From positions 23,238-87,237 of the forward strand of contig JAKSIL010000001.1 in the NCBI GenBank assembly GCA_024398815.1: a stretch of 64,000 bases of DNA. The letters are read 5' to 3'. Both the position numbers and the translations under genes were made by a program. Below the pieces are notes generated by a model. It was not told the origin of the DNA. It saw nothing but the letters and a program-made list of their open reading frames with translations, and made no database searches. Below, piece by piece: positions 1 to 64,000 of the stretch; the first letter of the stretch is position 1, and each line of letters opens with the position of its first letter. This stretch comes from Fibrobacter sp. Its GTDB lineage: Bacteria > Fibrobacterota > Fibrobacteria > Fibrobacterales > Fibrobacteraceae.

Positions 1-3000
1 CAGACGGTAAGGCTCTACAAGGTTGACTTCGCAAGCAGAAAATTCGTTTCGCTGGACAATGCTCTATATGGTTTCCTGAGGGCTGATGGAAGTCCCGTCA
101 TGGATGGTACTGATACGCTAAAATGCGATTATGGCAACAAAATGACGGATGTCCGCTGCGCTGGAAATGATACTCTGTGGGCTTATCTTTTGATTTCCGC
201 CGAAACAAGAACTTTTTCCGTGTTTACTGCTCTAGATTCTACAATTGCGGAAACTCCTAGCTTCGGTATAGCCATATTGCCAGAAATTGCAGAGACATAT
301 AATCGAACTGTACGTATCGATGGTTTGGTGAAATTTAAGTTGTATGTAGATGATGATTCCTTGTGGGCGAACCATGACGATTCTACTCCGCCAGTTGCAC
401 TTTCGTTTACTGCCGATTCCAATGGCTTCGCACAAATTACCTTGCCGTCTCGTGGAAAAGACGTTGACTCCAGTTACGTGTTCGTGGTTGCGTTGAGTGA
501 ATCCGATACTACTGGGGTTTCCCGCGAACTTCCCGCAGCTCCTGCCGTCGCCCGAGCCTTGACGGTGAACGCGCAGTTTGCCTGCTCCGTTCCATCGGAT
601 TCTCTCTGGCTGGGCCTTGACAACGGCTACATGGCGTATGGTGCAAGTTGTACGCATCCGGGTTATGGCCTGGTGTCGCTGAATAAGGATGGCCGCGTCG
701 TTGCAGAAATCCGTGGTGAAATCCCGGATACCGTGATTTATGATGGATCCAAGATGACCGGGGCGTCCCGCATGGGAAAGATCGCTTCGGGTGTTTACGA
801 GTCCCGCTATGTGGGCGTTTCCGCTCTCGGTATGGACATGCAGTTGACTGGACCCCGGGTGTACACGGATTCCGCGCGTCCGGTAATAGAGAACTTCTCC
901 ATACGGGATTCTTCTGAAGTTCTTGACCGTGTCTTTACGGCGACTGCGGATGTTTACGATTTCGAGTCGGGCGTCGCCCGCGTTGTCGTGACGCCTGTTT
1001 TCGGTGACGACACTTTGCGTGCTGTAAATACACAGCCGGATTCGGCCGGCCACGTATCTGCGAGTGTTCGCATTTCCCGAAAGCAACTTTCGGAATGTGC
1101 CGGCTGCTATCTTTCCATGGAAATTCGTGCAGAGGATTTCGGTCGCAACCATGCGGAACAAAAATCTGCGTCCGAGAAACTTTATCCGTATCCGACAAAA
1201 CTCGCTCTGTGGTACCCTGCGCGCGAAAGTAGTGGCAATATTGCGCACGAATTACTTGGTACGGGGCACGATTTGAGCCTGTTTATGCAAAATCCCTGGG
1301 GGAGCGATGCCGGACTTTATTTCGGGAATCGAAATGACTATGCCGTTGGTGGCAATGATGTCGTTAACTTTGGAAGTTCTCCGTCTTATTCCTTTGAAGC
1401 CCGTGTTAAAAATGGATCGTCGTATAGCACATGGCGAAGGTTGCTCGGATTTAAAGGCGTGAATGGTCTTGATATTGAATTGACGCAGCGGGACCGTGTA
1501 TTGAAGTTGAGGGAAGGTGAATATTCCTGGGAATCTTCGCCACTCCCACTTGTTGAAAAGTCCTGGTCGCATGTAGTCGTGACGGTGGATTCTGTGTATG
1601 TGAAGTTCTATGTTGATGGCGAATTGGTGAAAACGAATGATGCTGTCATCACGCAGGAACGTGAACTCGAGGGCGTGTTCTCCATGGGCCAAGCTGATGG
1701 AGTATTTTCTTATCTTGGGAATATTGCGGATATTCGAATGTATTCCCGTGCGTTGACTGCGGCTGAAGTCGAGGAACTTTCGAAGCCAGTGACCGACGCT
1801 GGCGAAGTCTCGGATGTCATCGTCGTCGCCGTGAACGATATGGAAGCCGTGAGTGGGTTCTCGAACGAGTTTTCTTGCTCCGTGTCGGGCAACAAGTACC
1901 TTGTGTCGGATGATTTGGCGACACTCACAATGTCCGTAATCGTCGAAAATGCGGCTGAATACAACGTTGTCTTGTATGCGAGGTCTGCAACAGCAGGAGA
2001 AAAACAAATTCGTGTTGGTGAAGTTGACTTACTGATGGGGACGGCATCCATTTCCAATACTTGGCGTGCGGAGGCAGTTTCTGGAGTGTCTGTCCATCTC
2101 TCGGCAGGTACGCATACGTTGACACTGAAGGTTCCCGCAGGAGTGCAGATTGGTGGCGTAGCGCTTACGACAGCAAATATCCCGGCTTCGATGATTGCGT
2201 GGGGCGCTAGCACTTCTGACAAGGTTGCTGGAATTGAGCCTGCCGATACCGCTCGAAAAGTCAAGTCTTACCTGCGCTACGAGGGATTCCCAGAAACTTC
2301 AACGCTCCGTCCGCGCATTCGTTTGAAAAACGTGTCGGGTGAACCGATTAACGGATTCTCCGTGCGCTACTACTTCCGTGGCGAGGATGCTTCGCAGGCT
2401 AAAGTGGATCGTTACTGGCCGAACGAGAATGTGTCGACGTTCCCTGCCGTATACTCCGAAAGTGCCAATACGGGTTATGTGGAATGGAAGTTTACCGAGA
2501 CGATTCCTGTCGCGGGAACTGTATTTGGCGGAGATGGCCCGCATTTTGGCCTCTACAATGCGGACCACACTCCGTGGGATGCGTCCGATGATCCGTCGTT
2601 CATCGACCCGAATTCGGGCTTGAGTGTAAATGTCGAGGGATTCTACGAAGATGCGGGCGTTATCGTTTTGGACAGCGACAACAATCTGATTGGTGGTTCC
2701 TGCGCCGAGATGGAAGACCCCGTATCGCTTGAAACCAAGGCTCGCGTACTTGCTGCCGATGTGCGCGGAGATAACCAGGCGAGCGAAATCCACATAAAGG
2801 TTGAAAATACGGGCAACGTTGCATTGAAAAACTTCGATGTTCGCTATTACTTCTTCCTGGAGGAGGGACTTGCCCCGGATTACGAAATCTACGACAAGTC
2901 CGAATGTACTTCGGCCTCCATGGAAAGCCTCGGTTCTGGCCGCTGGCAGTTGACGGTCCATTGCGATAAACCGCTTGCTGCAGGCAAGTCTTGGCAGAAT

Positions 3001-3474
3001 CCGGTGAAGGTTGCCCTGCACTTGTCGGGTTGGGCAGCGATGTGGAACGTAAATGACGACCTGAGTCACGACAGTCTTGAATCTACGATGCGCGAGGCAC
3101 GCGGAATTTGCGTGTTCGATTCCACGGGGTACATGCTTTATGGCGATTCGCCTACGTGGGTTTTGCCTGCTTCGGACGAGGGCAGCCCTGATTCCGTTTA
3201 TAATGTCGATTTCGGTTACAAAGCTCCGGACAATTCCATACCCGTCGTGCGCACGCCGGACGGTTTGGTTCTTACACTGGATAGTTGGGTGTATGTGGAA
3301 CTCAGCCTAGTGACTGCTATGGGTACGCCTGTAAAGTCTGTCTTCAATGGAACTCTCGCTCCGGGAGAGCAGTTGGTGCGTGTAGACTGGACTGGCATTG
3401 ACATGGGAAGAACGTATTTGATGCTCAAGGTGAATGGCTCCATCAAATCAACGAAAAAACTATCTTTGCTTTAA
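1..3474 (+). CDS. Large secreted multidomain protein, 5'-truncated by the window: LamG/ConA-like domain, CBM6/35-like beta-sandwich, two CBM3-like modules, T9SS-like C-terminal domain
   Basis: Frame is open from base 1 (QTVRLYKVDF... upstream of the ATG at 100). LamG-like WSHVVVTVD..VKFYVDG..GNIADIRMYSRALTAAEV. Twice [RH]I[RK].[KE]N.....[IL]..F.VRYYF, as in CBM3. Ends VELSLVTAMG..YLMLKVNGSIKSTKKLSLL. Confidence 0.7.
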   Translation, partial: QTVRLYKVDFASRKFVSLDNALYGFLRADGSPVMDGTDTLKCDYGNKMTDVRCAGNDTLWAYLLISAETRTFSVFTALDSTIAETPSFGIAILPEIAETYNRTVRIDGLVKFKLYVDDDSLWANHDDSTPPVALSFTADSNGFAQITLPSRGKDVDSSYVFVVALSESDTTGVSRELPAAPAVARALTVNAQFACSVPSDSLWLGLDNGYMAYGASCTHPGYGLVSLNKDGRVVAEIRGEIPDTVIYDGSKMTGASRMGKIASGVYESRYVGVSALGMDMQLTGPRVYTDSARPVIENFSIRDSSEVLDRVFTATADVYDFESGVARVVVTPVFGDDTLRAVNTQPDSAGHVSASVRISRKQLSECAGCYLSMEIRAEDFGRNHAEQKSASEKLYPYPTKLALWYPARESSGNIAHELLGTGHDLSLFMQNPWGSDAGLYFGNRNDYAVGGNDVVNFGSSPSYSFEARVKNGSSYSTWRRLLGFKGVNGLDIELTQRDRVLKLREGEYSWESSPLPLVEKSWSHVVVTVDSVYVKFYVDGELVKTNDAVITQERELEGVFSMGQADGVFSYLGNIADIRMYSRALTAAEVEELSKPVTDAGEVSDVIVVAVNDMEAVSGFSNEFSCSVSGNKYLVSDDLATLTMSVIVENAAEYNVVLYARSATAGEKQIRVGEVDLLMGTASISNTWRAEAVSGVSVHLSAGTHTLTLKVPAGVQIGGVALTTANIPASMIAWGASTSDKVAGIEPADTARKVKSYLRYEGFPETSTLRPRIRLKNVSGEPINGFSVRYYFRGEDASQAKVDRYWPNENVSTFPAVYSESANTGYVEWKFTETIPVAGTVFGGDGPHFGLYNADHTPWDASDDPSFIDPNSGLSVNVEGFYEDAGVIVLDSDNNLIGGSCAEMEDPVSLETKARVLAADVRGDNQASEIHIKVENTGNVALKNFDVRYYFFLEEGLAPDYEIYDKSECTSASMESLGSGRWQLTVHCDKPLAAGKSWQNPVKVALHLSGWAAMWNVNDDLSHDSLESTMREARGICVFDSTGYMLYGDSPTWVLPASDEGSPDSVYNVDFGYKAPDNSIPVVRTPDGLVLTLDSWVYVELSLVTAMGTPVKSVFNGTLAPGEQLVRVDWTGIDMGRTYLMLKVNGSIKSTKKLSLL

Positions 3475-3485
3475 GGAATTGAATT

Positions 3486-4151
3486 ATGAATAAAGTAATA
3501 AGAACTTTTGCGATTGTTGTTTTTGCTGCATTCCAGGTTCATGCGCTTGGCTTGCAGACAGTATTCGATAACCAGAAAAAGGCTGCCTTTCCGGATACTT
3601 GTGAAATGCAGATGCGAACGACAGTGACACTTCCTGGTCAATCTGCACAGGTGGTGAATATGGCGTTGCTTACCGCTGGTGAAAACAAGTCCATTACCAC
3701 AATCAAGTCTAGCATGATGCAGATGGAGATGGTCCAAAATAACGGTCGCATGAAGGTGACGGACTTGAAAACCGGGAAAAAACTCCCTGCCCAGAATATG
3801 CCGGCGCAGAACCCTGCGGATGTGAATAAACAGATGGGTTCTCCTGAAGACTACAACAATCCTATTGCGGAGGGAAACCTCTGGAAAATCACGCCCAAGG
3901 ATGCCGCAAAGCCGACACTTTACTACTCGCAAAAAAACAAGCGCGTGATGAAGATGGAAGTAACCGTGAACGGCGCAAGTTCGACAAGCGAATTTGAATA
4001 TTGCGACAATTCTTGCGAACTTCCTGGCACACTCAAGAAAGTGACAATAAAGACCGCTGTTCCGCAGGGCGGTGAAAGTACGGTGGTTCTAGAGGTGCTG
4101 AAAGCGAAACAGCGCAAGGTTCTGCCTAGCAAAATGTTTGACGTTGAGTAG
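3486..4151 (+). CDS. Secreted protein, LolA-like / outer-membrane lipoprotein-sorting fold (tentative)
   Basis: Signal peptide ending VHA; beta-rich 221 aa; AAGGA RBS; starts 11 bp after the upstream gene. Confidence 0.5.
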   Translation: MNKVIRTFAIVVFAAFQVHALGLQTVFDNQKKAAFPDTCEMQMRTTVTLPGQSAQVVNMALLTAGENKSITTIKSSMMQMEMVQNNGRMKVTDLKTGKKLPAQNMPAQNPADVNKQMGSPEDYNNPIAEGNLWKITPKDAAKPTLYYSQKNKRVMKMEVTVNGASSTSEFEYCDNSCELPGTLKKVTIKTAVPQGGESTVVLEVLKAKQRKVLPSKMFDVE

Positions 4152-4266
4152 ACTTTTCTTGACTGTGGTCTTGCGTTAGGGATAGTGACCCTGTTCCTTT
4201 TACAGCCAATAATTATCTGGTTTTAACTCGTAATGAAAATGCCTTGAATAAGGTAAAGTGAAGACA

Positions 4267-4292
4267 AAAAAGTTAGATGCGTCTAACTTTTT
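4267..4292. terminator. Bidirectional intrinsic terminator
   Basis: AAAAAGTTAGA-TGCG-TCTAACTTTTT between convergent genes. Confidence 0.75.
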
Positions 4293-4327
4293 ACAGACGT
4301 AAAGTTAGCCTGGGCTAACTTTTGCGT

Positions 4328-6142
4328 TTATGGCAATTTTTCGAGAATCGCGTCGGTGGTCAAAAGTTCCGGCAATACGAATTGCTTGCCTGCGTCGCCG
4401 TGCGGGTAGATGGCGTAGGCGGGGACTCCCGACTTGCCCATGCTCTTGAGGAGGGCGTTCACTTCGGGTGTTTCGCGGGTCCAGTCGGCCTTGACTCGGG
4501 CGACTCCCGCGCTGTCCATTTTGCGGAGGAATTCGGAACCGGAGAGTACGGCGGCTTCGTTCGCCTTGCAGGTGAGGCACCAGTCGGCGGTGACGTCGAT
4601 GAACACGGTACGTCCGGACTTGGCGAAGTCCGCGACGAGTTTTTCGCTGTAGCGGTACCAGCCGCCTTCGAGCATCTGCTCGCTTGCGCGGGCTTCAAAA
4701 CGTTCCGTGACGACGGCTTCGTATTTCGGGCCAAGCAGGGCGAACCAGAGTGCCGCAAGAACGACTGCAGAAACGGTGAATGCGCCGATTTCGCGGGCAA
4801 AGGCCGCTCCCGGCGGGGCGATTTTCCCGATGGCGAAACTGCAGGCGATGGCGATGGCGGCGACGGCCGCGAACAGCAATACGCCCGTCGTGCCGGCTTG
4901 CTCGTTTACGACCCACAGGAGCCATGCGACGGTTGCCAAAAGCAGGACGCCCATGACTTTTTGGAGCGTGACCATCCAGGCGCCCGGTTTCGGGAGCACG
5001 TTCAAAATCTTGGGGAAGAAACTCACCAACAGGTAGGGGAGCGCAAGGCCCACGCCGGCTGCGGTAAAAAACAGAAACAACACCGGCGTGCTCGCGGTGA
5101 ACGCGAAGCCCATGGCGGTGCCGAGCAATGGCGCTGAACACGGCGTACTCAGGAGCACGAGCAGCGCCCCCGTGAAGAATGCACCGCCAAGGCCCGCCTT
5201 GCGCCCAGCCTCGTCCATGCGCGTAGTGGCGCCGCCGGGGAGCCACACTTCGAATACGCCGAAGAAACTCATGGCGAAAGCCGCAAGAATCACGACCATG
5301 AATGCGATGAAGCCTGCGCTCTGGAATTGCATGCCCCAACCGGCCGCTCCGCCGCCCGCCTTGATGGCGCTAATGATTACTGCGAGAACCCAGAAACTCG
5401 CGAGAATACCTGCGGTCGTCGCAAATCCGAGAGCCATCAGGCGCTTGCGGGATTCGCCTGCCTGGTTGATCAAACTGAAAAGCTTGAGCGAAAGCACCGG
5501 CAGAACGCACGGCATCAAGTTCAGGATGATGCCCCCGAGGAACGCGAAAAACAGGAGCAATATCGGGGCTGCTCCGAAGGCGTCGCCTTCATTGTTTTTT
5601 TTTAAACTCGCGGCGTCATTTTTCGCGGCGTCATTCGCTGCGCCGTTCACGCTCGACGCACCCTTCAACTTGGAGGAGCCTTCCAGTCCGGAAGCCCCAC
5701 CGATTTTTACTTCGACTTGAGCCGGGGCGAGGCAGATGGAGTTGTCGCAAGCTTGGTAATGGAATATCGCGTTGGTGCTGAGACTGTCGTATCCGTCTTC
5801 CACGCTGTCCACCGGGATGCGAATCTGGAACTTGCCCTTGAATACGAGAATTTCCAAATCCAGGGCTTCGTTGAATTCCTTGATGGGCTCGGGCCAAATG
5901 GGCTCGCCGAACTTGATGCCGCGTGCGGCAATTTCAACAGAAGAAGGCTTCAAAAAGTCGTCGGTGACTTTGTTCGCATTCACGTGCCAGTTTTCGGGAA
6001 TGACAACTTCTATGGACACAGTGGAATTTTTTTTGACACCGCCGTCGCTATAGGACATGCTTATTTCCGGTGGCGGCATGCTGTTCATGTTGAACACTTG
6101 TCCGTTTACCGTTGACAAAAGCAAACAGAGCAGCGTGAACAT
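4328..6142 (-). CDS. dsbD: Thiol:disulfide interchange protein DsbD
   Basis: N-domain YQACDNSICLAP; TM domain LNLMPCVLPV and STPCSAP; thioredoxin TADWCLTCK. Start moved to ATG 6142 (MFTLLCLLL signal peptide, AGGCGG RBS). Confidence 0.9.
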   Translation of the reverse strand: MFTLLCLLLSTVNGQVFNMNSMPPPEISMSYSDGGVKKNSTVSIEVVIPENWHVNANKVTDDFLKPSSVEIAARGIKFGEPIWPEPIKEFNEALDLEILVFKGKFQIRIPVDSVEDGYDSLSTNAIFHYQACDNSICLAPAQVEVKIGGASGLEGSSKLKGASSVNGAANDAAKNDAASLKKNNEGDAFGAAPILLLFFAFLGGIILNLMPCVLPVLSLKLFSLINQAGESRKRLMALGFATTAGILASFWVLAVIISAIKAGGGAAGWGMQFQSAGFIAFMVVILAAFAMSFFGVFEVWLPGGATTRMDEAGRKAGLGGAFFTGALLVLLSTPCSAPLLGTAMGFAFTASTPVLFLFFTAAGVGLALPYLLVSFFPKILNVLPKPGAWMVTLQKVMGVLLLATVAWLLWVVNEQAGTTGVLLFAAVAAIAIACSFAIGKIAPPGAAFAREIGAFTVSAVVLAALWFALLGPKYEAVVTERFEARASEQMLEGGWYRYSEKLVADFAKSGRTVFIDVTADWCLTCKANEAAVLSGSEFLRKMDSAGVARVKADWTRETPEVNALLKSMGKSGVPAYAIYPHGDAGKQFVLPELLTTDAILEKLP

Positions 6143-6229
6143 CAAATGCAACCGCCTATTGGCATAATTTCTGAAAATGCGTAAAGCAATCGGTAATTTC
6201 ATAAATTTGTCATCCCGAAAGGTTTTGAA

Positions 6230-6772
6230 ATGGCAGACCAATGTGAAAATAAATGTAGTACTCAAGACTGGGTCGAAATGACCTGGCAAGAGCTTTCACC
6301 ACAAATTTACAAACTTTGTGAAATAAAGTGCAAGTCGGTAGATGACGCCAAAGACCTTTTTCAAGAGATTGCCTTGAAGTTTTGCGTAAATGCGCAGAAA
6401 CTGAGGAAACGCGAATACATTTTTCCATGGCTTATGAGAGTTATGCGTACCAGCAGGTACGACATGATGTCTAAAAGACATTTGACATGTGCCGCGTCGA
6501 ATTTAAGGGATAGGCATCTTTCGTACGAGAAACTTTCCGAAAGCAGATCCGTTTTCGCCCAAGAAAAGGAATCGTTTGTCTTGAACGTGGATGCGATTCT
6601 GAATGGGCTCACGCCGGTAGAACGCCTTATCGTGAAACTGGCCTATGTCGGCCATTCCACATCGTACGAAATCAGCGGGATTTTGGGCATTTCGCCGAAT
6701 GCGGTCCGGAAAAGGCTGCATTCGGCCATGAAAAAATTAAGGGAAGAAATAAAGAAAGACGATATTCTTTAA
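6230..6772 (+). CDS. ECF-type sigma-70 family RNA polymerase sigma factor
   Basis: Region 2 DDAKDLFQEIALKF..FPWLMRV; region 4 LTPVERLIVKL..SYEISGILGISPNAVRKRLHSA. Confidence 0.85.
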   Translation: MADQCENKCSTQDWVEMTWQELSPQIYKLCEIKCKSVDDAKDLFQEIALKFCVNAQKLRKREYIFPWLMRVMRTSRYDMMSKRHLTCAASNLRDRHLSYEKLSESRSVFAQEKESFVLNVDAILNGLTPVERLIVKLAYVGHSTSYEISGILGISPNAVRKRLHSAMKKLREEIKKDDIL

Positions 6773-6834
6773 AAAAAAGCCCTTTTTGGAAAATTCGCCC
6801 TTTTTTTGCGCCGTGAAATTCGTAATTTTATTTT

Positions 6835-8985
6835 GTGAAGTTTTTTTGCAACATCGTATTGCTGTTAGCGTCGCTTGCCTGTGCCGTGGTACAGGACGAC
6901 TGGATGACTTTTTCGGACCCGTTTCCGATTAGGTCCGCGACGGCGTATGGCGGCGGAGTCCTGCTTGCCACCGATGGCGGTTTGCGTTTGCGCTCCAAGG
7001 ATCTCAACCATTTGTGGACCTCGACCGATGGCCTTGAGACGGCTTCGTTTTATTGGGTGAACGCGTCGGAGAAAGCCGTTCTTGCCATTTCGGAGTACGG
7101 CATTGTGGCCGCCCTCAACGAAGACGAAAAAGGGTGGCGCGTGCTGAACAGGTCTGCTGTCTCGAACGGCGTCCGCATGGTTCCCGACATGGCCCGTGTT
7201 TCAGAAAATATCATTACTGTGGCTTTCGAAAACAGGCTCGCTTTTTTTGACTATCTGAGCGGCTTGTACATCTTGACCATCAACCGTGTCGGCAAGACTT
7301 CCTTTTCCGTGTCGCCCATCAAGCAGATCGAGGTGCTCGGGGATTCGCTTTTTGTGGCGACGGAAGAAACTTTGCATGTCCGCAAGATGGACTGGAAAAA
7401 TTTGAAGGACGATACGCAGCTGATCAATCCGGATACCTGGGTTCCTTTGCCAAAGGACTTGGCCGCTGTCGGCATGGCTCCTGATACGTCCAAGAGCGTT
7501 GTTGTCGACGGAAAAAAGCTTGGACATCCGGCTTTGTACTATCAAGGCCATAGCAATGTTAAATGGCGCTTCGAGTACGATGACCAGGTCTACTTGGTTA
7601 CGGATGATTTTATTGGAATGTTTGAGCGCGGAAGCAAGAACTTTTCGGACTTGACGGAATACGGTTACTATCAGCTGGGCGAAGTCTACGAACTGGAAAA
7701 GACGGCTTCGGGCGGTGTTGTCGCCGCATCGCCGAATGGCTTTTTGGCATACAGTGACGGCTGGAGTTGGTCAGCGCCATCGCTTGCTCGCGATGGAAGC
7801 GGAAATTCGGATGGCGCGTATGGAGCCAGAATGAAGGTGCTCTCGAATTTGGACAACGAAATCAGCTTGTACCATGTATGGGGAATGGGCGTGATGCTTT
7901 ATGCCGAATGGGGGGCGCGCATGTTTGCGGGCTTTTCTCCCGGCGATGGCACCTGCATGGATGAATACTACCAAAATTACACGGTTGCTGTCGGTACGAC
8001 TGCGGCTCCGGATAATTCGGGATTTTTGGTGGCAACTGCGGCACAGGGCTATTACGGTCTCATGTATTTGACGAAGAACGGTGAAATGAGTTGCGCACCG
8101 CAAGTCGGCAGTACGTCGATTGCCGGGCCGATTACGGCTCGTTTCGACAAGAATGGCTCTGATTGGATTGTGTATGTCGGAACTCGCGATGGCTTTACCC
8201 CCTTCTCGCAGGGTGGAGTCGATATCTTCACCATTCCGTCCCCGTCGAAAAATGGCGGTAGACTTTTGAATGTCAAGGAAAACCGTAAGAGCATAGACGG
8301 CATTGCGTCGAGGGCTCCCATAGACATGGCTGTTGACGAAAAGAACAAGGTGATGTGGCTTGCGTCCATTTCCGATGTGGGCTATATGGAGTTGGACCAG
8401 GATACCATAAAGCTGCCTCGCTCCATTAAGGGGCTTGTGGGTGCCGAGTACACATCCGTGGATGTTGATGTGCGCGGCGGTGTCTGGGTGGGTACAACGA
8501 CCCAGGGCGCCTACAGGTTGACCCGCACGGGGCTTTCCTTTGATACTTTGTCTACGACGCGCTATACTTCGACAAATGGACTTTTGAGCAACGAGGTGGC
8601 CGATGTTTCTATCGATCCCGTTTTGGGCATGGCCTGGTTTGCGCATCCTACGGGCGTGAGCCGCTATAAGCAGGATTATTTGAGGGACGCTTCGTCGTTC
8701 ATGACGGATTCCGCAAAGGCTGAAGTCAAGGGCTATCCTAATCCATTCAGACCGTTTGTCCACGAATCGTTCTGCATAGACAATATCGACGATCACGCGT
8801 CCGTGAGCATCTACAATCGTGGCGGCAAGTTGGTGAAGTTCTTCAGTGGTGAAGAAGTCGCCGGTGGCCGTGCCGTGTGGGATGGCAAAATTCGTGGCGG
8901 GAAGTACGCTGCGCCGGGCGTCTATCATTACTTTGTAAAGACTTCGTCGAAAGTAAAAAGAGGCAAGTTCATCATAATTCATTGA
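6835..8985 (+). CDS. PorZ-like beta-propeller protein with T9SS-type C-terminal domain
   Basis: Signal peptide; regulator-propeller repeats (LATDGGL, VDVRGGVWVGT..GAY, NGLLSNEVADVSID); C-terminal GYPNPFRP..VSIYNRGGKLV..WDG..GVYHY..GKFIIIH. Confidence 0.7.
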   Translation: MKFFCNIVLLLASLACAVVQDDWMTFSDPFPIRSATAYGGGVLLATDGGLRLRSKDLNHLWTSTDGLETASFYWVNASEKAVLAISEYGIVAALNEDEKGWRVLNRSAVSNGVRMVPDMARVSENIITVAFENRLAFFDYLSGLYILTINRVGKTSFSVSPIKQIEVLGDSLFVATEETLHVRKMDWKNLKDDTQLINPDTWVPLPKDLAAVGMAPDTSKSVVVDGKKLGHPALYYQGHSNVKWRFEYDDQVYLVTDDFIGMFERGSKNFSDLTEYGYYQLGEVYELEKTASGGVVAASPNGFLAYSDGWSWSAPSLARDGSGNSDGAYGARMKVLSNLDNEISLYHVWGMGVMLYAEWGARMFAGFSPGDGTCMDEYYQNYTVAVGTTAAPDNSGFLVATAAQGYYGLMYLTKNGEMSCAPQVGSTSIAGPITARFDKNGSDWIVYVGTRDGFTPFSQGGVDIFTIPSPSKNGGRLLNVKENRKSIDGIASRAPIDMAVDEKNKVMWLASISDVGYMELDQDTIKLPRSIKGLVGAEYTSVDVDVRGGVWVGTTTQGAYRLTRTGLSFDTLSTTRYTSTNGLLSNEVADVSIDPVLGMAWFAHPTGVSRYKQDYLRDASSFMTDSAKAEVKGYPNPFRPFVHESFCIDNIDDHASVSIYNRGGKLVKFFSGEEVAGGRAVWDGKIRGGKYAAPGVYHYFVKTSSKVKRGKFIIIH

Positions 8986-9001
8986 TGGGAGCGGAAATTT
9001 T

Positions 9002-9481
9002 ATGGGTAATCTCAAGGTCGTTTTTGGTTTAGCCGTTATTGTTTTTTCTTGCTTGCTGGTTTCTTGCGCTGCCGAGCGCCAGGGCGTCGTTTGCGACGAA
9101 ATCCAGTACCGCTTGGACACCATGGCCTATTCGCCCGACCAGCGTGCGTTTGAAGAAGACGAACTTCGCGCTTGCCGCGATGAAGAAGCCCGAAAGAAGG
9201 GCGAGGCGGCAGCCAAGCGCCAAAGCATCTATGATCGCTTTGCTGCAAGCGATTCTTCGGAATCCGCTAAAATGACGGTCGCCGAAGACGGCTCCATTGT
9301 GCAGTCCGGCGAACCTAAGGACGTCTCCGTTTCCGAGGCTCTCAAGGATTCCAGCGGCGTCGAGACGACGAGCATTTATGACCGTTACAAGGCCGTAGGC
9401 CCTGCGGATTCTGTAACGGCATCGCCCGCGGCACCTTCTGCAGAAACTGTTCCGGCTGCTACTGAAACGGCTCCGCAGTAA
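9002..9481 (+). CDS. Hypothetical lipoprotein
   Basis: Lipobox LVSC; internal SIYDR motif twice; Ala/Pro-rich tail. Confidence 0.65.
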   Translation: MGNLKVVFGLAVIVFSCLLVSCAAERQGVVCDEIQYRLDTMAYSPDQRAFEEDELRACRDEEARKKGEAAAKRQSIYDRFAASDSSESAKMTVAEDGSIVQSGEPKDVSVSEALKDSSGVETTSIYDRYKAVGPADSVTASPAAPSAETVPAATETAPQ

Positions 9482-9508
9482 TTTGAATCGCAGAGGCTAC
9501 GAAAGTTT

Positions 9509-10876
9509 ATGCCGTTTGTAACAACTTTAGCTGGCGAAAATTTCGCTCCGGATTTGCCTTCGCGCTTGCTCCGTATCGCCGAAGACATCCGTAAGGCGGG
9601 TGGCCGTGCGTTTCTTGTGGGCGGTTGGGTCCGCGATGCATTGCTTGGCAAAAATTGCCGCGACTACGACGTGGAAGTCTACGACTTGGCGCAGGATGAA
9701 CTTGTTCCCATCTTAAAGAATTACGGCAAGACGAATCTCGTCGGGAAAGCCTTCGGTGTGATTCACCTCGCGATGAAGGGGCTCTCGCTCGATTTCAGCT
9801 TTCCGCGCACCGAAAGCAAGGTGGGCTATGGACATCGCGGGTTCGTGGTGCATACCGACGAAAAGTTGAGCTTCAAGGAAGCGGCTCTTCGCCGTGATTT
9901 CACCATCAACGCCATGGGCATGGAACTGCCTGAACTCACGCTGTGCGACCCGTACGGCGGCATCGAAGACTTGAAAAAAAGCGTACTTCGCCATGTGGGC
10001 CCCGCGTTTGTCGAGGATTCCCTTCGCATTCTGCGCGGGGTGCAGTTCGCAAGCCGTTTCGCACTTTCGCTTGCGCCCGAGACGATTGAACTTTGCCGTA
10101 CGCTTTCGCTCGAGGATTTGAGCATCGAGCGCTTGTTCGAAGAATTCAAGAAGTGGCTCCTGAAGCCTGGCAAGCCTTCGCTTGGATTGAAGGCGTTTTT
10201 GGATATCGGGCTGGACGGATTTTTCCCGGAAGTGGTGCCGTTTTGCGGCTCCTGGGAAAATCTTGGAAACTTGCTTGACAACATGGCGGAACTTCGCGCT
10301 TCGGAGCTGCAAAAAGATTCCGCAGCGCTTTCGGAAGACGAATGCTCCGAACTTGCCTTTGCCGCGCTTCTTGCAGGGAATGCCGTTGGAACCGAAAATC
10401 GTTGCACGGAAGGGCTCCATAATCGCAGTGTTGACTTGGGCGGCGTAAGCGAAACTGTCGAAAAATTCCTTGCGCGCATCACGAACGAAATTCATTTGGT
10501 GCGAAAGGTCCCCGAGATTCTTTCGTGTTACGGAAACTTGAATTTTGAAAATGTGCCGCCTTTGCCCGAAATGCGCAGAATGGCCGTACGCCTTGGCGGA
10601 TTGAAACTGCTGTGTCTGCTTCTCGAATCGACTCCGGCATCGATGCTCAAGACTCCGGATTTTGCGGAAAAGTTTACTGCGGAAGCGCAAAGAATTTCTG
10701 TGTACGAAAAGGCTCCCGAGCCGTTCCTCACGGGAAAGCTTCTAATGGAACTGGGCGTCAGACCCGGCAAGCAGATGGGCGAGATCATCAAGGAAAGTTT
10801 TGAACTGCAGCTGGATGAAAAGCTGACTTCTGTGGATGAGTCCATGGCCTGGGCCCGCGAGAAGGTTCTCCACTAG
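9509..10876 (+). CDS. cca: CCA tRNA nucleotidyltransferase / poly(A) polymerase family
   Basis: LVGGWVRDALLG..DYDVE, RRDFTINAM, DPYGG, EDSLRILR, C-terminal LTGKLLMELGVRPGKQMG. No recognisable HD domain. Confidence 0.85.
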   Translation: MPFVTTLAGENFAPDLPSRLLRIAEDIRKAGGRAFLVGGWVRDALLGKNCRDYDVEVYDLAQDELVPILKNYGKTNLVGKAFGVIHLAMKGLSLDFSFPRTESKVGYGHRGFVVHTDEKLSFKEAALRRDFTINAMGMELPELTLCDPYGGIEDLKKSVLRHVGPAFVEDSLRILRGVQFASRFALSLAPETIELCRTLSLEDLSIERLFEEFKKWLLKPGKPSLGLKAFLDIGLDGFFPEVVPFCGSWENLGNLLDNMAELRASELQKDSAALSEDECSELAFAALLAGNAVGTENRCTEGLHNRSVDLGGVSETVEKFLARITNEIHLVRKVPEILSCYGNLNFENVPPLPEMRRMAVRLGGLKLLCLLLESTPASMLKTPDFAEKFTAEAQRISVYEKAPEPFLTGKLLMELGVRPGKQMGEIIKESFELQLDEKLTSVDESMAWAREKVLH

Positions 10877-10886
10877 GAGTTCGCGG

Positions 10887-11492
10887 ATGTTGCTTTCCCG
10901 CATTCCTTCGATAGGCCAGATAATGCAATGGCTTGGCCTTGCGGAAACAACCGAGCACAGGGCGATTGTCTGCGGCGTAATTGCATTGATCGTTCTTTTG
11001 TCGCCGGTGATTGTAGGCTTGCTTTTGCATTTGCTGCTTTGCCTGCAGATGAAACTTCTTTCGCGTTTTAGCCCGCAGTTTGCTGTTGCGTTTGCCAATT
11101 ATGTTACGTTCCCGGGAACCATTTTTCACGAGTCTGCGCACTTGCTTTTGGCCGTGGTTACCGGGGCGCAGGTGGTGGAGGTGAAGTTCCTGGAACATAC
11201 GGAAGACACTCTTGGGCACGTGACATACCGTAATCGTGGATTTTTCCTTTGGTGCCGTTTGCAAGATACTTTGATTTCCTGCGCACCGACTGTTCTTGGC
11301 GTTGTGGGGTGCGGATTTTTGCTGGAATTCATTTTGCGTGGCGGCTATGTGTGGTGGCAGTACATTTTGCTGTGGTATCTGTTTGTGTCGCTCTTGGATC
11401 ATGCCACTATGAGCCCTGCGGATCTCAAGAATTACTTTGGCGGAGTCTGGGTGTTTCTTTTGCCTGTGTTCGCCTGCCTCATGTGGTTGTAA
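10887..11492 (+). CDS. Membrane protein with HExxH motif (M50-like metalloprotease)
   Basis: Multiple TM segments; FPGTIFHESAH; LGHV; APTVLG; SPAD. Start set at ATG 10887 after GGAG. Confidence 0.7.
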   Translation: MLLSRIPSIGQIMQWLGLAETTEHRAIVCGVIALIVLLSPVIVGLLLHLLLCLQMKLLSRFSPQFAVAFANYVTFPGTIFHESAHLLLAVVTGAQVVEVKFLEHTEDTLGHVTYRNRGFFLWCRLQDTLISCAPTVLGVVGCGFLLEFILRGGYVWWQYILLWYLFVSLLDHATMSPADLKNYFGGVWVFLLPVFACLMWL

Positions 11493-11513
11493 ACATCGCA
11501 AAAGCCGCCCAAC

Positions 11514-11673
11514 CGCGTCATCCTGGAGCGCAGCGACGTAATCCACGACGAACCTACCGCAAAAACGCCCGCCGCATCGCGTCATCCTGGAGCGCAGCGA
11601 CGTGATCCACGACGAACCTACCGCAAAAACGCCCGCCGCATCGCGTCATCCTGGAGCGCAGCGACGGGATCCA
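11514..11673. repeat. Tandem repeat with 64-bp period containing three REP-like palindromic units
   Basis: GTCATCCTGGAGCGCAGCGACG(T/G)(A/G)ATCCA at 11517, 11581 and 11645, with two identical linkers. Confidence 0.85.
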
Positions 11674-11703
11674 TACATCCCCGTATCGCAAAATGCGTAA
11701 ATT

Positions 11704-11741
11704 CACCCACTAAATTGAAGTTTTCGCTCATTTAGTGGGTG
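11704..11741. terminator. Hairpin / probable terminator between convergent genes
   Basis: CACCCACTAAAT...ATTTAGTGGGTG, followed by TTTTT. Confidence 0.6.
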
Positions 11742-11769
11742 TTTTTGCAAAATTGCGCTTCTACCAGCT

Positions 11770-12873
11770 TTATTTCCATCTGAACATTCCTGTGATTCCT
11801 GCAGGCACGCAGAACACGATCATCGGAATCTGGATGAGTTCCACGGGGATGAACGCGAACATCTTGCGCTTCACGTGGAGCTTCCATGCGGCAATGCTCA
11901 AAAAGATGAAGTCCACGACGAACTTGGGCAATATGCTGAACACGCACCATTCCCATGGGCAGTCCAGGAAGGCTACGCACCACGGACTCAGGAACATCCA
12001 GATGTAGTATGTATAAATTAATGTCAGCAGCAGAATGTACGCTTTGCTTTCGTAACTGGTGCCGTTACTGCTCCAGCGGGCGCGCTGGTTGAAGAGTTGC
12101 TTCCAAGTGTGCACGGGAGCGGTCTCGATGACGGCGTCCTTGTCGAGGTTGTAGCAGACTTTGGTGCCTTCGATTTTCATCATCTTGTGGATGAGCATGT
12201 CGTCGTCGCCGCTGCTCAAGTTGATGAGGTCGCCAAAGCCTCCGACCTTGAAGAAAAGTTCCTTTTTGTAGGCGAGGCAGGCGGCGCTTGCCACGATGGG
12301 GTGGCCGAGGCTGAAGCCCGCGGCTTCCATGGCGGTGTAGCCGAGCGTTTCAAGCTTCTGGTAAAGGTGCGGCATGGTGCGCGAGCCGTTGTTCTGCTTG
12401 GGGCCTTGCACAATGCAGATGCCGTCGTTGAAGCGGCCGGCCATGGAGGTTATCCAGCTCTTGCGCGGGATGCAGTCGGCGTCCATGGTCAAGAGTACTT
12501 CGTTCTTCGCTATCTTGAAGGCGCTTTCGAGGGCGCGTTTTTTGGGGCTTGCGATTTGCGGCAAATCCTGCGGGAGCGAAAGCACGCGGAACTTTTCGTG
12601 CGTGGCGGCGAAGGCTTCCAGAATCTGGCGTGTGGAGTCGGTGGAACGGTCGTCCACGCAGATGACTTCCCATTCGCCTGCGTAATCTTGAACAGCGAGG
12701 GCTTCGAGCGTCCTCTGGGCGAATTCCTCTTCGTTACGCATGGGCACGACGACCGAAACGCTCGGGGTGGCTTTGGCGCCCCGGTAGCGGTGGGTCTTTG
12801 CGATCCCAATGATGAAGAACAGGAACAGCAGCACGTAAATGGCTGTGAGCCCTGCGATAAAGAAAACGCTCAT
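11770..12873 (-). CDS. Glycosyltransferase family 2, membrane-bound
   Basis: SVVVPMRNEE, VDDRSTD, TMDADC, SGDDD, QRARW; N- and C-terminal TM helices. Confidence 0.9.
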   Translation of the reverse strand: MSVFFIAGLTAIYVLLFLFFIIGIAKTHRYRGAKATPSVSVVVPMRNEEEFAQRTLEALAVQDYAGEWEVICVDDRSTDSTRQILEAFAATHEKFRVLSLPQDLPQIASPKKRALESAFKIAKNEVLLTMDADCIPRKSWITSMAGRFNDGICIVQGPKQNNGSRTMPHLYQKLETLGYTAMEAAGFSLGHPIVASAACLAYKKELFFKVGGFGDLINLSSGDDDMLIHKMMKIEGTKVCYNLDKDAVIETAPVHTWKQLFNQRARWSSNGTSYESKAYILLLTLIYTYYIWMFLSPWCVAFLDCPWEWCVFSILPKFVVDFIFLSIAAWKLHVKRKMFAFIPVELIQIPMIVFCVPAGITGMFRWK

Positions 12874-13093
12874 GGGTCAAAATGTAGTATTTAGCGGTTC
12901 GTGGATGGTGATTGGTGGCTGGGTTTGCATCAGGAAATGCGCGGAAGTCGTGGATTTGGAGGGGCGACGCGTCAATAGTCCTTGTCGGAATAATCCTTTG
13001 AGAAAACACCGCATTTGAAAAATTCTGGCAAAGGGTAAAATTTTTGCATATGTTTATGTATTGTAGATTTTTTATCTCTCAAAGGGGTTTCCT

Positions 13094-13540
13094 ATGAAAA
13101 ATTGCTTCAAGTTCTTTTTGACGTGTGCATTCTGCCTTACCGCAATGGGTGCCGTCGCCTGCTCGGACGATTCCAGCAGCTCCGCCCCTGCGAATGACGA
13201 AAAGAAAAATACAGGCTCCTGGAATGAAATTCAGGTCTTTGACGCTAAGACCGACTTGCCGAGTTGTGACAAGTTCGGTGGCGCCACCGCACAAGTCATT
13301 GACGAAAAGGCGTTCTTCGCCTGCTTCGATGGCAAGTGGGAACAGATTGGCGTAACAGTCCCTGCCTACGAACAGCTCCCGGAATGCAAAGCGTCCTTGA
13401 ACGACTTCTGCATCGATATCGCCGATGACGATAAAATCCAGGAATCCTACGTATGCGACGAAGGCGAGTGGGTCAAGGCGAGCAAGGCCAAAGGCGGTTG
13501 CATAAAAGGGAATGAGAACGAATATGAAGTAACCTTGTAA
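13094..13540 (+). CDS. Hypothetical Cys-rich lipoprotein
   Basis: Lipobox AVAC-SDDSSS; two LP.C....C..G.W modules. Confidence 0.7.
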   Translation: MKNCFKFFLTCAFCLTAMGAVACSDDSSSSAPANDEKKNTGSWNEIQVFDAKTDLPSCDKFGGATAQVIDEKAFFACFDGKWEQIGVTVPAYEQLPECKASLNDFCIDIADDDKIQESYVCDEGEWVKASKAKGGCIKGNENEYEVTL

Positions 13541-13625
13541 CAGGTGTAACTCCCTTCCTCTATTTTATATATTTGGTCTGCACTCTTGCACTTTGATACC
13601 TGCCCCCTGAAACCTGATCCCTAAT

Positions 13626-14390
13626 ATGCATCCATCCGCTTTTGTCCATCCTTCCGCCAAAGTTCACGAAACCGCTGTTATCGGCCCTTGGTGTGTTGTG
13701 GATGAAGGTGCCGAAATCGGCCCAGGCGTTGTTTTGGAATGCAGGGTGCATGTTTATGGGGGAGTTTCGATAGGGGCCAACACGCATGTTTACGATGGCG
13801 CTGTCCTAGGTGCCCCTCCGCAAGATTTGAAATACGCCGGCGAACCGACTCGACTTGAAGTGGGCGAGGGCTGCACCATTCGCGAATACTGCACCTTGAA
13901 CCGCGGCACGGTCCAGGGGGGCGGCGTCACGAAGGTTGCGGACAAAGTATTGCTGATGGCGTACTGCCATGTGGCCCACGACTGCGAGATCGGCACGGGT
14001 GCCGTTCTCGCCAATGGCTGCCAGCTTGGCGGCCATGTGCGCATAGGCGCCTACGCCACCATCGGTGGCACTACGGCCATCCAACAGCGGAACCAGGTCG
14101 GCGCCTACGCGTTCGTGGGCGGCACTCTCAAGGTCGATCGCGATGTACCTCCGGCGAGCAAGGCCTTCGGCAATCCGCTCAAGTGGGGTGCCTTGAACCT
14201 CCATGCCCTTCGTCTGCACGAATCCGAATTCCCGCAAGAACGCATCGACGCGCTTTCGCATGCCTACCGCGCCCTGTACCGCAGTGGCCGCCCCACTGCC
14301 GAGGTCGTCGAGGAATTGAAAAAAGGCCCGGAACCTCTGTTCCAAGCCTTTTTCGACGAACACTGGGGCGGCACTCTCGTGCGCCCATAG
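13626..14390 (+). CDS. lpxA: Acyl-ACP:UDP-N-acetylglucosamine O-acyltransferase
   Basis: Hexapeptide repeats; PQDLKYAGEPT, IREYCTLNRGT, MAYCHVAHDC. Confidence 0.92.
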   Translation: MHPSAFVHPSAKVHETAVIGPWCVVDEGAEIGPGVVLECRVHVYGGVSIGANTHVYDGAVLGAPPQDLKYAGEPTRLEVGEGCTIREYCTLNRGTVQGGGVTKVADKVLLMAYCHVAHDCEIGTGAVLANGCQLGGHVRIGAYATIGGTTAIQQRNQVGAYAFVGGTLKVDRDVPPASKAFGNPLKWGALNLHALRLHESEFPQERIDALSHAYRALYRSGRPTAEVVEELKKGPEPLFQAFFDEHWGGTLVRP

Positions 14391-14393
14391 TCT

Positions 14394-15578
14394 CTAGATA
14401 TTGTTCTTGATGACTTCGATGATTGTCGGGTACCATTCCCCGGCACTCTTGTCGTAGATGTCGAATCCGACGCCGGTCAAGCCCCAGATATGCCAAGAAA
14501 GTCCGAGCTGGTTTGCCGTCTGTATGATGGCCTTGATGTACTGGGCTCTGTTGGCTTCGTCGGCGCCTTCGGCTTCGCAGTGGGCCGATGCTCCGAATTC
14601 ACCGATGTTCAAAGGAATCGAGGTTCCGTTCTTTCCCGGGAACAGTTTTTTAGACAAAGTAACGTAGCTTCTCAAGTCGCTCACAATCTTGAGAAGTGCT
14701 TCCTGGTCGTTCGGGTTCCACGGACCACGGCAGGGATTGCTGTTGTCGGTGCCTTGGTGGCTGTAGCTGTACGGTTCGTAGTAGTGGCCGTCGATAATCA
14801 TGTTGCTGTCCTTGATGTCGGCGAAGGCGTCCATCAGTTCGAACTTGCCCCAGTTGCCCGGATTCACGAGGATTGTCCTCGTGGGGTTCGTCTTGCGGAT
14901 GATTTCAATGGCCTTTTTCGTGAGTTCCGTCAGGTACTTGTCGCTCTGGCCTCTGGATTCGTTCAAGATTTCAAAGGCGAGGGAGTCGTCGGGGAAGTCC
15001 TTGAACTCTTCGGCAATCTGTTCCCAGATTCCGTAGAATTTGTCGAGCTGTCCGGTAGGGTCTTCGTAGAGTTCATTATAATGGTGCTGGTTGATGACCA
15101 CGGGCATGCCGAGGGCGTTTGCCATGTGCACATGCTTCTTCACGCCTTCCAGTCGGAGTTCCTGCAGCTGGTAAGGGGGTTCGTTTTGGGCGGTCTGGTT
15201 CCAGCGCACGGGCATGCGGATGGACTGGAAGCCTGCGTCTTTCACCATCTGGAACCATTCGTCTTGGATGGGATTGCTCCAGTAGCTGTCGTCGTAGTCC
15301 AATACGGCTCCGCTCTTGTTCGTGTTGTAGCCCGATTCCCAGGAGTTCCCGAAGTTGATGCCGTGGCCGAGTTTCTTGTTGAATTCAATGGCCCTGGCGT
15401 AGTTGGGGAGCCCGTCGTCGGTTTCTTCCTCGACGCTCGAACTGGATGCCGTCGTGTTGTCGGTCGCTTTCGATTCAGAGGACTTCGTTTCGGGTCCGGT
15501 AGAACTGGAGTCTTCCGAACACCCCTGCCAGAAGGCGGTAAGCGACAATACGAGTAGGGCCGATAGAATTTTTTTCAT
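14394..15578 (-). CDS. Glycoside hydrolase family 5 (endoglucanase-like) lipoprotein
   Basis: Lipobox WQGC; GINFGNSWE, GFQSIRMPVRW, NQHH, FEILNES (acid/base), HYYEP, IGEFG (nucleophile). Start at ATG 15578. Confidence 0.9.
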   Translation of the reverse strand: MKKILSALLVLSLTAFWQGCSEDSSSTGPETKSSESKATDNTTASSSSVEEETDDGLPNYARAIEFNKKLGHGINFGNSWESGYNTNKSGAVLDYDDSYWSNPIQDEWFQMVKDAGFQSIRMPVRWNQTAQNEPPYQLQELRLEGVKKHVHMANALGMPVVINQHHYNELYEDPTGQLDKFYGIWEQIAEEFKDFPDDSLAFEILNESRGQSDKYLTELTKKAIEIIRKTNPTRTILVNPGNWGKFELMDAFADIKDSNMIIDGHYYEPYSYSHQGTDNSNPCRGPWNPNDQEALLKIVSDLRSYVTLSKKLFPGKNGTSIPLNIGEFGASAHCEAEGADEANRAQYIKAIIQTANQLGLSWHIWGLTGVGFDIYDKSAGEWYPTIIEVIKNNI

Positions 15579-15688
15579 GATTTTTCCCTTTGTGTCCAAA
15601 AATACAACTAAGCCTGTCCCAAAAGACATTTTTGCCCAATGCCATTTTGAAAACCGACCTTATGTAAACATAAATTTATTTCTTTTGC

Positions 15689-15723
15689 TTGTATACGGGG
15701 GAAGAGCCATTTTTGTATACGGG
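15689..15723. promoter_or_regulatory. 11-bp direct repeat (candidate operator) in a divergent promoter region
   Basis: TTGTATACGGG at 15689-15699 and 15713-15723. Confidence 0.4.
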
Positions 15724-15874
15724 CGAAACCATATAAACCGATGATTTGCCCGTCCTGGTTTTTCAAAAAAGGTTATCTTTGGGCATAAGTAGCTGTGTAT
15801 GGTCATTGGAACCCTTTTCCAAAGCTATATTTCGGCGACCTCTGTCTTTGGAGACTCCTAAGGATATGAAACAT

Positions 15875-16606
15875 ATGAGAATCTCATCTATCTTGAAGTG
15901 TGCTTTAGGCATCCTTCTTGCCGTGTCCCTTGCCGATGCGGCCTCTTTCAGTAGTTACCGCGACCGTGACGCGGGTCGATTTGTTCTTAAACCAGGTAAG
16001 CCCTTCCGCCCGGATAAAGACGTGGTTACCGTGGTGATGCGCGAGGCTATTCCCCGTGGCGGTGGATATACGTACCAGTATCCCCGTGAAAACCCTGAGC
16101 CGGTCCTTACCGACAAGTATGCCATGGAAGGCGCACTCTCCATGGAAATGGAACTTATTGCAAGCGACTATTCCGGTATCGCTATTTGTATTGCCGGTTC
16201 CGTCGACCTGACACCCTACCTCGAGGAAGGCGTCCTGGAGTTCTGGATCAAGGGTGAAAAGGGCGGCGAAAACGCACTTTTCGTGTTGGTTGACGACGGT
16301 GTCAAGAGCAACGGCGAATCCTTGCAGGTCAAGCTCCGTTCCAAGAGCCTTGGTGAAATCACTACCGAATGGACTCGCTTCAGCATTCCGCTCAAGCTGT
16401 TCGGAAATACCGGTGTGTACTGGGATGCCAAGAACACCCGCGAAGTCATGTTGCCCTTCAACTGGGCGAATTTCAAGGGTTTCCGTCTTGAAGTCCGTAA
16501 AGATGAGAACGAATCCTTCAAGGTGTGGATGGACGATATCGTGATCAAGAAGCACGGCAAGGCTTACGAAGGTCCTGCTTACTATCCGTTCCGCAACGAG
16601 ATTTAA
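15875..16606 (+). CDS. Secreted carbohydrate-binding protein (CBM30/CBM11-like galactose-binding-domain fold)
   Basis: Signal peptide; DLTPYLEEGVLEFWIKGEKGGE..EWTRFSIPLKLF..FNWAN..VWMDDI. Alternative start at 15866. Confidence 0.7.
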   Translation: MRISSILKCALGILLAVSLADAASFSSYRDRDAGRFVLKPGKPFRPDKDVVTVVMREAIPRGGGYTYQYPRENPEPVLTDKYAMEGALSMEMELIASDYSGIAICIAGSVDLTPYLEEGVLEFWIKGEKGGENALFVLVDDGVKSNGESLQVKLRSKSLGEITTEWTRFSIPLKLFGNTGVYWDAKNTREVMLPFNWANFKGFRLEVRKDENESFKVWMDDIVIKKHGKAYEGPAYYPFRNEI

Positions 16607-16615
16607 GGGGTTTTT

Positions 16616-19261
16616 ATGCGTAAACGTTATTTATCCGCTGTAATTTTGCTTTGCTCGTCTTTCCTGTTCGCTCAGGAGTTCGATAGCTATCAAGACGAAG
16701 CCCCCGTAGCTGAAGAAACCTCGACCGAAGCTTCTTCCGAAGAAGTCGCCGAACCGGCAGTCGAGGAAAGCGCTCCGGCAGAAGAAGTCGCCGAACCGGC
16801 GGCTGAGGAAAGCGCTTCCGAAGAAGTCGCCGAACCGGCAGCCGAAGAAAGTGCTTCCGAAGAAGTCGCCGAACCGGCAGCCGAAGAAAGTGCTTCTGAA
16901 GAAGTCGCCGAACCGGCAGCCGAGGAAAGTGCCCCCGAAGAAGTCGCCGAACCGGCACCTGAGGTTGCGTCCGATGCAGCCCCCGCCGAAGAAGAACCTA
17001 AGCTTGCTGGCGCCAAGATGGACAAGGCTCCGCCTCCGGTGCCTGCTGAAGCCAAGGTCTATATTCCTGCCGAAATGACTCCGGCCGACCGTGTCAAGTC
17101 CGTTCAAGACAACATGGACACTCTCGCCAACAACATGGAATCGACCCTTATCGGAAAGGACGACGCTCCTCTCGCCGTGTCGGGCTATATGGCCTTCCGC
17201 GTGAAGAACTTCGACTACACCGATATCGCTCCTGTCTATGGCGACGACAAGGCCCGCACCCAGGTCGACGCTACCCTCAAGATGAACATGGTGTTGATGC
17301 CGAACTCCTACATGACCCTTTGGACGAACATGACGTTCCCCTTCGATTTGACGGGTCTTTATACAAACTATTTGGCCGACCATCCGACTCGCAACCCGGG
17401 ATTCCACTGGACTCGCGTGCCGTTTGACCACAATACCGACTACACTCCTGCGTCTGTTGACGAAGAAATGAACTTCGGTGTCGACATCCGTTCTTCCGTG
17501 TTCGGCGCCTACGTGACCGCGGGCGGTGTTATCTGGGCGAACGCTTCTCCTTTGACCATGTGGGAACGTGAAACGATGCCGCGCTTTGCTTGGCAGTACG
17601 AAACGTTCGAAGAAGAAAAGACTGTCAGCACCTATTATAAGGAAAAGTCCTTCAAGCCTGTCAAGGAAGGTGGTCGTGCATTCTGGACGAACCGCTCCTT
17701 CGGTGGCGTTTTCATGAACGTTTACAACATGCCGTTCGGCATGATTGCCCAGGCGATGATTTCCCAGCCCAAGGACATGGACGCTGGTACTCGTGATGGT
17801 CTCCGCCTTTACGGTGGCCAGCCCAGCGAACTGGAAATGGGCGGTAACTACGACTTCCGCGGCGACGTCTATCACGCCCGTCTTGCCAAGACCAAGCTCT
17901 TTGACGGCATGACTCTCGGTGCGAACTACATCGGCGTGTTCTACGACGACGGCCTTATCGACGAAGACGAATTCGCCGGCTCCTGGACGAAGCTCAAGTT
18001 CCCGGGCGATCCGCACTTCGAAAACAACCAAATCGTTTCTATGGATATCAAGGGCAACATCAATCCCAAGTTCTACATCATGGCCGATGTGGGCGTAAGC
18101 TGGGATGACTCCACCTTGTTCCAAAACGTCGGAACTGACATGAAGTACGCCTACGACCGCGACTCCAGCCGCAGCGCCACGTCGAGCCCCGAGTTCGGTG
18201 TGTACGTGAAGGCCCAGGACAAGCACCTCGATTGGCTCCCGACTACTGTCGAAGCCGTGTATTTCACCAAGAACTTCTTCTCTCCCTATGGCATTACCGA
18301 CCCGTCCCGCCTGCGCAGCTGGCGCAAGGACGAGTTCTACCTGAACGCCGGTTCCCTCCGCTACGGTCCGAACATGGCCGGTATCAACTTCAAGTTCGAA
18401 CCTGAATTCAACCGTGGTCGCTTGGGCGTGCAGTACGGCCAGCATCGCCAGATTGAAGAAGGCAAGGACGTGCTCCTGTTCAACTACCGTTTGAACGGTC
18501 GTAACATGTGGGAAAGCACCAACTCCTGGACCAAGTACAATGCCTTGTTCTGGGCTGACTCTGGTAACGCTACCTCGGCCAACGGCTACGTGAATCGTGC
18601 CGGTGTGCTTACCAACCAGCGCAAGATGGAACGTCAGCGTGGTGGCCTCTACGGTGGAACTTGGGAACTCTGGGAATCCTTCGTGGCCTACGAAAACGCC
18701 GACCAGCTCAAGGAAGAAAAGGTTCCTGAACATGTCAAGTGGTCTTCTTACCTCTCTATCGACGGTGGTTACGACATCGGTCACTGGTTCGGCACCGACC
18801 GCAACGTGATGATGGCTGGCTATGCTTCCATTTCGGGCATTTCCAAGACCTTCGCTCCGGTCGCCTACAGCGAATCCCAGACAGACATGCTCCTGTGGAG
18901 CTTCTACGGTTTGTTTGAACCCACCTTCGCTCTTACTCCGACGGTTCACTTGGTTGGCCATGTAGGCCTCGAAACCTGGAAGTCCGAATACGGCTATACG
19001 GTTAACGATGCGAACGTGAGAACTACGGGCGTCAACGCCAGCGGTGCTTACGGCCTCCTGATTCCGACTTCGCAGTCTACCTACGAAAAGGCTCCTCTTG
19101 ACTACTATCAGACGGCATTTGGTATTGGCGTCGACTGGGACTTCTCTGCGCGAGCAGGCATCCATCTTCGCTACAAGTATGCTACACACACAGACAACTA
19201 TATATCGGAAAACGACTGGACCGGCCATTTCATTACGGCCGAAACCAAGGTCTGGTTCTAA
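16616..19261 (+). CDS. Predicted outer-membrane beta-barrel protein A with acidic N-terminal repeat
   Basis: Signal peptide; amphipathic strands; terminal TAETKVWF (beta-signal-like); paralogous to the next two genes. Confidence 0.7.
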   Translation: MRKRYLSAVILLCSSFLFAQEFDSYQDEAPVAEETSTEASSEEVAEPAVEESAPAEEVAEPAAEESASEEVAEPAAEESASEEVAEPAAEESASEEVAEPAAEESAPEEVAEPAPEVASDAAPAEEEPKLAGAKMDKAPPPVPAEAKVYIPAEMTPADRVKSVQDNMDTLANNMESTLIGKDDAPLAVSGYMAFRVKNFDYTDIAPVYGDDKARTQVDATLKMNMVLMPNSYMTLWTNMTFPFDLTGLYTNYLADHPTRNPGFHWTRVPFDHNTDYTPASVDEEMNFGVDIRSSVFGAYVTAGGVIWANASPLTMWERETMPRFAWQYETFEEEKTVSTYYKEKSFKPVKEGGRAFWTNRSFGGVFMNVYNMPFGMIAQAMISQPKDMDAGTRDGLRLYGGQPSELEMGGNYDFRGDVYHARLAKTKLFDGMTLGANYIGVFYDDGLIDEDEFAGSWTKLKFPGDPHFENNQIVSMDIKGNINPKFYIMADVGVSWDDSTLFQNVGTDMKYAYDRDSSRSATSSPEFGVYVKAQDKHLDWLPTTVEAVYFTKNFFSPYGITDPSRLRSWRKDEFYLNAGSLRYGPNMAGINFKFEPEFNRGRLGVQYGQHRQIEEGKDVLLFNYRLNGRNMWESTNSWTKYNALFWADSGNATSANGYVNRAGVLTNQRKMERQRGGLYGGTWELWESFVAYENADQLKEEKVPEHVKWSSYLSIDGGYDIGHWFGTDRNVMMAGYASISGISKTFAPVAYSESQTDMLLWSFYGLFEPTFALTPTVHLVGHVGLETWKSEYGYTVNDANVRTTGVNASGAYGLLIPTSQSTYEKAPLDYYQTAFGIGVDWDFSARAGIHLRYKYATHTDNYISENDWTGHFITAETKVWF
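16739..16960 (+). repeat. Intragenic 39-bp tandem repeat, about 6 copies of EEVAEPAAEESAS
   Basis: GAAGAAGTCGCCGAACCGGC at 16739, 16781, 16820, 16859, 16898 and 16937. Confidence 0.9.
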
Positions 19262-19279
19262 GGGGTTAAAGGTATAGCA

Positions 19280-21580
19280 ATGATGTACAAGTTTTTATTA
19301 TCCCTGCTTTTGGTTGCTTCTGCAGCCTCGGCCACTTCCGAGCTTGAACTGAACAAGCAGATCAAGGCCAAAGACGATTCCTTGAATGCTAAGCGCGGCC
19401 TTGAAATTGGCGGTAGCGTCAAGGGAATCCTGGTGAATTCCTACATGTCTTCCGACCAGGAAGATGGCGCCTTGAACAAGATGCCGAACGTGGAACGTTC
19501 GCAGTTCGTTACGGCAGATTTGGATTTCCACTTCCGCCCCTACGACGCCCTCCGCTTCAACATGTTGCTTCGTCTTGAAGCCGGCATGCAGAACTACTTC
19601 GCTTCTTCGGCGAAGAGCATTTCTGCGGCATGGCTCAATGTCGAAGGAAACGTGAACAAGGACTTCTACTGGGTGGTGGGTGATTTCCGCCAGCAGTACA
19701 GCCCTCTTACGCTTTTTGCCCCGACGGGTATCGATGATATCTTGTACGAACCGCTGATTTTCGCCCGCGCCCGTGAAATGGCCAAGAGCGACGCCCTTAT
19801 CGAAGGCAACCAGCGCAATCTTCAGGGTGTGAACCTGCAGTTCCGTCATGACTTTGGCGGTGCCGCCGGCGAACTTCGCGCTGAAGGTATTTTCGCTCGT
19901 CTCCGCCGCGTGCAAGTGCTCGACTTCTCGGGCGCCAACGGCAACTTGCTCCCGAACGGCGGCAACGCCGTCGTCAACAAAGGCTCCGTTTACGAAGGCT
20001 CCTACCAGTCAGCCAATATGGATAAGTGGCTGTTGAGCGCGAACCTCGAATACCTTCCCATGAACAAGAATGTGTTTGTCGGATTCACGGGCATGTACGT
20101 GTTTGATGACAGCACCTCGTTCAGGTACACCTATCGCACTAATAAAGAGGAAGTCATTGTCGACGGCCAGTTGAGCTACACTGACAACGGCGAACTCATC
20201 GACAAGGTTTCGAACCCGACGGCCTTTGACGACAACGGCGATTACCAGCTGAGCGTCATCAACCCGCTTGAAACCGATGCCCAGCGCACCACGATCCTTG
20301 CCGGTCGTGTCGGTGCCGATGTGGCTGGCTTCATGGGCAACAAGGACCTCACCTTGGATGTGATGGGCGAATTCGCCATGAGCAACGACAAACTTTACGA
20401 GGTGGTTCCGGTCTTGGATGCCGAAGGCAATCCGACTGGCTTCGATACCAAGCAGGTCGACAACGACGGTATGGGCATCATTGCCACGTTGAACGCCGGC
20501 TACAAGCTCCCCATGGGTCTTACCCTCGACCTTTCTGCCAACTACCTTATGAACGACAGCGCTTGGTTCAACAACCTCGCCCAGTCGCCGCAGTTCTTCG
20601 CCCAGCGTATCTTGAACACCGATAAGGATGGCAATGTGGTTCGCTATGGTGTGAACGCTCCGCTTTATTCCACCTTTGGTGCCCTCTACTTCTTCGACCC
20701 GAAGTTCACTCCGGTCTCTACGCAGCTTGCGACGACCGATGACCCGACGGTCAAGGGCCAGACCAACAGCTACAATATCGCTCCGTACAACAAGAACTCC
20801 TGGGGTACTCAGACTTATACCCGCAAGGAACTTGCCTTGATGAACGCCATGGCCGACAACGCCGTGCAGATGGCTCTCCCGAACGGTCTTGCCACCGCCA
20901 ACAGAAACGGCGCCATGGTGAACTTCAGAGCCGCCTACAATGACTTTGCCGAGATGTCCGCCATCTTCAACATGCTCAAGCAAGACAAGAGCCAGAGCCC
21001 CTTGTTCAAGGAAGCTGAATTCATGGAATACGGTGCCGGCCTCAAGTGGGACATCTTCAAGATGCTCGGCTTCTCGCTCCCGCTCGAAATCTCCGGTAGC
21101 TATAAGCACTCCCTCAAGACTCAGGAACTTACCGACGAAACGAAGGCTGCTGTTCCGGGTGCCGAAAAGGGCGAACTTAAGATGGACTTCATCAACGCTG
21201 GTCTCTATGTGCAGTACCTGCCCCGCCTGGGCGTGAGCGCTGGTTTCCAGATGATCAACATGGAATACGACAACGTTTCTTCTGCAACATACGCTCGTCC
21301 GGCTCCGGGTTATGAAACCCCGCTCATGAAGGGCAATCAAATGCAGTGGATGGTCGGTCTCGACTACACCATCGAAAAGAACGTTTACCTGGCTCTGAAC
21401 TACGGTATCATCACGGTTGAAAACACCTACAATACCAGTGCAGGAGTCGGTCAGAACATGCCCAACTACATCGATGCCACCGTCAAGGACGAGACTGGCG
21501 CTGTTACGGGTACCGTTCCGGAATTCAAGCATAAATTCTCCCAGGCTGTTGTCGAAGCAGTCTTGAATGTGAATTTCTAA
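19280..21580 (+). CDS. Predicted outer-membrane beta-barrel protein B
   Basis: Signal peptide; terminal EAVLNVNF; motifs YSPLTLF, QRNLQGVN, LPNGLATANRNG. Confidence 0.7.
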   Translation: MMYKFLLSLLLVASAASATSELELNKQIKAKDDSLNAKRGLEIGGSVKGILVNSYMSSDQEDGALNKMPNVERSQFVTADLDFHFRPYDALRFNMLLRLEAGMQNYFASSAKSISAAWLNVEGNVNKDFYWVVGDFRQQYSPLTLFAPTGIDDILYEPLIFARAREMAKSDALIEGNQRNLQGVNLQFRHDFGGAAGELRAEGIFARLRRVQVLDFSGANGNLLPNGGNAVVNKGSVYEGSYQSANMDKWLLSANLEYLPMNKNVFVGFTGMYVFDDSTSFRYTYRTNKEEVIVDGQLSYTDNGELIDKVSNPTAFDDNGDYQLSVINPLETDAQRTTILAGRVGADVAGFMGNKDLTLDVMGEFAMSNDKLYEVVPVLDAEGNPTGFDTKQVDNDGMGIIATLNAGYKLPMGLTLDLSANYLMNDSAWFNNLAQSPQFFAQRILNTDKDGNVVRYGVNAPLYSTFGALYFFDPKFTPVSTQLATTDDPTVKGQTNSYNIAPYNKNSWGTQTYTRKELALMNAMADNAVQMALPNGLATANRNGAMVNFRAAYNDFAEMSAIFNMLKQDKSQSPLFKEAEFMEYGAGLKWDIFKMLGFSLPLEISGSYKHSLKTQELTDETKAAVPGAEKGELKMDFINAGLYVQYLPRLGVSAGFQMINMEYDNVSSATYARPAPGYETPLMKGNQMQWMVGLDYTIEKNVYLALNYGIITVENTYNTSAGVGQNMPNYIDATVKDETGAVTGTVPEFKHKFSQAVVEAVLNVNF

Positions 21581-21592
21581 GGGAGGCGCAAG

Positions 21593-23749
21593 ATGAAATT
21601 GAATAAGGATATGTTTAAGATGACTTCCAGAATCTCGCTTCTCCTTTGTGGAGCCGTGGCGTTCGCTTCTGCCCAGGATTCTTCCCTGGTAAATCAGCAG
21701 AAGAGCCTTCTCGGCACGCTAGATTCCCTCAATTCTTCGGTCATGGGACTTCGCCTGGGCGGTACCGCCAAGGCTGGCGTGGTTTCGTCGGCCATGAGTT
21801 CCGATCAGCTGGTCAACGGTGATGACTACCGCGAAAACGAAGCCTTTACTGATGTGAACCTGGTTGTTACCGCTCGCCCCAGTGAAGAAACCGAGGCCCG
21901 CGTTGAACTCCGCGTTCATAAGGATTGGCAGAATGCTTACGAAGAATCCGTGAACCCGGTCATTGGCCACTGGTTCAGCTATGACGGAAAAATCGTGAAC
22001 AAGCATGTGGACTTCAACTTGGGCTACATGCGCATCGGTTATACTCCGCTCACCATTTACGTTCCGCAGACGGAAATTCTCCAGGAACCGGAAATATTCG
22101 CAAGCAAGCGCATTGAATCCCTTGCCCTCCGCAATCTCGACACGACTTCGAATCGCGTGATGCAGGGTTTGAACGCTCGCTACAATAGCTTCGAAGTCGG
22201 TCCGTTCTCGAACATCTACGCACAGATGACGGGTGCTCGTCTTCGTAACATCGCAAAGAAGAACGACGAAGTGTTCTTCGACTTCGACTGGAGCGATCGC
22301 TACCTGTTCGGTGCGAATGCCGGTGTCGAAGCCTTTGGCGCCACTCTCGGCGGAAACTTCGTTTACACCTTCGACCGCGAAAAGAGCACGCGCTCTAGGG
22401 ACGACTCCCATATCGGTTCTGTCTACTATGAAGACAACATGATTTATTCTGGCGTGGCAAGCTACGATACGAAGGATCTCATCATGAACGGCTCCATCCA
22501 TGCAGGACTCGGTGCTGAATTCGCCGGATCCAAGTGGACCTACACTCAGGACGCCTACGAACAGGATACTGTCGGGACGCTCTCTGTCGGTGGCTATGGC
22601 TATCCCAAGTTCGACGAAAACGGTTTCGCTCTCGACGACGCCGGTGCAACTGATTATGACACCTTGTTCTATGTGTATCGCTCCACTACGGGTGAATACA
22701 GCTGGAACAAGACTGAGCTGGACGAACTCAAGGGCATCGCCCTTCATGTGGATCCCTATGTCAAGGGTGAAATCGGAAGCATCGCATTCGATGTCAAGGG
22801 AACGTTCGTCAAGAACGACGAAAAGTTCTGGTCTGAACAGGCCGCCTCCAACTACTATGTCGGCGGCAGCTCTATCCTGAATGCGGAAGCCCTCATTACG
22901 GGTGCTAACGAATCGGTGGTGGAACGCTTCCGTTCGGGAACCCTCGAAAACATGTACTTCTCCATCTACAACACCAACGTGTTGCAGCAGCAGAACTTGA
23001 TGAGCAAGAACGAAGGTTCTCCGATTCTTGTCGAAGGCCTCGAAGAATCTTACTACACCTTCGGTCGCTTGAACAACAACTACAAGCTCGGCCACTTCTA
23101 CAAGAATGGTTACGAAGCCGTGGCTAGCAAGCGCATGGAATATGCAAACCAGGCCCTGTTCGCCGACCCGTCGGTGAACCTCGCCATGCCCATGGGTCTT
23201 GCGACTCCCGACCGCATGGGTTTTGCCGCCGATGCCGACTTCGCCTGGAACAGCGCCGTTTCTGTGAACGTCCGCTTCTCCAAGTACAGCCAGGATGCCG
23301 TGGATAACGACTATACGACTCTCGGTGCAGGCGCTGGCGTTGACGTCGCCCCGTTCCTCGGTCTCGACCGTCGCCTTATCGTGCAGGGCTCCTACGAAAA
23401 TTCCGAAGAAAGCGAAGGCATGAAGCGCAAGGCCAATCGCATCGTGGCTGGCCTTACCGCCGACGTTTGGGGCCCCTTCACCGTCCTTGGCGGCGTGCAG
23501 ATGCTCACCAAGGAATATGGCATTGGCTTCGGCTTCGAAAACGGTGCCGTTGTGAACAAGGTCGAAGAAATGCTCGCCATGGGCGGCCTGCAGATCAAGC
23601 TTGGCGCCGGCGCAGTATTCGACTTCGAAGGCGGTCTTATGTCTAACACGGTCAAGTACACCATGCCCAACGCCGAAGGTGTTGCCGAAGCGAAGGAACT
23701 TGGCATCGACAAGTTGCTCCTGATGGGTAACGTAAAGATTTTGTTCTAG
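21593..23749 (+). CDS. Predicted outer-membrane beta-barrel protein C
   Basis: Signal peptide; terminal MGNVKILF; motifs YTPLTIY, NRVMQGLN, MPMGLATPDRMG. Confidence 0.7.
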   Translation: MKLNKDMFKMTSRISLLLCGAVAFASAQDSSLVNQQKSLLGTLDSLNSSVMGLRLGGTAKAGVVSSAMSSDQLVNGDDYRENEAFTDVNLVVTARPSEETEARVELRVHKDWQNAYEESVNPVIGHWFSYDGKIVNKHVDFNLGYMRIGYTPLTIYVPQTEILQEPEIFASKRIESLALRNLDTTSNRVMQGLNARYNSFEVGPFSNIYAQMTGARLRNIAKKNDEVFFDFDWSDRYLFGANAGVEAFGATLGGNFVYTFDREKSTRSRDDSHIGSVYYEDNMIYSGVASYDTKDLIMNGSIHAGLGAEFAGSKWTYTQDAYEQDTVGTLSVGGYGYPKFDENGFALDDAGATDYDTLFYVYRSTTGEYSWNKTELDELKGIALHVDPYVKGEIGSIAFDVKGTFVKNDEKFWSEQAASNYYVGGSSILNAEALITGANESVVERFRSGTLENMYFSIYNTNVLQQQNLMSKNEGSPILVEGLEESYYTFGRLNNNYKLGHFYKNGYEAVASKRMEYANQALFADPSVNLAMPMGLATPDRMGFAADADFAWNSAVSVNVRFSKYSQDAVDNDYTTLGAGAGVDVAPFLGLDRRLIVQGSYENSEESEGMKRKANRIVAGLTADVWGPFTVLGGVQMLTKEYGIGFGFENGAVVNKVEEMLAMGGLQIKLGAGAVFDFEGGLMSNTVKYTMPNAEGVAEAKELGIDKLLLMGNVKILF

Positions 23750-23752
23750 GAG

Positions 23753-24823
23753 ATGGCTATGAATAAGAAATTTAAGTACGCTTTGGGTTTTGCCGTCGCA
23801 GCAGCGCTTGTCGCTTGCGGTGCCGATAGCATTGACGCCCCCGATTCCGAAAACTGGCCTTCCGATTTCTCCACGTCCGAATACGCGCGAGTCAATCCCG
23901 ATTTGGCTATCTACCAGTGCATCACCGCCGTGTCCGATGCGAACACCGCCTACTTGGACAGCGCTCGCGAAGTTCTCAAGAACGAACTCATGTCGGCGGG
24001 TCTCGATGAAAAGGCCGCTACGGATTCTTCCAAGAAGTTGAAGAGGTCCTTTAGCGACGAGGCTGAACTGGCAACGTTCTTCTCTGATAGCGAGGAAGCC
24101 GTAAAGACCCTCTTTACCGACTATGCCAACATCAATGCCGACTACTGGCCCGGTATCGACGCCATGAAGAACGGCATGACCGATGCCGAAGGCAACATCA
24201 ACATCGACGGCCAGCGTGCCATGGAATACCGCACTGCCTTCGAAAAGTTCCACCGTTACGGAAATACTGCCGCTCAGGACTTGGCCTTCTTGCAGTCCAT
24301 CAAGATTGACTCGAGCCTTATCCGCATGCAGTATATCATGGCGGGCAAGTACGAAGGTCGCGCCTACCGCTCCTGCAGGGAAGGCGAAGCCGTCACCAAG
24401 AAGCTCGACATCACCGTGACCTACGATACTCTCAAGAACGCCGACACGGTCTATGTTTACGATACTGTCATGGTGAGCGACACCGCCAAGGCGAGCATCA
24501 AGTATGTCATTTCGTACACGGATTCGACAGGTGCCGAAGCCTTGGATACGCTTTTGCTGCAGGCTCTCGAACAGCACAAGAGTGAGGATTCCACGATTGT
24601 CGTGACGGACACTCTTTACGACGACGCCATCACTACGAAGCCGACGCCTGTTAAGGTTGATTCCACCATCAGCGACAAAATCAAGAAGACCACGGTTACG
24701 CAGCCTACCAGCTCCCGTATCATCGTGCCGAAGGGCAGCCTTGGTCGCGTTTGGGATTTCTCCAACGATTACTACTGCTTGAACGAAGCCGACGGTGTTG
24801 TTTACTTAATCGGGAATCCGTAA
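23753..24823 (+). CDS. Hypothetical lipoprotein
   Basis: Lipobox LVAC; starts 3 bp after the upstream stop. Confidence 0.75.
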   Translation: MAMNKKFKYALGFAVAAALVACGADSIDAPDSENWPSDFSTSEYARVNPDLAIYQCITAVSDANTAYLDSAREVLKNELMSAGLDEKAATDSSKKLKRSFSDEAELATFFSDSEEAVKTLFTDYANINADYWPGIDAMKNGMTDAEGNINIDGQRAMEYRTAFEKFHRYGNTAAQDLAFLQSIKIDSSLIRMQYIMAGKYEGRAYRSCREGEAVTKKLDITVTYDTLKNADTVYVYDTVMVSDTAKASIKYVISYTDSTGAEALDTLLLQALEQHKSEDSTIVVTDTLYDDAITTKPTPVKVDSTISDKIKKTTVTQPTSSRIIVPKGSLGRVWDFSNDYYCLNEADGVVYLIGNP

Positions 24824-24832
24824 GAGGGTTAT

Positions 24833-25876
24833 ATGAAAAAGATCTTTTTAACCGCTATTGCTTTACTTGCTGCAGTTTCCTTTGCAGCTCCCTTCAAGGT
24901 CGTGGGCTACTTCCCCTACTGGGCCCAGTATAGCCAGTTCGCCCCGAAGGACATCCGCTACGATTTCGTAACGCACATCCATTATGCTAACCTCGTTCCC
25001 GGCGAAGACGGCAGCATCAACTATGCCGACGAAAACGACGCCCCGAACTTCGAGGAATTGGCCAAGCTTTCTGCCGAACACAACGTGGCCCTGCTCGCTG
25101 TGATTGGCGGTTTCGAAGCTGAAGCCACTCTCAAGGGTATCGCTACCGATGATTCCAAGCTGAGCGCCTTCTGCGACGCCGCCTCGGAATGGGTCGAAAA
25201 GTACAACCTCGGCGGTGTGGAACTGGATTGGCAGAACGCCACTTCCGAAGATGCCGCCGATATCGGCAAGATGGTCTCCGCTCTCAAGTCCAAGCTCTCG
25301 GGCAAGGAAGTGTCGGTGACTGCCTATGCCGCTACCGCCGATGCCTACGAGTCTATTGGCGATGCAGACTATGTAACTGTTTCCGTGGGCGACCAGATGG
25401 ACGAATCCTCTTCCGAAGTCAAGCCCAACCTTTCCAAGCAGGCTGTCGAAAGTGCTGTGCAGGCTGTCACCGGCAAGGGCGTCTCCTCCGACAAGGTCGT
25501 GCCCGTGGTGACGCTTTACGGAAAGACTTTCGCAGGCGCTACTGGCCTCGGCTCTTCCCACCAGGGTATCGGCAGCGGAAACGAAGGCTACCTTTCTTAC
25601 AAGGAACTCATGTCCAAGTTCGAAACCCCCGACTACAAGGTGAGCTTCGACGAAGAAAGCGCTTCCGAAGTTGCCGTGAGCAGCTCCGAGACCGTCGTTT
25701 TCTCTGGAATTCCCTCCATGAAGGTCATGAGCAACATGGTCAAGGACAATGGCTGGGCCGGAATGGCCGTTTACGATTTGAGTCAGGACCACAACGAACC
25801 CATCGTTTCCTTGATGGTGACTATCGGTTTGGTGCTCCGTCCCGACGTAAATTATGCCGCAAAAAAGAAAAAATAG
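24833..25876 (+). CDS. GH18 (chitinase-fold) protein with degenerate catalytic motif
   Basis: KVVGYFPYW, THIHYA, VIGG, LYGKTF, LSYKEL; DxxDxDxE appears as LGGVELDWQ; basic tail AAKKKK. Confidence 0.85.
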   Translation: MKKIFLTAIALLAAVSFAAPFKVVGYFPYWAQYSQFAPKDIRYDFVTHIHYANLVPGEDGSINYADENDAPNFEELAKLSAEHNVALLAVIGGFEAEATLKGIATDDSKLSAFCDAASEWVEKYNLGGVELDWQNATSEDAADIGKMVSALKSKLSGKEVSVTAYAATADAYESIGDADYVTVSVGDQMDESSSEVKPNLSKQAVESAVQAVTGKGVSSDKVVPVVTLYGKTFAGATGLGSSHQGIGSGNEGYLSYKELMSKFETPDYKVSFDEESASEVAVSSSETVVFSGIPSMKVMSNMVKDNGWAGMAVYDLSQDHNEPIVSLMVTIGLVLRPDVNYAAKKKK

Positions 25877-25992
25877 TGTAAAATCGCACACATATTTGAA
25901 TTTTTTGCCCTAAAACCCTACGAAACCGACAAAAAGTATTTATATTTTCACTAAACCATTTCCCAATGTTGGGAGATAAAGAGAGAGATACT

Positions 25993-27048
25993 ATGAACAC
26001 AAAAATTAAAATGGCTATGACCATTGCCGCTGCTGCAGCGATGGCCAACGCTCTCTGCGACGGCGCAGGGACCGTGAATACCTCCATCTGGTTCGATGGT
26101 TCCGACCAGCAGGTTAACACTGGTGGAGACGGCATGTACGAATATGGCGTCTGCGAAACCTCCACCATGGGTTACTGGTACGACTACGATGACCGTAAGA
26201 ACGACAACGGTGGTTCTTATGCCCTCTATCCGTTCGACTCCACTGGCTACTATGGCTCTTTCGTTGCTCCGCAGATTGAAAACCTCGGCTACGTCGCCAT
26301 CCAGTACGTCCTCGTCGACCCGACCACTACCGGTCAGACCGCTGAATATCCGTACAACTTCGTTGGCTTCGGCTTCAACACTGTCGGCGGCTCCCAGGAT
26401 CCTCTGGACATCTCCGCTGCCGGTGGTCTCTGCGCTACCTATACCACTGATAACGCTGTGACCCTCGAAGTTGCTGAAACCGTTTCCGGTGACGCTTCTT
26501 GCTCCATCACCCTCGCCAAGGCTTCTTCTCCGACGACAGTCGACAAGGCTATCGACGACTTCAAGCAGCCGACTTGGGTTGGCGCCGCCAATAAGCTCGA
26601 AAGCTGCGCTGCTGCATTCGCTGCTGCCAAGGCTGTGAAGTTCAAACTCGACGGTGGTGCTTCTGACGCTTCCGGTACGCTCCGTATTTTCGAAGTCGGC
26701 CCGAAGGGCACTTGCACTGGCGCTGGCTCTGTAAGCTCTGCCGAACCTGCTTCCTTTGGTTGCAAGTCTGATGGCCAGGGCGGTGCTGACTGCGCTGGCG
26801 GTGGTGGCGTCGGTATCAAGGGCGTCAAGGCTGCTTCTGCTGTCAAGGCTACCCTCTCCGGCCGTACCCTTTCGTTCAGCGGCATCTCCTCTGATGCTTC
26901 TTTCGAAATCGTTAGCCTCCAGGGCCAGGTCGTGAAGAGCGGCAAGATCGCTTCTTCCGTGAGCCTCGCTAGCATCAACGCTGGTGTCTACATGGTTCGC
27001 GTTGCCGGCAAGTCCGTCAACATGGCCCAGAAGATCCTCGTGAAGTAA
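25993..27048 (+). CDS. Secreted CBM11/CIA30-like protein with T9SS-type C-terminal domain, copy 1
   Basis: Signal peptide; GYWYDYDD..GGS, FVGFGFN, DISAAGGLCATY, DFKQPTW; CTD FEIVSLQGQVVKSG..GVYMVRV..QKILVK. Start at ATG 25993. Confidence 0.75.
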   Translation: MNTKIKMAMTIAAAAAMANALCDGAGTVNTSIWFDGSDQQVNTGGDGMYEYGVCETSTMGYWYDYDDRKNDNGGSYALYPFDSTGYYGSFVAPQIENLGYVAIQYVLVDPTTTGQTAEYPYNFVGFGFNTVGGSQDPLDISAAGGLCATYTTDNAVTLEVAETVSGDASCSITLAKASSPTTVDKAIDDFKQPTWVGAANKLESCAAAFAAAKAVKFKLDGGASDASGTLRIFEVGPKGTCTGAGSVSSAEPASFGCKSDGQGGADCAGGGGVGIKGVKAASAVKATLSGRTLSFSGISSDASFEIVSLQGQVVKSGKIASSVSLASINAGVYMVRVAGKSVNMAQKILVK

Positions 27049-28182
27049 TTTTACTCACTAGATTTTGAAAAAAAAGGAGTCCCGTGTACGGGACTCTTTT
27101 TTTTATATATATTAATTTTGTACATCATTGCGCTTCTTTAAAGATTTTGCGATGTTGAAAAACGAAGGGAGTGATATCATGAATACTACAATTAAAACAC
27201 TTATGACCATTGCCGCTGCTGCAGCGATGGCCAACGCTCTCTGCGACGGCGCAGGGACCGTGAATACCTCCATCTGGTTCGATGGTTCCGACCAGCAGGT
27301 TAACACTGGTGGAGACGGCATGTACGAATATGGCGTCTGCGAAACCTCCACCATGGGTTACTGGTACGACTACGATGACCGTAAGAACGACAACGGTGGT
27401 TCTTATGCCCTCTATCCGTTCGACTCCACTGGCTACTATGGCTCTTTCGTTGCTCCGCAGATTGAAAACCTCGGCTACGTCGCCATCCAGTACGTCCTCG
27501 TCGACCCGACCACTACCGGTCAGACCGCTGAATATCCGTACAACTTCGTTGGCTTCGGCTTCAACACTGTCGGCGGCTCCCAGGATCCTCTGGACATCTC
27601 CGCTGCCGGTGGTCTCTGCGCTACCTATACCACTGATAACGCTGTGACCCTCGAAGTTGCTGAAACCGTTTCCGGTGACGCTTCTTGCTCCATCACCCTC
27701 GCCAAGGCTTCTTCTCCGACGACAGTCGACAAGGCTATCGACGACTTCAAGCAGCCGACTTGGGTTGGCGCCGCCAATAAGCTCGAAAGCTGCGCTGCTG
27801 CATTCGCTGCTGCCAAGGCTGTGAAGTTCAAACTCGACGGTGGTGCTTCTGACGCTTCCGGTACGCTCCGTATTTTCGAAGTCGGCCCGAAGGGCACTTG
27901 CACTGGCGCTGGCTCTGTAAGCTCTGCCGAACCTGCTTCCTTTGGTTGCAAGTCTGATGGCCAGGGCGGTGCTGACTGCGCTGGCGGTGGTGGCGTCGGT
28001 ATCAAGGGCGTCAAGGCTGCTTCTGCTGTCAAGGCTACCCTCTCCGGCCGTACCCTTTCGTTCAGCGGCATCTCCTCTGATGCTTCTTTCGAAATCGTTA
28101 GCCTCCAGGGCCAGGTCGTGAAGAGCGGCAAGATCGCTTCTTCCGTGAGCCTCGCTAGCATCAACGCTGGTGTCTACATGGT
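26016..28182 (+). repeat. About 980-bp apparently identical direct repeat (about 26016-26996 and 27202-28182)
   Basis: Copies 1 and 2 match at offset 1186; the shadow ORFs in the track are also identical. Confidence 0.9.
27068..27104 (+). terminator. Intrinsic terminator
   Basis: A-tract GAGTCCCGT-GT-ACGGGACTC T8. Confidence 0.85.
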
Positions 28183-28234
28183 CCGCGTTGTGGGCAGGTC
28201 CGTCAACATGGCCCAGAAGATCCTCGTGAAGTAA
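27179..28234 (+). CDS. Secreted CBM11/CIA30-like protein with T9SS-type C-terminal domain, copy 2
   Basis: Near-identical to copy 1; start at ATG 27179 after GGGAG. Confidence 0.75.
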   Translation: MNTTIKTLMTIAAAAAMANALCDGAGTVNTSIWFDGSDQQVNTGGDGMYEYGVCETSTMGYWYDYDDRKNDNGGSYALYPFDSTGYYGSFVAPQIENLGYVAIQYVLVDPTTTGQTAEYPYNFVGFGFNTVGGSQDPLDISAAGGLCATYTTDNAVTLEVAETVSGDASCSITLAKASSPTTVDKAIDDFKQPTWVGAANKLESCAAAFAAAKAVKFKLDGGASDASGTLRIFEVGPKGTCTGAGSVSSAEPASFGCKSDGQGGADCAGGGGVGIKGVKAASAVKATLSGRTLSFSGISSDASFEIVSLQGQVVKSGKIASSVSLASINAGVYMVRVVGRSVNMAQKILVK

Positions 28235-28255
28235 TTTGATTTAGAATATTTTCAC

Positions 28256-28290
28256 AAAAAAGAGTTCCGCATGTCGGAACTCTTTTTTTT
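28256..28290 (+). terminator. Intrinsic terminator
   Basis: A-tract GAGTTCCG-CATGT-CGGAACTC T8. Confidence 0.85.
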
Positions 28291-28364
28291 ATTTATATAT
28301 ATTATTGTGTACAACATTGTGCCTGGTGTTTTTTTGCGATGTTGGTATTTAAGGAGGAAATGTT

Positions 28365-29420
28365 ATGAACATGAAAGTTAAAATGGCTATGGGCGTTATC
28401 GTCGCTGCTGCATTGGCCAATGCCGATTGCGGTGGAGATGGCACTGTTAACACTTCTATCTGGTTTGATGGGTCGGATCCCTGGCTGCTAGTCGAAAATC
28501 TTATTCTGTACGACAATGGCGACTGCGAAGAAAATTCTGTGAGTTATTGGTACGACTACGATGACCGTAAGAACGATGATGGCGGTTCCTATGCCCTTTA
28601 TCCGTTTAAAGCCGATGAATACGGTTCTCTCGTTGGCCCGGAAATCGAAAACCTTGGCTATGCGACCATCAAGTACGTCCTTGTCGATCCGACCATTACC
28701 GGTCAGACCGATAAAAATCCGTATAATTTCGTTGGTTTCGGTTTTAATACTACCAGCCATTCTAGCGAATCGTTGAATATTTCAGCCGCTGAAGGTCTTT
28801 GCGCAACCTATACCAGTGATCACGATGTGACTCTCGAAGTTGCTGCAGAAGCTTCTGGCGACGCTTCTTGCTTTGTTACCCTACCCAAGGCTACGGTGCC
28901 GACGATGGTCGACAAGGCTATTGACGACTTCAAGCAGCCGACCTGGGCTTCTGCTGAAAACAAGCTCGCAAGTTGCGCCGATGCTTTCAAGGCGGCCAAG
29001 GCTGTCAAGTTCCAGGTTAACGGGGCCGGTGCCGATTTGACAGGTACGCTCCGTGTTTTCGAAGTCGGCCCGAAGGGCACTTGCACGGGTGAGGGGGCTA
29101 TCAGTCCGAACGAACCTGAGAATAGCGGTTGCAAGTCCGATGGCGATGGCGATGCTGTTTGTGACATTTCCCTTGCCTTTGTGGGTTCTGCTGCGGTTGC
29201 TGCTATTTCCAGCGTGAAGGCCACCCTCTCCGGCCGCACCCTTTCGTTCAGCGGCATCTCCTCTGATGCTTCTTTCGAAATCGTTAGCCTCCAGGGCCAG
29301 GTCGTGAAGAGCGGCAAGATCGCTTCTTCCGTGAGCCTCGCTAGCATCAACGCTGGTGTCTACATGGTCCGCGTTGTGGGCAGGTCTGTCAACATGGCAC
29401 AGAAGATTCTTGTAAAGTAA
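28365..29420 (+). CDS. Secreted CBM11/CIA30-like protein with T9SS-type C-terminal domain, copy 3 (diverged)
   Basis: Same architecture and length (351 aa); diverged N-domain; C-terminal domain protein-identical to copy 2; AGGAGG RBS. Confidence 0.75.
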   Translation: MNMKVKMAMGVIVAAALANADCGGDGTVNTSIWFDGSDPWLLVENLILYDNGDCEENSVSYWYDYDDRKNDDGGSYALYPFKADEYGSLVGPEIENLGYATIKYVLVDPTITGQTDKNPYNFVGFGFNTTSHSSESLNISAAEGLCATYTSDHDVTLEVAAEASGDASCFVTLPKATVPTMVDKAIDDFKQPTWASAENKLASCADAFKAAKAVKFQVNGAGADLTGTLRVFEVGPKGTCTGEGAISPNEPENSGCKSDGDGDAVCDISLAFVGSAAVAAISSVKATLSGRTLSFSGISSDASFEIVSLQGQVVKSGKIASSVSLASINAGVYMVRVVGRSVNMAQKILVK

Positions 29421-29440
29421 TTTTACTCACAAGTTATTGT

Positions 29441-29477
29441 AAAAAAAGGAGTTCCGTATAACGGACCCCCTTTTTTT
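29441..29477 (+). terminator. Intrinsic terminator (imperfect)
   Basis: A-tract GGAGTTCCGT-ATA-ACGGACCCCC T7. Confidence 0.65.
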
Positions 29478-29520
29478 ATATATATTATGTTGACTACGTT
29501 TGGCATATAACGAGGTTTTT

Positions 29521-30930
29521 ATGCGTTTTCAAAAGTTATTACTGGCCTTGCCTTTGGTTTTCGGTTTGATGGCGTGCTCTGAAGATGAAGCGCCTCCTGT
29601 GGCCGCCCCCCCCCAGTCGAGCAACCCGACTCCGGTGGTTGACCCGAACCAGCAGCAACAGCCGATTACGTCTGTCGACAATCCTGTCGCCACTACGGTG
29701 AGCCTGCCCGCCGGTTCCAACCTGGCTTTTGCGACCAATCTGTTTAATACATGGAAGTCTCGCTGGATTATTTCGTTGAAGGACGAAATTAGCGGTGGTT
29801 CTACGCTCGACTACGACATGTACCAGGGCAAGCGCGCACAGGAACTCCTGACGCAGAAGATGGGCAAGTTCCACGACAATCCCCTCCGCGTCATCTGGGA
29901 TGGCGGCAACAGCACGAACTGCGAACTTACGGACATGACGAAATGGGGTTCCGTCTCGTTTACCCCTGCCCTCCGCAAAAAGCTCGGTTGTACCGTTTCC
30001 GAAGGTGTGGGCTACGGCATGCTTATCGCCCTCTTCCACGGTGATAAGGACTTGTTCGACGGCTTGTGGGCCTACAACATCATCGCCCGCGACAACAACA
30101 ACAACGGCCTGATGCCTTGGGAATTGCAGTCCTTCAGCCGCACGGTTTCTACCGCTGCCGCCCTTGACGCCGACCTCGACGTGGCGACCGCCTTGATTCT
30201 TGCTTCGGTCAAGTGGAGTAACCAGCTTTACCTGAACGATGCCTTGGAACTTGTCACGGCTATTTTCAACAAGGGCTTGAATAGCGAAAATCTGCTTATC
30301 CGTCCGGGCGACACCTGGGCCAACAAGGACGTTTACAACCTGAGCTATTTCTCTCCTGTGGCGTTGAAGTTGTTCAATACCGTGATGCCCGGTGTGGGCT
30401 GGGATGCCATTCTTGCCGCGAACTATGAATATATGAAGAACATCCAGGCGGCTGGGGCGATTCCTCTGTTCCCGGACTGGTCCAATGCCGCAGGTCAGCC
30501 GACCGACCCGAAGAACGGTTCTGCCGCCTCTTCTTACATGCTCTTCGATAAGGAATCCGTGCGTATTCCTTGGCGCATGGCCTGGGACATGTACTGGTAC
30601 CAGGATGCCAGCGCCCAGCAGATCTTGACCGGGATGTCCGGCTTTATCGTCCAGGCGACCGGTGGCAATCCGGCTGCCATTTCCACGAATTCCTACAACT
30701 ATAGCACTGGCGCTCTTTCGACAAGCCAGATTGTGGGCGAACATTATACGGGCGCCTATTGCCTGATGGGCATGGGTGTGAATCAGGGTTGGTTCGATAG
30801 TTGCTTTGCTTCATTCAACAATTCCGCTGCAAATTACCAGGCTGTGGGGTATACGGGAACCTACTTCAAGGAAATCCTGATGCTCATGTACAGCACGCTT
30901 ATGAACGGAGGTTTTGTTAAGTTAATGTAA
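29521..30930 (+). CDS. Glycoside hydrolase family 8 lipoprotein
   Basis: Lipobox LMAC; Pro/Gln linker; TVSEGVGYGML, GLMPW, AALDADLDVA, NLSYFSP, VRIPWR. Confidence 0.88.
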   Translation: MRFQKLLLALPLVFGLMACSEDEAPPVAAPPQSSNPTPVVDPNQQQQPITSVDNPVATTVSLPAGSNLAFATNLFNTWKSRWIISLKDEISGGSTLDYDMYQGKRAQELLTQKMGKFHDNPLRVIWDGGNSTNCELTDMTKWGSVSFTPALRKKLGCTVSEGVGYGMLIALFHGDKDLFDGLWAYNIIARDNNNNGLMPWELQSFSRTVSTAAALDADLDVATALILASVKWSNQLYLNDALELVTAIFNKGLNSENLLIRPGDTWANKDVYNLSYFSPVALKLFNTVMPGVGWDAILAANYEYMKNIQAAGAIPLFPDWSNAAGQPTDPKNGSAASSYMLFDKESVRIPWRMAWDMYWYQDASAQQILTGMSGFIVQATGGNPAAISTNSYNYSTGALSTSQIVGEHYTGAYCLMGMGVNQGWFDSCFASFNNSAANYQAVGYTGTYFKEILMLMYSTLMNGGFVKLM

Positions 30931-30956
30931 AATTTCGGGTGCATTTGCTCCATCAA

Positions 30957-30974
30957 GTGTGAACAATATCACAC
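30957..30974. promoter_or_regulatory. CRP-type binding site
   Basis: GTGTGA-ACAATA-TCACAC, a perfect TGTGA-N6-TCACA, ending about 125 bp upstream of the GH5 start. Confidence 0.7.
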
Positions 30975-31099
30975 ATGGGTGGGAAACGGGGCCTTTAGTG
31001 CACTCCTGTAAACAAAAAATAGCCTAGAGGGTAGTTAAAATTGGGATTGGGAAAACTAATTTTAATACTATAAGGATTATTTACTTTGGAGATTAAGCT

Positions 31100-33283
31100 A
31101 TGAAAAAGTTTTTAGCTGCGGCCCTTTTGTCGTGTGCGGTAGCTTTTGCTGCCGATTACAAGCCTATGCGTGTCGGGCCCGTTTCTGCCTATGGCGCTCT
31201 CGGTACGAGCGGTGCCAAAATCGTAAGCCAGAAGGGCGGTCAGCAGGTGATGCTCCGCGGTATGAGCTTATTCTGGTCCGACGCTATCGGTTCGCCCTAC
31301 TACAACGAAAGTGTGATTGCCTGGGCAGCAAAGACCCTTGGCATGGACGTTTTCCGCTTTGCCATGGGCATTCAGTATTATGATAGTGATGGCGGTACTT
31401 CCAACGCCATTGTCACGAACAACTCTTACATGGGTAACCCCTCCGGCAAGGAAGCTCAGCTCGATAAGATGGTCAAGGCCGCCATCGAAAACGATATTTA
31501 TATAATCATCGACTGGCACAGCCACCGTGCCCAGACGGAACAGGCCAAGGCGAAAGATTTCTTCGGCCGTATGGCTGCCAAGTACAAGGATGTCCCGAAT
31601 ATCATTTGGGAAGTCTATAACGAACCGATGGTCGACATGGGTACGATTGCGAGCTATGCGAACGATGTTATCGGCGCCATTCGAAACAACGGCTCCAACA
31701 ACCTCGCCATCGTGGGTACTCCGAACTGGTCCCAGATGGGTTCTTGCAGCGGCGTGAACAGCGCGAACGTCGCCTACGTGTTGCATTTCTATGCCGGTTC
31801 CCATTCCTTGGGCCAGTTCAAGGGCAATATCGAAAACTGCCTGAATGGCGGCAAGGCCGTGTTCATTTCTGAATGGGGTACGACATCTGCCGACGGTAAC
31901 GGCTCCGTGAATACGGGAGAAGCCAGCAACTGGACGGACTACATGGACCAGAAGCGCATCCCGAACTGCAACTGGTCTCTCCGCCACCAGACTGTCGACG
32001 GTGAAACTGAAAACTCCGCTCTCTTCAGCGGCAGCACCGTCTTGAATACTCAGGAAGCTTTGAGCAAGGCTAGCTATTCTACATCTGGTAACTTTGTAAA
32101 GAACTACCTCACTAAGCACAAGGGCGTGTGGGAAGATACCGTGACCGCCGGTGCTCGTAGCGGCTCCTGCGCCTTCAAGCATCAAACTGTTTCTGAACTT
32201 GAACCTTCTGTTTCTGGCGCTGCTGTCGCTAGCTGCACCTACACATCCAGCGATGAATCCGTGGCCGTCATCGAAAATGGCGTCATCACGATTAAGGGTG
32301 CTGGTGTCGCCATCATGGAAGGTAACGACAAGACGAAGACCGTCGTGACCGTGACTCCGACTCCGAGACAGACTATTACTCAGGGCTCCGTGACTTGCCG
32401 CATCAGCGGTACGGGATGCAAGAACTATACGGGCAAGTCCAATATGGAAGTGAAGTTGAACGACAACGTGACTGCTGAAGGCGGTACCGTCACTTATACT
32501 TCCGACAATCCGGACGTGATTTCTGTCGACAAGCAGAATTGCACGAGCTCCGAATGCTACAAGGACAAGGGCAAACAGGTTTGGATTGCCACCTTCAAGA
32601 AAATCGGTTCTGCCAATATTCACGTTACGGCTCCCGCCGTCGCGGGCTACCGCGCTCTGGATACGACTCTCGTGTTCTCTTACCTCAAGAACGCACAGAC
32701 GCTCAATACCAAGTTCTTCAAGGACCAAACCGTCGAAAAGAATTCAACGACGAAGGTGTTTACGCTCGTCGCACACAATGTTCCTGTCACTTACAGGATT
32801 TTGCCTGAAGGCTATGCTACGCAGGATGGCGAAAACTTCGTTGCCGGCGGTACCGATGCAACCGTGCTCGTGCACGCCGAAGCCCCGGAATCCGACGAAT
32901 ACGAAGCCTTTACGGGTGATATCGCCATTGTTATCGGTGCGGGCAATAACGATATCCTTACCCAGGGCATTATCGAGCTTGGTCCTATCGACGAACCTGC
33001 TCCTGAAGATCCGGGTGTCGGCATTATCGCTCAGAAGACTCTCAAGAATACCGGTGTGGATGGGTTTATGCAGGGCAGCAAGCTGGTCTTGGATGTCAAG
33101 CATTCCGGTTTCGTGAAAGTCCAGGTACTCGACATGGCTGGTCGCAACGTGGTCAAGAGCGTTGTCGAATACATGCATGCCGGATACAATACATTGGATT
33201 TGAGGGATGTGGGTCACGGAGTATATATGGTGAATGTTAAACAGTCTTCTATCACGAAGACCATTCCTTGGAGCAACAAGTAA
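31100..33283 (+). CDS. GH5 endoglucanase (subfamily 2-like) with Ig-like modules and T9SS-type C-terminal domain
   Basis: LRGMSLFWS, IIDWHSH, WEVYNEP, LHFYAGSH, FISEWG, NWS; YTSSDESVA / YTSDNPDV Ig-like repeats; CTD. Confidence 0.9.
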   Translation: MKKFLAAALLSCAVAFAADYKPMRVGPVSAYGALGTSGAKIVSQKGGQQVMLRGMSLFWSDAIGSPYYNESVIAWAAKTLGMDVFRFAMGIQYYDSDGGTSNAIVTNNSYMGNPSGKEAQLDKMVKAAIENDIYIIIDWHSHRAQTEQAKAKDFFGRMAAKYKDVPNIIWEVYNEPMVDMGTIASYANDVIGAIRNNGSNNLAIVGTPNWSQMGSCSGVNSANVAYVLHFYAGSHSLGQFKGNIENCLNGGKAVFISEWGTTSADGNGSVNTGEASNWTDYMDQKRIPNCNWSLRHQTVDGETENSALFSGSTVLNTQEALSKASYSTSGNFVKNYLTKHKGVWEDTVTAGARSGSCAFKHQTVSELEPSVSGAAVASCTYTSSDESVAVIENGVITIKGAGVAIMEGNDKTKTVVTVTPTPRQTITQGSVTCRISGTGCKNYTGKSNMEVKLNDNVTAEGGTVTYTSDNPDVISVDKQNCTSSECYKDKGKQVWIATFKKIGSANIHVTAPAVAGYRALDTTLVFSYLKNAQTLNTKFFKDQTVEKNSTTKVFTLVAHNVPVTYRILPEGYATQDGENFVAGGTDATVLVHAEAPESDEYEAFTGDIAIVIGAGNNDILTQGIIELGPIDEPAPEDPGVGIIAQKTLKNTGVDGFMQGSKLVLDVKHSGFVKVQVLDMAGRNVVKSVVEYMHAGYNTLDLRDVGHGVYMVNVKQSSITKTIPWSNK

Positions 33284-35220
33284 TGAAACGTTTAGTTCTC
33301 ATAGGCGCTCTTGCCGCGGCATCGCTTTCGATGGGCGCCGTTAAATTCCCGTACCCGCAGGCGCAGCCTTACGAGCATGCAACCAATATCGCGGACGTAT
33401 GGAATTGCGCTGGCCAGACGGCATCGACGATGCTTCTGAACCAGTTTGAACAGTACCTTAAGGCCTACTACGAAGAAAATGGCGATAAGGCTCGTATCAA
33501 GTTCGACGAAAGCCGCTTGACCGTTTCTGAAGGTATCGGCTATGGCATGATCCTTTGCGTTTACTTCAGTAGCAATAAGAAGAGCTATCAGAGCCAGTTC
33601 GACAAGCTTTGGAATTACTACAAGGCTAATCGCAACGGCAATGGTATCATGAACTGGAAAATCAGCGGATTTGGCGGTGCTGAAGGAACCGGAGGTGCCA
33701 CTGACGCCGAAGAAGATGTCGCCTTTGCGTTGGCCATGGCCTACTACCAGTTTGGCGATTCCAAGTATAAGACTGATGCTGCCGACTTGATTGGAAAAAT
33801 GCGTTCCAGCGAATTTTCCAGTAACGGCATGCACAAGCTCGGAGACCAGTGGGATCCGTACAAGAACCCGAGCTATGTTAGCCCCGCTGCTTACGAAGTA
33901 TACAAGCTCTTCGACAGCAACGCTTCGTTCTGGGATCAGGCTCTTAGCACCAACTACAACCTGCTTTTGAAAAACCGCCATTCCAGCACGGGTATTCCTT
34001 CTGGTTGGGCTGACAACAATTCGTATGCTCCGATTGTAGGTAATAACGGCTACAACTTCGCCGGCTATGACTACGATGCTGTGCGTGCTCCGTGGCGTTG
34101 GGCTTGGAGTTATGCTTGGTATGGTCACAGCCAGGCCAAGGACTTGAGCGAAAAACTTGCCACCTGGGTGAATGGCAAACCGTTTGGTCAGCTCTATATC
34201 AATATGAAGCCCGATGGCACGGCGAACATGAATGGCGAACCTTGTAAGTCGAACGGCTGCAAGGCTAACGGCTCTTCTATCGGTTCGCTTTCCTCTGTGC
34301 TCATGGTAAATGAAAAATACCACGACAAGTTGAACCAAAACTATTCGGCTCTCATGTCGCAGCAGCAAGGCTATTTCCATTCCAACCTGCGCTTGCTCAC
34401 AGGTCTTCTGATGTCCGGTAACTTCCCGAACATGTCGAAGGCGACGCCTGTGGAACCTCAGGGCGATTTCACTGTTCCCGATTCCTGCAATGCAGCTACG
34501 GAATATCACCAGAACTCGGGAGCGTTTGGCTGGACTTCCACTTCCGCAGTGCTTAGCCACGAAGAAAATACCGCTGTCTATATCGGTGAAGTCATTCAGG
34601 GAGACAAGCGCGACGTGATTCGTAAATTCGACGGTCTTACCTCCGGTCAGAAGTACAAGTTCTCGTTTACCGCCCGCCAGACGGAAGGTTCTGCCTTGTG
34701 GATGACCTACGGCGTGTTTGCTGATGAAAATCAGGGCGACAAGTATTGCGGCGCGATGAAGAAGATTGCCTTCGAAAACGATACCGAGACGGAATGCGAA
34801 TTCACGGCAAAGGGTTCTGAAGCCTACTTTACGCTTTCGTTCAACAACTGGGACGAACCGCAAATTTACATCAATCACGTGTCCTTGGTAGGCCCCGACG
34901 GTACTGACGTGGTTTCTTCGCAGGAAAATCCTGCGGTTGAACCTGTTGAACCGGAACCTATCGATGCTATTCACAACTATGGCAAGTTCGATGCCCAGCT
35001 TGGTCTTGTCGTGCTTGACAATGTTGCCTATGTACAGCTTTCCAAGAAGACTTCCGCCCGCGTCAACGTGATGGACATGCAGGGTCGCTCCGTGCTGCCT
35101 ACCGTGACGGTTGAAACTGGAATGGCCGCGATTCCGCTGCATTCCTTGAGCCAGGGCAAGTACATGGTGGTCGTGAAGCAGGGTGCCCAGCACTGGATTA
35201 GGGCTGTGGTCAAGAACTAG
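33283..35220 (+). CDS. GH8 endoglucanase (CelA-like) with a CBM-like module and T9SS-type C-terminal domain
   Basis: TVSEGIGYGM, GATDAEEDVA, NPSY, YDYDAVRAPWR; TAATG stop/start overlap with the upstream GH5. Confidence 0.9.
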   Translation: MKRLVLIGALAAASLSMGAVKFPYPQAQPYEHATNIADVWNCAGQTASTMLLNQFEQYLKAYYEENGDKARIKFDESRLTVSEGIGYGMILCVYFSSNKKSYQSQFDKLWNYYKANRNGNGIMNWKISGFGGAEGTGGATDAEEDVAFALAMAYYQFGDSKYKTDAADLIGKMRSSEFSSNGMHKLGDQWDPYKNPSYVSPAAYEVYKLFDSNASFWDQALSTNYNLLLKNRHSSTGIPSGWADNNSYAPIVGNNGYNFAGYDYDAVRAPWRWAWSYAWYGHSQAKDLSEKLATWVNGKPFGQLYINMKPDGTANMNGEPCKSNGCKANGSSIGSLSSVLMVNEKYHDKLNQNYSALMSQQQGYFHSNLRLLTGLLMSGNFPNMSKATPVEPQGDFTVPDSCNAATEYHQNSGAFGWTSTSAVLSHEENTAVYIGEVIQGDKRDVIRKFDGLTSGQKYKFSFTARQTEGSALWMTYGVFADENQGDKYCGAMKKIAFENDTETECEFTAKGSEAYFTLSFNNWDEPQIYINHVSLVGPDGTDVVSSQENPAVEPVEPEPIDAIHNYGKFDAQLGLVVLDNVAYVQLSKKTSARVNVMDMQGRSVLPTVTVETGMAAIPLHSLSQGKYMVVVKQGAQHWIRAVVKN

Positions 35221-35257
35221 CGTTCGGCAACTTCAGAAATCCAATTTTTATTGCACG

Positions 35258-35291
35258 GGCCATCGGGGTTTTCTCCGATGGTCTTTTTTTT
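35258..35291 (+). terminator. Intrinsic terminator
   Basis: GGCCATCGGGG..CTCCGATGGTC followed by a T-tract. Confidence 0.75.
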
Positions 35292-35319
35292 GTATATTCA
35301 TGCCGAAAAGGAATAGAAA

Positions 35320-36294
35320 ATGAATAGCGTGAATGATTCTACGATAGTGGATGAATCCCTGAATGCGGAGGGAAGTGTCGCTGCGTCGGATAGTGGCTTG
35401 CCGAATGCCGATGGCATGGACGGTGCGGTCGCTGATAGTACTGGTGCTGATGGCGCTGCCGCGAATCCGGTGCCCACAATGCCAACGGCGGAGCAACTTG
35501 GAATTTCCGTGGTGAGCGGGTTCGTGGGCGAGAATGGCGCCCCGCAGCCGATGGCCGTGACGGTCGGCGATACGTTCGACTTCCCGGTGACTGTCAGTTG
35601 GAGCGTGAACGGGAGTGCGCTTTTGGTGCTGCCGACGAGTTCCGCCAATGCGAAAGGTATTACGCAGTTGGGTGTTTCGCAGGAATCGGCCCGCTCGGTG
35701 AAGGACGGCAAGGAAGTCGCGAGCATTACGTTTACGTACAAACTTGTGGCGCAGGATACGGGCGACTTGCATATCCCGGCGATGAAGTTTGAAATCCCGA
35801 CGCAGATGGGAACGCCTATCGAGATGAAGAGCGAAAACGTGCCTGTGCGCGTGGATGCCCCGTTCAATCCGCTGCCGGTGATTGTCGGTGCGGTTGTCGC
35901 GTTGTGCATCGTGTTTGCTGGAATCTGGAGGGCTCGCCGTCGTTCTGCCGCCCGCGCCAGTGCCGTGGCTAGGAACGCCGCCCAGGATGCTCTCCGCGAA
36001 AAGATGGTGGTGCTCAAGCAGCGCATAAATACGGCGGACAGTCGCGAATGGCTCCTGGAACTGGAGAACATCTGCAAGGAGGCGGTGCCCGGGAAGTTCG
36101 TGCCCGCTGGTGAAACTGCTGCTTCGACTAGGACAGCCGCGCCGAATGGGACCGCTGCGGATTCTGACGACGGCTGGGAACCCCTGCTCAAGGAATTTGC
36201 CCATGCCCGCTACGGTGGCGGCAAGCGCGACGCCTTCGAGCTCCGCGAAATCTGGAAAGCCGCCATGAAGCTTTTAGGCGTGGAAGAGGAATAG
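35320..36294 (+). CDS. BatD-like membrane protein
   Basis: VTVGDTF..TFTYKLVAQDTGDLHIPAMKF, a single TM helix, C-terminal ARYGG; lies next to a MoxR ATPase. Confidence 0.6.
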   Translation: MNSVNDSTIVDESLNAEGSVAASDSGLPNADGMDGAVADSTGADGAAANPVPTMPTAEQLGISVVSGFVGENGAPQPMAVTVGDTFDFPVTVSWSVNGSALLVLPTSSANAKGITQLGVSQESARSVKDGKEVASITFTYKLVAQDTGDLHIPAMKFEIPTQMGTPIEMKSENVPVRVDAPFNPLPVIVGAVVALCIVFAGIWRARRRSAARASAVARNAAQDALREKMVVLKQRINTADSREWLLELENICKEAVPGKFVPAGETAASTRTAAPNGTAADSDDGWEPLLKEFAHARYGGGKRDAFELREIWKAAMKLLGVEEE

Positions 36295-36376
36295 GGCGTT
36301 TTGCCCCCTGAAATTGGTTTTTTCAAAGGAAATTTGTTAAATTCAATCTTGGATTTGAAAAAGAGGTAACTCAGAA

Positions 36377-37360
36377 ATGGATATTCAGGAACTTTCGGAA
36401 AAGGTAAAACAGCAGAGTTCTTTCTGCATGAACTTGCTGCGTGAAGTTGAAGATACCGTCATTGGCCAGAAGGCCATGGTGGAAAGTATTTTGACGGGCA
36501 TTCTGGCCGACGGCCACGTGCTTCTGGAAGGTCTTCCGGGTCTTGCCAAGACGACGGCCGTGAAGGCTTTCGCCGACGCCGTCTCGCTCGACTTCAAGCG
36601 CATCCAGTTTACTCCGGACCTTTTGCCGGCCGACCTTCTGGGTACCACGATTTACAACGCCCGCGAGGCGAAGTTCGAAACCCGCAAGGGCCCGCTTTTT
36701 ACGAACCTTGTGCTGGCCGATGAAATCAACCGTGCGCCTTCCAAGGTGCAGAGCGCTCTCCTCGAAGCCATGCAGGAACGCCACATCACGATTGGCGACG
36801 AGACGTTCAAGCTCGACGAACCGTTCCTCGTGCTTGCAACACAGAACCCGATTGAACAGGAAGGTACGTACCCGCTGCCTGAAGCCCAGGTGGACCGTTT
36901 CCTTTTGAAGGTGAAGGTCTCTTACCCGAACAAGGCTGACGAAATGAAGATTCTCGACGCCGTCGCCGGTGCGGGTCTCCGTCAGCCGAACGCTGTTGCA
37001 ACGAAGCAGGATATTCTGAACGCTCGCCAGTTGGTGAAGCAGGTGTACGTGGACGAACGCGTCCGCGAATACATCGTGAACCTGGTACTCGCGACCCGCG
37101 ACCCGGGCAGCATCAAGCGCAGCGACTTGGTCGGCTTCGTGGAAGTCGGCGCTTCTCCGCGTGCGTCCATCGGCCTTGCCCAGGCGGCAAAGGCTCACGC
37201 ATTCATCCAGGGCCGCGCCTACGTGACTCCGGAAGACGTGAAGGCTGTCGCCATGGAAGTGCTCCGCCACCGCGTAATCCTCAGTTACGAAGCCGAAGCG
37301 GAAGAAATCACCGCCGAAACCGTGGTGCAGAAGATTCTCGATTCTGTCGAGGTTCCCTAA
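36377..37360 (+). CDS. moxR: MoxR family AAA+ ATPase
   Basis: HVLLEGLPGLAKT, RIQFTPDLLPAD, LADEINRA, ATQNPIEQEGTYPLPEAQVDRF. Confidence 0.95.
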   Translation: MDIQELSEKVKQQSSFCMNLLREVEDTVIGQKAMVESILTGILADGHVLLEGLPGLAKTTAVKAFADAVSLDFKRIQFTPDLLPADLLGTTIYNAREAKFETRKGPLFTNLVLADEINRAPSKVQSALLEAMQERHITIGDETFKLDEPFLVLATQNPIEQEGTYPLPEAQVDRFLLKVKVSYPNKADEMKILDAVAGAGLRQPNAVATKQDILNARQLVKQVYVDERVREYIVNLVLATRDPGSIKRSDLVGFVEVGASPRASIGLAQAAKAHAFIQGRAYVTPEDVKAVAMEVLRHRVILSYEAEAEEITAETVVQKILDSVEVP

Positions 37361-37417
37361 AGGCAAGTGTCGCGGTGTGGCATGTGCCGCGAACAGTTGC
37401 GCAAATTTACTGACAAG

Positions 37418-37444
37418 AAAGGCCCGCTCAAAGCGGGTCTTTTT
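37418..37444. terminator. Bidirectional intrinsic terminator
   Basis: AAAGGCCCGCT-CAA-AGCGGGTCTTTTT between convergent genes. Confidence 0.75.
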
Positions 37445-37462
37445 ATGTTGAAACGCTTTTTG

Positions 37463-40400
37463 TTATGGCCACACAGAGCAGGGATACCCAACTTCGGAAC
37501 CAGTCTTGCAGTGATCGCCGAAGAATCCGGAATTCAATCCTCTTACGGGAATGTAAACAACGTCTTTGGATTCATTGATGATAACGGCAAAACCGGCGAG
37601 GTAGTTAGGCCAATAATAGAAACTTTCGTTGGTCTTACCCCATCCGCCATGGTCATGGAAACTGTAGTCAATTTGCCTGTTGGAAATTGCGGCTACAGCC
37701 GAGAGGATAAATTGGTCATGGGATATGGCGATGGTGTATTTATGCAGTTCATCAAATTTGTCTTTGATGTATGTGTTTACGAAATCGTTGGTTCTTGATA
37801 CAACGTCTGGCTTGGGATTGACGTTGCACTTTTCGGGTTCGTAGGCGGCTTTTGCATAGGCTTCCCAACTCTCGCTGCCATCGCAAGTTTTAAACCAACT
37901 GCCGACCATATCGTTGTTGTACTCGTGGTGTTCGTTGATGCAATCTGTATTTTCGTTATTGCCTTTGTCGCTGTAACAGTTTCCAAAAGTGGACTCGTCA
38001 AAGAAGTTGGATTCTCCGGCGCCCCTTGAAATCCTGCTGGCGGTTTCCATGGTTCGACGAGAGTTGGTGTGCCAGTAATAGATGTCTACACCTAGATTCA
38101 ATGCGCCAATGTTTTTACCTACATATTCTGCTTGTTTGTAACCATTTGAATTCAAAGTATTGTATGAATGTGTGTCGTCCTTGTTTCGTTCGGCATGCCT
38201 TACGATGAACACCACTTTTTCATTAGACTTGACGCATCCAAAGACATCTTGGATGGGGAAGAAGGTGGTTTTCGTTGCACGCATTTCTAAGCATGCTTCG
38301 CTGAGGACTTCTGCGTCCTTGCCATCCCATACGATGACGGGTTCGCTGTTTTCGCCGCAAGTGATGGCGACGCCCGTGCGACCTGTTTCTTCGTCGGTGT
38401 AGGCGCTGGCGGTGCAACTTGTGCCGGGTACGCCTTGTTCGCCTTGAGGTCCTTGCTCGCCTTGACCACCGTTTTGTCCGTTCGTGCCGTTCCAAACGAC
38501 GCTGGAGTTTTGGCTGCAGGTAATCTTTACGCCTGTGCGGTTGTTTTCTGTATCAGTGGTGTCCTTGACGGAACAGCTTTCGCCGTCGTTGCCGTTTTCA
38601 CCGTCTTCACCGTCCTTGCCGTTCGTTCCGTTGGCGCCGTTCCAGATGAGCGTCGTGGAGGATCCGCAAACAATCTTTACGCCTGTGCGGTTGTTTTCTG
38701 TATCGGTGGTGTCCTTGACGGAACAGCTTTCGCCGTCGTTGCCGTTTTCACCATCGGTACCGTCTTTACCGTCCTTGCCATCGGTGCCGTTCCATACGAT
38801 GACAGGTTCGTTAGTGCCGCATGTGATGGCGACGCCTGTGCGACCAGATTCGCTGTCGGTGTAGGCTGCAGCGGTGCAACTCGAACCGGAGGTTCCGCCG
38901 GTGCCGTTTTCGCCGTCCTTGCCATCTTTACCATTTTTGATTTCGCCGACCTTGACATTGTTGCAGATGATGTCGTAGCCGTTGATTTCTTCGTTTGCTT
39001 CGGCTGTGCAGGAGGTTCCGTTTTCACCATCTTCACCGTCGGAACCATCTTCGCCATCCTTGCCGTCCCAGATGGTGACGGGCTCGCTTGTGCCGCACTG
39101 CACGATGACTCCGCTCAATCCGGTTTCGGCGTCGGTCGTTGTCGTGGAGGAACAGCCCAGGCCGTCATTTCCGTCACCGCCGTCTGTTCCGTTGGCACCG
39201 TTCCAAACATACACAGGGGCATTGTTGCCGCACTGTACCATGATGCCGTCCAGGCCGGTGGATTCGTCGCGAGTTGTTGTCGCTGTACAGCCCGCACCAT
39301 TTGTACCGTTCTTTCCGTCGGTTCCTTTGTCTCCTTTTAGGGAAGCGAGCCATTCTTTTTCGGTTCCTTCGAATCCGTTGTCGACTGCGATTTGGTATGC
39401 GGATTTTCCGTTGGTTCCGTCTTTGCCGTTCTTTCCGTCGGCTCCGTTTTGCAGAGTGCCTACAAGGACTCCGCCGCAATAAACGTTGAATCCGTTGATT
39501 TCGGAATTGTCTGTTATATAGCATGCAGCTCCGTCGTCGCCATCATCGCCCTTTTCTCCTTTCAGAGAGGCGAGCCATTCTTCTTCGGTTCCTTCGAATC
39601 CGTTGTCGACTGCGATTTGGTATGCGGATTTTCCGTTGGTTCCATCAGTTCCGTTCGTGCCGTTGGTTCCATTAGTTCCGTCTACGCCGTTCTTTCCGTC
39701 ATCGCCGGCATCTCCTTTGTCGCCCTTTTCACCGGTGTCACCCTTATCGCCCTTGTCGCCTTTCGCGCCGTCGGTGCCGTTCCATACATAGACAGCATCT
39801 TCGCTTCCGCACTGGACCTTGACTCCGGTTTTTCCGGTTTCTGTATCGGTCACTGCGGTGGAGGTGCAGCCGACACCGTTCTTGCCGTTCTTGCCGTCAG
39901 TTCCGTTCGTGCCGTTGGTTCCATTAGTTCCGTCTACGCCGTTCTTTCCGTCATCGCCGGCATCTCCTTTGTCGCCCTTTTCACCGGCGTCGCCCTTATC
40001 GCCCTTTTCACCAGTCGCACCCGTTTCTCCTTTGTCTCCTTTTTCTCCTTTTAGGGAGGCGAGCCATTCTTCTTCGGTTCCGTTAAATCCATTGCCGACA
40101 GCGATCTCGTAGGCGGTTTTTCCGTCGGATCCGTTTTCACCATTGTACAAAACGCCTACCGAGTCTCCGTCGCACAGGATCTTGTGAGAGTCTGTTCCTT
40201 CGATAGGTTCGATGGTGCAAGAAGCTCCTTCCGCTCCGTTTCTTCCATCCCTTCCGTCGACACCGTCAATACCGTCGGTGCCGTCAACGCCGTCTTTTCC
40301 GTCTTTGCCATCTTTGCCGTTTGTACCATTTTTTCCATTGTACACGACACCGATGGAGTCTCCGTCGCAGATAATTTTGATGCCGCTCTTGTCGGCCAGG

Positions 40401-40549
40401 TTCTTGGTTGTGCAACTTAGGGAAGCCGATTCCGAAATGGACATGTCGCCATTCGTATTGGCGTCGGCGGGTTGACTAGTTTCTTGGGAGCATGCTGCCA
40501 AAAGGAAAAATGTGGCAGACGATAACGGTAGGAGTATTTTTCTATTCAT
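37463..40549 (-). CDS. Lipoprotein with interrupted collagen-like (Gly-X-Y) stalk and C-terminal histidine-phosphatase domain
   Basis: Start at ATG 40549 (MNRKILL..LAAC lipobox); G-X-Y runs separated by Cys-pair modules and three GK[ST]AY[EQ]IAV.NGF.GTE.EWLASLKG motifs; C-terminal VFIVRHAER..RRTMETA..ISHD. Confidence 0.85.
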   Translation of the reverse strand: MNRKILLPLSSATFFLLAACSQETSQPADANTNGDMSISESASLSCTTKNLADKSGIKIICDGDSIGVVYNGKNGTNGKDGKDGKDGVDGTDGIDGVDGRDGRNGAEGASCTIEPIEGTDSHKILCDGDSVGVLYNGENGSDGKTAYEIAVGNGFNGTEEEWLASLKGEKGDKGETGATGEKGDKGDAGEKGDKGDAGDDGKNGVDGTNGTNGTNGTDGKNGKNGVGCTSTAVTDTETGKTGVKVQCGSEDAVYVWNGTDGAKGDKGDKGDTGEKGDKGDAGDDGKNGVDGTNGTNGTNGTDGTNGKSAYQIAVDNGFEGTEEEWLASLKGEKGDDGDDGAACYITDNSEINGFNVYCGGVLVGTLQNGADGKNGKDGTNGKSAYQIAVDNGFEGTEKEWLASLKGDKGTDGKNGTNGAGCTATTTRDESTGLDGIMVQCGNNAPVYVWNGANGTDGGDGNDGLGCSSTTTTDAETGLSGVIVQCGTSEPVTIWDGKDGEDGSDGEDGENGTSCTAEANEEINGYDIICNNVKVGEIKNGKDGKDGENGTGGTSGSSCTAAAYTDSESGRTGVAITCGTNEPVIVWNGTDGKDGKDGTDGENGNDGESCSVKDTTDTENNRTGVKIVCGSSTTLIWNGANGTNGKDGEDGENGNDGESCSVKDTTDTENNRTGVKITCSQNSSVVWNGTNGQNGGQGEQGPQGEQGVPGTSCTASAYTDEETGRTGVAITCGENSEPVIVWDGKDAEVLSEACLEMRATKTTFFPIQDVFGCVKSNEKVVFIVRHAERNKDDTHSYNTLNSNGYKQAEYVGKNIGALNLGVDIYYWHTNSRRTMETASRISRGAGESNFFDESTFGNCYSDKGNNENTDCINEHHEYNNDMVGSWFKTCDGSESWEAYAKAAYEPEKCNVNPKPDVVSRTNDFVNTYIKDKFDELHKYTIAISHDQFILSAVAAISNRQIDYSFHDHGGWGKTNESFYYWPNYLAGFAVIINESKDVVYIPVRGLNSGFFGDHCKTGSEVGYPCSVWP
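38320..40400 (-). repeat. Internal nucleotide-level module duplications in the collagen-like gene
   Basis: For example SCSVKDTTDTENNRTGVKI twice (about 38520-38600 and 38670-38750), GDKGDAGDDGKNGVDGTNGTNGTNGTDG twice, and the SAYQIAVDNGFEGTE motif. Confidence 0.85.
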
Positions 40550-40841
40550 GATGTGAACCAACCGATGCGTTTTTTTTATTACGCATTTTATATTGGGTGC
40601 AAATATAGAATTGAAGATGTCACTTTCAAAGAGGGGTAAGAAAATGCCCCGATAAGGTGTTGAATAAATCACACAGGCCTTTTGAACCCCGAAAATAGGT
40701 GAAATTCGGTCTTTTGACGGCTTTGCCCGGTATGTTTTTTTTGTTCCTTTACTATTTTTTGGGCGAAAAAGGGCCCAGGGAAGTCCCCTGAGCATCCGTT
40801 TCGTCTTGTTTAACGTGATTCGACCTGCTTTGAGGTCGTAA

Positions 40842-42140
<1,299 letters not shown>

Positions 42141-42160
42141 AAAAACAAGGGGCGACGAGA

Positions 42161-42871
42161 ATGGATACATCTGCAGTCGGATTGCTGAAAGGCGTTGAAC
42201 TCTTTTCCGAGTTGAGTGAAGAACAGCTTGGAATGTTGGCCAACCTGGTGGTTGTGCAAAACTTCAACCGTGATGAAACGGTGGTGCTTGAAGGAGATGA
42301 CTCCGTCCAAGCCTTGTACCTTATCGCCACGGGTTCCGTGCAGGTGTATATGACCGGTGTCGACGGTCGCGAAACCATTCTTTCGTTCCTGGAACGCGGA
42401 GACTTCTTTGGCGAGATGTCTCTCATCGACGGCGAGCCCAGGTCCGCCTCCGTTCGCACCGTTACCGATGCCCAGATGCTCGTGATTCACCGCGAATCCT
42501 TCTTGCGCCTTATCCGCCAGTCGCCCGAAATTGCCATGGGCCTTTTGAGCGAAATGAGCAAGCGTCTGCGCAAGGCGAACCGCCAGATCGGGTCGCTTTC
42601 CACGATGTCCGTGAGCGGACGCGTGGCTGGAACTCTTCTGAACCTGATGCTCGAACGCGGTGTCCGTATCCACACCGACAACGGCAAGATGGTGACGGTA
42701 ATCCACAACCGCCCGACCCAGCAGCAGTTGGCCGACATGTCCGGCACGACTCGCGAAACGGTAAGCCGAATCTGCTCGCTGCTGGTACGCACGGGTGCCA
42801 TCGCCATGACGGGTAAAGACATTGTCATTTTCGACGAAAATGCTCTTCAGGAACGTGCCTCCAAGGGCTAA
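42161..42871 (+). CDS. crp: Crp/Fnr family transcriptional regulator (cNMP-binding)
   Basis: FFGEMSLIDGEPRSASV phosphate-binding cassette; HTH TQQQLADMSGTTRETVSR. Confidence 0.9.
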   Translation: MDTSAVGLLKGVELFSELSEEQLGMLANLVVVQNFNRDETVVLEGDDSVQALYLIATGSVQVYMTGVDGRETILSFLERGDFFGEMSLIDGEPRSASVRTVTDAQMLVIHRESFLRLIRQSPEIAMGLLSEMSKRLRKANRQIGSLSTMSVSGRVAGTLLNLMLERGVRIHTDNGKMVTVIHNRPTQQQLADMSGTTRETVSRICSLLVRTGAIAMTGKDIVIFDENALQERASKG

Positions 42872-42886
42872 AATTTTCTGACTGTT

Positions 42887-43648
42887 ATGAACAAATTAAA
42901 ATCTATTGGGAACTGGCTGAAAAAATCCCCTTTTGTAAAGGCTTTTGTCATTTGGATTGTCGCCTTGGTTCTTTTGGCTTTTGTCGTAGATAAAATCGTA
43001 CTTCCTTTGTTTGCGGGCGAGTTCGCCAAAACGGGCCCTGTCCCGAGTTTGGAAGGCCTTTCGGCCGAGGCTGCCGAAGCTTCGCTGACCGAAGCCGGTT
43101 TCAAGTACGAGTGGCTTGAGGAAGGTCGCTACAGTTCCCAGGTGCCTGCAGGTATGGTCCTAGTGCAGATGCCCGCTGCCGGGCGTGTCGCTAAGCTTGG
43201 CCGTACGGTGAAACTTACGAAGAGCCTTGGCCTTCGCGAAATCGAGATTCCGGATCTTCGTGGAAAAAGCCAAAAGCAGGCAGGCATTTCTCTTTCGAGA
43301 GCAGGGCTTGTCCAGGGTGAAATTGTGAAGGGCGCCCACCAGAGCATCCCGCGCGGAGTCGTCATCCGTACGATTCCCATGGCCGGCAAGAAGGCTCGCA
43401 TGGGCGATACCATAAAGGTTGTGATATCGGCCGGTGTCACGACAGGAAAGACTCTTTTGCCCGATTTCTCCGGGGAGATTATCGATCTCGTTTATCCGAA
43501 ACTCGAAAAACTCGGATTTGGTGTTGGCGACATAAAGCGTGTCAAGGGCGAAAATGGCGAGGCTCCGGGAACTGTACTTGAGACATCGCCCAAGTATGGC
43601 GACTATCTGCCTCCGAATACCAAAATTGACTTCGTAATTGTTGACTAG
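42887..43648 (+). CDS. PASTA-domain membrane protein (three repeats)
   Basis: N-terminal TM; VPSLEG / IPDLRG / LPDFSG repeats, each with G.V...P..G. Confidence 0.85.
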   Translation: MNKLKSIGNWLKKSPFVKAFVIWIVALVLLAFVVDKIVLPLFAGEFAKTGPVPSLEGLSAEAAEASLTEAGFKYEWLEEGRYSSQVPAGMVLVQMPAAGRVAKLGRTVKLTKSLGLREIEIPDLRGKSQKQAGISLSRAGLVQGEIVKGAHQSIPRGVVIRTIPMAGKKARMGDTIKVVISAGVTTGKTLLPDFSGEIIDLVYPKLEKLGFGVGDIKRVKGENGEAPGTVLETSPKYGDYLPPNTKIDFVIVD

Positions 43649-43656
43649 GTGCCTTT

Positions 43657-45579
43657 ATGCGTCGCATGTTTTGTTTGCTTCTGATGGTGCTTGTGCCGGC
43701 GCTTTTTATGGGCGCTTGCAGTTCTGCGCCTCCTAAGCAGCAGGAACCGGTTCTACAAAAATTGATTGCCTCCGACACTGTCGATATTCGGCAGGTTGTT
43801 GCGGGGACCGACGCCAAGACTTCCCAGATGCTTGCCGTTGCCCACGAATCTTTTATCCGTGCGCAGGAGATGGAACTCCGTGGCGAAAAAAAACTGGCCG
43901 AGGTGTTTTGGCAGCGCGCCTACGACGCTGACCCCGAAAGCAGGTTCTTGGCTTTTGCCGTGGTCGAACGTCTGATGGCTGGCGGACAGGATTCCGCTGC
44001 GCTGGCTCTTGCGAAAAAGGCGGTACAGCTTAAGGGAAAGAAGACTCCCAAGCAGTACGAAACTATGGCGAAGCTTTACGTGAAGGAAAGCATTGCCGAT
44101 TCGGCACGCAAGTATTTCAATATCGCGCTTGATTCGGCGAAGTACCAGGATATGCCGCTGTTGTACGACTACAGCTTGTTCCTGGAGGCTATTCACGATG
44201 AAAAGGAACTGGTGCGTGTGTACGACTTGCTGCTGCCGCAGACAAACTATATTTCTACGTTGTTCCAGCGCCAGGTGAATTTGCTTTTGGATCAGGGCAA
44301 GGATTCTGCCGTGGTGGAGTTGTTCGGCAAGGCTCACGATGCTACCGGCGACAAGTCTTTACTTGCGAAGATGGTGCAGGGGCTCGTTTTGCAAAAGCGT
44401 TATGCCGAGGCGAGGAAAATTGCCGATACGCTGACGACGGCGACTCCCGACGACGAAGCTATTATCAACTACGTGTTGCTTATCAATGGCGAATGGGACC
44501 GTGCCGCCGCTCTCAAGCTTTTGAAGAAAAAGGTCTTCGAAGATGGAATGCGTTCGCCTGTGATGTACCATTATCTTGGCAACTACGAATTTTTCGCAGG
44601 CGAATACGATAGCGCAAAGGTCCACTTGAATTTGTCTGTAGGCAAAATTGAAAAGAAGCCCGTCTGGGTCGCTCAGGATTGCCGCGCCTTGGCCAGTATC
44701 GCTTTTGCCGAAAAAAAGAATGACGAAGCCGTGAAGTTTGCTGAAATGGCAGATTCCGTGCTGTCGGGCGGTGACAAGGACTTCTTGGCGCTTTCGTACG
44801 GCAATGCCGGACTCTACAAAAAGGCGTACGGGCTCTTGGATTCCCTTATGGCGGTATTGAGCAACTGGACTCCCATGGCTGGCGTCGCCGATTCTGCTAC
44901 GGTCGCCATGATGCGTACAAAGGCGGAAATGCATCACAGGGCCCTGCGCAATATTTACGCTCGCGTGCTCGTGATGGAATCACGTGAAATCGAAGATAGC
45001 GCCAACGCCGATTCCGCAAAACTTGATAGCGCCAAGGAACAGCGCATGAAGGCGGAGCTCTTTTGGGAAAGCCTTTTGCTTGCCGATTCCACGGATCTTT
45101 TCGTTCGGTTCAACATGGCCATGAACCTGGAACGCATGCAGCGTTTCGACGAATCTTTCGCCATGTTCGAACACTTGCTGAAGCAGCCCGAAAAGGGCCC
45201 GATGGATTGGGCCGAGGTCTTGAATTACTACGGCTATTCCATGATTGATGCGAACAGGAATCCCGAAGAGGTGGCCAAGGGTCTTGACCTTGTTCTGCAG
45301 GCGCTTCAAAAAGACGGAAAATCCAGCCCAAACGAGGCCTACCTTGATTCCAAGGCCTGGGGACTTTACCGCACCGGAAAGTACGAGGAAGCCTTGGAAA
45401 CCATGCTCTTGATCAAGAGCGAGCGCTTTAACGACGACTACGTTTATTGGGAACACTTGGGGGCCATTTATGCGGCTCTCGGAAAAACGCAGGATGCCGT
45501 CAAGGCCTATAAAAAGGTGCTGAAGCTGAAACCCAAGCACCCTGTGGCGAGCGAATTCCTGGGCAAAAAGAAAAAGTAG
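43657..45579 (+). CDS. Tetratricopeptide-repeat lipoprotein
   Basis: Lipobox MGAC; LNYYGYS, YLDSKAWGLYRTGKYEEA, EHLGAIY. Confidence 0.85.
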   Translation: MRRMFCLLLMVLVPALFMGACSSAPPKQQEPVLQKLIASDTVDIRQVVAGTDAKTSQMLAVAHESFIRAQEMELRGEKKLAEVFWQRAYDADPESRFLAFAVVERLMAGGQDSAALALAKKAVQLKGKKTPKQYETMAKLYVKESIADSARKYFNIALDSAKYQDMPLLYDYSLFLEAIHDEKELVRVYDLLLPQTNYISTLFQRQVNLLLDQGKDSAVVELFGKAHDATGDKSLLAKMVQGLVLQKRYAEARKIADTLTTATPDDEAIINYVLLINGEWDRAAALKLLKKKVFEDGMRSPVMYHYLGNYEFFAGEYDSAKVHLNLSVGKIEKKPVWVAQDCRALASIAFAEKKNDEAVKFAEMADSVLSGGDKDFLALSYGNAGLYKKAYGLLDSLMAVLSNWTPMAGVADSATVAMMRTKAEMHHRALRNIYARVLVMESREIEDSANADSAKLDSAKEQRMKAELFWESLLLADSTDLFVRFNMAMNLERMQRFDESFAMFEHLLKQPEKGPMDWAEVLNYYGYSMIDANRNPEEVAKGLDLVLQALQKDGKSSPNEAYLDSKAWGLYRTGKYEEALETMLLIKSERFNDDYVYWEHLGAIYAALGKTQDAVKAYKKVLKLKPKHPVASEFLGKKKK

Positions 45580-45585
45580 GCCCGG

Positions 45586-46332
45586 ATGTATCGCCTGTTG
45601 TTCTTTTTTACTTTGTGTGTACTCTTGGTTGGCTGTGCCGGCAGCAAGTCGAGCCAGTCTTTGGATACTCCGCGCGAAGATGGCGCCCAGACGGTTGCCG
45701 TGCGCGATAGTCTGCGTGCCAAGTTCGTGCTCACGCTTGTCGATACGGCGGGCAAGGCCCAGGATTTCGATGCCGTTCTTTTCTCTGTACCGGGAAAGCG
45801 TTACCGTATGGAATTGACGGGTCCCATGGGCATCGGCGTCGCTTCGCTTTTGTGGCAGGAAGACGGTTGGCAGATGGTGTTTCCCACGGAAAAAAAGTAC
45901 GTGAAGGGCGCGGGCTACATGATTGGCCTTATCGACGACAGCAGCATCCCTCTGGTCCCGATTCACCAGGTTGCTAATTTGTTCGAAGGAATCCTTTTGC
46001 CGGAATCGTACGAGACTCTTTCCGAATCTGATTCCGCCGGCTTCCATGTGGTGTCGGCGAAGGCCTCGAACGGTATTGCCTTCACGTTCGGTTCGAAGGA
46101 TGGCCATGTGGCGTGGTATAGTCGCATGGGTCGCGACGGAAAACCCGAAATTTTGCGTTTTTTGAACTTCAGAACGTTTGAAAACGTGGAAACTCCCGAA
46201 AACATCGTGTTTGAAAAGGAAGGAAAGCGTTTTTTGGAAATCCGTATCAAGAAGGTGACCCGTAAAAAGGCCTTCAGTATGGGTACTTGGCGCCTGAATA
46301 TCCCGAAAAGTTACAAGTCGGTGACCGAATAG
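45586..46332 (+). CDS. Lipoprotein, LolB/DUF4292-like
   Basis: Lipobox LVGC; RMELTGPMGIGVA resembles the LolB-like 'L.GPLG' strand; follows the TPR gene. Confidence 0.6.
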   Translation: MYRLLFFFTLCVLLVGCAGSKSSQSLDTPREDGAQTVAVRDSLRAKFVLTLVDTAGKAQDFDAVLFSVPGKRYRMELTGPMGIGVASLLWQEDGWQMVFPTEKKYVKGAGYMIGLIDDSSIPLVPIHQVANLFEGILLPESYETLSESDSAGFHVVSAKASNGIAFTFGSKDGHVAWYSRMGRDGKPEILRFLNFRTFENVETPENIVFEKEGKRFLEIRIKKVTRKKAFSMGTWRLNIPKSYKSVTE

Positions 46333-46363
46333 CGGCCTCTGTTTTTTGTAGATTAGAAAAGGT

Positions 46364-49300
46364 ATGAAGTCATTTTTGCGCATTTTCGTGTTTTTTGTGT
46401 TTGCGGTTGTTTTTGTTCCGCATTCGTTTGCCGTGGATACCCTTGAAGTGTTCGCCTTGCGCGTGCAGTTCCAAGAAGAAAAGACGGACAATTCCCTGAC
46501 GACGGGAACGGGTATATTTGATTCCGACAAGAAGGAAAAGGACGCTTACCTTCTTGACCCTCCGGGCCGTCGAGGCTCTTCGGCCTATTGGCAGAAGCAC
46601 TTTGAATTTGCCAATGCTTTTTACGGTGCGGCTAGCGGCGGAAAACAAGTCATCAAGGCTCGCATTTTCCCGGACCCTTCGACCAATACGTCTGTGTACA
46701 CGGTGAAGAAGCAAATTATTGATTACAACAGAACCAGCAAGATGAAGGGCGAAAAGACCGCCGAGTTCGACGAGGCCCGCAGCCGTGACTACCTGACTTT
46801 TGTGTACGACGCCATTGCCGCCGCAAGCGAAGATACGTCAAAGGTTTCACCTTTCAGGATTCCTCTTTCGAAAAATCCGAACGTCAAACGCGCCTACATG
46901 ATTATACATGCAGGAGCGAGTCGCCTGGTCGATGGCGGCAGCATGGGAACCGATGGAGCCGATACTCCGGGTGACTTCATGGATGTGTACATTTCGGACG
47001 ACGCCTGGGAATACTTGATGCCTGATTCCGCCAAGGAGGAATCGGTCGTGCCTACGTTTGGCGTCAATGACGAAGGCGATACCGTAGTCAACGGAGTTTC
47101 CATCGCAGGTTCGGTCATCGACACGCTCAAGTCTGTCATGGTGGTGAGTGAAACCGCTTCGCAGGACGGCCTCAACTGGGGCGTGAACGGAATCGTCGTG
47201 AACCAGATCGGTCGTGAACTGGGAATGCCCAATACTTACGATGTGGTCAAGGGAATCTCTCGCCTGGGTTATTTCGATGTGATGGACTTTGCCGGCTACA
47301 ATGCAGGAAACGGATTTTTGCCTTCCATACCTGGTGCCTGGGAACGTTCGTACATGGGCTGGAGCAATGTCAAGGAAGTCCGCCCCACTGCAGGGCACCC
47401 GGTGACTGTCGATATTGCGGCTGCCGGAAGCGGCATTGCCAAGAATGGCGAAGTGGAGATTGTCAAGGTCCCGCTGAACGCCAGCGAATACTTGCTTATC
47501 GAAAACCGTCAGCGTTCGTGGAACAAGGACGGAACGGTTGACGTGGTTGTCGGAACGACGAGCGACGATACCGACACGACTATCAAGACGGTTCCTGTGG
47601 ATAGCCTGGAACAGGTTTTCCTCGACAGCATTTGCGTCAAGGGCAAGTGCCGCGTAAACAAGAAGAAGGCCAAGGGCTTGATTGTTGGCGTGAGTTCGTA
47701 CGACGCGGGAATCCCTGCAAGCGGTATTGCCGTGTGGAAGGTGAACGAGTGGTACTTGCGCGAGACGCTCAAGATGGGCGTTGCAAATTTCTGGGGTGGC
47801 GATACGTTGCGCGACCACCAGTTCGGAATTTCCCTTGTGGAAGCCGACGGAATCCTGAGTATCGGCAAGACGTTCAAGAATGCCTTGGGACAGGATTCTT
47901 ACGACTACGGAAGCGGTACGGATTTATTGCCGCACAAGCGCGAACCTTTGAAGGAAGACAAGAATAAAAAGAAGTTCGACTTGGTGAATACCATTTCGCC
48001 AAGGGGCTATGCCAACACGGCGACAACCCAGGGTGGTTACACCGGTTACAAGATTACGGTGAACGTCCCTAAGAAGTCTCGCGAAGAAAAAACATCCAAC
48101 GCCTTCATGGGTGACAGCGTGGTGAACTATGCCGCCCCTGTGATTTCGGTGACCGTCAGTATCGACGACGGAAGCATTGAAAATTCCAAGTTCCCGAGAA
48201 ACGTGGGCCTTGCGAACGCGACTCGTGGTGCCGTATTCCTTGATTCTCCGGAAGATGATTCTAAGATTATCGCATTTGCTTCCGAGGATGGCACCCTGCA
48301 GGCTATGAGCGCCTTGGGTGACACGCTTTTCGAGGCGGATACCGTGGTTACTGTGCCTGCGGTTTCTAAGAAGGATTCTGTCAGCGAGGTTCCGCTTTAT
48401 CGAATGGACGAATCCCGCGAATCTTCCTATGGTCCTTTTATTGGAATGGCAAGCCAGGGTGAAGCGGTTTATATGCTTTATCGCGACGCCCTTGTACGTA
48501 CGACATTTGTTCCTGGGACGTACCTCCCATTGAAAGCGGTTGTTTCGTTTAACAGAACGAATCGCGCTGTGGCAGGCCCCGTGATTGTTGGCGGCGATGT
48601 ATGGGTCGCCGGTGAAAAGAGCATCATGAATTGCGGATCGGTCGCGAACGATGAAGACCTCAATTCTGGCGCTTTCAACGGGAGACCTTCGGCATACAGA
48701 CTTCCGCAGCAGCTTATAGACAATGACGACCATGTACAGGAGTTTGTGTATTGCCCCAATAGCGAAAACATGACCAAGTTTGCCGCCGTTACCGAACAAG
48801 GCAATGTGTTTTTCGCAAGTGATTATAGTTCGTCGTTTATGAAAATGCGTTATGCCGATAAATCCTATCGAATCGCTTGTACCGATATTAATAGGGATGG
48901 TGTGAACGACGTGATTCTCGTGGGTGACAAGGGCTCCGTGACGACGACGGTTTCGGGCTATTGCACGAGCGAGAAGGAGGCCGCCTTCTTTAGCCAGCAG
49001 TACAAGCGTGGTGCTTCGGGTACAAGCGGCCTCAAGAGCGAAACCTCGGGCATTGCCATCGGCGACGTGAATGGCGACAACTATCCCGAAGTTGTCTTCT
49101 TGGGCGATAATCTCGTTTACGCCTTGGACCGCTTCGGCGTGCCCATTGCTGGATTCCCTGCGACTATCAGCCGCGGCACTCCGGTGGTCGGATTCTTTAG
49201 CGACCCGTTGATTGTCGATGTGACGGGTGATGACGTTCCTGAAATTCTTGTGCCTTCGAGCGACGGATTAATCTATGCCTTTACGGGCAAGGGTAAGCAG

Positions 49301-49867
49301 GTGACCGACGGATTCCCTCTGGCGGCAGGCAGCTTTGAATATGGCGAAACCTATGCGCCCATGAGCATCTATGTGACGGACGCCGTTTCCGGCAAGAATT
49401 CCGCTGGCCCTGAACTGTACGCGTTCCATCGCAACAGTGTCTCGGCGTTCCGCTTGAACAAGGCTGTGAACGGCGCGGAATTGAAACCTGCTGCATGGAC
49501 ACTCCCTGCTGCAGGAAACGGACGCACTGGTTTCTTTGATGCGACGTTACTTGGCAAAATCAAGGAAATTACTGCGAAGGATGAAATTAACGATTTCTTC
49601 ATTTATCCGAATCCTGTTCGCGGAGGTAAAGCCAATCTTCGCTTTGAACTGGGCGCCGAAGCAAAGTCCGTGGAACTCGAATTTTACGATGTAACCGGAT
49701 TGGTGGTGGCTTCGCTTAATGTCCATGGCGCCAAGGCTGGTCGAAACCAGTACGAAAATTTTGACTTGAGCTCTCTCGGAAGCGATGTCTATACGGCTAG
49801 ACTCAAGGTAAAGTTTGCCGATGGCAAAACCAAGAAGAAACTGTACCGCGTAGGCGTCATCCGTTAG
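46364..49867 (+). CDS. M6 (immune inhibitor A)-like protein lacking HExxH, with FG-GAP repeats and T9SS-type C-terminal domain
   Basis: ALRVQF, IIHAG, NQIGRELGMPNTYD, GAWERSYMGW, EYLLIENRQR; DINRDGVNDVI / GDVNGDNYPEVV / DVTGDDVPEI; IYPNPVRG. Confidence 0.8.
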   Translation: MKSFLRIFVFFVFAVVFVPHSFAVDTLEVFALRVQFQEEKTDNSLTTGTGIFDSDKKEKDAYLLDPPGRRGSSAYWQKHFEFANAFYGAASGGKQVIKARIFPDPSTNTSVYTVKKQIIDYNRTSKMKGEKTAEFDEARSRDYLTFVYDAIAAASEDTSKVSPFRIPLSKNPNVKRAYMIIHAGASRLVDGGSMGTDGADTPGDFMDVYISDDAWEYLMPDSAKEESVVPTFGVNDEGDTVVNGVSIAGSVIDTLKSVMVVSETASQDGLNWGVNGIVVNQIGRELGMPNTYDVVKGISRLGYFDVMDFAGYNAGNGFLPSIPGAWERSYMGWSNVKEVRPTAGHPVTVDIAAAGSGIAKNGEVEIVKVPLNASEYLLIENRQRSWNKDGTVDVVVGTTSDDTDTTIKTVPVDSLEQVFLDSICVKGKCRVNKKKAKGLIVGVSSYDAGIPASGIAVWKVNEWYLRETLKMGVANFWGGDTLRDHQFGISLVEADGILSIGKTFKNALGQDSYDYGSGTDLLPHKREPLKEDKNKKKFDLVNTISPRGYANTATTQGGYTGYKITVNVPKKSREEKTSNAFMGDSVVNYAAPVISVTVSIDDGSIENSKFPRNVGLANATRGAVFLDSPEDDSKIIAFASEDGTLQAMSALGDTLFEADTVVTVPAVSKKDSVSEVPLYRMDESRESSYGPFIGMASQGEAVYMLYRDALVRTTFVPGTYLPLKAVVSFNRTNRAVAGPVIVGGDVWVAGEKSIMNCGSVANDEDLNSGAFNGRPSAYRLPQQLIDNDDHVQEFVYCPNSENMTKFAAVTEQGNVFFASDYSSSFMKMRYADKSYRIACTDINRDGVNDVILVGDKGSVTTTVSGYCTSEKEAAFFSQQYKRGASGTSGLKSETSGIAIGDVNGDNYPEVVFLGDNLVYALDRFGVPIAGFPATISRGTPVVGFFSDPLIVDVTGDDVPEILVPSSDGLIYAFTGKGKQVTDGFPLAAGSFEYGETYAPMSIYVTDAVSGKNSAGPELYAFHRNSVSAFRLNKAVNGAELKPAAWTLPAAGNGRTGFFDATLLGKIKEITAKDEINDFFIYPNPVRGGKANLRFELGAEAKSVELEFYDVTGLVVASLNVHGAKAGRNQYENFDLSSLGSDVYTARLKVKFADGKTKKKLYRVGVIR

Positions 49868-49875
49868 GAACTTGT

Positions 49876-50781
49876 ATGGCTTTGCTGAAACAGTTGGCGA
49901 TTGCTTCATCTTTGATGTTAATTTGTTCGTGCAGTACCACGAATGAACCCGAAGATATTGATGTAAACGCCGGCTCGTACCAGGATAGTTCAAAAAAATC
50001 CTCGACATCGTCCGATAATCCTGTACAAGGTGATGATGGCGATTTCGCTGACAGCGACCTGTACAAGTATTTTGACTGGGTGAATATTCCCGCTGTAGAT
50101 TTCACCAAGGGCTCTGCGACTTATAAAATTTCGACGTATTCCATGACTGCGACTGAGGTGACTCAAGAGGCCTACATGGCGGTCATGGGCGAATTGCCCA
50201 ATCAGCCTAAAAAGGGCGATAGGTTCCCCGTCGTAAATGTCTCGTGGTACGATGCCGTGCTCTTCTGCAATGCTTTTTCGAAGGGAATGGGCGAGGATAC
50301 CGTCTATGAATATACATCGGTAGGAAAAAACAACTACCTTGAAAAATTGAAGATAAATTATTCTGCTGCCGGCTTTAGGTTGCCGACGGAAATGGAATGG
50401 GAAGTTGCTGCCCATGGCGGAACTTCGTCGGCGTACTACTGGGGCTCCGAAATCGCTTCGGACTATGCCAATTACGGAGATGCCAACGGACTTGCCGAAG
50501 TCGGACAGTTTATCGCAAATAAATTTGGTTTGTACGACATGGCCGGAAATGCTGCGGAATGGGTGAATGACTGGTACGATTCCTATAACGTAAAAGATGT
50601 TTCTAACCCGGTTGGCCCAGAATCGGGCAAGCTTCGCTGCGTTCGCGGCGGCAGTTGGGCGGACCCCTTGAAAGACAAAGATGAAAATTATCCGCTGAAA
50701 CCTACGACTCGCAATAAAAAGGACCCCTTGTACACTGCGACTACGCTTGGTTTTCGCATGGTGTATTCAAAAGGTTTTTAG
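49876..50781 (+). CDS. Formylglycine-generating-enzyme (SUMF1/FGE-sulfatase) domain lipoprotein
   Basis: TEVTQ, PVVNVSWYDAVLFCN, FRLPTEMEWE, FGLYDMAGNAAEW, RGGSW, LGFR. Confidence 0.9.
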   Translation: MALLKQLAIASSLMLICSCSTTNEPEDIDVNAGSYQDSSKKSSTSSDNPVQGDDGDFADSDLYKYFDWVNIPAVDFTKGSATYKISTYSMTATEVTQEAYMAVMGELPNQPKKGDRFPVVNVSWYDAVLFCNAFSKGMGEDTVYEYTSVGKNNYLEKLKINYSAAGFRLPTEMEWEVAAHGGTSSAYYWGSEIASDYANYGDANGLAEVGQFIANKFGLYDMAGNAAEWVNDWYDSYNVKDVSNPVGPESGKLRCVRGGSWADPLKDKDENYPLKPTTRNKKDPLYTATTLGFRMVYSKGF

Positions 50782-50802
50782 TTTTTTTCTACATTGTCGG
50801 GT

Positions 50803-51252
50803 ATGAAGAAGTTTTTATTGCCAGTAGCCTTTGTCGCTTTGCTCTTGACAGCCTGTTCCCAAGAAGAACCTGCTCCCCTTCCTCCTTTAAAACCGGTTGC
50901 CGTACCCGAAGGCGTGGTGGGAATGTATTCGGGCAATATGCCTTGCGACGCTTGCAAGTCCCAAATATTCCGTGCATTCCTGACGGAAGACAGTACGGCG
51001 AGAATCGTACGCTCCGTCTTGAATGAAAAGGTGGAAGTGGATACTTTGAGCGGAAAGTTCTCCGTAAACGGGGAAAAAGTTTCTTTGCTTCTCTCGGAAG
51101 GAAAATTGAAGTTCGAATTTTTAAGGAACAAGATGGGAAATCTTTCCCTGCTTAACGGCACAGGCGCGGTGTACGAAGATGCCGATGGTCAGAAGTTTGA
51201 CCTGGTCAAGGTTTACGCCCAGCAAAAGATAAAAGTCAGGGAGGAACCCTAG
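50803..51252 (+). CDS. NlpE N-terminal domain lipoprotein
   Basis: Lipobox LTAC; GMYSGNMPCDAC matches the NlpE G.Y.G.LPCADC motif. Confidence 0.75.
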   Translation: MKKFLLPVAFVALLLTACSQEEPAPLPPLKPVAVPEGVVGMYSGNMPCDACKSQIFRAFLTEDSTARIVRSVLNEKVEVDTLSGKFSVNGEKVSLLLSEGKLKFEFLRNKMGNLSLLNGTGAVYEDADGQKFDLVKVYAQQKIKVREEP

Positions 51253-52022
51253 TGTCGTACAAGGCGCTCATTGTCGATGACGAGCCGTTAGCCCGCATGC
51301 GCTTGCGCTCGCTTTTGGATCAATACTCGTCGGAAGTTGAGATTGTCGACGAAGCATCGTCTGGCACGATGGCCGTTGAAAAGATTCAGTCGTGTGCTCC
51401 GGACGTGGTGTTTTTGGATATTCAAATGCCCGACATGGATGCCTTCGAGGTGCTGCAGAAGATTGACGATGACGATATGCCGTTGATCGTGTTCACCACG
51501 GCCTACGAAAATTTCGCCTTGAGAGCGTTTGAAGAGAATACCGTTGACTATCTGCTGAAGCCCGTCGATCCCGAACGCTTGGCATCGACCATGGACAAGC
51601 TTCGCAAGAGAATTCCCGAGGTGACAAACGAAGCTTCGTTGCCTTCGGACTTCTCGTGGGACAAGTTCAGGTCCATGTTGAATCCGGGTGGGTTCTACAT
51701 GCAGCGAGTGCAGGTGAAGATTGGCGACAGGATTATTCTTGTGAATGTCGACGAGATTATCCGATTCCAAAGCGAAGAAAAGTACACGACGATATACACG
51801 CTCAACAACCAGTATGTCATCGATACTCCGCTGGTCGACCTGGAAAAGAAGTTGGATCCGCGCCAGTTCGTGCGCATTCACAGGGCCCATTTGGTGTCGA
51901 TTGACTGCATTGCCGAAATCCGCAAGTCCGACGCCGGTCGACTGAACGTGGTTTTGCGCGACAAAATGCATACGCAGCTTCTGGTCAGTCGAAATTTTGT
52001 AAAGAAGGTTCGGAGCCTTTAA
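51252..52022 (+). CDS. LytTR family response regulator
   Basis: IVDDEPLAR, FLDIQMP, FTTAY, DYLLKP; FVRIHRAHLV, VSR. Confidence 0.93.
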   Translation: MSYKALIVDDEPLARMRLRSLLDQYSSEVEIVDEASSGTMAVEKIQSCAPDVVFLDIQMPDMDAFEVLQKIDDDDMPLIVFTTAYENFALRAFEENTVDYLLKPVDPERLASTMDKLRKRIPEVTNEASLPSDFSWDKFRSMLNPGGFYMQRVQVKIGDRIILVNVDEIIRFQSEEKYTTIYTLNNQYVIDTPLVDLEKKLDPRQFVRIHRAHLVSIDCIAEIRKSDAGRLNVVLRDKMHTQLLVSRNFVKKVRSL

Positions 52023-52040
52023 TCCTTTTGGGAGCAGTTG

Positions 52041-53426
52041 ATGGAACAGCCTAAAAAGAGTTTTTCGATAAAAGGTTTTTTAAAGTCCATGACAAGGGAA
52101 ATTATAGTTCCCGTCGTGTTGGCATTGATTGTTATCCAGTATGTAATCCAGGCTTTCCAGATTCCTAGCGGATCCATGGAAGATTCCCTGTTGACGGGGG
52201 ATTTCTTGCTTGGCCTCAAATTTACTTATGGTTCGCCGATTCCCTTCAGCAATCAAAAATTCCCCGGATACACGATACCGAAAGCGGGCGATGTTTTGAT
52301 TTTCCGCTATCCGGGCGAACCTGAATATCCGGACAACAATCCCGACCGTTACACGCATTTGTTCAATGCGCTCATGTTCGGGAACTATTACTGGGATCAC
52401 AATCCCGAAGACGGTCAACCGCACTTGATTCACTATGCCGACGGCCCCAAGGACTACATCAAGCGCTGCGTCGCTGTGAGTGGCGATACCGTGTCGATTC
52501 ATGGGGGTAGGCTTACCGTAAATGGAGTCCGCCAGGATACGATTCCTGCGAAGGGCAAGTGGACGGCTGCTGTAAGGACCAAGTCGCCTCGTGACGAGCG
52601 CGAGACTTTTGTGATTCCGAGTGTGGGCGATACCCTGTTCGTAGATTCCCTTCCGCTGGAAAAACTTTGGTGGCTCCGTTCGATTGTGCTGCAGGAAAAT
52701 CCGAACGACCATGTGGAACTTGAAATTTCACTTTTGCGCGATGGTGTCGAGGACAATAATTTTGAATTTGAAGATTATCGCGTGCCCGTCGAAAACGACC
52801 GTAATCTGGTGCTCAATGCCTTGTTCACCAGGAATCGCATGATTCTTCAGCACCAGCCTCGCCAGGGGGACACTCTGAGCGGCAATATGAGCTTTGCCTA
52901 TTTCAAGGAACTTTCGAAAATTGGATTCCTTCCGGTTATCGATCCTCACATGAAGGGCGGCTTTACGCGCCAGGTGAGCTATATCAGTTTTGAAGGGTCT
53001 TCGCTTCAGGACTTGGAAGGAAACGTGGCTCGCTTGAATGCCGAGGCCATGCAGCCTGCCGTCGATTCCGTGTCGCAGGATTCCTCCAGCGTGTCGAACG
53101 ATTCTGCAAGTGTCGTTGCAGCCCCGGCTAAGCCCAAGTTTGAAATTCGTCGCAGACTTCTCGTGAACGGCAATCCCATCGATAGTTACGTTGTCAAAAC
53201 TCCGTTGTTCTTTATGATGGGTGACAACCGCGACAATTCCGCCGATAGCCGTTACTGGGGTTTTGTCACTCTCCGTAATGTTCGTGCAAAGGCTTTTGTA
53301 ATTTATTTCTCGTTTGAAAACGACGATGGAAAGTTTGCCTTGGGCAATCCCTTCACTTGGTGGAGGATTCCCTTCAGCATTCGTTATTCCCGCATTGGAA
53401 AAATCATTCACTTGATTGATAAATGA
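52041..53426 (+). CDS. lepB: Signal peptidase I
   Basis: IPSGSMEDSL (catalytic Ser), DYIKRC (Lys), GDNRDNSADSRYWG; large insertion. Confidence 0.93.
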   Translation: MEQPKKSFSIKGFLKSMTREIIVPVVLALIVIQYVIQAFQIPSGSMEDSLLTGDFLLGLKFTYGSPIPFSNQKFPGYTIPKAGDVLIFRYPGEPEYPDNNPDRYTHLFNALMFGNYYWDHNPEDGQPHLIHYADGPKDYIKRCVAVSGDTVSIHGGRLTVNGVRQDTIPAKGKWTAAVRTKSPRDERETFVIPSVGDTLFVDSLPLEKLWWLRSIVLQENPNDHVELEISLLRDGVEDNNFEFEDYRVPVENDRNLVLNALFTRNRMILQHQPRQGDTLSGNMSFAYFKELSKIGFLPVIDPHMKGGFTRQVSYISFEGSSLQDLEGNVARLNAEAMQPAVDSVSQDSSSVSNDSASVVAAPAKPKFEIRRRLLVNGNPIDSYVVKTPLFFMMGDNRDNSADSRYWGFVTLRNVRAKAFVIYFSFENDDGKFALGNPFTWWRIPFSIRYSRIGKIIHLIDK

Positions 53427-55195
53427 AAGTTCGTGGTTACATAACTGCGGTGGTCGCCTGCTTTTTGCTGTTTGCCTGCGCAACGCAAGTTTCTCCCGGC
53501 GGCGGACCCGAAGACAAGCTGCCTCCTCGCGTGGCGGCGGTCTATCCGGCACCCAATACTACGAATCATCCCAACGAGCTGCTTGTCAAACTGGAATTCG
53601 ACGAATGGATTAATGCTTCTGTGCCGCGAAGTGCAGTTTCCATTTCGCCTCCGATAGAAAAAAAAGTGAAGTTTGAAGTCAGCGGGAAAAACCTGCTGCT
53701 TACTTCTCGTGCGGAGCTCGACGAGAATACCACGTACACGATTACGTTTGCAGGAGCCATCAAGGATTTGCATGGAAACGCTCTTGCAACTCCTTTCTCT
53801 GTGGTGTTTTCGACAGGACCCGTTATCGATTCCCTTACGCTTACGGGTAGAGTCCTGGTGAACGAAGCCATGGCCCGCAAGAAATCCTTCCCGAGCATAG
53901 GCCTCTTCTTGATGGGCGAGGAACGCGAATCCAGAAAATATTTGGCCAAGTATCGCGATTCCGTCACCAAGGTGCTGGATTCTCTTCCGATGCTTACCAA
54001 GGAGCCTCCGCTGTTCATGACGCGCGCCGACAGCGCTGGCAACTTTAAGCTCACGGGGCTCAAGGCTGGCCATTACCGAGTTGTAGCTTTTGTCGACGAG
54101 AACGGAAACCAGAAAATCGAGTCTTCTAACGAACTTGCCGGTGTGTGGACGAACGATTTGCAGCTGGATTCCACGACGACCGATACCATCTGGGTCGCTT
54201 TGGCAGATCACGATACCTCGCACCTGGAACTGGAATCCATAAGCCAACCCTATTCGAACGTGGTCGAAGCGAATTTCAATCGCAACGTGTACTTTGATTC
54301 GACGTTCGCCGATACGAGCAACTGTTCGCTCACTTCGCCCGACAACAAGGTGATGCATCCGTCTTTGGTTTACTTGAGTCCATCGTCTTCCAAACCGCAT
54401 TTCTATTTTGCTACGGCTCCCAAAAAGGAGACTTTGTACAAGTTCGCTTGCATCAGTGCCAAGGACTCCCTTTTCCGCACTCTCGACACGACGCGCAACG
54501 AAGTGGAATGGGAATGGAAGGACATGCCCGGCGATACGCTTCCTCCGGCATACGCGTCGGCCAAGACTCTTTCGAGAGCGAAGGTCGTGTTCCCGGGGGA
54601 TTCTCTGGTGCTCGCTTACAACAAGCCGCTTTTGGATTCCATGCAGGAAACATATTACATCGCCATAAACAAGGATACGACGCAGGTTGAACTTTCGAAA
54701 CTGGATCCCATTCGTTACCTTGTAGTGCGCAGCGAGCCGTGGCCGACCGACGCTACCATCAAGTTCTTGCAGGGCTACCAGGATACGACGCTTGCGAAGG
54801 CCGATTCGAACGGCGTTCGAGATACCGTCATTGAACTCAAGTACAAGAATCTGATGAAGTTCGAGACGGTTTCGAAGCTCAAATTCGCTTCGATGAGCGG
54901 AAAAATTCCGGGTGCCAAGGGTGGCGCCTTTGTCCGCCTTATTTCGGCCGATACCAAAATGCCGTATTACGCCCGTTGCAATGATGGCGGCTGGTTCGCC
55001 TTCAACAATCTTGTCGAAGGAAACTACTTTTTGGATTACTACTATGCTGAAGACGGCAAGAACGTGCCCGATGGAGGCTCGCTTTCGCCGTTCCGTTATG
55101 GAAAACCCTGGAGAGCCATTAACGATACTTTAAAGATTTCGAACGGGGCGAACGATCTACAAAAGCTTGTGCCTTTGGTGCCTTCGTTACAATGA
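53423..55195 (+). CDS. Ig-like (Big_5) domain lipoprotein
   Basis: LFAC-ATQVSPGGGPEDKLPP, LEFDEWI, NTTYTITF..IKDLHGN..FSTG. Confidence 0.8.
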   Translation: MKVRGYITAVVACFLLFACATQVSPGGGPEDKLPPRVAAVYPAPNTTNHPNELLVKLEFDEWINASVPRSAVSISPPIEKKVKFEVSGKNLLLTSRAELDENTTYTITFAGAIKDLHGNALATPFSVVFSTGPVIDSLTLTGRVLVNEAMARKKSFPSIGLFLMGEERESRKYLAKYRDSVTKVLDSLPMLTKEPPLFMTRADSAGNFKLTGLKAGHYRVVAFVDENGNQKIESSNELAGVWTNDLQLDSTTTDTIWVALADHDTSHLELESISQPYSNVVEANFNRNVYFDSTFADTSNCSLTSPDNKVMHPSLVYLSPSSSKPHFYFATAPKKETLYKFACISAKDSLFRTLDTTRNEVEWEWKDMPGDTLPPAYASAKTLSRAKVVFPGDSLVLAYNKPLLDSMQETYYIAINKDTTQVELSKLDPIRYLVVRSEPWPTDATIKFLQGYQDTTLAKADSNGVRDTVIELKYKNLMKFETVSKLKFASMSGKIPGAKGGAFVRLISADTKMPYYARCNDGGWFAFNNLVEGNYFLDYYYAEDGKNVPDGGSLSPFRYGKPWRAINDTLKISNGANDLQKLVPLVPSLQ

Positions 55196-55214
55196 TTTTG
55201 ATGGGAGAAACAAA

Positions 55215-57935
55215 ATGAATAAGATTCCTGATTTTGTTGCTGTAGACCTTGAAACTACCGGTCTTGAATTTGAAAAGGACGAGATTATCGAAGTTGCTCT
55301 CGTTCGTTTCGAGGGCAGCGTTCCCGGAGAATCTATTGATTTTCTGGTCAAGCCGACCGAGGCCGTGCTTCGCCCGTTTATCGAAAAGCTTACGGGAATA
55401 TCGGTCGCCGATCTTGAATCTGCCGACGACTTTGCTTCCATTGCAGGAAAAATTTGCTCCTTTATCGGAGACCTGCCCTTGGTTGCGCACAATGCAGCCT
55501 TCGATTCCAAGTTTTTGAAGCAGTCCCTCTCCAAGGTCGGCATAAACTACGATTCCCACATGTTCTGGGATTCTCTCACGCTTTCTCGCATCGCCTACCA
55601 GGATGTCGCGAACCATCGCCTGGATACGCTTACGCAGGCTTTGAATATTGAACGTTGCCGAGCCCATCGCGCCTTGCCCGATGCCGATGCCTGTGGTCGT
55701 CTGTTCGTGATGTGCTACGAAAAAATTTCAAAGATGGACCCGTGGCTTTTGGATGCCTTTATGCGTGTTTCCAAAAATTCGGATTGGGAAAAACTTTTTG
55801 GTACTCCTTCCGATGCCGCTGTCTCTGAAGCTGTATTCGCTTTGCCCGAAGTTTCGCCCGAAACCGAGGCCCTTCCCAAGACAATGGCTCCGAGAGTGAG
55901 TGAATTTTTCAAGGAAGGCGGATTCCTTTCGATGTTCATGGAAGGATTTGCAGAAAGACCGAACCAACTTGATTTTTCGACTTGCGTAGAACGCAACATG
56001 CACAAGGGTGGCCTTTGCGTGCTTGAAGCGGCTACCGGTTCCGGAAAGACTCTCGCTTACCTTATCGCTGCGGCCAACAAGGCCGTGTCGGGGGAACGCG
56101 TGGTTATCAGTACGGCAACGCGCGCCTTGCAGGAACAGCTCCTGAACAACGACATCCCGCAGGTGGCTAAGCTGTACAACGGATTCCTGAAACCCGCAGT
56201 TCTCAAGGGTCGTGACAATTATCTTTGCCTGCGCAAGTTTAACAGCATCTTGAATAGCCCGCAAAACTTGCTGCTCGACGAAGAAAGGGATTCCTTCATG
56301 GCCTTGATTCCCTGGGCCATGTCTACGCAGTCGGGCGATATCAACGAATGCAATTCCTTTAGCGTCGGCCGTAATAAGGTGCTTTGGCTGAAACTTTCGT
56401 CGAACGCCTCTTCTTGCGATGGCGAAAAGTGCCCGTACTATTCGAAGTGCCCCGCACTTTGCGCAAAGCGCCGTGCAGCGTCTGCTAACCTCGTGCTGGT
56501 GAACCACTCCCTTTTCCTTGCCGACCTGGCTTTGGATTTTGCATTGCTTCCGGCGTATGAACACATCGTGTTTGACGAAGCCCATCACTTGCCCGAAATT
56601 ACGAATCAATCTTTTGGTCGCCATATTTCGTTCTTCAATTTCAGAAATGTTGCAAAGACCTTGGTGCCGTCCCGTGGAAATCAAGATGGCCTGCTTGCCG
56701 AAATAAGATCGCGTATTCCCGATGACCACTCGTCGTTACGCGATGAATGCGAACAGCTTGTGATGGACCTTAGCGAAACGGAAAAGGCCTTGCACAGATT
56801 CTTCATGAAAATCGGCAAGAAGCTGACGAAGCTCAAGGTGGGCAAAAGTGGATTTGTTTACAAGAGCGGAATTCTCGGCGATTACGATGTGGATCCCAGA
56901 AGCGTGTCGGACCAGTACGAACTTGCCCGCGTGCGTGCAGATGGCTTGATGACGGCTCTTGCATCCGTTTCGGGTCTCGCCGGTCTTCTCAAGGACCTCA
57001 AGGGCAGATTCGAAGAACTGAACCGCTTTATTGCCGACTTCGATTTTGTCGTCAAGGCGGGTCGCGAAGACTGGGTGTTCTATCTTGAAGAGCCGTTCAA
57101 TCCGCATACAATCAAAATGAATGCCCTTCCGCTTCATGGCTACGCTCCGTGGAAAGAAAAATTCTATCCGTGGATCAAGTCGGCGACTTTCACATCGGCT
57201 ACTCTTGCCGTGCAGGGCGATTTGAGTTACTTTGTCCGCAGAATGGGAATGAACTCGTTGACGGGTGGCAAACGCCCGTTTGTGCGAGCCTTCCCCGAAG
57301 AGAAAATTTTGGACGATCGTCGCCATGTGATGGTTGCCAAATTCATGCCTAAGCCCACGGTGCCTGAATACAATGACCAGGTCAACGAAGTGCTGAAGGC
57401 CGTCCTTCCTGAAGTCGAAGAAAATACTATGGTTCTTTTCACCAGCATCGTTTCGATGCTCAAGGCGCAAGCCGTGTTGGCTCCTGTCTTTGCCGAAAAG
57501 AACAAGCTCCTTTTGTGCCAGCATGTCGATGGAGCTCTCGATGGTTTGATTTCCATGTTCAGACAGTCTCGCGGGGCGTGCCTCCTGGGTTGCCAAAGCT
57601 TGTGGGAAGGTGTCGATTTCCCGGGTGATGCTCTCAAACTCCTGGTAATCGCAAAGCTTCCGTTCCCGAACCCGTCCGATCCGCTTGTGGCTGGCCTTGC
57701 CGCCGAAATGAAGACTCGCAACGAGAATGCCTTCAAGGATTATTTCATGCCCGAGGCGTACATGGAAATGCGTCAAGGACTTGGTCGCCTGATTCGAACC
57801 GAAACCGATTCGGGCAAGGTCCTGATTCTCGACAGCCGAATTGTGAACGAACATTACGGCAAGACATTTTCTCGCATTTGGGACTTCAAGCACAAGACCG
57901 CTTATTCCGTTGACCAGATAAAGTCGTTCGTCTAG
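55215..57935 (+). CDS. dinG: DnaQ-exonuclease / DinG family helicase fusion
   Basis: VDLETTG, AHNAAFD, HRALPDA; EAATGSGKT, Fe-S cysteines, DEAH, SAT, WEGVDFPG, QGLGRLIR. Confidence 0.93.
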   Translation: MNKIPDFVAVDLETTGLEFEKDEIIEVALVRFEGSVPGESIDFLVKPTEAVLRPFIEKLTGISVADLESADDFASIAGKICSFIGDLPLVAHNAAFDSKFLKQSLSKVGINYDSHMFWDSLTLSRIAYQDVANHRLDTLTQALNIERCRAHRALPDADACGRLFVMCYEKISKMDPWLLDAFMRVSKNSDWEKLFGTPSDAAVSEAVFALPEVSPETEALPKTMAPRVSEFFKEGGFLSMFMEGFAERPNQLDFSTCVERNMHKGGLCVLEAATGSGKTLAYLIAAANKAVSGERVVISTATRALQEQLLNNDIPQVAKLYNGFLKPAVLKGRDNYLCLRKFNSILNSPQNLLLDEERDSFMALIPWAMSTQSGDINECNSFSVGRNKVLWLKLSSNASSCDGEKCPYYSKCPALCAKRRAASANLVLVNHSLFLADLALDFALLPAYEHIVFDEAHHLPEITNQSFGRHISFFNFRNVAKTLVPSRGNQDGLLAEIRSRIPDDHSSLRDECEQLVMDLSETEKALHRFFMKIGKKLTKLKVGKSGFVYKSGILGDYDVDPRSVSDQYELARVRADGLMTALASVSGLAGLLKDLKGRFEELNRFIADFDFVVKAGREDWVFYLEEPFNPHTIKMNALPLHGYAPWKEKFYPWIKSATFTSATLAVQGDLSYFVRRMGMNSLTGGKRPFVRAFPEEKILDDRRHVMVAKFMPKPTVPEYNDQVNEVLKAVLPEVEENTMVLFTSIVSMLKAQAVLAPVFAEKNKLLLCQHVDGALDGLISMFRQSRGACLLGCQSLWEGVDFPGDALKLLVIAKLPFPNPSDPLVAGLAAEMKTRNENAFKDYFMPEAYMEMRQGLGRLIRTETDSGKVLILDSRIVNEHYGKTFSRIWDFKHKTAYSVDQIKSFV

Positions 57936-57994
57936 TTTTCTTGACGCAAAAGGCTTTTTTTGCTAACTTTGCACACCCTATTGAAGGATTTGCA

Positions 57995-59884
57995 ATGTTA
58001 GACCTGTGTAGTTTTTTTGATGGAATGTCAAAGCCTCTTTTGCGTGAGGTCCATGCAAGGGCTTATGGTAAAAAGGGCCTTTTGAATAATTCGCTCATAC
58101 AGAGCGAGGTAGTGTCCTATTTTAGCGATGTTGACAGGGTGGCTACCCTTTTTGCCAAGATGGAATCCTGGCAGCGCCGTTGCATTAATTTGATTTATCA
58201 TAGTGCGTCCCGCGGACTTTCGTACAATGAACTGCGCCTTACGGTTCCTGTTGGAAAGAACAGGGAATTACAGTCTTTTTTGCTTTCCATGTGCCGCGAA
58301 TTCATCATTTGGCGCTCCTTCGTTTCTGGTTCGCCTGTGTATTGCGGTTTTAAAAACTTTATCGGTAATTTTGAAATCGAACCCGAAGAGACTGTCGATA
58401 CGACGAAACCCGCGGTGGGCTACAGCAACCTTATCGATTGGCACATCTGCTACATGCTGGCTCTCGCCCAGAAAGGCGAACTGAAAATCAATTCCAACGG
58501 GACTCTCCATCGTCGCAGTTACCAGCTTTGCGTCGCCGCTCTTACATACGCTGCGAAGATTTCCGAGAAGGTCGCCGAAAACGAAGTCTCGCTGATTTTC
58601 AACTTCCTCACGCAAAACGTGTGGCTTGAACAAGACGACATGCTGCTGCGCCCGTCTGAGAAAGCCTTGGAATTCTTGCGCAAGAACGGCTTCCGCCTGC
58701 ACCAGGACCTGCTGGATTGGTGGATCAAGGTCCGCTTCCGCGGTGACCGCAACCATTGCGTACGCCTGCTGCGTGGGCTTGAAAAAGGCAAGGACGTTTC
58801 GGACGCCGCGTTTCTCTTTTGGGTCATGGACCCCTCGTACCGCATTCTCGAGCGCAACAAGCAGCTTGCCTGGGACTACCTGCCGCGGCACTTGCGCGAG
58901 CTTTGGCTCATGGGCCTCGTGGAATTCCAGATGGTGGCCGAAAAGGGCCTGCGCAAAATTACCGCAGTGCAGCTGAGTCGCACCGGACAGGAATGGATTG
59001 CGTCGGGCGTCATGCCGCTTCCCGAACAAAGTATTTCTACGCTTCCGAATTTCGATTTGATTACGACGACGGGAACGTCTCCCAGGGTCTTGTTCCTGCT
59101 CGCTTGCCTCGCGACTGTCAAGAACGACGAAACCTACCTGAATTTCAGCTTTGGCAAGGATGAATACCTGGCGGGTCTCAAGAGCGGCCTTTGCGAATCC
59201 GATATCGAACAATTTCATTCGTGGATCAAGCCTCCCGAAAACGTTTCCTCGACATTGAACGAGTGGAATTCGTCCTTTTACGGCGCTCGCGTTCGCACCG
59301 TGCGTCTTTTGAAAATAGACGATTCCAAGATTCTTGCTGAACTGTGCAAGTTCCCGCAGTTCATGGAATGCGTCAATGAATCCATTTCGGGTTACGGTTT
59401 TGTTATGAATCCGGAAAAGGAACGCGATGCTTTTAACATCCTTGAAAGTTTCGGTTTCAGTCCCTTCGCGGACCGTTCCGCAGAGAATCGCGTTCCGGCC
59501 CCCACCGACGAATGGCGCAAGGATTTCTGCATTACCTGGGTTTCGGTGGACAAGCCCGATTACGAACTCAAGGACGATGTTGACGAGGTGACCATCCAGA
59601 CGGCCTTGAACGCGACCAAGTACGGAAGCCTTTACCAAAAGCTCGATACTTTCGACCTGGTCAAGGTTTTGCGCTATGCAAAAGCAACGGGCACTTTGCT
59701 TGCCGCACAGGTCAAGAATCCTGAGAAACGTACCGAGAAAATGAGGGAGCTCGTTTTCTACGTCCATTCCCTGCATTTCGCCAAGGCGCCATTCAACGTC
59801 GAAATTCAGGAACACGGGTCCGAAGAACGCTACCCGCTCATGCTTTCGCACATCCAGGAAGTCAAGACCCTCCAAAAAAAATAG
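57995..59884 (+). CDS. Helicase-associated (Helicase_C_3-like) domain protein
   Basis: LPNFDL..SPRVLFLL..PPENVSSTLNEW...YG resembles the XPB-associated domain; no ATPase motifs. Start at ATG 57995. Confidence 0.55.
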   Translation: MLDLCSFFDGMSKPLLREVHARAYGKKGLLNNSLIQSEVVSYFSDVDRVATLFAKMESWQRRCINLIYHSASRGLSYNELRLTVPVGKNRELQSFLLSMCREFIIWRSFVSGSPVYCGFKNFIGNFEIEPEETVDTTKPAVGYSNLIDWHICYMLALAQKGELKINSNGTLHRRSYQLCVAALTYAAKISEKVAENEVSLIFNFLTQNVWLEQDDMLLRPSEKALEFLRKNGFRLHQDLLDWWIKVRFRGDRNHCVRLLRGLEKGKDVSDAAFLFWVMDPSYRILERNKQLAWDYLPRHLRELWLMGLVEFQMVAEKGLRKITAVQLSRTGQEWIASGVMPLPEQSISTLPNFDLITTTGTSPRVLFLLACLATVKNDETYLNFSFGKDEYLAGLKSGLCESDIEQFHSWIKPPENVSSTLNEWNSSFYGARVRTVRLLKIDDSKILAELCKFPQFMECVNESISGYGFVMNPEKERDAFNILESFGFSPFADRSAENRVPAPTDEWRKDFCITWVSVDKPDYELKDDVDEVTIQTALNATKYGSLYQKLDTFDLVKVLRYAKATGTLLAAQVKNPEKRTEKMRELVFYVHSLHFAKAPFNVEIQEHGSEERYPLMLSHIQEVKTLQKK

Positions 59885-59900
59885 GACCCGCCCCAAAATT

Positions 59901-60338
59901 TTACGGGAGCGTTTGTGCGTAGCCGGCGATGTCGCGCATGTCGTCGAGGTCTATTTCGTTTATGTAGGCTTCCATGCCGCGTTCTTCGTCGCCAAAGTTC
60001 ATCTGGTACCAGAACGTGGGCATGTCGTTGCGTGCGCGTATGCCGATGTATTCCGGGATGCCGCCGGGGTTGAAGTTTGTTCTTCGTCCGTCGTCGCCGT
60101 GGCACGCTCTGCAGTTCTGGTAGAACTGCTTTGCTCCGTTTTTCAGGTCGGCGTTCTTGATGATGCCGTCCTTGCCTAAAAGCTTGTAAACCAGGTAGGC
60201 CATGCGCTTGTCTTCGACCGTGAGTGTGTCGCCTTCGGAGCCTGGAGCAGGTTTTGGTTGCGCAAGGCATGCCGAGGCCCCTGCCAAAAGGATGGCGATG
60301 GCTGTTAAAATGGCTTTTGGGGCATAGGGAAGAAGCAT
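59901..60338 (-). CDS. Monoheme c-type cytochrome
   Basis: Signal peptide; GAKQFYQNCRACHGDDG (CxxCH), distal Met candidate GMEAY, DIAGY helix. Start at ATG 60338. Confidence 0.8.
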   Translation of the reverse strand: MLLPYAPKAILTAIAILLAGASACLAQPKPAPGSEGDTLTVEDKRMAYLVYKLLGKDGIIKNADLKNGAKQFYQNCRACHGDDGRRTNFNPGGIPEYIGIRARNDMPTFWYQMNFGDEERGMEAYINEIDLDDMRDIAGYAQTLP

Positions 60339-60380
60339 AGGAACAATATAAAAAGTTATAGCTTTCCTATATTGGATGAC

Positions 60381-61451
60381 ATGAATAAAAAATTGATTTT
60401 TTTGTTTGCTGCCGTATTGGCGGCGACGTCTTTTGGAGGTGAAACCATGGCTGCCCAGGGTTCCGAAAACATAAAGTTCATGGGTCGTTGGAATCACGAG
60501 AAAAACAGGTCCTGCGCTAGCGCCCCCTCTGCCTATATCCAGTTTAACGCTAACGCTAAGTCGGTATCGTTCGACCTCGAGGGCGATGTCCGTTGGCGAT
60601 TCGATATCGACAACAAGCCTGTCGTTTACTTTACAACAAGTGAACGAACCGTCAAAAAGCTCGCTGCCGCCTCCGATGGCGAAAACCACAGCTACCGCTT
60701 GATCAAGGTGAGTGAAAGCAACCCGGGCGAGGCTTGCCTTTATTCCGTAAGCCTAGCGCCGAAGGGCGTGTTTGGCGCAAAGCCCAAGGACTCCAACCGT
60801 CGCGTGGAGTTCATCGGCGATTCGTTCACGGTGGGCTTTGGCAACGAAGGGAGCATCTCCGACGACGAATCCAAGGTGTTTGAAAAGACCGACGGCTCCA
60901 AGGGTTACGCCTTCTTGCTTGCCGACGGCTTCAAGGCCGATTTCCAGGTGAATGCGGTCAGCGGTCGAGGCCTGGTGCGAAACTACGCAAATATCGTTCC
61001 CGAGTGGCCGCTCGAAAAGCTCTATGACTTGACCGAGATGGGTATCGCTGGTGAACCCAACCGCGAAAACGCCTGGGACTTTGGAAAGTTCCATCCGCAG
61101 GTGATTGTCGTTTTCGTGGGCATCAACGATTTCCAGGGCGAACCTCCCTATGCAGACAAGGCGCAGTTCAAGGCGGCTTATGCCCGCTTGCTTGAAAAAC
61201 TCCGCCAACAGCACCCGGGAGTCAAGTTCCTTCTTGTTTCCACCAAGGTTTGGCCGAACGATGACCTGACCCCCACGGTCCAGTCGATTTACGACGAAGA
61301 AATCGCTCAGGGGCGTAAGGATGTGGAGTTCAAAGTGCTGAAAACCGAAAATCAGGGCATGCTCGGGCACCCGAATGTGTACGATCACGGCCAAATGGCT
61401 AACGCTTTGAGGCCTATTTTGGGTAGATTAGGGGGGTGGTTGAGCCGTTAA
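60381..61451 (+). CDS. SGNH/GDSL carbohydrate esterase (CE2-like)
   Basis: FMGRW N-domain; EFIGDSFTVGFG, AVSGRG, VGINDF, GHPN. Confidence 0.85.
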   Translation: MNKKLIFLFAAVLAATSFGGETMAAQGSENIKFMGRWNHEKNRSCASAPSAYIQFNANAKSVSFDLEGDVRWRFDIDNKPVVYFTTSERTVKKLAAASDGENHSYRLIKVSESNPGEACLYSVSLAPKGVFGAKPKDSNRRVEFIGDSFTVGFGNEGSISDDESKVFEKTDGSKGYAFLLADGFKADFQVNAVSGRGLVRNYANIVPEWPLEKLYDLTEMGIAGEPNRENAWDFGKFHPQVIVVFVGINDFQGEPPYADKAQFKAAYARLLEKLRQQHPGVKFLLVSTKVWPNDDLTPTVQSIYDEEIAQGRKDVEFKVLKTENQGMLGHPNVYDHGQMANALRPILGRLGGWLSR

Positions 61452-61496
61452 ACCCGACTTTTTATATATTTAAACTACGATGCTAGGAAGGTTGTG

Positions 61497-62846
61497 ATGT
61501 CAAGAGTCATGGAAAAAATATATGCACTGTTCAGGATGAACATCCTGATTTTCGTGTTGCTGGTGGCAACAGTTATTGCCCTTTTTGCCTATCAATATGG
61601 ACTTGACGAGATTGCCCAGTTGAATATTGCTGACTGCAACAATTCCGACATCAAGTGCGCCGTGCAGGCCGAAACCGACTCCGTCGACGGCGGTTCCTCC
61701 ATGGTGAACCTCCAGTGGACCGATTCCTCCATCGTGGTCGACTACGAACTTCGCGAAGGCTACGCCTACCCGTATGCCGGCATCAAGATTTACATGGGCG
61801 ACGGCAAGGTTCGCGGTAGGGACCTCTCCGGCTTCGATAGCATGTTCGTGAGCGTCAAGCCCCGTGGCGAAGGCTCCGTCCGTCTTTACATGCGCGGCTA
61901 CGATTCCGAAATCTACCGCGAGAACGACGAAACGTCCCTCAAGTTCAACGAAATCGAATTTTTCCCGCTCGACGAGACCTATCCGGCCGTATTCGTCCCC
62001 AAGGAATTCCGCGTGGCCAGCTGGTGGGTCGCCCAGAACGAAGTCAACGTCCACAAGGCCTACGTAGACCTTTCGAACATTCCTCTTATCGAAATCCAGA
62101 CGGGCACCAACGCTCCTCTCGGCTACGGAACCCTCGAAATCAAGGGCATTACCTTCAAGGGTAAAAAGATCAAGAAGGTCGACCTCGTCACCATCCTCGT
62201 CGCGGTCTGGTTCGTCACCTTCCTCATCATCCTCATCATCCGCTTCTTCGACTACAGCCGCGAACGCGCCGCCGAAAAGAAAAAGCGCGAGGAACTCGAA
62301 AAGAACTTGCGCGCTCTCGAAATCGAGAAGAGCGAATACGAGAGGTCCAGCAAGGAAGACCCGCTTACGGGTTGCTTGAACCGCGTCGGCTTCAACAACG
62401 TGCTTATGCGCGAACAGGAAAACCTGAGCAAGAACGGCAGTCCGGTTTCGTTCGTGATTCTCGACATCGACCATTTCAAGGACGTGAACGACACTTACGG
62501 CCACAACGTCGGCGACGAAGTGCTGGTGGGCCTCTCCAAGCTCATCCAGGGCAAGATCCGCAACACCGACGCTCTTGTCCGCTGGGGTGGCGAAGAATTC
62601 GTGATTCTCTGCGGCGACACGCCGATCCAGAACGCTCAGTTCCTTGCCGAAAAGCTTCGCGTGGCCATCGAAAAGACGCCTCTCATCAAGCAGCAGCAGG
62701 TGACCTGCTCCTTCGGTATTGCCGAAATGCAGCTTGACGAAGACCCGAAGAAGTTGTTCGACCGCGCCGACCGCGCCTTGTATGCTTCCAAGGAAGGCGG
62801 CCGTAACCGCGTAACGAGCGCCACTTTCAAACGCGCTTCCCGCTAG
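61497..62846 (+). CDS. Diguanylate cyclase with periplasmic CBM11/CIA30-like sensor domain
   Basis: Two TM helices flank YELREGYAYPYAGI..DLSGFDSM..F.VASWW; coiled coil; DPLTG, DIDHFK.VND.YGH..GD, RNTD I-site, RWGGEEF. Confidence 0.88.
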   Translation: MSRVMEKIYALFRMNILIFVLLVATVIALFAYQYGLDEIAQLNIADCNNSDIKCAVQAETDSVDGGSSMVNLQWTDSSIVVDYELREGYAYPYAGIKIYMGDGKVRGRDLSGFDSMFVSVKPRGEGSVRLYMRGYDSEIYRENDETSLKFNEIEFFPLDETYPAVFVPKEFRVASWWVAQNEVNVHKAYVDLSNIPLIEIQTGTNAPLGYGTLEIKGITFKGKKIKKVDLVTILVAVWFVTFLIILIIRFFDYSRERAAEKKKREELEKNLRALEIEKSEYERSSKEDPLTGCLNRVGFNNVLMREQENLSKNGSPVSFVILDIDHFKDVNDTYGHNVGDEVLVGLSKLIQGKIRNTDALVRWGGEEFVILCGDTPIQNAQFLAEKLRVAIEKTPLIKQQQVTCSFGIAEMQLDEDPKKLFDRADRALYASKEGGRNRVTSATFKRASR

Positions 62847-62853
62847 GTTCAAG

Positions 62854-63237
62854 ATGAAAGCGAAGAGTTCCTTTTCGCTTTTGCTTCTTGCAGTCTCTGC
62901 GTTTTTGCTTGCGTCCTGCGCAAGCGCTCCCGAGCCCGAGGTCGAGTTCCGGCCGGTCCAGCTCAGCTGGAACGCCCTGAGCGAGGAGGCTGAAAATTTC
63001 CCCGCAAAAGATGTCTGTGTGATAAAAGTCACGGCATCTCTCTCCCAGGAAAGCGTCGTGGTCGCTTCTAAAAACGACAATCTGGAGTACGTGGTTTCGT
63101 TCGATATTGGCGGTCCAGGCCTTGAATTTAGCGGAATTCAGGCAAATTTATCCATGTTGGATACGCCCGAGTACAAGTGGAACGCCACCTGCGATAGCAC
63201 TGGAAATGTCGTTGTAAAATTTCACAACGGACAGTGA
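62854..63237 (+). CDS. Hypothetical lipoprotein
   Basis: Lipobox LASC; starts 7 bp after the GGDEF gene. Confidence 0.7.
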   Translation: MKAKSSFSLLLLAVSAFLLASCASAPEPEVEFRPVQLSWNALSEEAENFPAKDVCVIKVTASLSQESVVVASKNDNLEYVVSFDIGGPGLEFSGIQANLSMLDTPEYKWNATCDSTGNVVVKFHNGQ

Positions 63238-63326
63238 GGACTAGTACTACTTTTTTGATAGTCAAGGTTTTATCTTTATTATAGTTGGGATGGGTAGTAC
63301 ACCTATCGTTATAAGGAATTTGACCA

Positions 63327-64000
63327 GTGGAACCAATATTCGAATATACAGACTATAGAGAATGGTTGCGCGACGCTTTTGATGACTTCAAAAAGCGTAA
63401 GACGGTCATATCCTGGCGATACATGGCTATGAAGCTGGGGGCCGATCCGGGCAACCTTTTGCGTGTATCCCAGGGCAAGATCCACTTGACTACGTCTCTT
63501 GTTCAGCCGATGGCTGAATTCTTTGAACTTTCCGAGAAGGAAGCGGCTTACTGGGCCGAACTCGTGTACTTTGGCCGTGCGAAGACCGACGCCGAAGCTT
63601 TGAACCATTACGAAAAGATGCAGATGCTCAAGGGAATCCCCCTGAAGCGCCTGGCGAAGAAGGAACTGGAGTTCTACCGTCACTGGTATTGCAACTCCAT
63701 TCGCTCGATTATCGGCATTTGCAAGTTCAAGGACGACTACGAGGGCCTGGCGGAGTGCTGTACGCCTGCAATTTCTGTAGACGAGGCAAAAAATGCCGTC
63801 AAACTTTTGTATGATTTAAACATGATTTCTAAGGATAGGGATGGATTCTGGAAGGTGAACGATACCTTTGTCAGCACGGGCGGCAACTGGCGTTCCGAGG
63901 CTGTACGTACGTTCCAGAACGAAACTATCCGTTTGGCCGGTGAATCGCTGGAGCGTCATGCTCCGCCTCTTCGCGATATCAGCACCGTGACCATGACTTT
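63327..64000 (+). CDS. TIGR02147-like Fibrobacter paralogous family protein (HTH), 3'-truncated by the window
   Basis: Not in the ORF track. From GTG 63327 (AAGGA RBS): MEPIFEYTDYREWLRDAFDDFKKRKTVISWRYMAMKLGADPGNLLRVSQGKIHL..FYRHWYCNSIRS; open to the window edge. Confidence 0.85.
   Translation, partial: MEPIFEYTDYREWLRDAFDDFKKRKTVISWRYMAMKLGADPGNLLRVSQGKIHLTTSLVQPMAEFFELSEKEAAYWAELVYFGRAKTDAEALNHYEKMQMLKGIPLKRLAKKELEFYRHWYCNSIRSIIGICKFKDDYEGLAECCTPAISVDEAKNAVKLLYDLNMISKDRDGFWKVNDTFVSTGGNWRSEAVRTFQNETIRLAGESLERHAPPLRDISTVTMT

Follow-up and report, generated by a model that had tools for sequence, protein, structure and literature searches.

The window, i.e. the whole stretch of 64,000 nucleotides of DNA from a rumen-type Fibrobacter sp. 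analysed here, contains six open reading frames (g1 to g6) that all lie on the + strand, separated by gaps of 9, 18, 12, 3 and 9 bp from g1 to g6. Each starts with a Sec-type signal peptide (by inspection), and this agrees with the six co-oriented, exported genes and gaps of 3–18 bp reported in the initial annotation. The first gene, g1 (15866..16606, +), codes for a secreted stand-alone CBM30 protein of 246 residues assigned with Pfam; an alternative ATG start lies at 15875, and the frame is open from a TTG at 15746. It is followed by an outer-membrane β-barrel of 881 residues (g2, 16616..19261, +; AF2 model and hhalign to g3/g4), an outer-membrane barrel of 766 residues and about 22 strands (g3, 19280..21580, +; AF2 and DSSP), a 718-residue barrel paralogous to g3 (g4, 21593..23749, +; BLASTP and tree), a lipoprotein of 356 residues with the lipobox LVAC (g5, 23753..24823, +; sequence inspection) and a GH18-fold pseudo-enzyme of 347 residues (g6, 24833..25876, +; Pfam GH18 and motif alignment). 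The cellulase flanks described initially were found by Pfam as well: a divergent GH5 cellulase upstream (14394..15629, −; Pfam Cellulase, 134.8 bits), and GH8 (29500–30930), GH5 (31100–33283) and GH8 (33268–35220) genes downstream, with three T9SS-CTD genes between these and the operon. A GT2 gene is located 3 kb upstream of the operon. None of g1–g6 carries a T9SS C-terminal sorting domain (TIGR04183/PF18962), and the profile search of the window ORFs scanned returned no TonB-dependent receptor, SusD or ABC gene, as had been noted. The barrel genes are single-copy in the genome. The strong codon bias of the six genes, from which high expression had been deduced, turned out to be moderate (Nc 38–44, approximately the 13th to 40th percentile among the long ORFs of the genome), although the high expression itself is seen in RNA-seq data for the S85 orthologues.

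The genes g2, g3 and g4 code for paralogous large β-barrels of a family for which Pfam has no model, and no plug domain is seen in them. The paralogy proposed initially is evident for g3 and g4 with BLASTP (2e-18), while g2, for which BLASTP against g3/g4 gives nothing significant, is a remote paralogue of this family according to hhalign (probability 96.7%, E 4e-10, 644 columns). No Pfam family reaches the cut-off for g2–g4, and g2–g5 have neither a Pfam nor an NCBIfam family. The AF2 model of g3 is a confident large barrel (pLDDT 86.2, pTM 0.85) with about 22 long strands in 766 residues, a count read from the DSSP string alone, with a periplasmic helix at its N-terminus, conserved long loops (residues 139–178 and 426–542) and a Phe at the C-terminus. 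Long strands also predominate in the AF2 model of g2 (pLDDT 75, pTM 0.78), which ends in WF, and both proteins model as the β-barrels they had been proposed to be. After its signal peptide, g2 has an acidic repeat region, corresponding to a 39-bp tandem repeat (16734..16964, +; 5.8 copies, TRF score 344, 88% matches) that codes for acidic 13-residue repeats; the length of g2 orthologues ranges from 743 to 881 residues.

Comparison with solved structures yields barrel folds for g3 but neither a family nor a close solved relative, the matches in the PDB (Foldseek, VIA-align) being generic barrels only, with TM 0.35 or less. Z scores of 10–15 (VIA-align) were obtained for ushers, TBDT barrels, DcaP and two sugar porins, maltoporin and chitoporin. 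The latter two rank among the top structural matches (Z 13.6–14), with the limitation that the sugar-porin-type scores (Z 13–15) lie in the same range as those of ushers and TBDT barrels and that no Pfam porin family, including those of LamB, ChiP and OprB, is above cut-off. Foldseek lists MtrB and ushers near the top for g3 (low TM), alginate-export-like clusters appear as remote look-alikes of the barrels, and the Atlas clusters closest to g2 and g3 come from Fibrobacterota only. A Hallerella homologue is labelled DUF1302 (PF06980) in UniRef, an assignment that was rejected: 0 of 57 family members match PF06980 at E <= 0.1. At the same threshold, no Plug or TonB_dep_Rec domain was found in g2–g4 or in the 57 + 40 family members. 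That Fibrobacter might be devoid of TonB-dependent receptors altogether was ruled out, as Plug-domain/TBDT genes are present in this genome and in its relatives; the two Plug-domain genes of this genome lie on other contigs than the operon. A genome-wide search for SusD (PF07980) was negative (genome 85.75% complete) and gave matches in the B. thetaiotaomicron control.

The g1 product is, by its sequence, a member of the CBM30 family (PF21582, 62.5 bits for a cut-off of 27), and its profile finds the CBM30 structure of CelJ from C. thermocellum (1WMX/2C24, E 3e-11). It has no lipobox and no T9SS CTD, its N- and C-terminal extensions are conserved, and its homologues form 135 clusters with 63–93% identity, of which the named ones all come from Fibrobacter/Fibromonas lineages. 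The counterpart in F. succinogenes S85, FSU_2007, is called ‘cellulose-binding protein’ in S85 proteomics tables, which is a database name, and has no characterised activity in the enzyme table of the S85 genome paper. A conserved N-terminal peptide (residues 26–45; 15941..16000, +) carries the motif F-S-x-Y-R-D-R-D-x-x-R-F ... K-P, where F28, R32, R34 and F39 are nearly invariant in the alignment of homologues. Prediction of the complex of g3 with g1 gave ipSAE values of 0.70, 0.70 and 0.72 against 0.00 for the best of 3 controls, with a contact agreement of at least 47% and a partner pLDDT of 73. These values express model confidence and derive from author-built alignments; in comparison, 58 of 80 solved complexes attained the 0.70 mark, as did 2 of 110 mismatched pairs. 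The predicted interface involves the same four residues of g1 (F28, R32, R34 and F39) and, on the g3 side, R86, P87 and P142 (SPLT motif), which are invariant or nearly so, and all predicted contacts on g3 are at short turns and the lower barrel wall. The model places the N-terminal peptide of g1 inside the mouth of barrel g3 on the periplasmic side, and so does not suggest the capture of glycans by the CBM at the cell surface that was proposed at first.

The fold of g6 is clear, since the protein matches the full Pfam GH18 profile (PF00704, 106.9 bits) and many solved chitinases and chi-lectins, down to E 1.7e-58. The DxxDxDxE motif reads GGVELDWQ, so that the catalytic Glu is replaced by Gln134 (nucleotides 25232–25234): g6 has a GH18 fold without the catalytic Glu and would be the inactive GH18 it was described as. 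The replacement by Gln is common to the eight orthologues nearest to the window (genus- and family-level), and the two most divergent Fibrobacteraceae orthologues also lack the Glu (L021 and L022; Leu; DGG). Relatives from another family keep an intact DGIDLDWE. The protein also has a conserved Lys-rich C-terminal tail, and its S85 orthologue FSU_2012 is found in the enzyme table of the S85 genome paper with ‘cellulose binding’ as characterised activity. Its neighbour, the lipoprotein g5, is fast-evolving (orthologues of 219–356 residues, 24–50% identity) and matches no Pfam or NCBIfam family.

The barrel family (g3) was found in 110 of 151 Fibrobacterota genomes, including 55 out of 55 from its own family, and not in the other 41, several of which are 98–100% complete. 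The best 80 matches of the contig search are from Fibrobacteraceae only. In this family the whole cluster is syntenic in 10 of 10 loci, the divergent GH5 gene is upstream of g1 in nine of the ten, and GH5, GH8 or GH9 cellulases flank the locus in nearly all members. Across the phylum the barrel genes form part of loci for glycan catabolism, and the synteny comparison suggested earlier places them within complete loci of both the cellodextrin and the GlcNAc-glycan type. A two-barrel form, with a g2-like gene adjacent to one g3-like gene, is present in 29 loci from at least 10 families other than Fibrobacteraceae. There the barrels are followed by a CBM30-CBM30-CBM11 + GH51-type protein of 630–1276 residues (28 of 28 assessable loci), and these GH51-type endoglucanases are mostly lipoproteins with a conserved C-G-x-Q-x-K-P-L-P directly after the lipobox. 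An Opp-type ABC importer (SBP_bac_5, two permeases and two ATPases) is adjacent in 22 of the 29 loci, GH94 in 13 and GH1 in 2. A three-barrel form consists of a CBM30-like gene, g2, g3 and g4; in other families it has intact GH18 and GH20 genes as neighbours (3 of 3 loci). In the phylogenetic tree, g3 and g4 each group with their three-barrel counterparts from other families (SH-aLRT 99 each), and the two-barrel form makes up its own clade (SH-aLRT 97). The tree indicates that the Fibrobacter operon is orthologous to the three-barrel form linked to GH18/GH20, and that the duplication leading to g3 and g4 predates the family Fibrobacteraceae. In this family the locus no longer contains GH20, the GH18 fold is retained in all Fibrobacteraceae loci, and the ABC importer, GH94 and Cel51A are unlinked to the operon in Fibrobacter. 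Considering this ancestry, the dead GH18 g6 is more probably a relic, or a lectin that arose from one, than a subunit made for glucan binding, as first suggested for the pseudo-GH18.

The likely orthologue of the whole operon in F. succinogenes S85 is FSU_2007–FSU_2012 (Fisuc_1525–1530), with the same gene order and the divergent GH5 upstream; the initial annotation had mentioned a similar cluster in this strain. Sequence identity to the S85 counterpart amounts to 87% for g1, 58% for g2, 46% for g3, 47% for g4 and 55% for g6. The locus in question (L013) was attributed to S85 on account of the following GH9 gene and of a signal-peptide cleavage at residues 35–36, matching the published value for Fisuc_1525. 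The mean rlog values of Fisuc_1525–1530 are 11.35, 11.85, 11.65, 11.87, 10.13 and 11.65, with a CV of 1.5–2% across glucose, cellobiose and cellulose (PMC6204037, Table S2). Expression of the S85 operon is therefore high and constitutive, and of the RNA-seq comparison of cellulose with glucose envisaged initially the high level is confirmed, but not a dependence on the substrate. All six orthologues, FSU_2011 (g5) included, are found in the envelope proteome, where their abundance changes little between glucose and cellulose (approximately −1.3 to +1.1 fold; PMC6851124, supplement). Reports on S85 also describe the orthologues of g1 and g6 as proteins that bind cellulose and locate them in the extracellular medium, which could reflect surface exposure instead of a periplasmic location, although vesicles could account for it as well. 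The open papers searched discuss only FSU_2007 (the CBM30 protein) and FSU_2012 (a ‘chitinase’, listed with cellulose binding), and FSU_2008–2011 are confined in them to supplementary tables, under the labels hypothetical protein, membrane protein or lipoprotein. Judging from the UniProt accession series and citing papers, FSU_2007, FSU_2009, FSU_2010 and FSU_2012 presumably stem from the 2007 J Bacteriol study of cellulose-binding proteins in the S85 outer membrane. We found no description of the operon as one system in the open literature searched. Short contigs from one metatranscriptome weakly hint at expression in situ: they cover 26 of 30 bins of the region at 95–100% identity, and the g1–g2 junction lies within one of them. 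They are also compatible with separate transcripts or DNA carry-over.

The breakdown of crystalline cellulose by Fibrobacter proceeds without cellulosomes, processive exoglucanases or Sus-like systems, and its mechanism is regarded as unresolved, as is the way in which cellulose products cross the outer membrane (PMC3079729, PMC4668043, PMC6851124). Going by gene content and neighbourhood, the barrels described here are the best candidate for this crossing step. It is fairly probable, on the principle of guilt by association, that the six genes make up one operon and code for an outer-membrane uptake module for β-1,4-linked glycans peculiar to Fibrobacterota, whose substrate in Fibrobacter would be cellulose-derived chains or cellodextrins. 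The same barrels occur inside ABC + GH51 + GH94 loci and inside GH18 + GH20 loci, which is strong comparative evidence for the idea of a SusC/D-independent glycan import put forward initially; the predicted docking of g1 to g3 also fits this idea, though not its element of CBM capture at the surface. Under such a scheme, GH5, GH8, GH9 and GH51 enzymes at the surface would release oligosaccharides or single chains, for which the barrels would provide a channel across the outer membrane that needs neither TonB nor SusD. The conserved N-terminal peptide of g1 would anchor this protein at the periplasmic mouth of g3, and the chain-binding CBM of g1 could capture the incoming glucan and so give the transfer a direction, with g6 (as a GH18-derived lectin) and the lipoprotein g5 as putative accessory subunits that bind glycan or serve as a scaffold. 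The products would then be cut in the periplasm by endoglucanases such as Cel51A, taken up through an ABC importer of the SBP5 type and split by GH94 phosphorolysis. The genes for these last three functions are beside the barrels in other Fibrobacterota and elsewhere in Fibrobacter genomes. As the operon descends from a GH18/GH20-linked form, a role in cellulose utilisation requires a change of substrate in Fibrobacter.

Whether the barrels conduct a substrate at all can be questioned, since they might instead anchor and display CBM30 proteins (g1 and the Cel51A type) and thereby place CBM and enzyme on the cell surface, with an N-terminal peptide or a lipid anchor held in the barrel as in the RcsF-OmpA or MtrB-MtrA/C assemblies. 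The predicted g1–g3 contact is indeed that of a peptide within a barrel, MtrB and ushers do figure among the low-TM Foldseek matches, most GH51-type proteins of other families are lipoproteins that share a motif after the lipobox, and the CBM30 proteins lack a T9SS CTD, yet appear in S85 papers as cellulose-binding envelope or extracellular proteins. We nevertheless hold such a display function to be unlikely: the contacts of g1 at the short turns and lower wall come with no predicted threading of the chain to the outside, the periplasmic fraction of S85 shows an enrichment of Cel51A (PMC4668043), a single anchor would hardly call for two or three large barrels, and the linked importer with its periplasmic binding protein and the cytoplasmic phosphorylases are what uptake predicts. 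The constitutive expression and stable envelope abundance in S85 would also fit housekeeping porins, in which case g2–g4 would be general major porins or structural outer-membrane proteins, and their CBM and GH neighbours a result of the high CAZyme density. The generically porin-like fold and the presence of the family in all 55 genomes of its own family and in 110 of the phylum agree with this, but at least 10 families share this gene order with its CBM30 protein, in two distinct catabolic contexts and with gaps of a few bases, the predicted g1–g3 interface is specific and made of conserved residues, and the absence of matches in 41 genomes, some practically complete, is unusual for an essential general porin. 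A general porin function is for these reasons judged quite unlikely.

A module for glycan uptake could also have kept its ancestral substrate, so that the Fibrobacter operon would still serve GlcNAc glycans (chito-oligosaccharides, peptidoglycan fragments or N-glycans) and not cellulose. Orthologous loci are flanked by intact GH18 and GH20, Fibrobacteraceae loci have all kept the GH18 fold, and Raut et al. 2019 tied the S85 ‘chitinase’ to peptidoglycan turnover. We consider this proposal improbable, however, given that the catalytic Glu is missing in all ten Fibrobacteraceae orthologues compared (Gln in eight) and GH20 was lost from the locus, that cellulases of GH5, GH8 or GH9 flank it in nearly all family members, that g1 is by its sequence a bona fide CBM30, and that F. 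succinogenes grows on cellulose, cellodextrins, cellobiose and glucose only (PMC3079729). Transport in the opposite direction, i.e. export of a glycocalyx or cellulose-like polymer as by AlgE, BcsC or PgaA, with CBM and GH as periplasmic accessories, is very improbable. It could draw on the alginate-export-like look-alikes, the frequency of periplasmic hydrolases in export operons and the GT2 gene upstream, but the operon comprises no synthase, co-polymerase or TPR scaffold, and its partners in other families are a binding-protein-dependent importer and catabolic GH94, GH1 and GH20 enzymes.

Uptake of β-1,4-linked glycans by the barrels thus remains our preferred interpretation, and it has a more far-reaching version that we regard as conceivable but doubtful. 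The barrels and the docked CBM30 would then be a new class of TonB-independent translocon that threads single cellulose chains from the surface of the fibre into the periplasm, the CBM acting there as a ratchet and a periplasmic GH51 tethered to the outer membrane cutting the chain, with chitin chains threaded by the sister form; g2, g3 and g4 would possibly form a hetero-oligomer. If true, this would be the long-postulated ‘chain uptake’ mechanism of non-cellulosomal, non-processive cellulose degradation in Fibrobacter. Independently of this version, six specific proteins, with abundant and constitutively expressed orthologues in S85, are named as candidates for the outer-membrane step, and the model offers a docking hypothesis for g1 and g3 at residue level. 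Confirmation would establish a third strategy of glycan uptake at the outer membrane besides SusCD and classical sugar porins, and provide a target to engineer or modulate ruminal fibre digestion.

The loci resemble the SusC/SusD PULs of Bacteroidota in grouping the genes of downstream catabolism with those of a glycan-binding protein, a lipoprotein glycanase and a barrel of the outer membrane, and in being modular with substrate-specific versions (here the cellodextrin and GlcNAc types). They differ from them in that the Fibrobacterota barrels have no plug or TonB box family match and the genome has no SusD match, that two or three paralogous barrels take the place of one TBDT, that import through the inner membrane is by an Opp-type ABC system, and that the binding protein is predicted at the periplasmic instead of the extracellular face. 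With maltoporin LamB/MalE/MalFGK and the Vibrio chitoporin ChiP/chitobiose ABC system, they would share a dedicated, TonB-independent barrel for linear oligosaccharides, followed by a binding-protein ABC importer. However, LamB and ChiP are homotrimeric porins of 16–18 strands, whereas the Fibrobacterota barrels have about 22 strands, come as 2–3 paralogues of an unmodelled family and possess a dedicated CBM subunit, predicted to dock via its N-terminal peptide. The Cytophaga hutchinsonii cellulose locus chu_1276–chu_1280, which the initial annotation cited, does exist and is described as an ‘atypical PUL’ (PMC12016534). Going by this published description, it is likewise a cluster of a cellulose specialist without a SusC/D pair and with outer-membrane proteins and a CBM-like binding protein, whose physical presence outweighs its binding capacity (PMC12016534). 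It belongs to a different phylum, and no result obtained here suggests that it is homologous to the Fibrobacter operon. Cellulose induces the expression of this cluster, in contrast to the constitutive S85 operon.

The operon comprises six genes, g1 to g6, on the + strand of the window (15866–25876), with intergenic gaps of 9, 18, 12, 3 and 9 bp and, by inspection, a Sec-type signal peptide at the start of all six. Pfam assigns the 246-aa product of g1 to CBM30 (62.5 bits, cut-off 27), and the g1 profile matches the solved CBM30 of C. thermocellum CelJ (E 3e-11). Large barrels are encoded by g2, g3 and g4 (881, 766 and 718 aa), g5 (356 aa) has a lipobox and belongs to no family, and the 347-aa product of g6 shows the GH18 fold over its full length (Pfam, 106.9 bits). 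A divergent GH5 gene lies upstream, and GH8, GH5 and GH8 genes lie downstream. No TonB-dependent receptor, SusD or ABC protein was found among the window ORFs scanned. The initial annotation, which described closely spaced, co-oriented genes for exported proteins between GH5/GH8 cellulases, with no such transporter gene found, is thus borne out, except that the codon bias it called strong is only moderate (Nc 38–44). Searches against Pfam and NCBIfam gave no T9SS C-terminal domain in g1–g6; the domain is present in three tandem genes of about 350 aa directly after the operon (25966–29420), of which copies 2 and 3 are 97% and 70% identical to copy 1. A single gene of this kind follows the GH18 gene in some relatives (loci L014 and L021), and not in F. 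succinogenes S85. In one metatranscriptome, the contig word depth over these genes was about 4–10 times that of the operon, although contig depth reflects expression poorly.

The barrels are single copy in the window's genome. BLASTP identifies g3 and g4 as clear paralogues (2e-18) but detects no similarity of g2 to either; the family profile of g2 does however align with that of g3/g4 over 644 columns (probability 96.7%, E 4e-10), and both profiles contain an SPLT(L/I) motif. The AF2 model of g3, built on a 57-sequence alignment (pLDDT 86.2, pTM 0.85), has an N-terminal helix and about 22 long strands, with short turns alternating with long loops, and the C-terminal Phe is invariant in the g3 family. 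The g2 model (pLDDT 75, pTM 0.78) is of the same character, so the earlier proposal of three paralogous beta-barrels holds. None of the three matched a Pfam or NCBIfam family above cut-off, nor did 57 and 40 of their relatives scanned singly. Foldseek and VIA-align returned generic large barrels only (MtrB, ushers, SlpA, DcaP, maltoporin, chitoporin, AlgE and TBDT barrels), with TM ≤0.35, Z 10–15 and none standing out. The nearest ESM Atlas clusters contain only Fibrobacterota, and the next ones are DUF6029, SLH porins, MtrB/PioB and alginate-export-like proteins. Considering the missing family matches, the generic fold matches and the restriction of the nearest clusters, the barrels are a phylum-restricted outer-membrane family for which there is no existing model, and none of them is a TonB-dependent transporter. 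In g2, a 39-bp tandem repeat (16734–16964, 5.8 copies, 88% matches) codes for acidic repeats of 13 residues that separate the signal peptide from the barrel; since the length of g2 orthologues varies between 743 and 881 aa, this linker is variable.

The g3 family was found in all 55 genomes of the window's family, Fibrobacteraceae, and in 110 of 151 in the phylum. The whole operon is syntenic in ten Fibrobacteraceae loci, nine of which have the divergent GH5 gene, and its closest named relative is in Fibrobacter sp. UBA7003. By far the most conserved member among these loci is g1 (71–93% identity, N- and C-terminal extensions included), with ranges of 43–77% for g2, 42–72% for g3, 34–71% for g4 and 24–50% for g5. 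Six g2 loci (L063, L064, L066, L067, L071 and L074), 61–62% identical to the window like those of Hallerella and Fibrobacteraceae genomes, come from “cleanbin” records titled Sodaliphilus sp., Eggerthellaceae, Oscillospiraceae, Alistipes onderdonkii, Methanomethylophilaceae and Senegalimassilia; the Sodaliphilus sp. record coincides with a genome of the same family (G001), and the titles look mislabelled. In g6, the DxDxE motif reads GVELDWQ, with Gln for the catalytic Glu, a change common to the eight nearest orthologues; the two most divergent Fibrobacteraceae ones (L021 and L022) are without the Glu as well, through different changes (Leu; DGG). The motif is intact (DGIDLDWE) in related GH18 genes adjoining the orthologous cluster of another family. 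Judging by sequence, g6 is therefore a pseudo-enzyme, as had been suggested, and its Lys-rich C-terminal tail is kept within the family.

One locus (L013) was taken to be that of S85, where the operon is FSU_2007–2012 (Fisuc_1525–1530), since it has a GH9 gene after the GH18 gene and a g1 signal-peptide cleavage site at residues 35–36, matching the published Fisuc_1525 site. In S85, all six genes belong to a constitutive cluster, with mean rlog values of 11.35, 11.85, 11.65, 11.87, 10.13 and 11.65, a CV of 1.5–2% across glucose, cellobiose, cellulose and several growth rates, and Fisuc_1530 beyond the 90th percentile of expression (PMC6204037). The S85 envelope proteome contains all six proteins, in amounts that differ little between cellulose and glucose (PMC6851124 supplement). 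FSU_2007 is labelled “cellulose-binding protein” in S85 proteomics tables, the genome paper lists FSU_2012 with the characterised activity “cellulose binding”, and both were also detected in the extracellular medium. No discussion of FSU_2008–2011 was found in the main text of the searchable open papers.

In families other than Fibrobacteraceae, two kinds of locus, forms A and B, contain the barrel genes. In form A (29 loci sampled, at least 10 families), a g2-like gene always adjoins a single g3-like gene and, wherever the contig continues (28/28), the barrels are followed by a CBM30-CBM30-CBM11 protein of 630–1276 aa, in most cases also with a catalytic domain, as in Fibrobacter Cel51A. An Opp-type ABC importer (family-5 binding protein, two permeases, two ATPases) adjoins in 22 of the 29 loci, one or two GH94 phosphorylases in 13 and GH1 in two; importer, GH94 and GH1 are all absent in only two adequately flanked loci. 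From these neighbours, form A is a complete cellodextrin utilisation locus with the barrels as its only outer-membrane components. According to a metaproteome (PMC11653725), an enzyme of this CBM30-GH51 kind from an uncultured Fibrobacterota lineage, “(CBM30;)CBM11;CBM11;GH51_3”, is expressed in filter-paper or woodchip enrichments. The form-A CBM30-GH51-type proteins are mostly lipoproteins with a conserved motif right behind the lipobox, C-G-x-Q-x-K-P-L-P (L026–L052, e.g. L028:3630-6773, − strand), which may be a Fibrobacterota-specific sorting or docking signal. A few without the Cys still have K-P-L after the signal peptide, and the Cel51A orthologue of the window's genome (contig C43, 15036–18218) combines an ordinary Sec signal with no more than a shortened motif.

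Form B (three loci, from two other families, f3 and f4) has a stand-alone CBM30-like gene followed by g2, g3 and g4, and adjoins a gene for a GH20 hexosaminidase as well as one to three GH18 genes, all catalytically intact in at most three cases; two of its genomes also carry form A. Its substrate may exceed chitin, as alginate-lyase-like and PL14-like genes follow one three-barrel locus besides GH18 and GH20 (L025:695-3793) and another is followed by an additional pair of GH18 genes, one of which has a weak match of the EndoS type (L024:12455-15074). In a midpoint-rooted maximum-likelihood tree (quick search), two clades (SH-aLRT 99 each) unite Fibrobacteraceae g3 and g4 with, respectively, the first and the second form-B barrel, and all form-A barrels fall in a third (SH-aLRT 97). 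This makes the Fibrobacter operon orthologous to form B; Cel51A, GH94 and a family-5 binding protein are encoded on other contigs of the window's genome.

For complex prediction, g3 (residues 22–766) was chosen as the partner of g1 (residues 26–246) because g3 and g4, and not g2, share the UniProt accession series of the 2007 S85 cellulose-binding proteins. The ipSAE was 0.70, 0.70 and 0.72, against 0.00 for the best of three controls; 58 of the 80 solved complexes attain the mark applied, as do 2 of the 110 mismatched pairs, a calibration only roughly valid with our own alignments. Contact agreement between runs was at least 47%, with a partner pLDDT of 73. Confident g1 contacts are confined to residues 26–45, the conserved N-terminal extension, and the placement of the CBM domain is not confidently predicted. 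On g3 they involve residues 86–92, 124–130, 139–142, 187–189, 257–266, 343–347, 360–362 and 403–405, short turns and lower barrel wall that would form the periplasmic mouth by the strand order of the model. Conserved interface positions are F28, R32, R34 and F39 in g1 and R86, P87 and P142 (SPLT motif) in g3. The prediction supports binding of g1 to g3 rather than demonstrating it. With a Sec signal only, g1 would be periplasmic by default, which fits such docking, as does the enrichment of Cel51A in the S85 periplasmic fraction (PMC4668043); the reported presence of g1 and g6 in vesicle-containing medium fits less easily.

What is documented for the operon is which genes it contains, their paralogy and fold class, its synteny and its expression in published data. 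The evidence best supports reading it as a module for the uptake of beta-1,4-glycans across the outer membrane without TonB or SusD. The window's genome (85.75% complete) has only two Plug-domain genes (TonB-dependent receptors), both away from the operon, and none matching the SusD family. Plug matches number four in the likely S85 genome, of which one falls under the family cut-off, and 7–10 in two relatives from other families (G112 and G138). In the proposed mechanism, the barrels would provide passage across the outer membrane, the CBM30 subunit docked at the periplasmic mouth would capture the incoming chain, and a periplasmic endoglucanase, then the ABC importer and phosphorylases, would finish the pathway. 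In Fibrobacter, the module seems to have been recruited from a locus for GlcNAc-glycans, with loss of GH18 catalysis and of GH20, and with cellulases now at its flanks. Transport and its direction, the substrate, and the contacts and stoichiometry of the subunits are what we infer here.

Other, less likely explanations can be set against this uptake reading. The barrels could be a surface-display or anchoring device for CBM30 proteins, or they could be general porins or serve polysaccharide export. The operon could also retain a GlcNAc-glycan function, as the form-B neighbours might suggest.

While the individual S85 proteins are already on record, no description of the system and its phylum-wide locus forms was found in the open literature searched. 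As an uptake module, it is alike in function to PULs and to the porin-plus-ABC systems for maltodextrin and chitin, but the defining tests of SusC/D set it apart from that system, and its barrels belong to none of the described porin families. The closest conceptual analogue is the “atypical PUL” chu_1276–1280 of Cytophaga, a likeness drawn from its published description.
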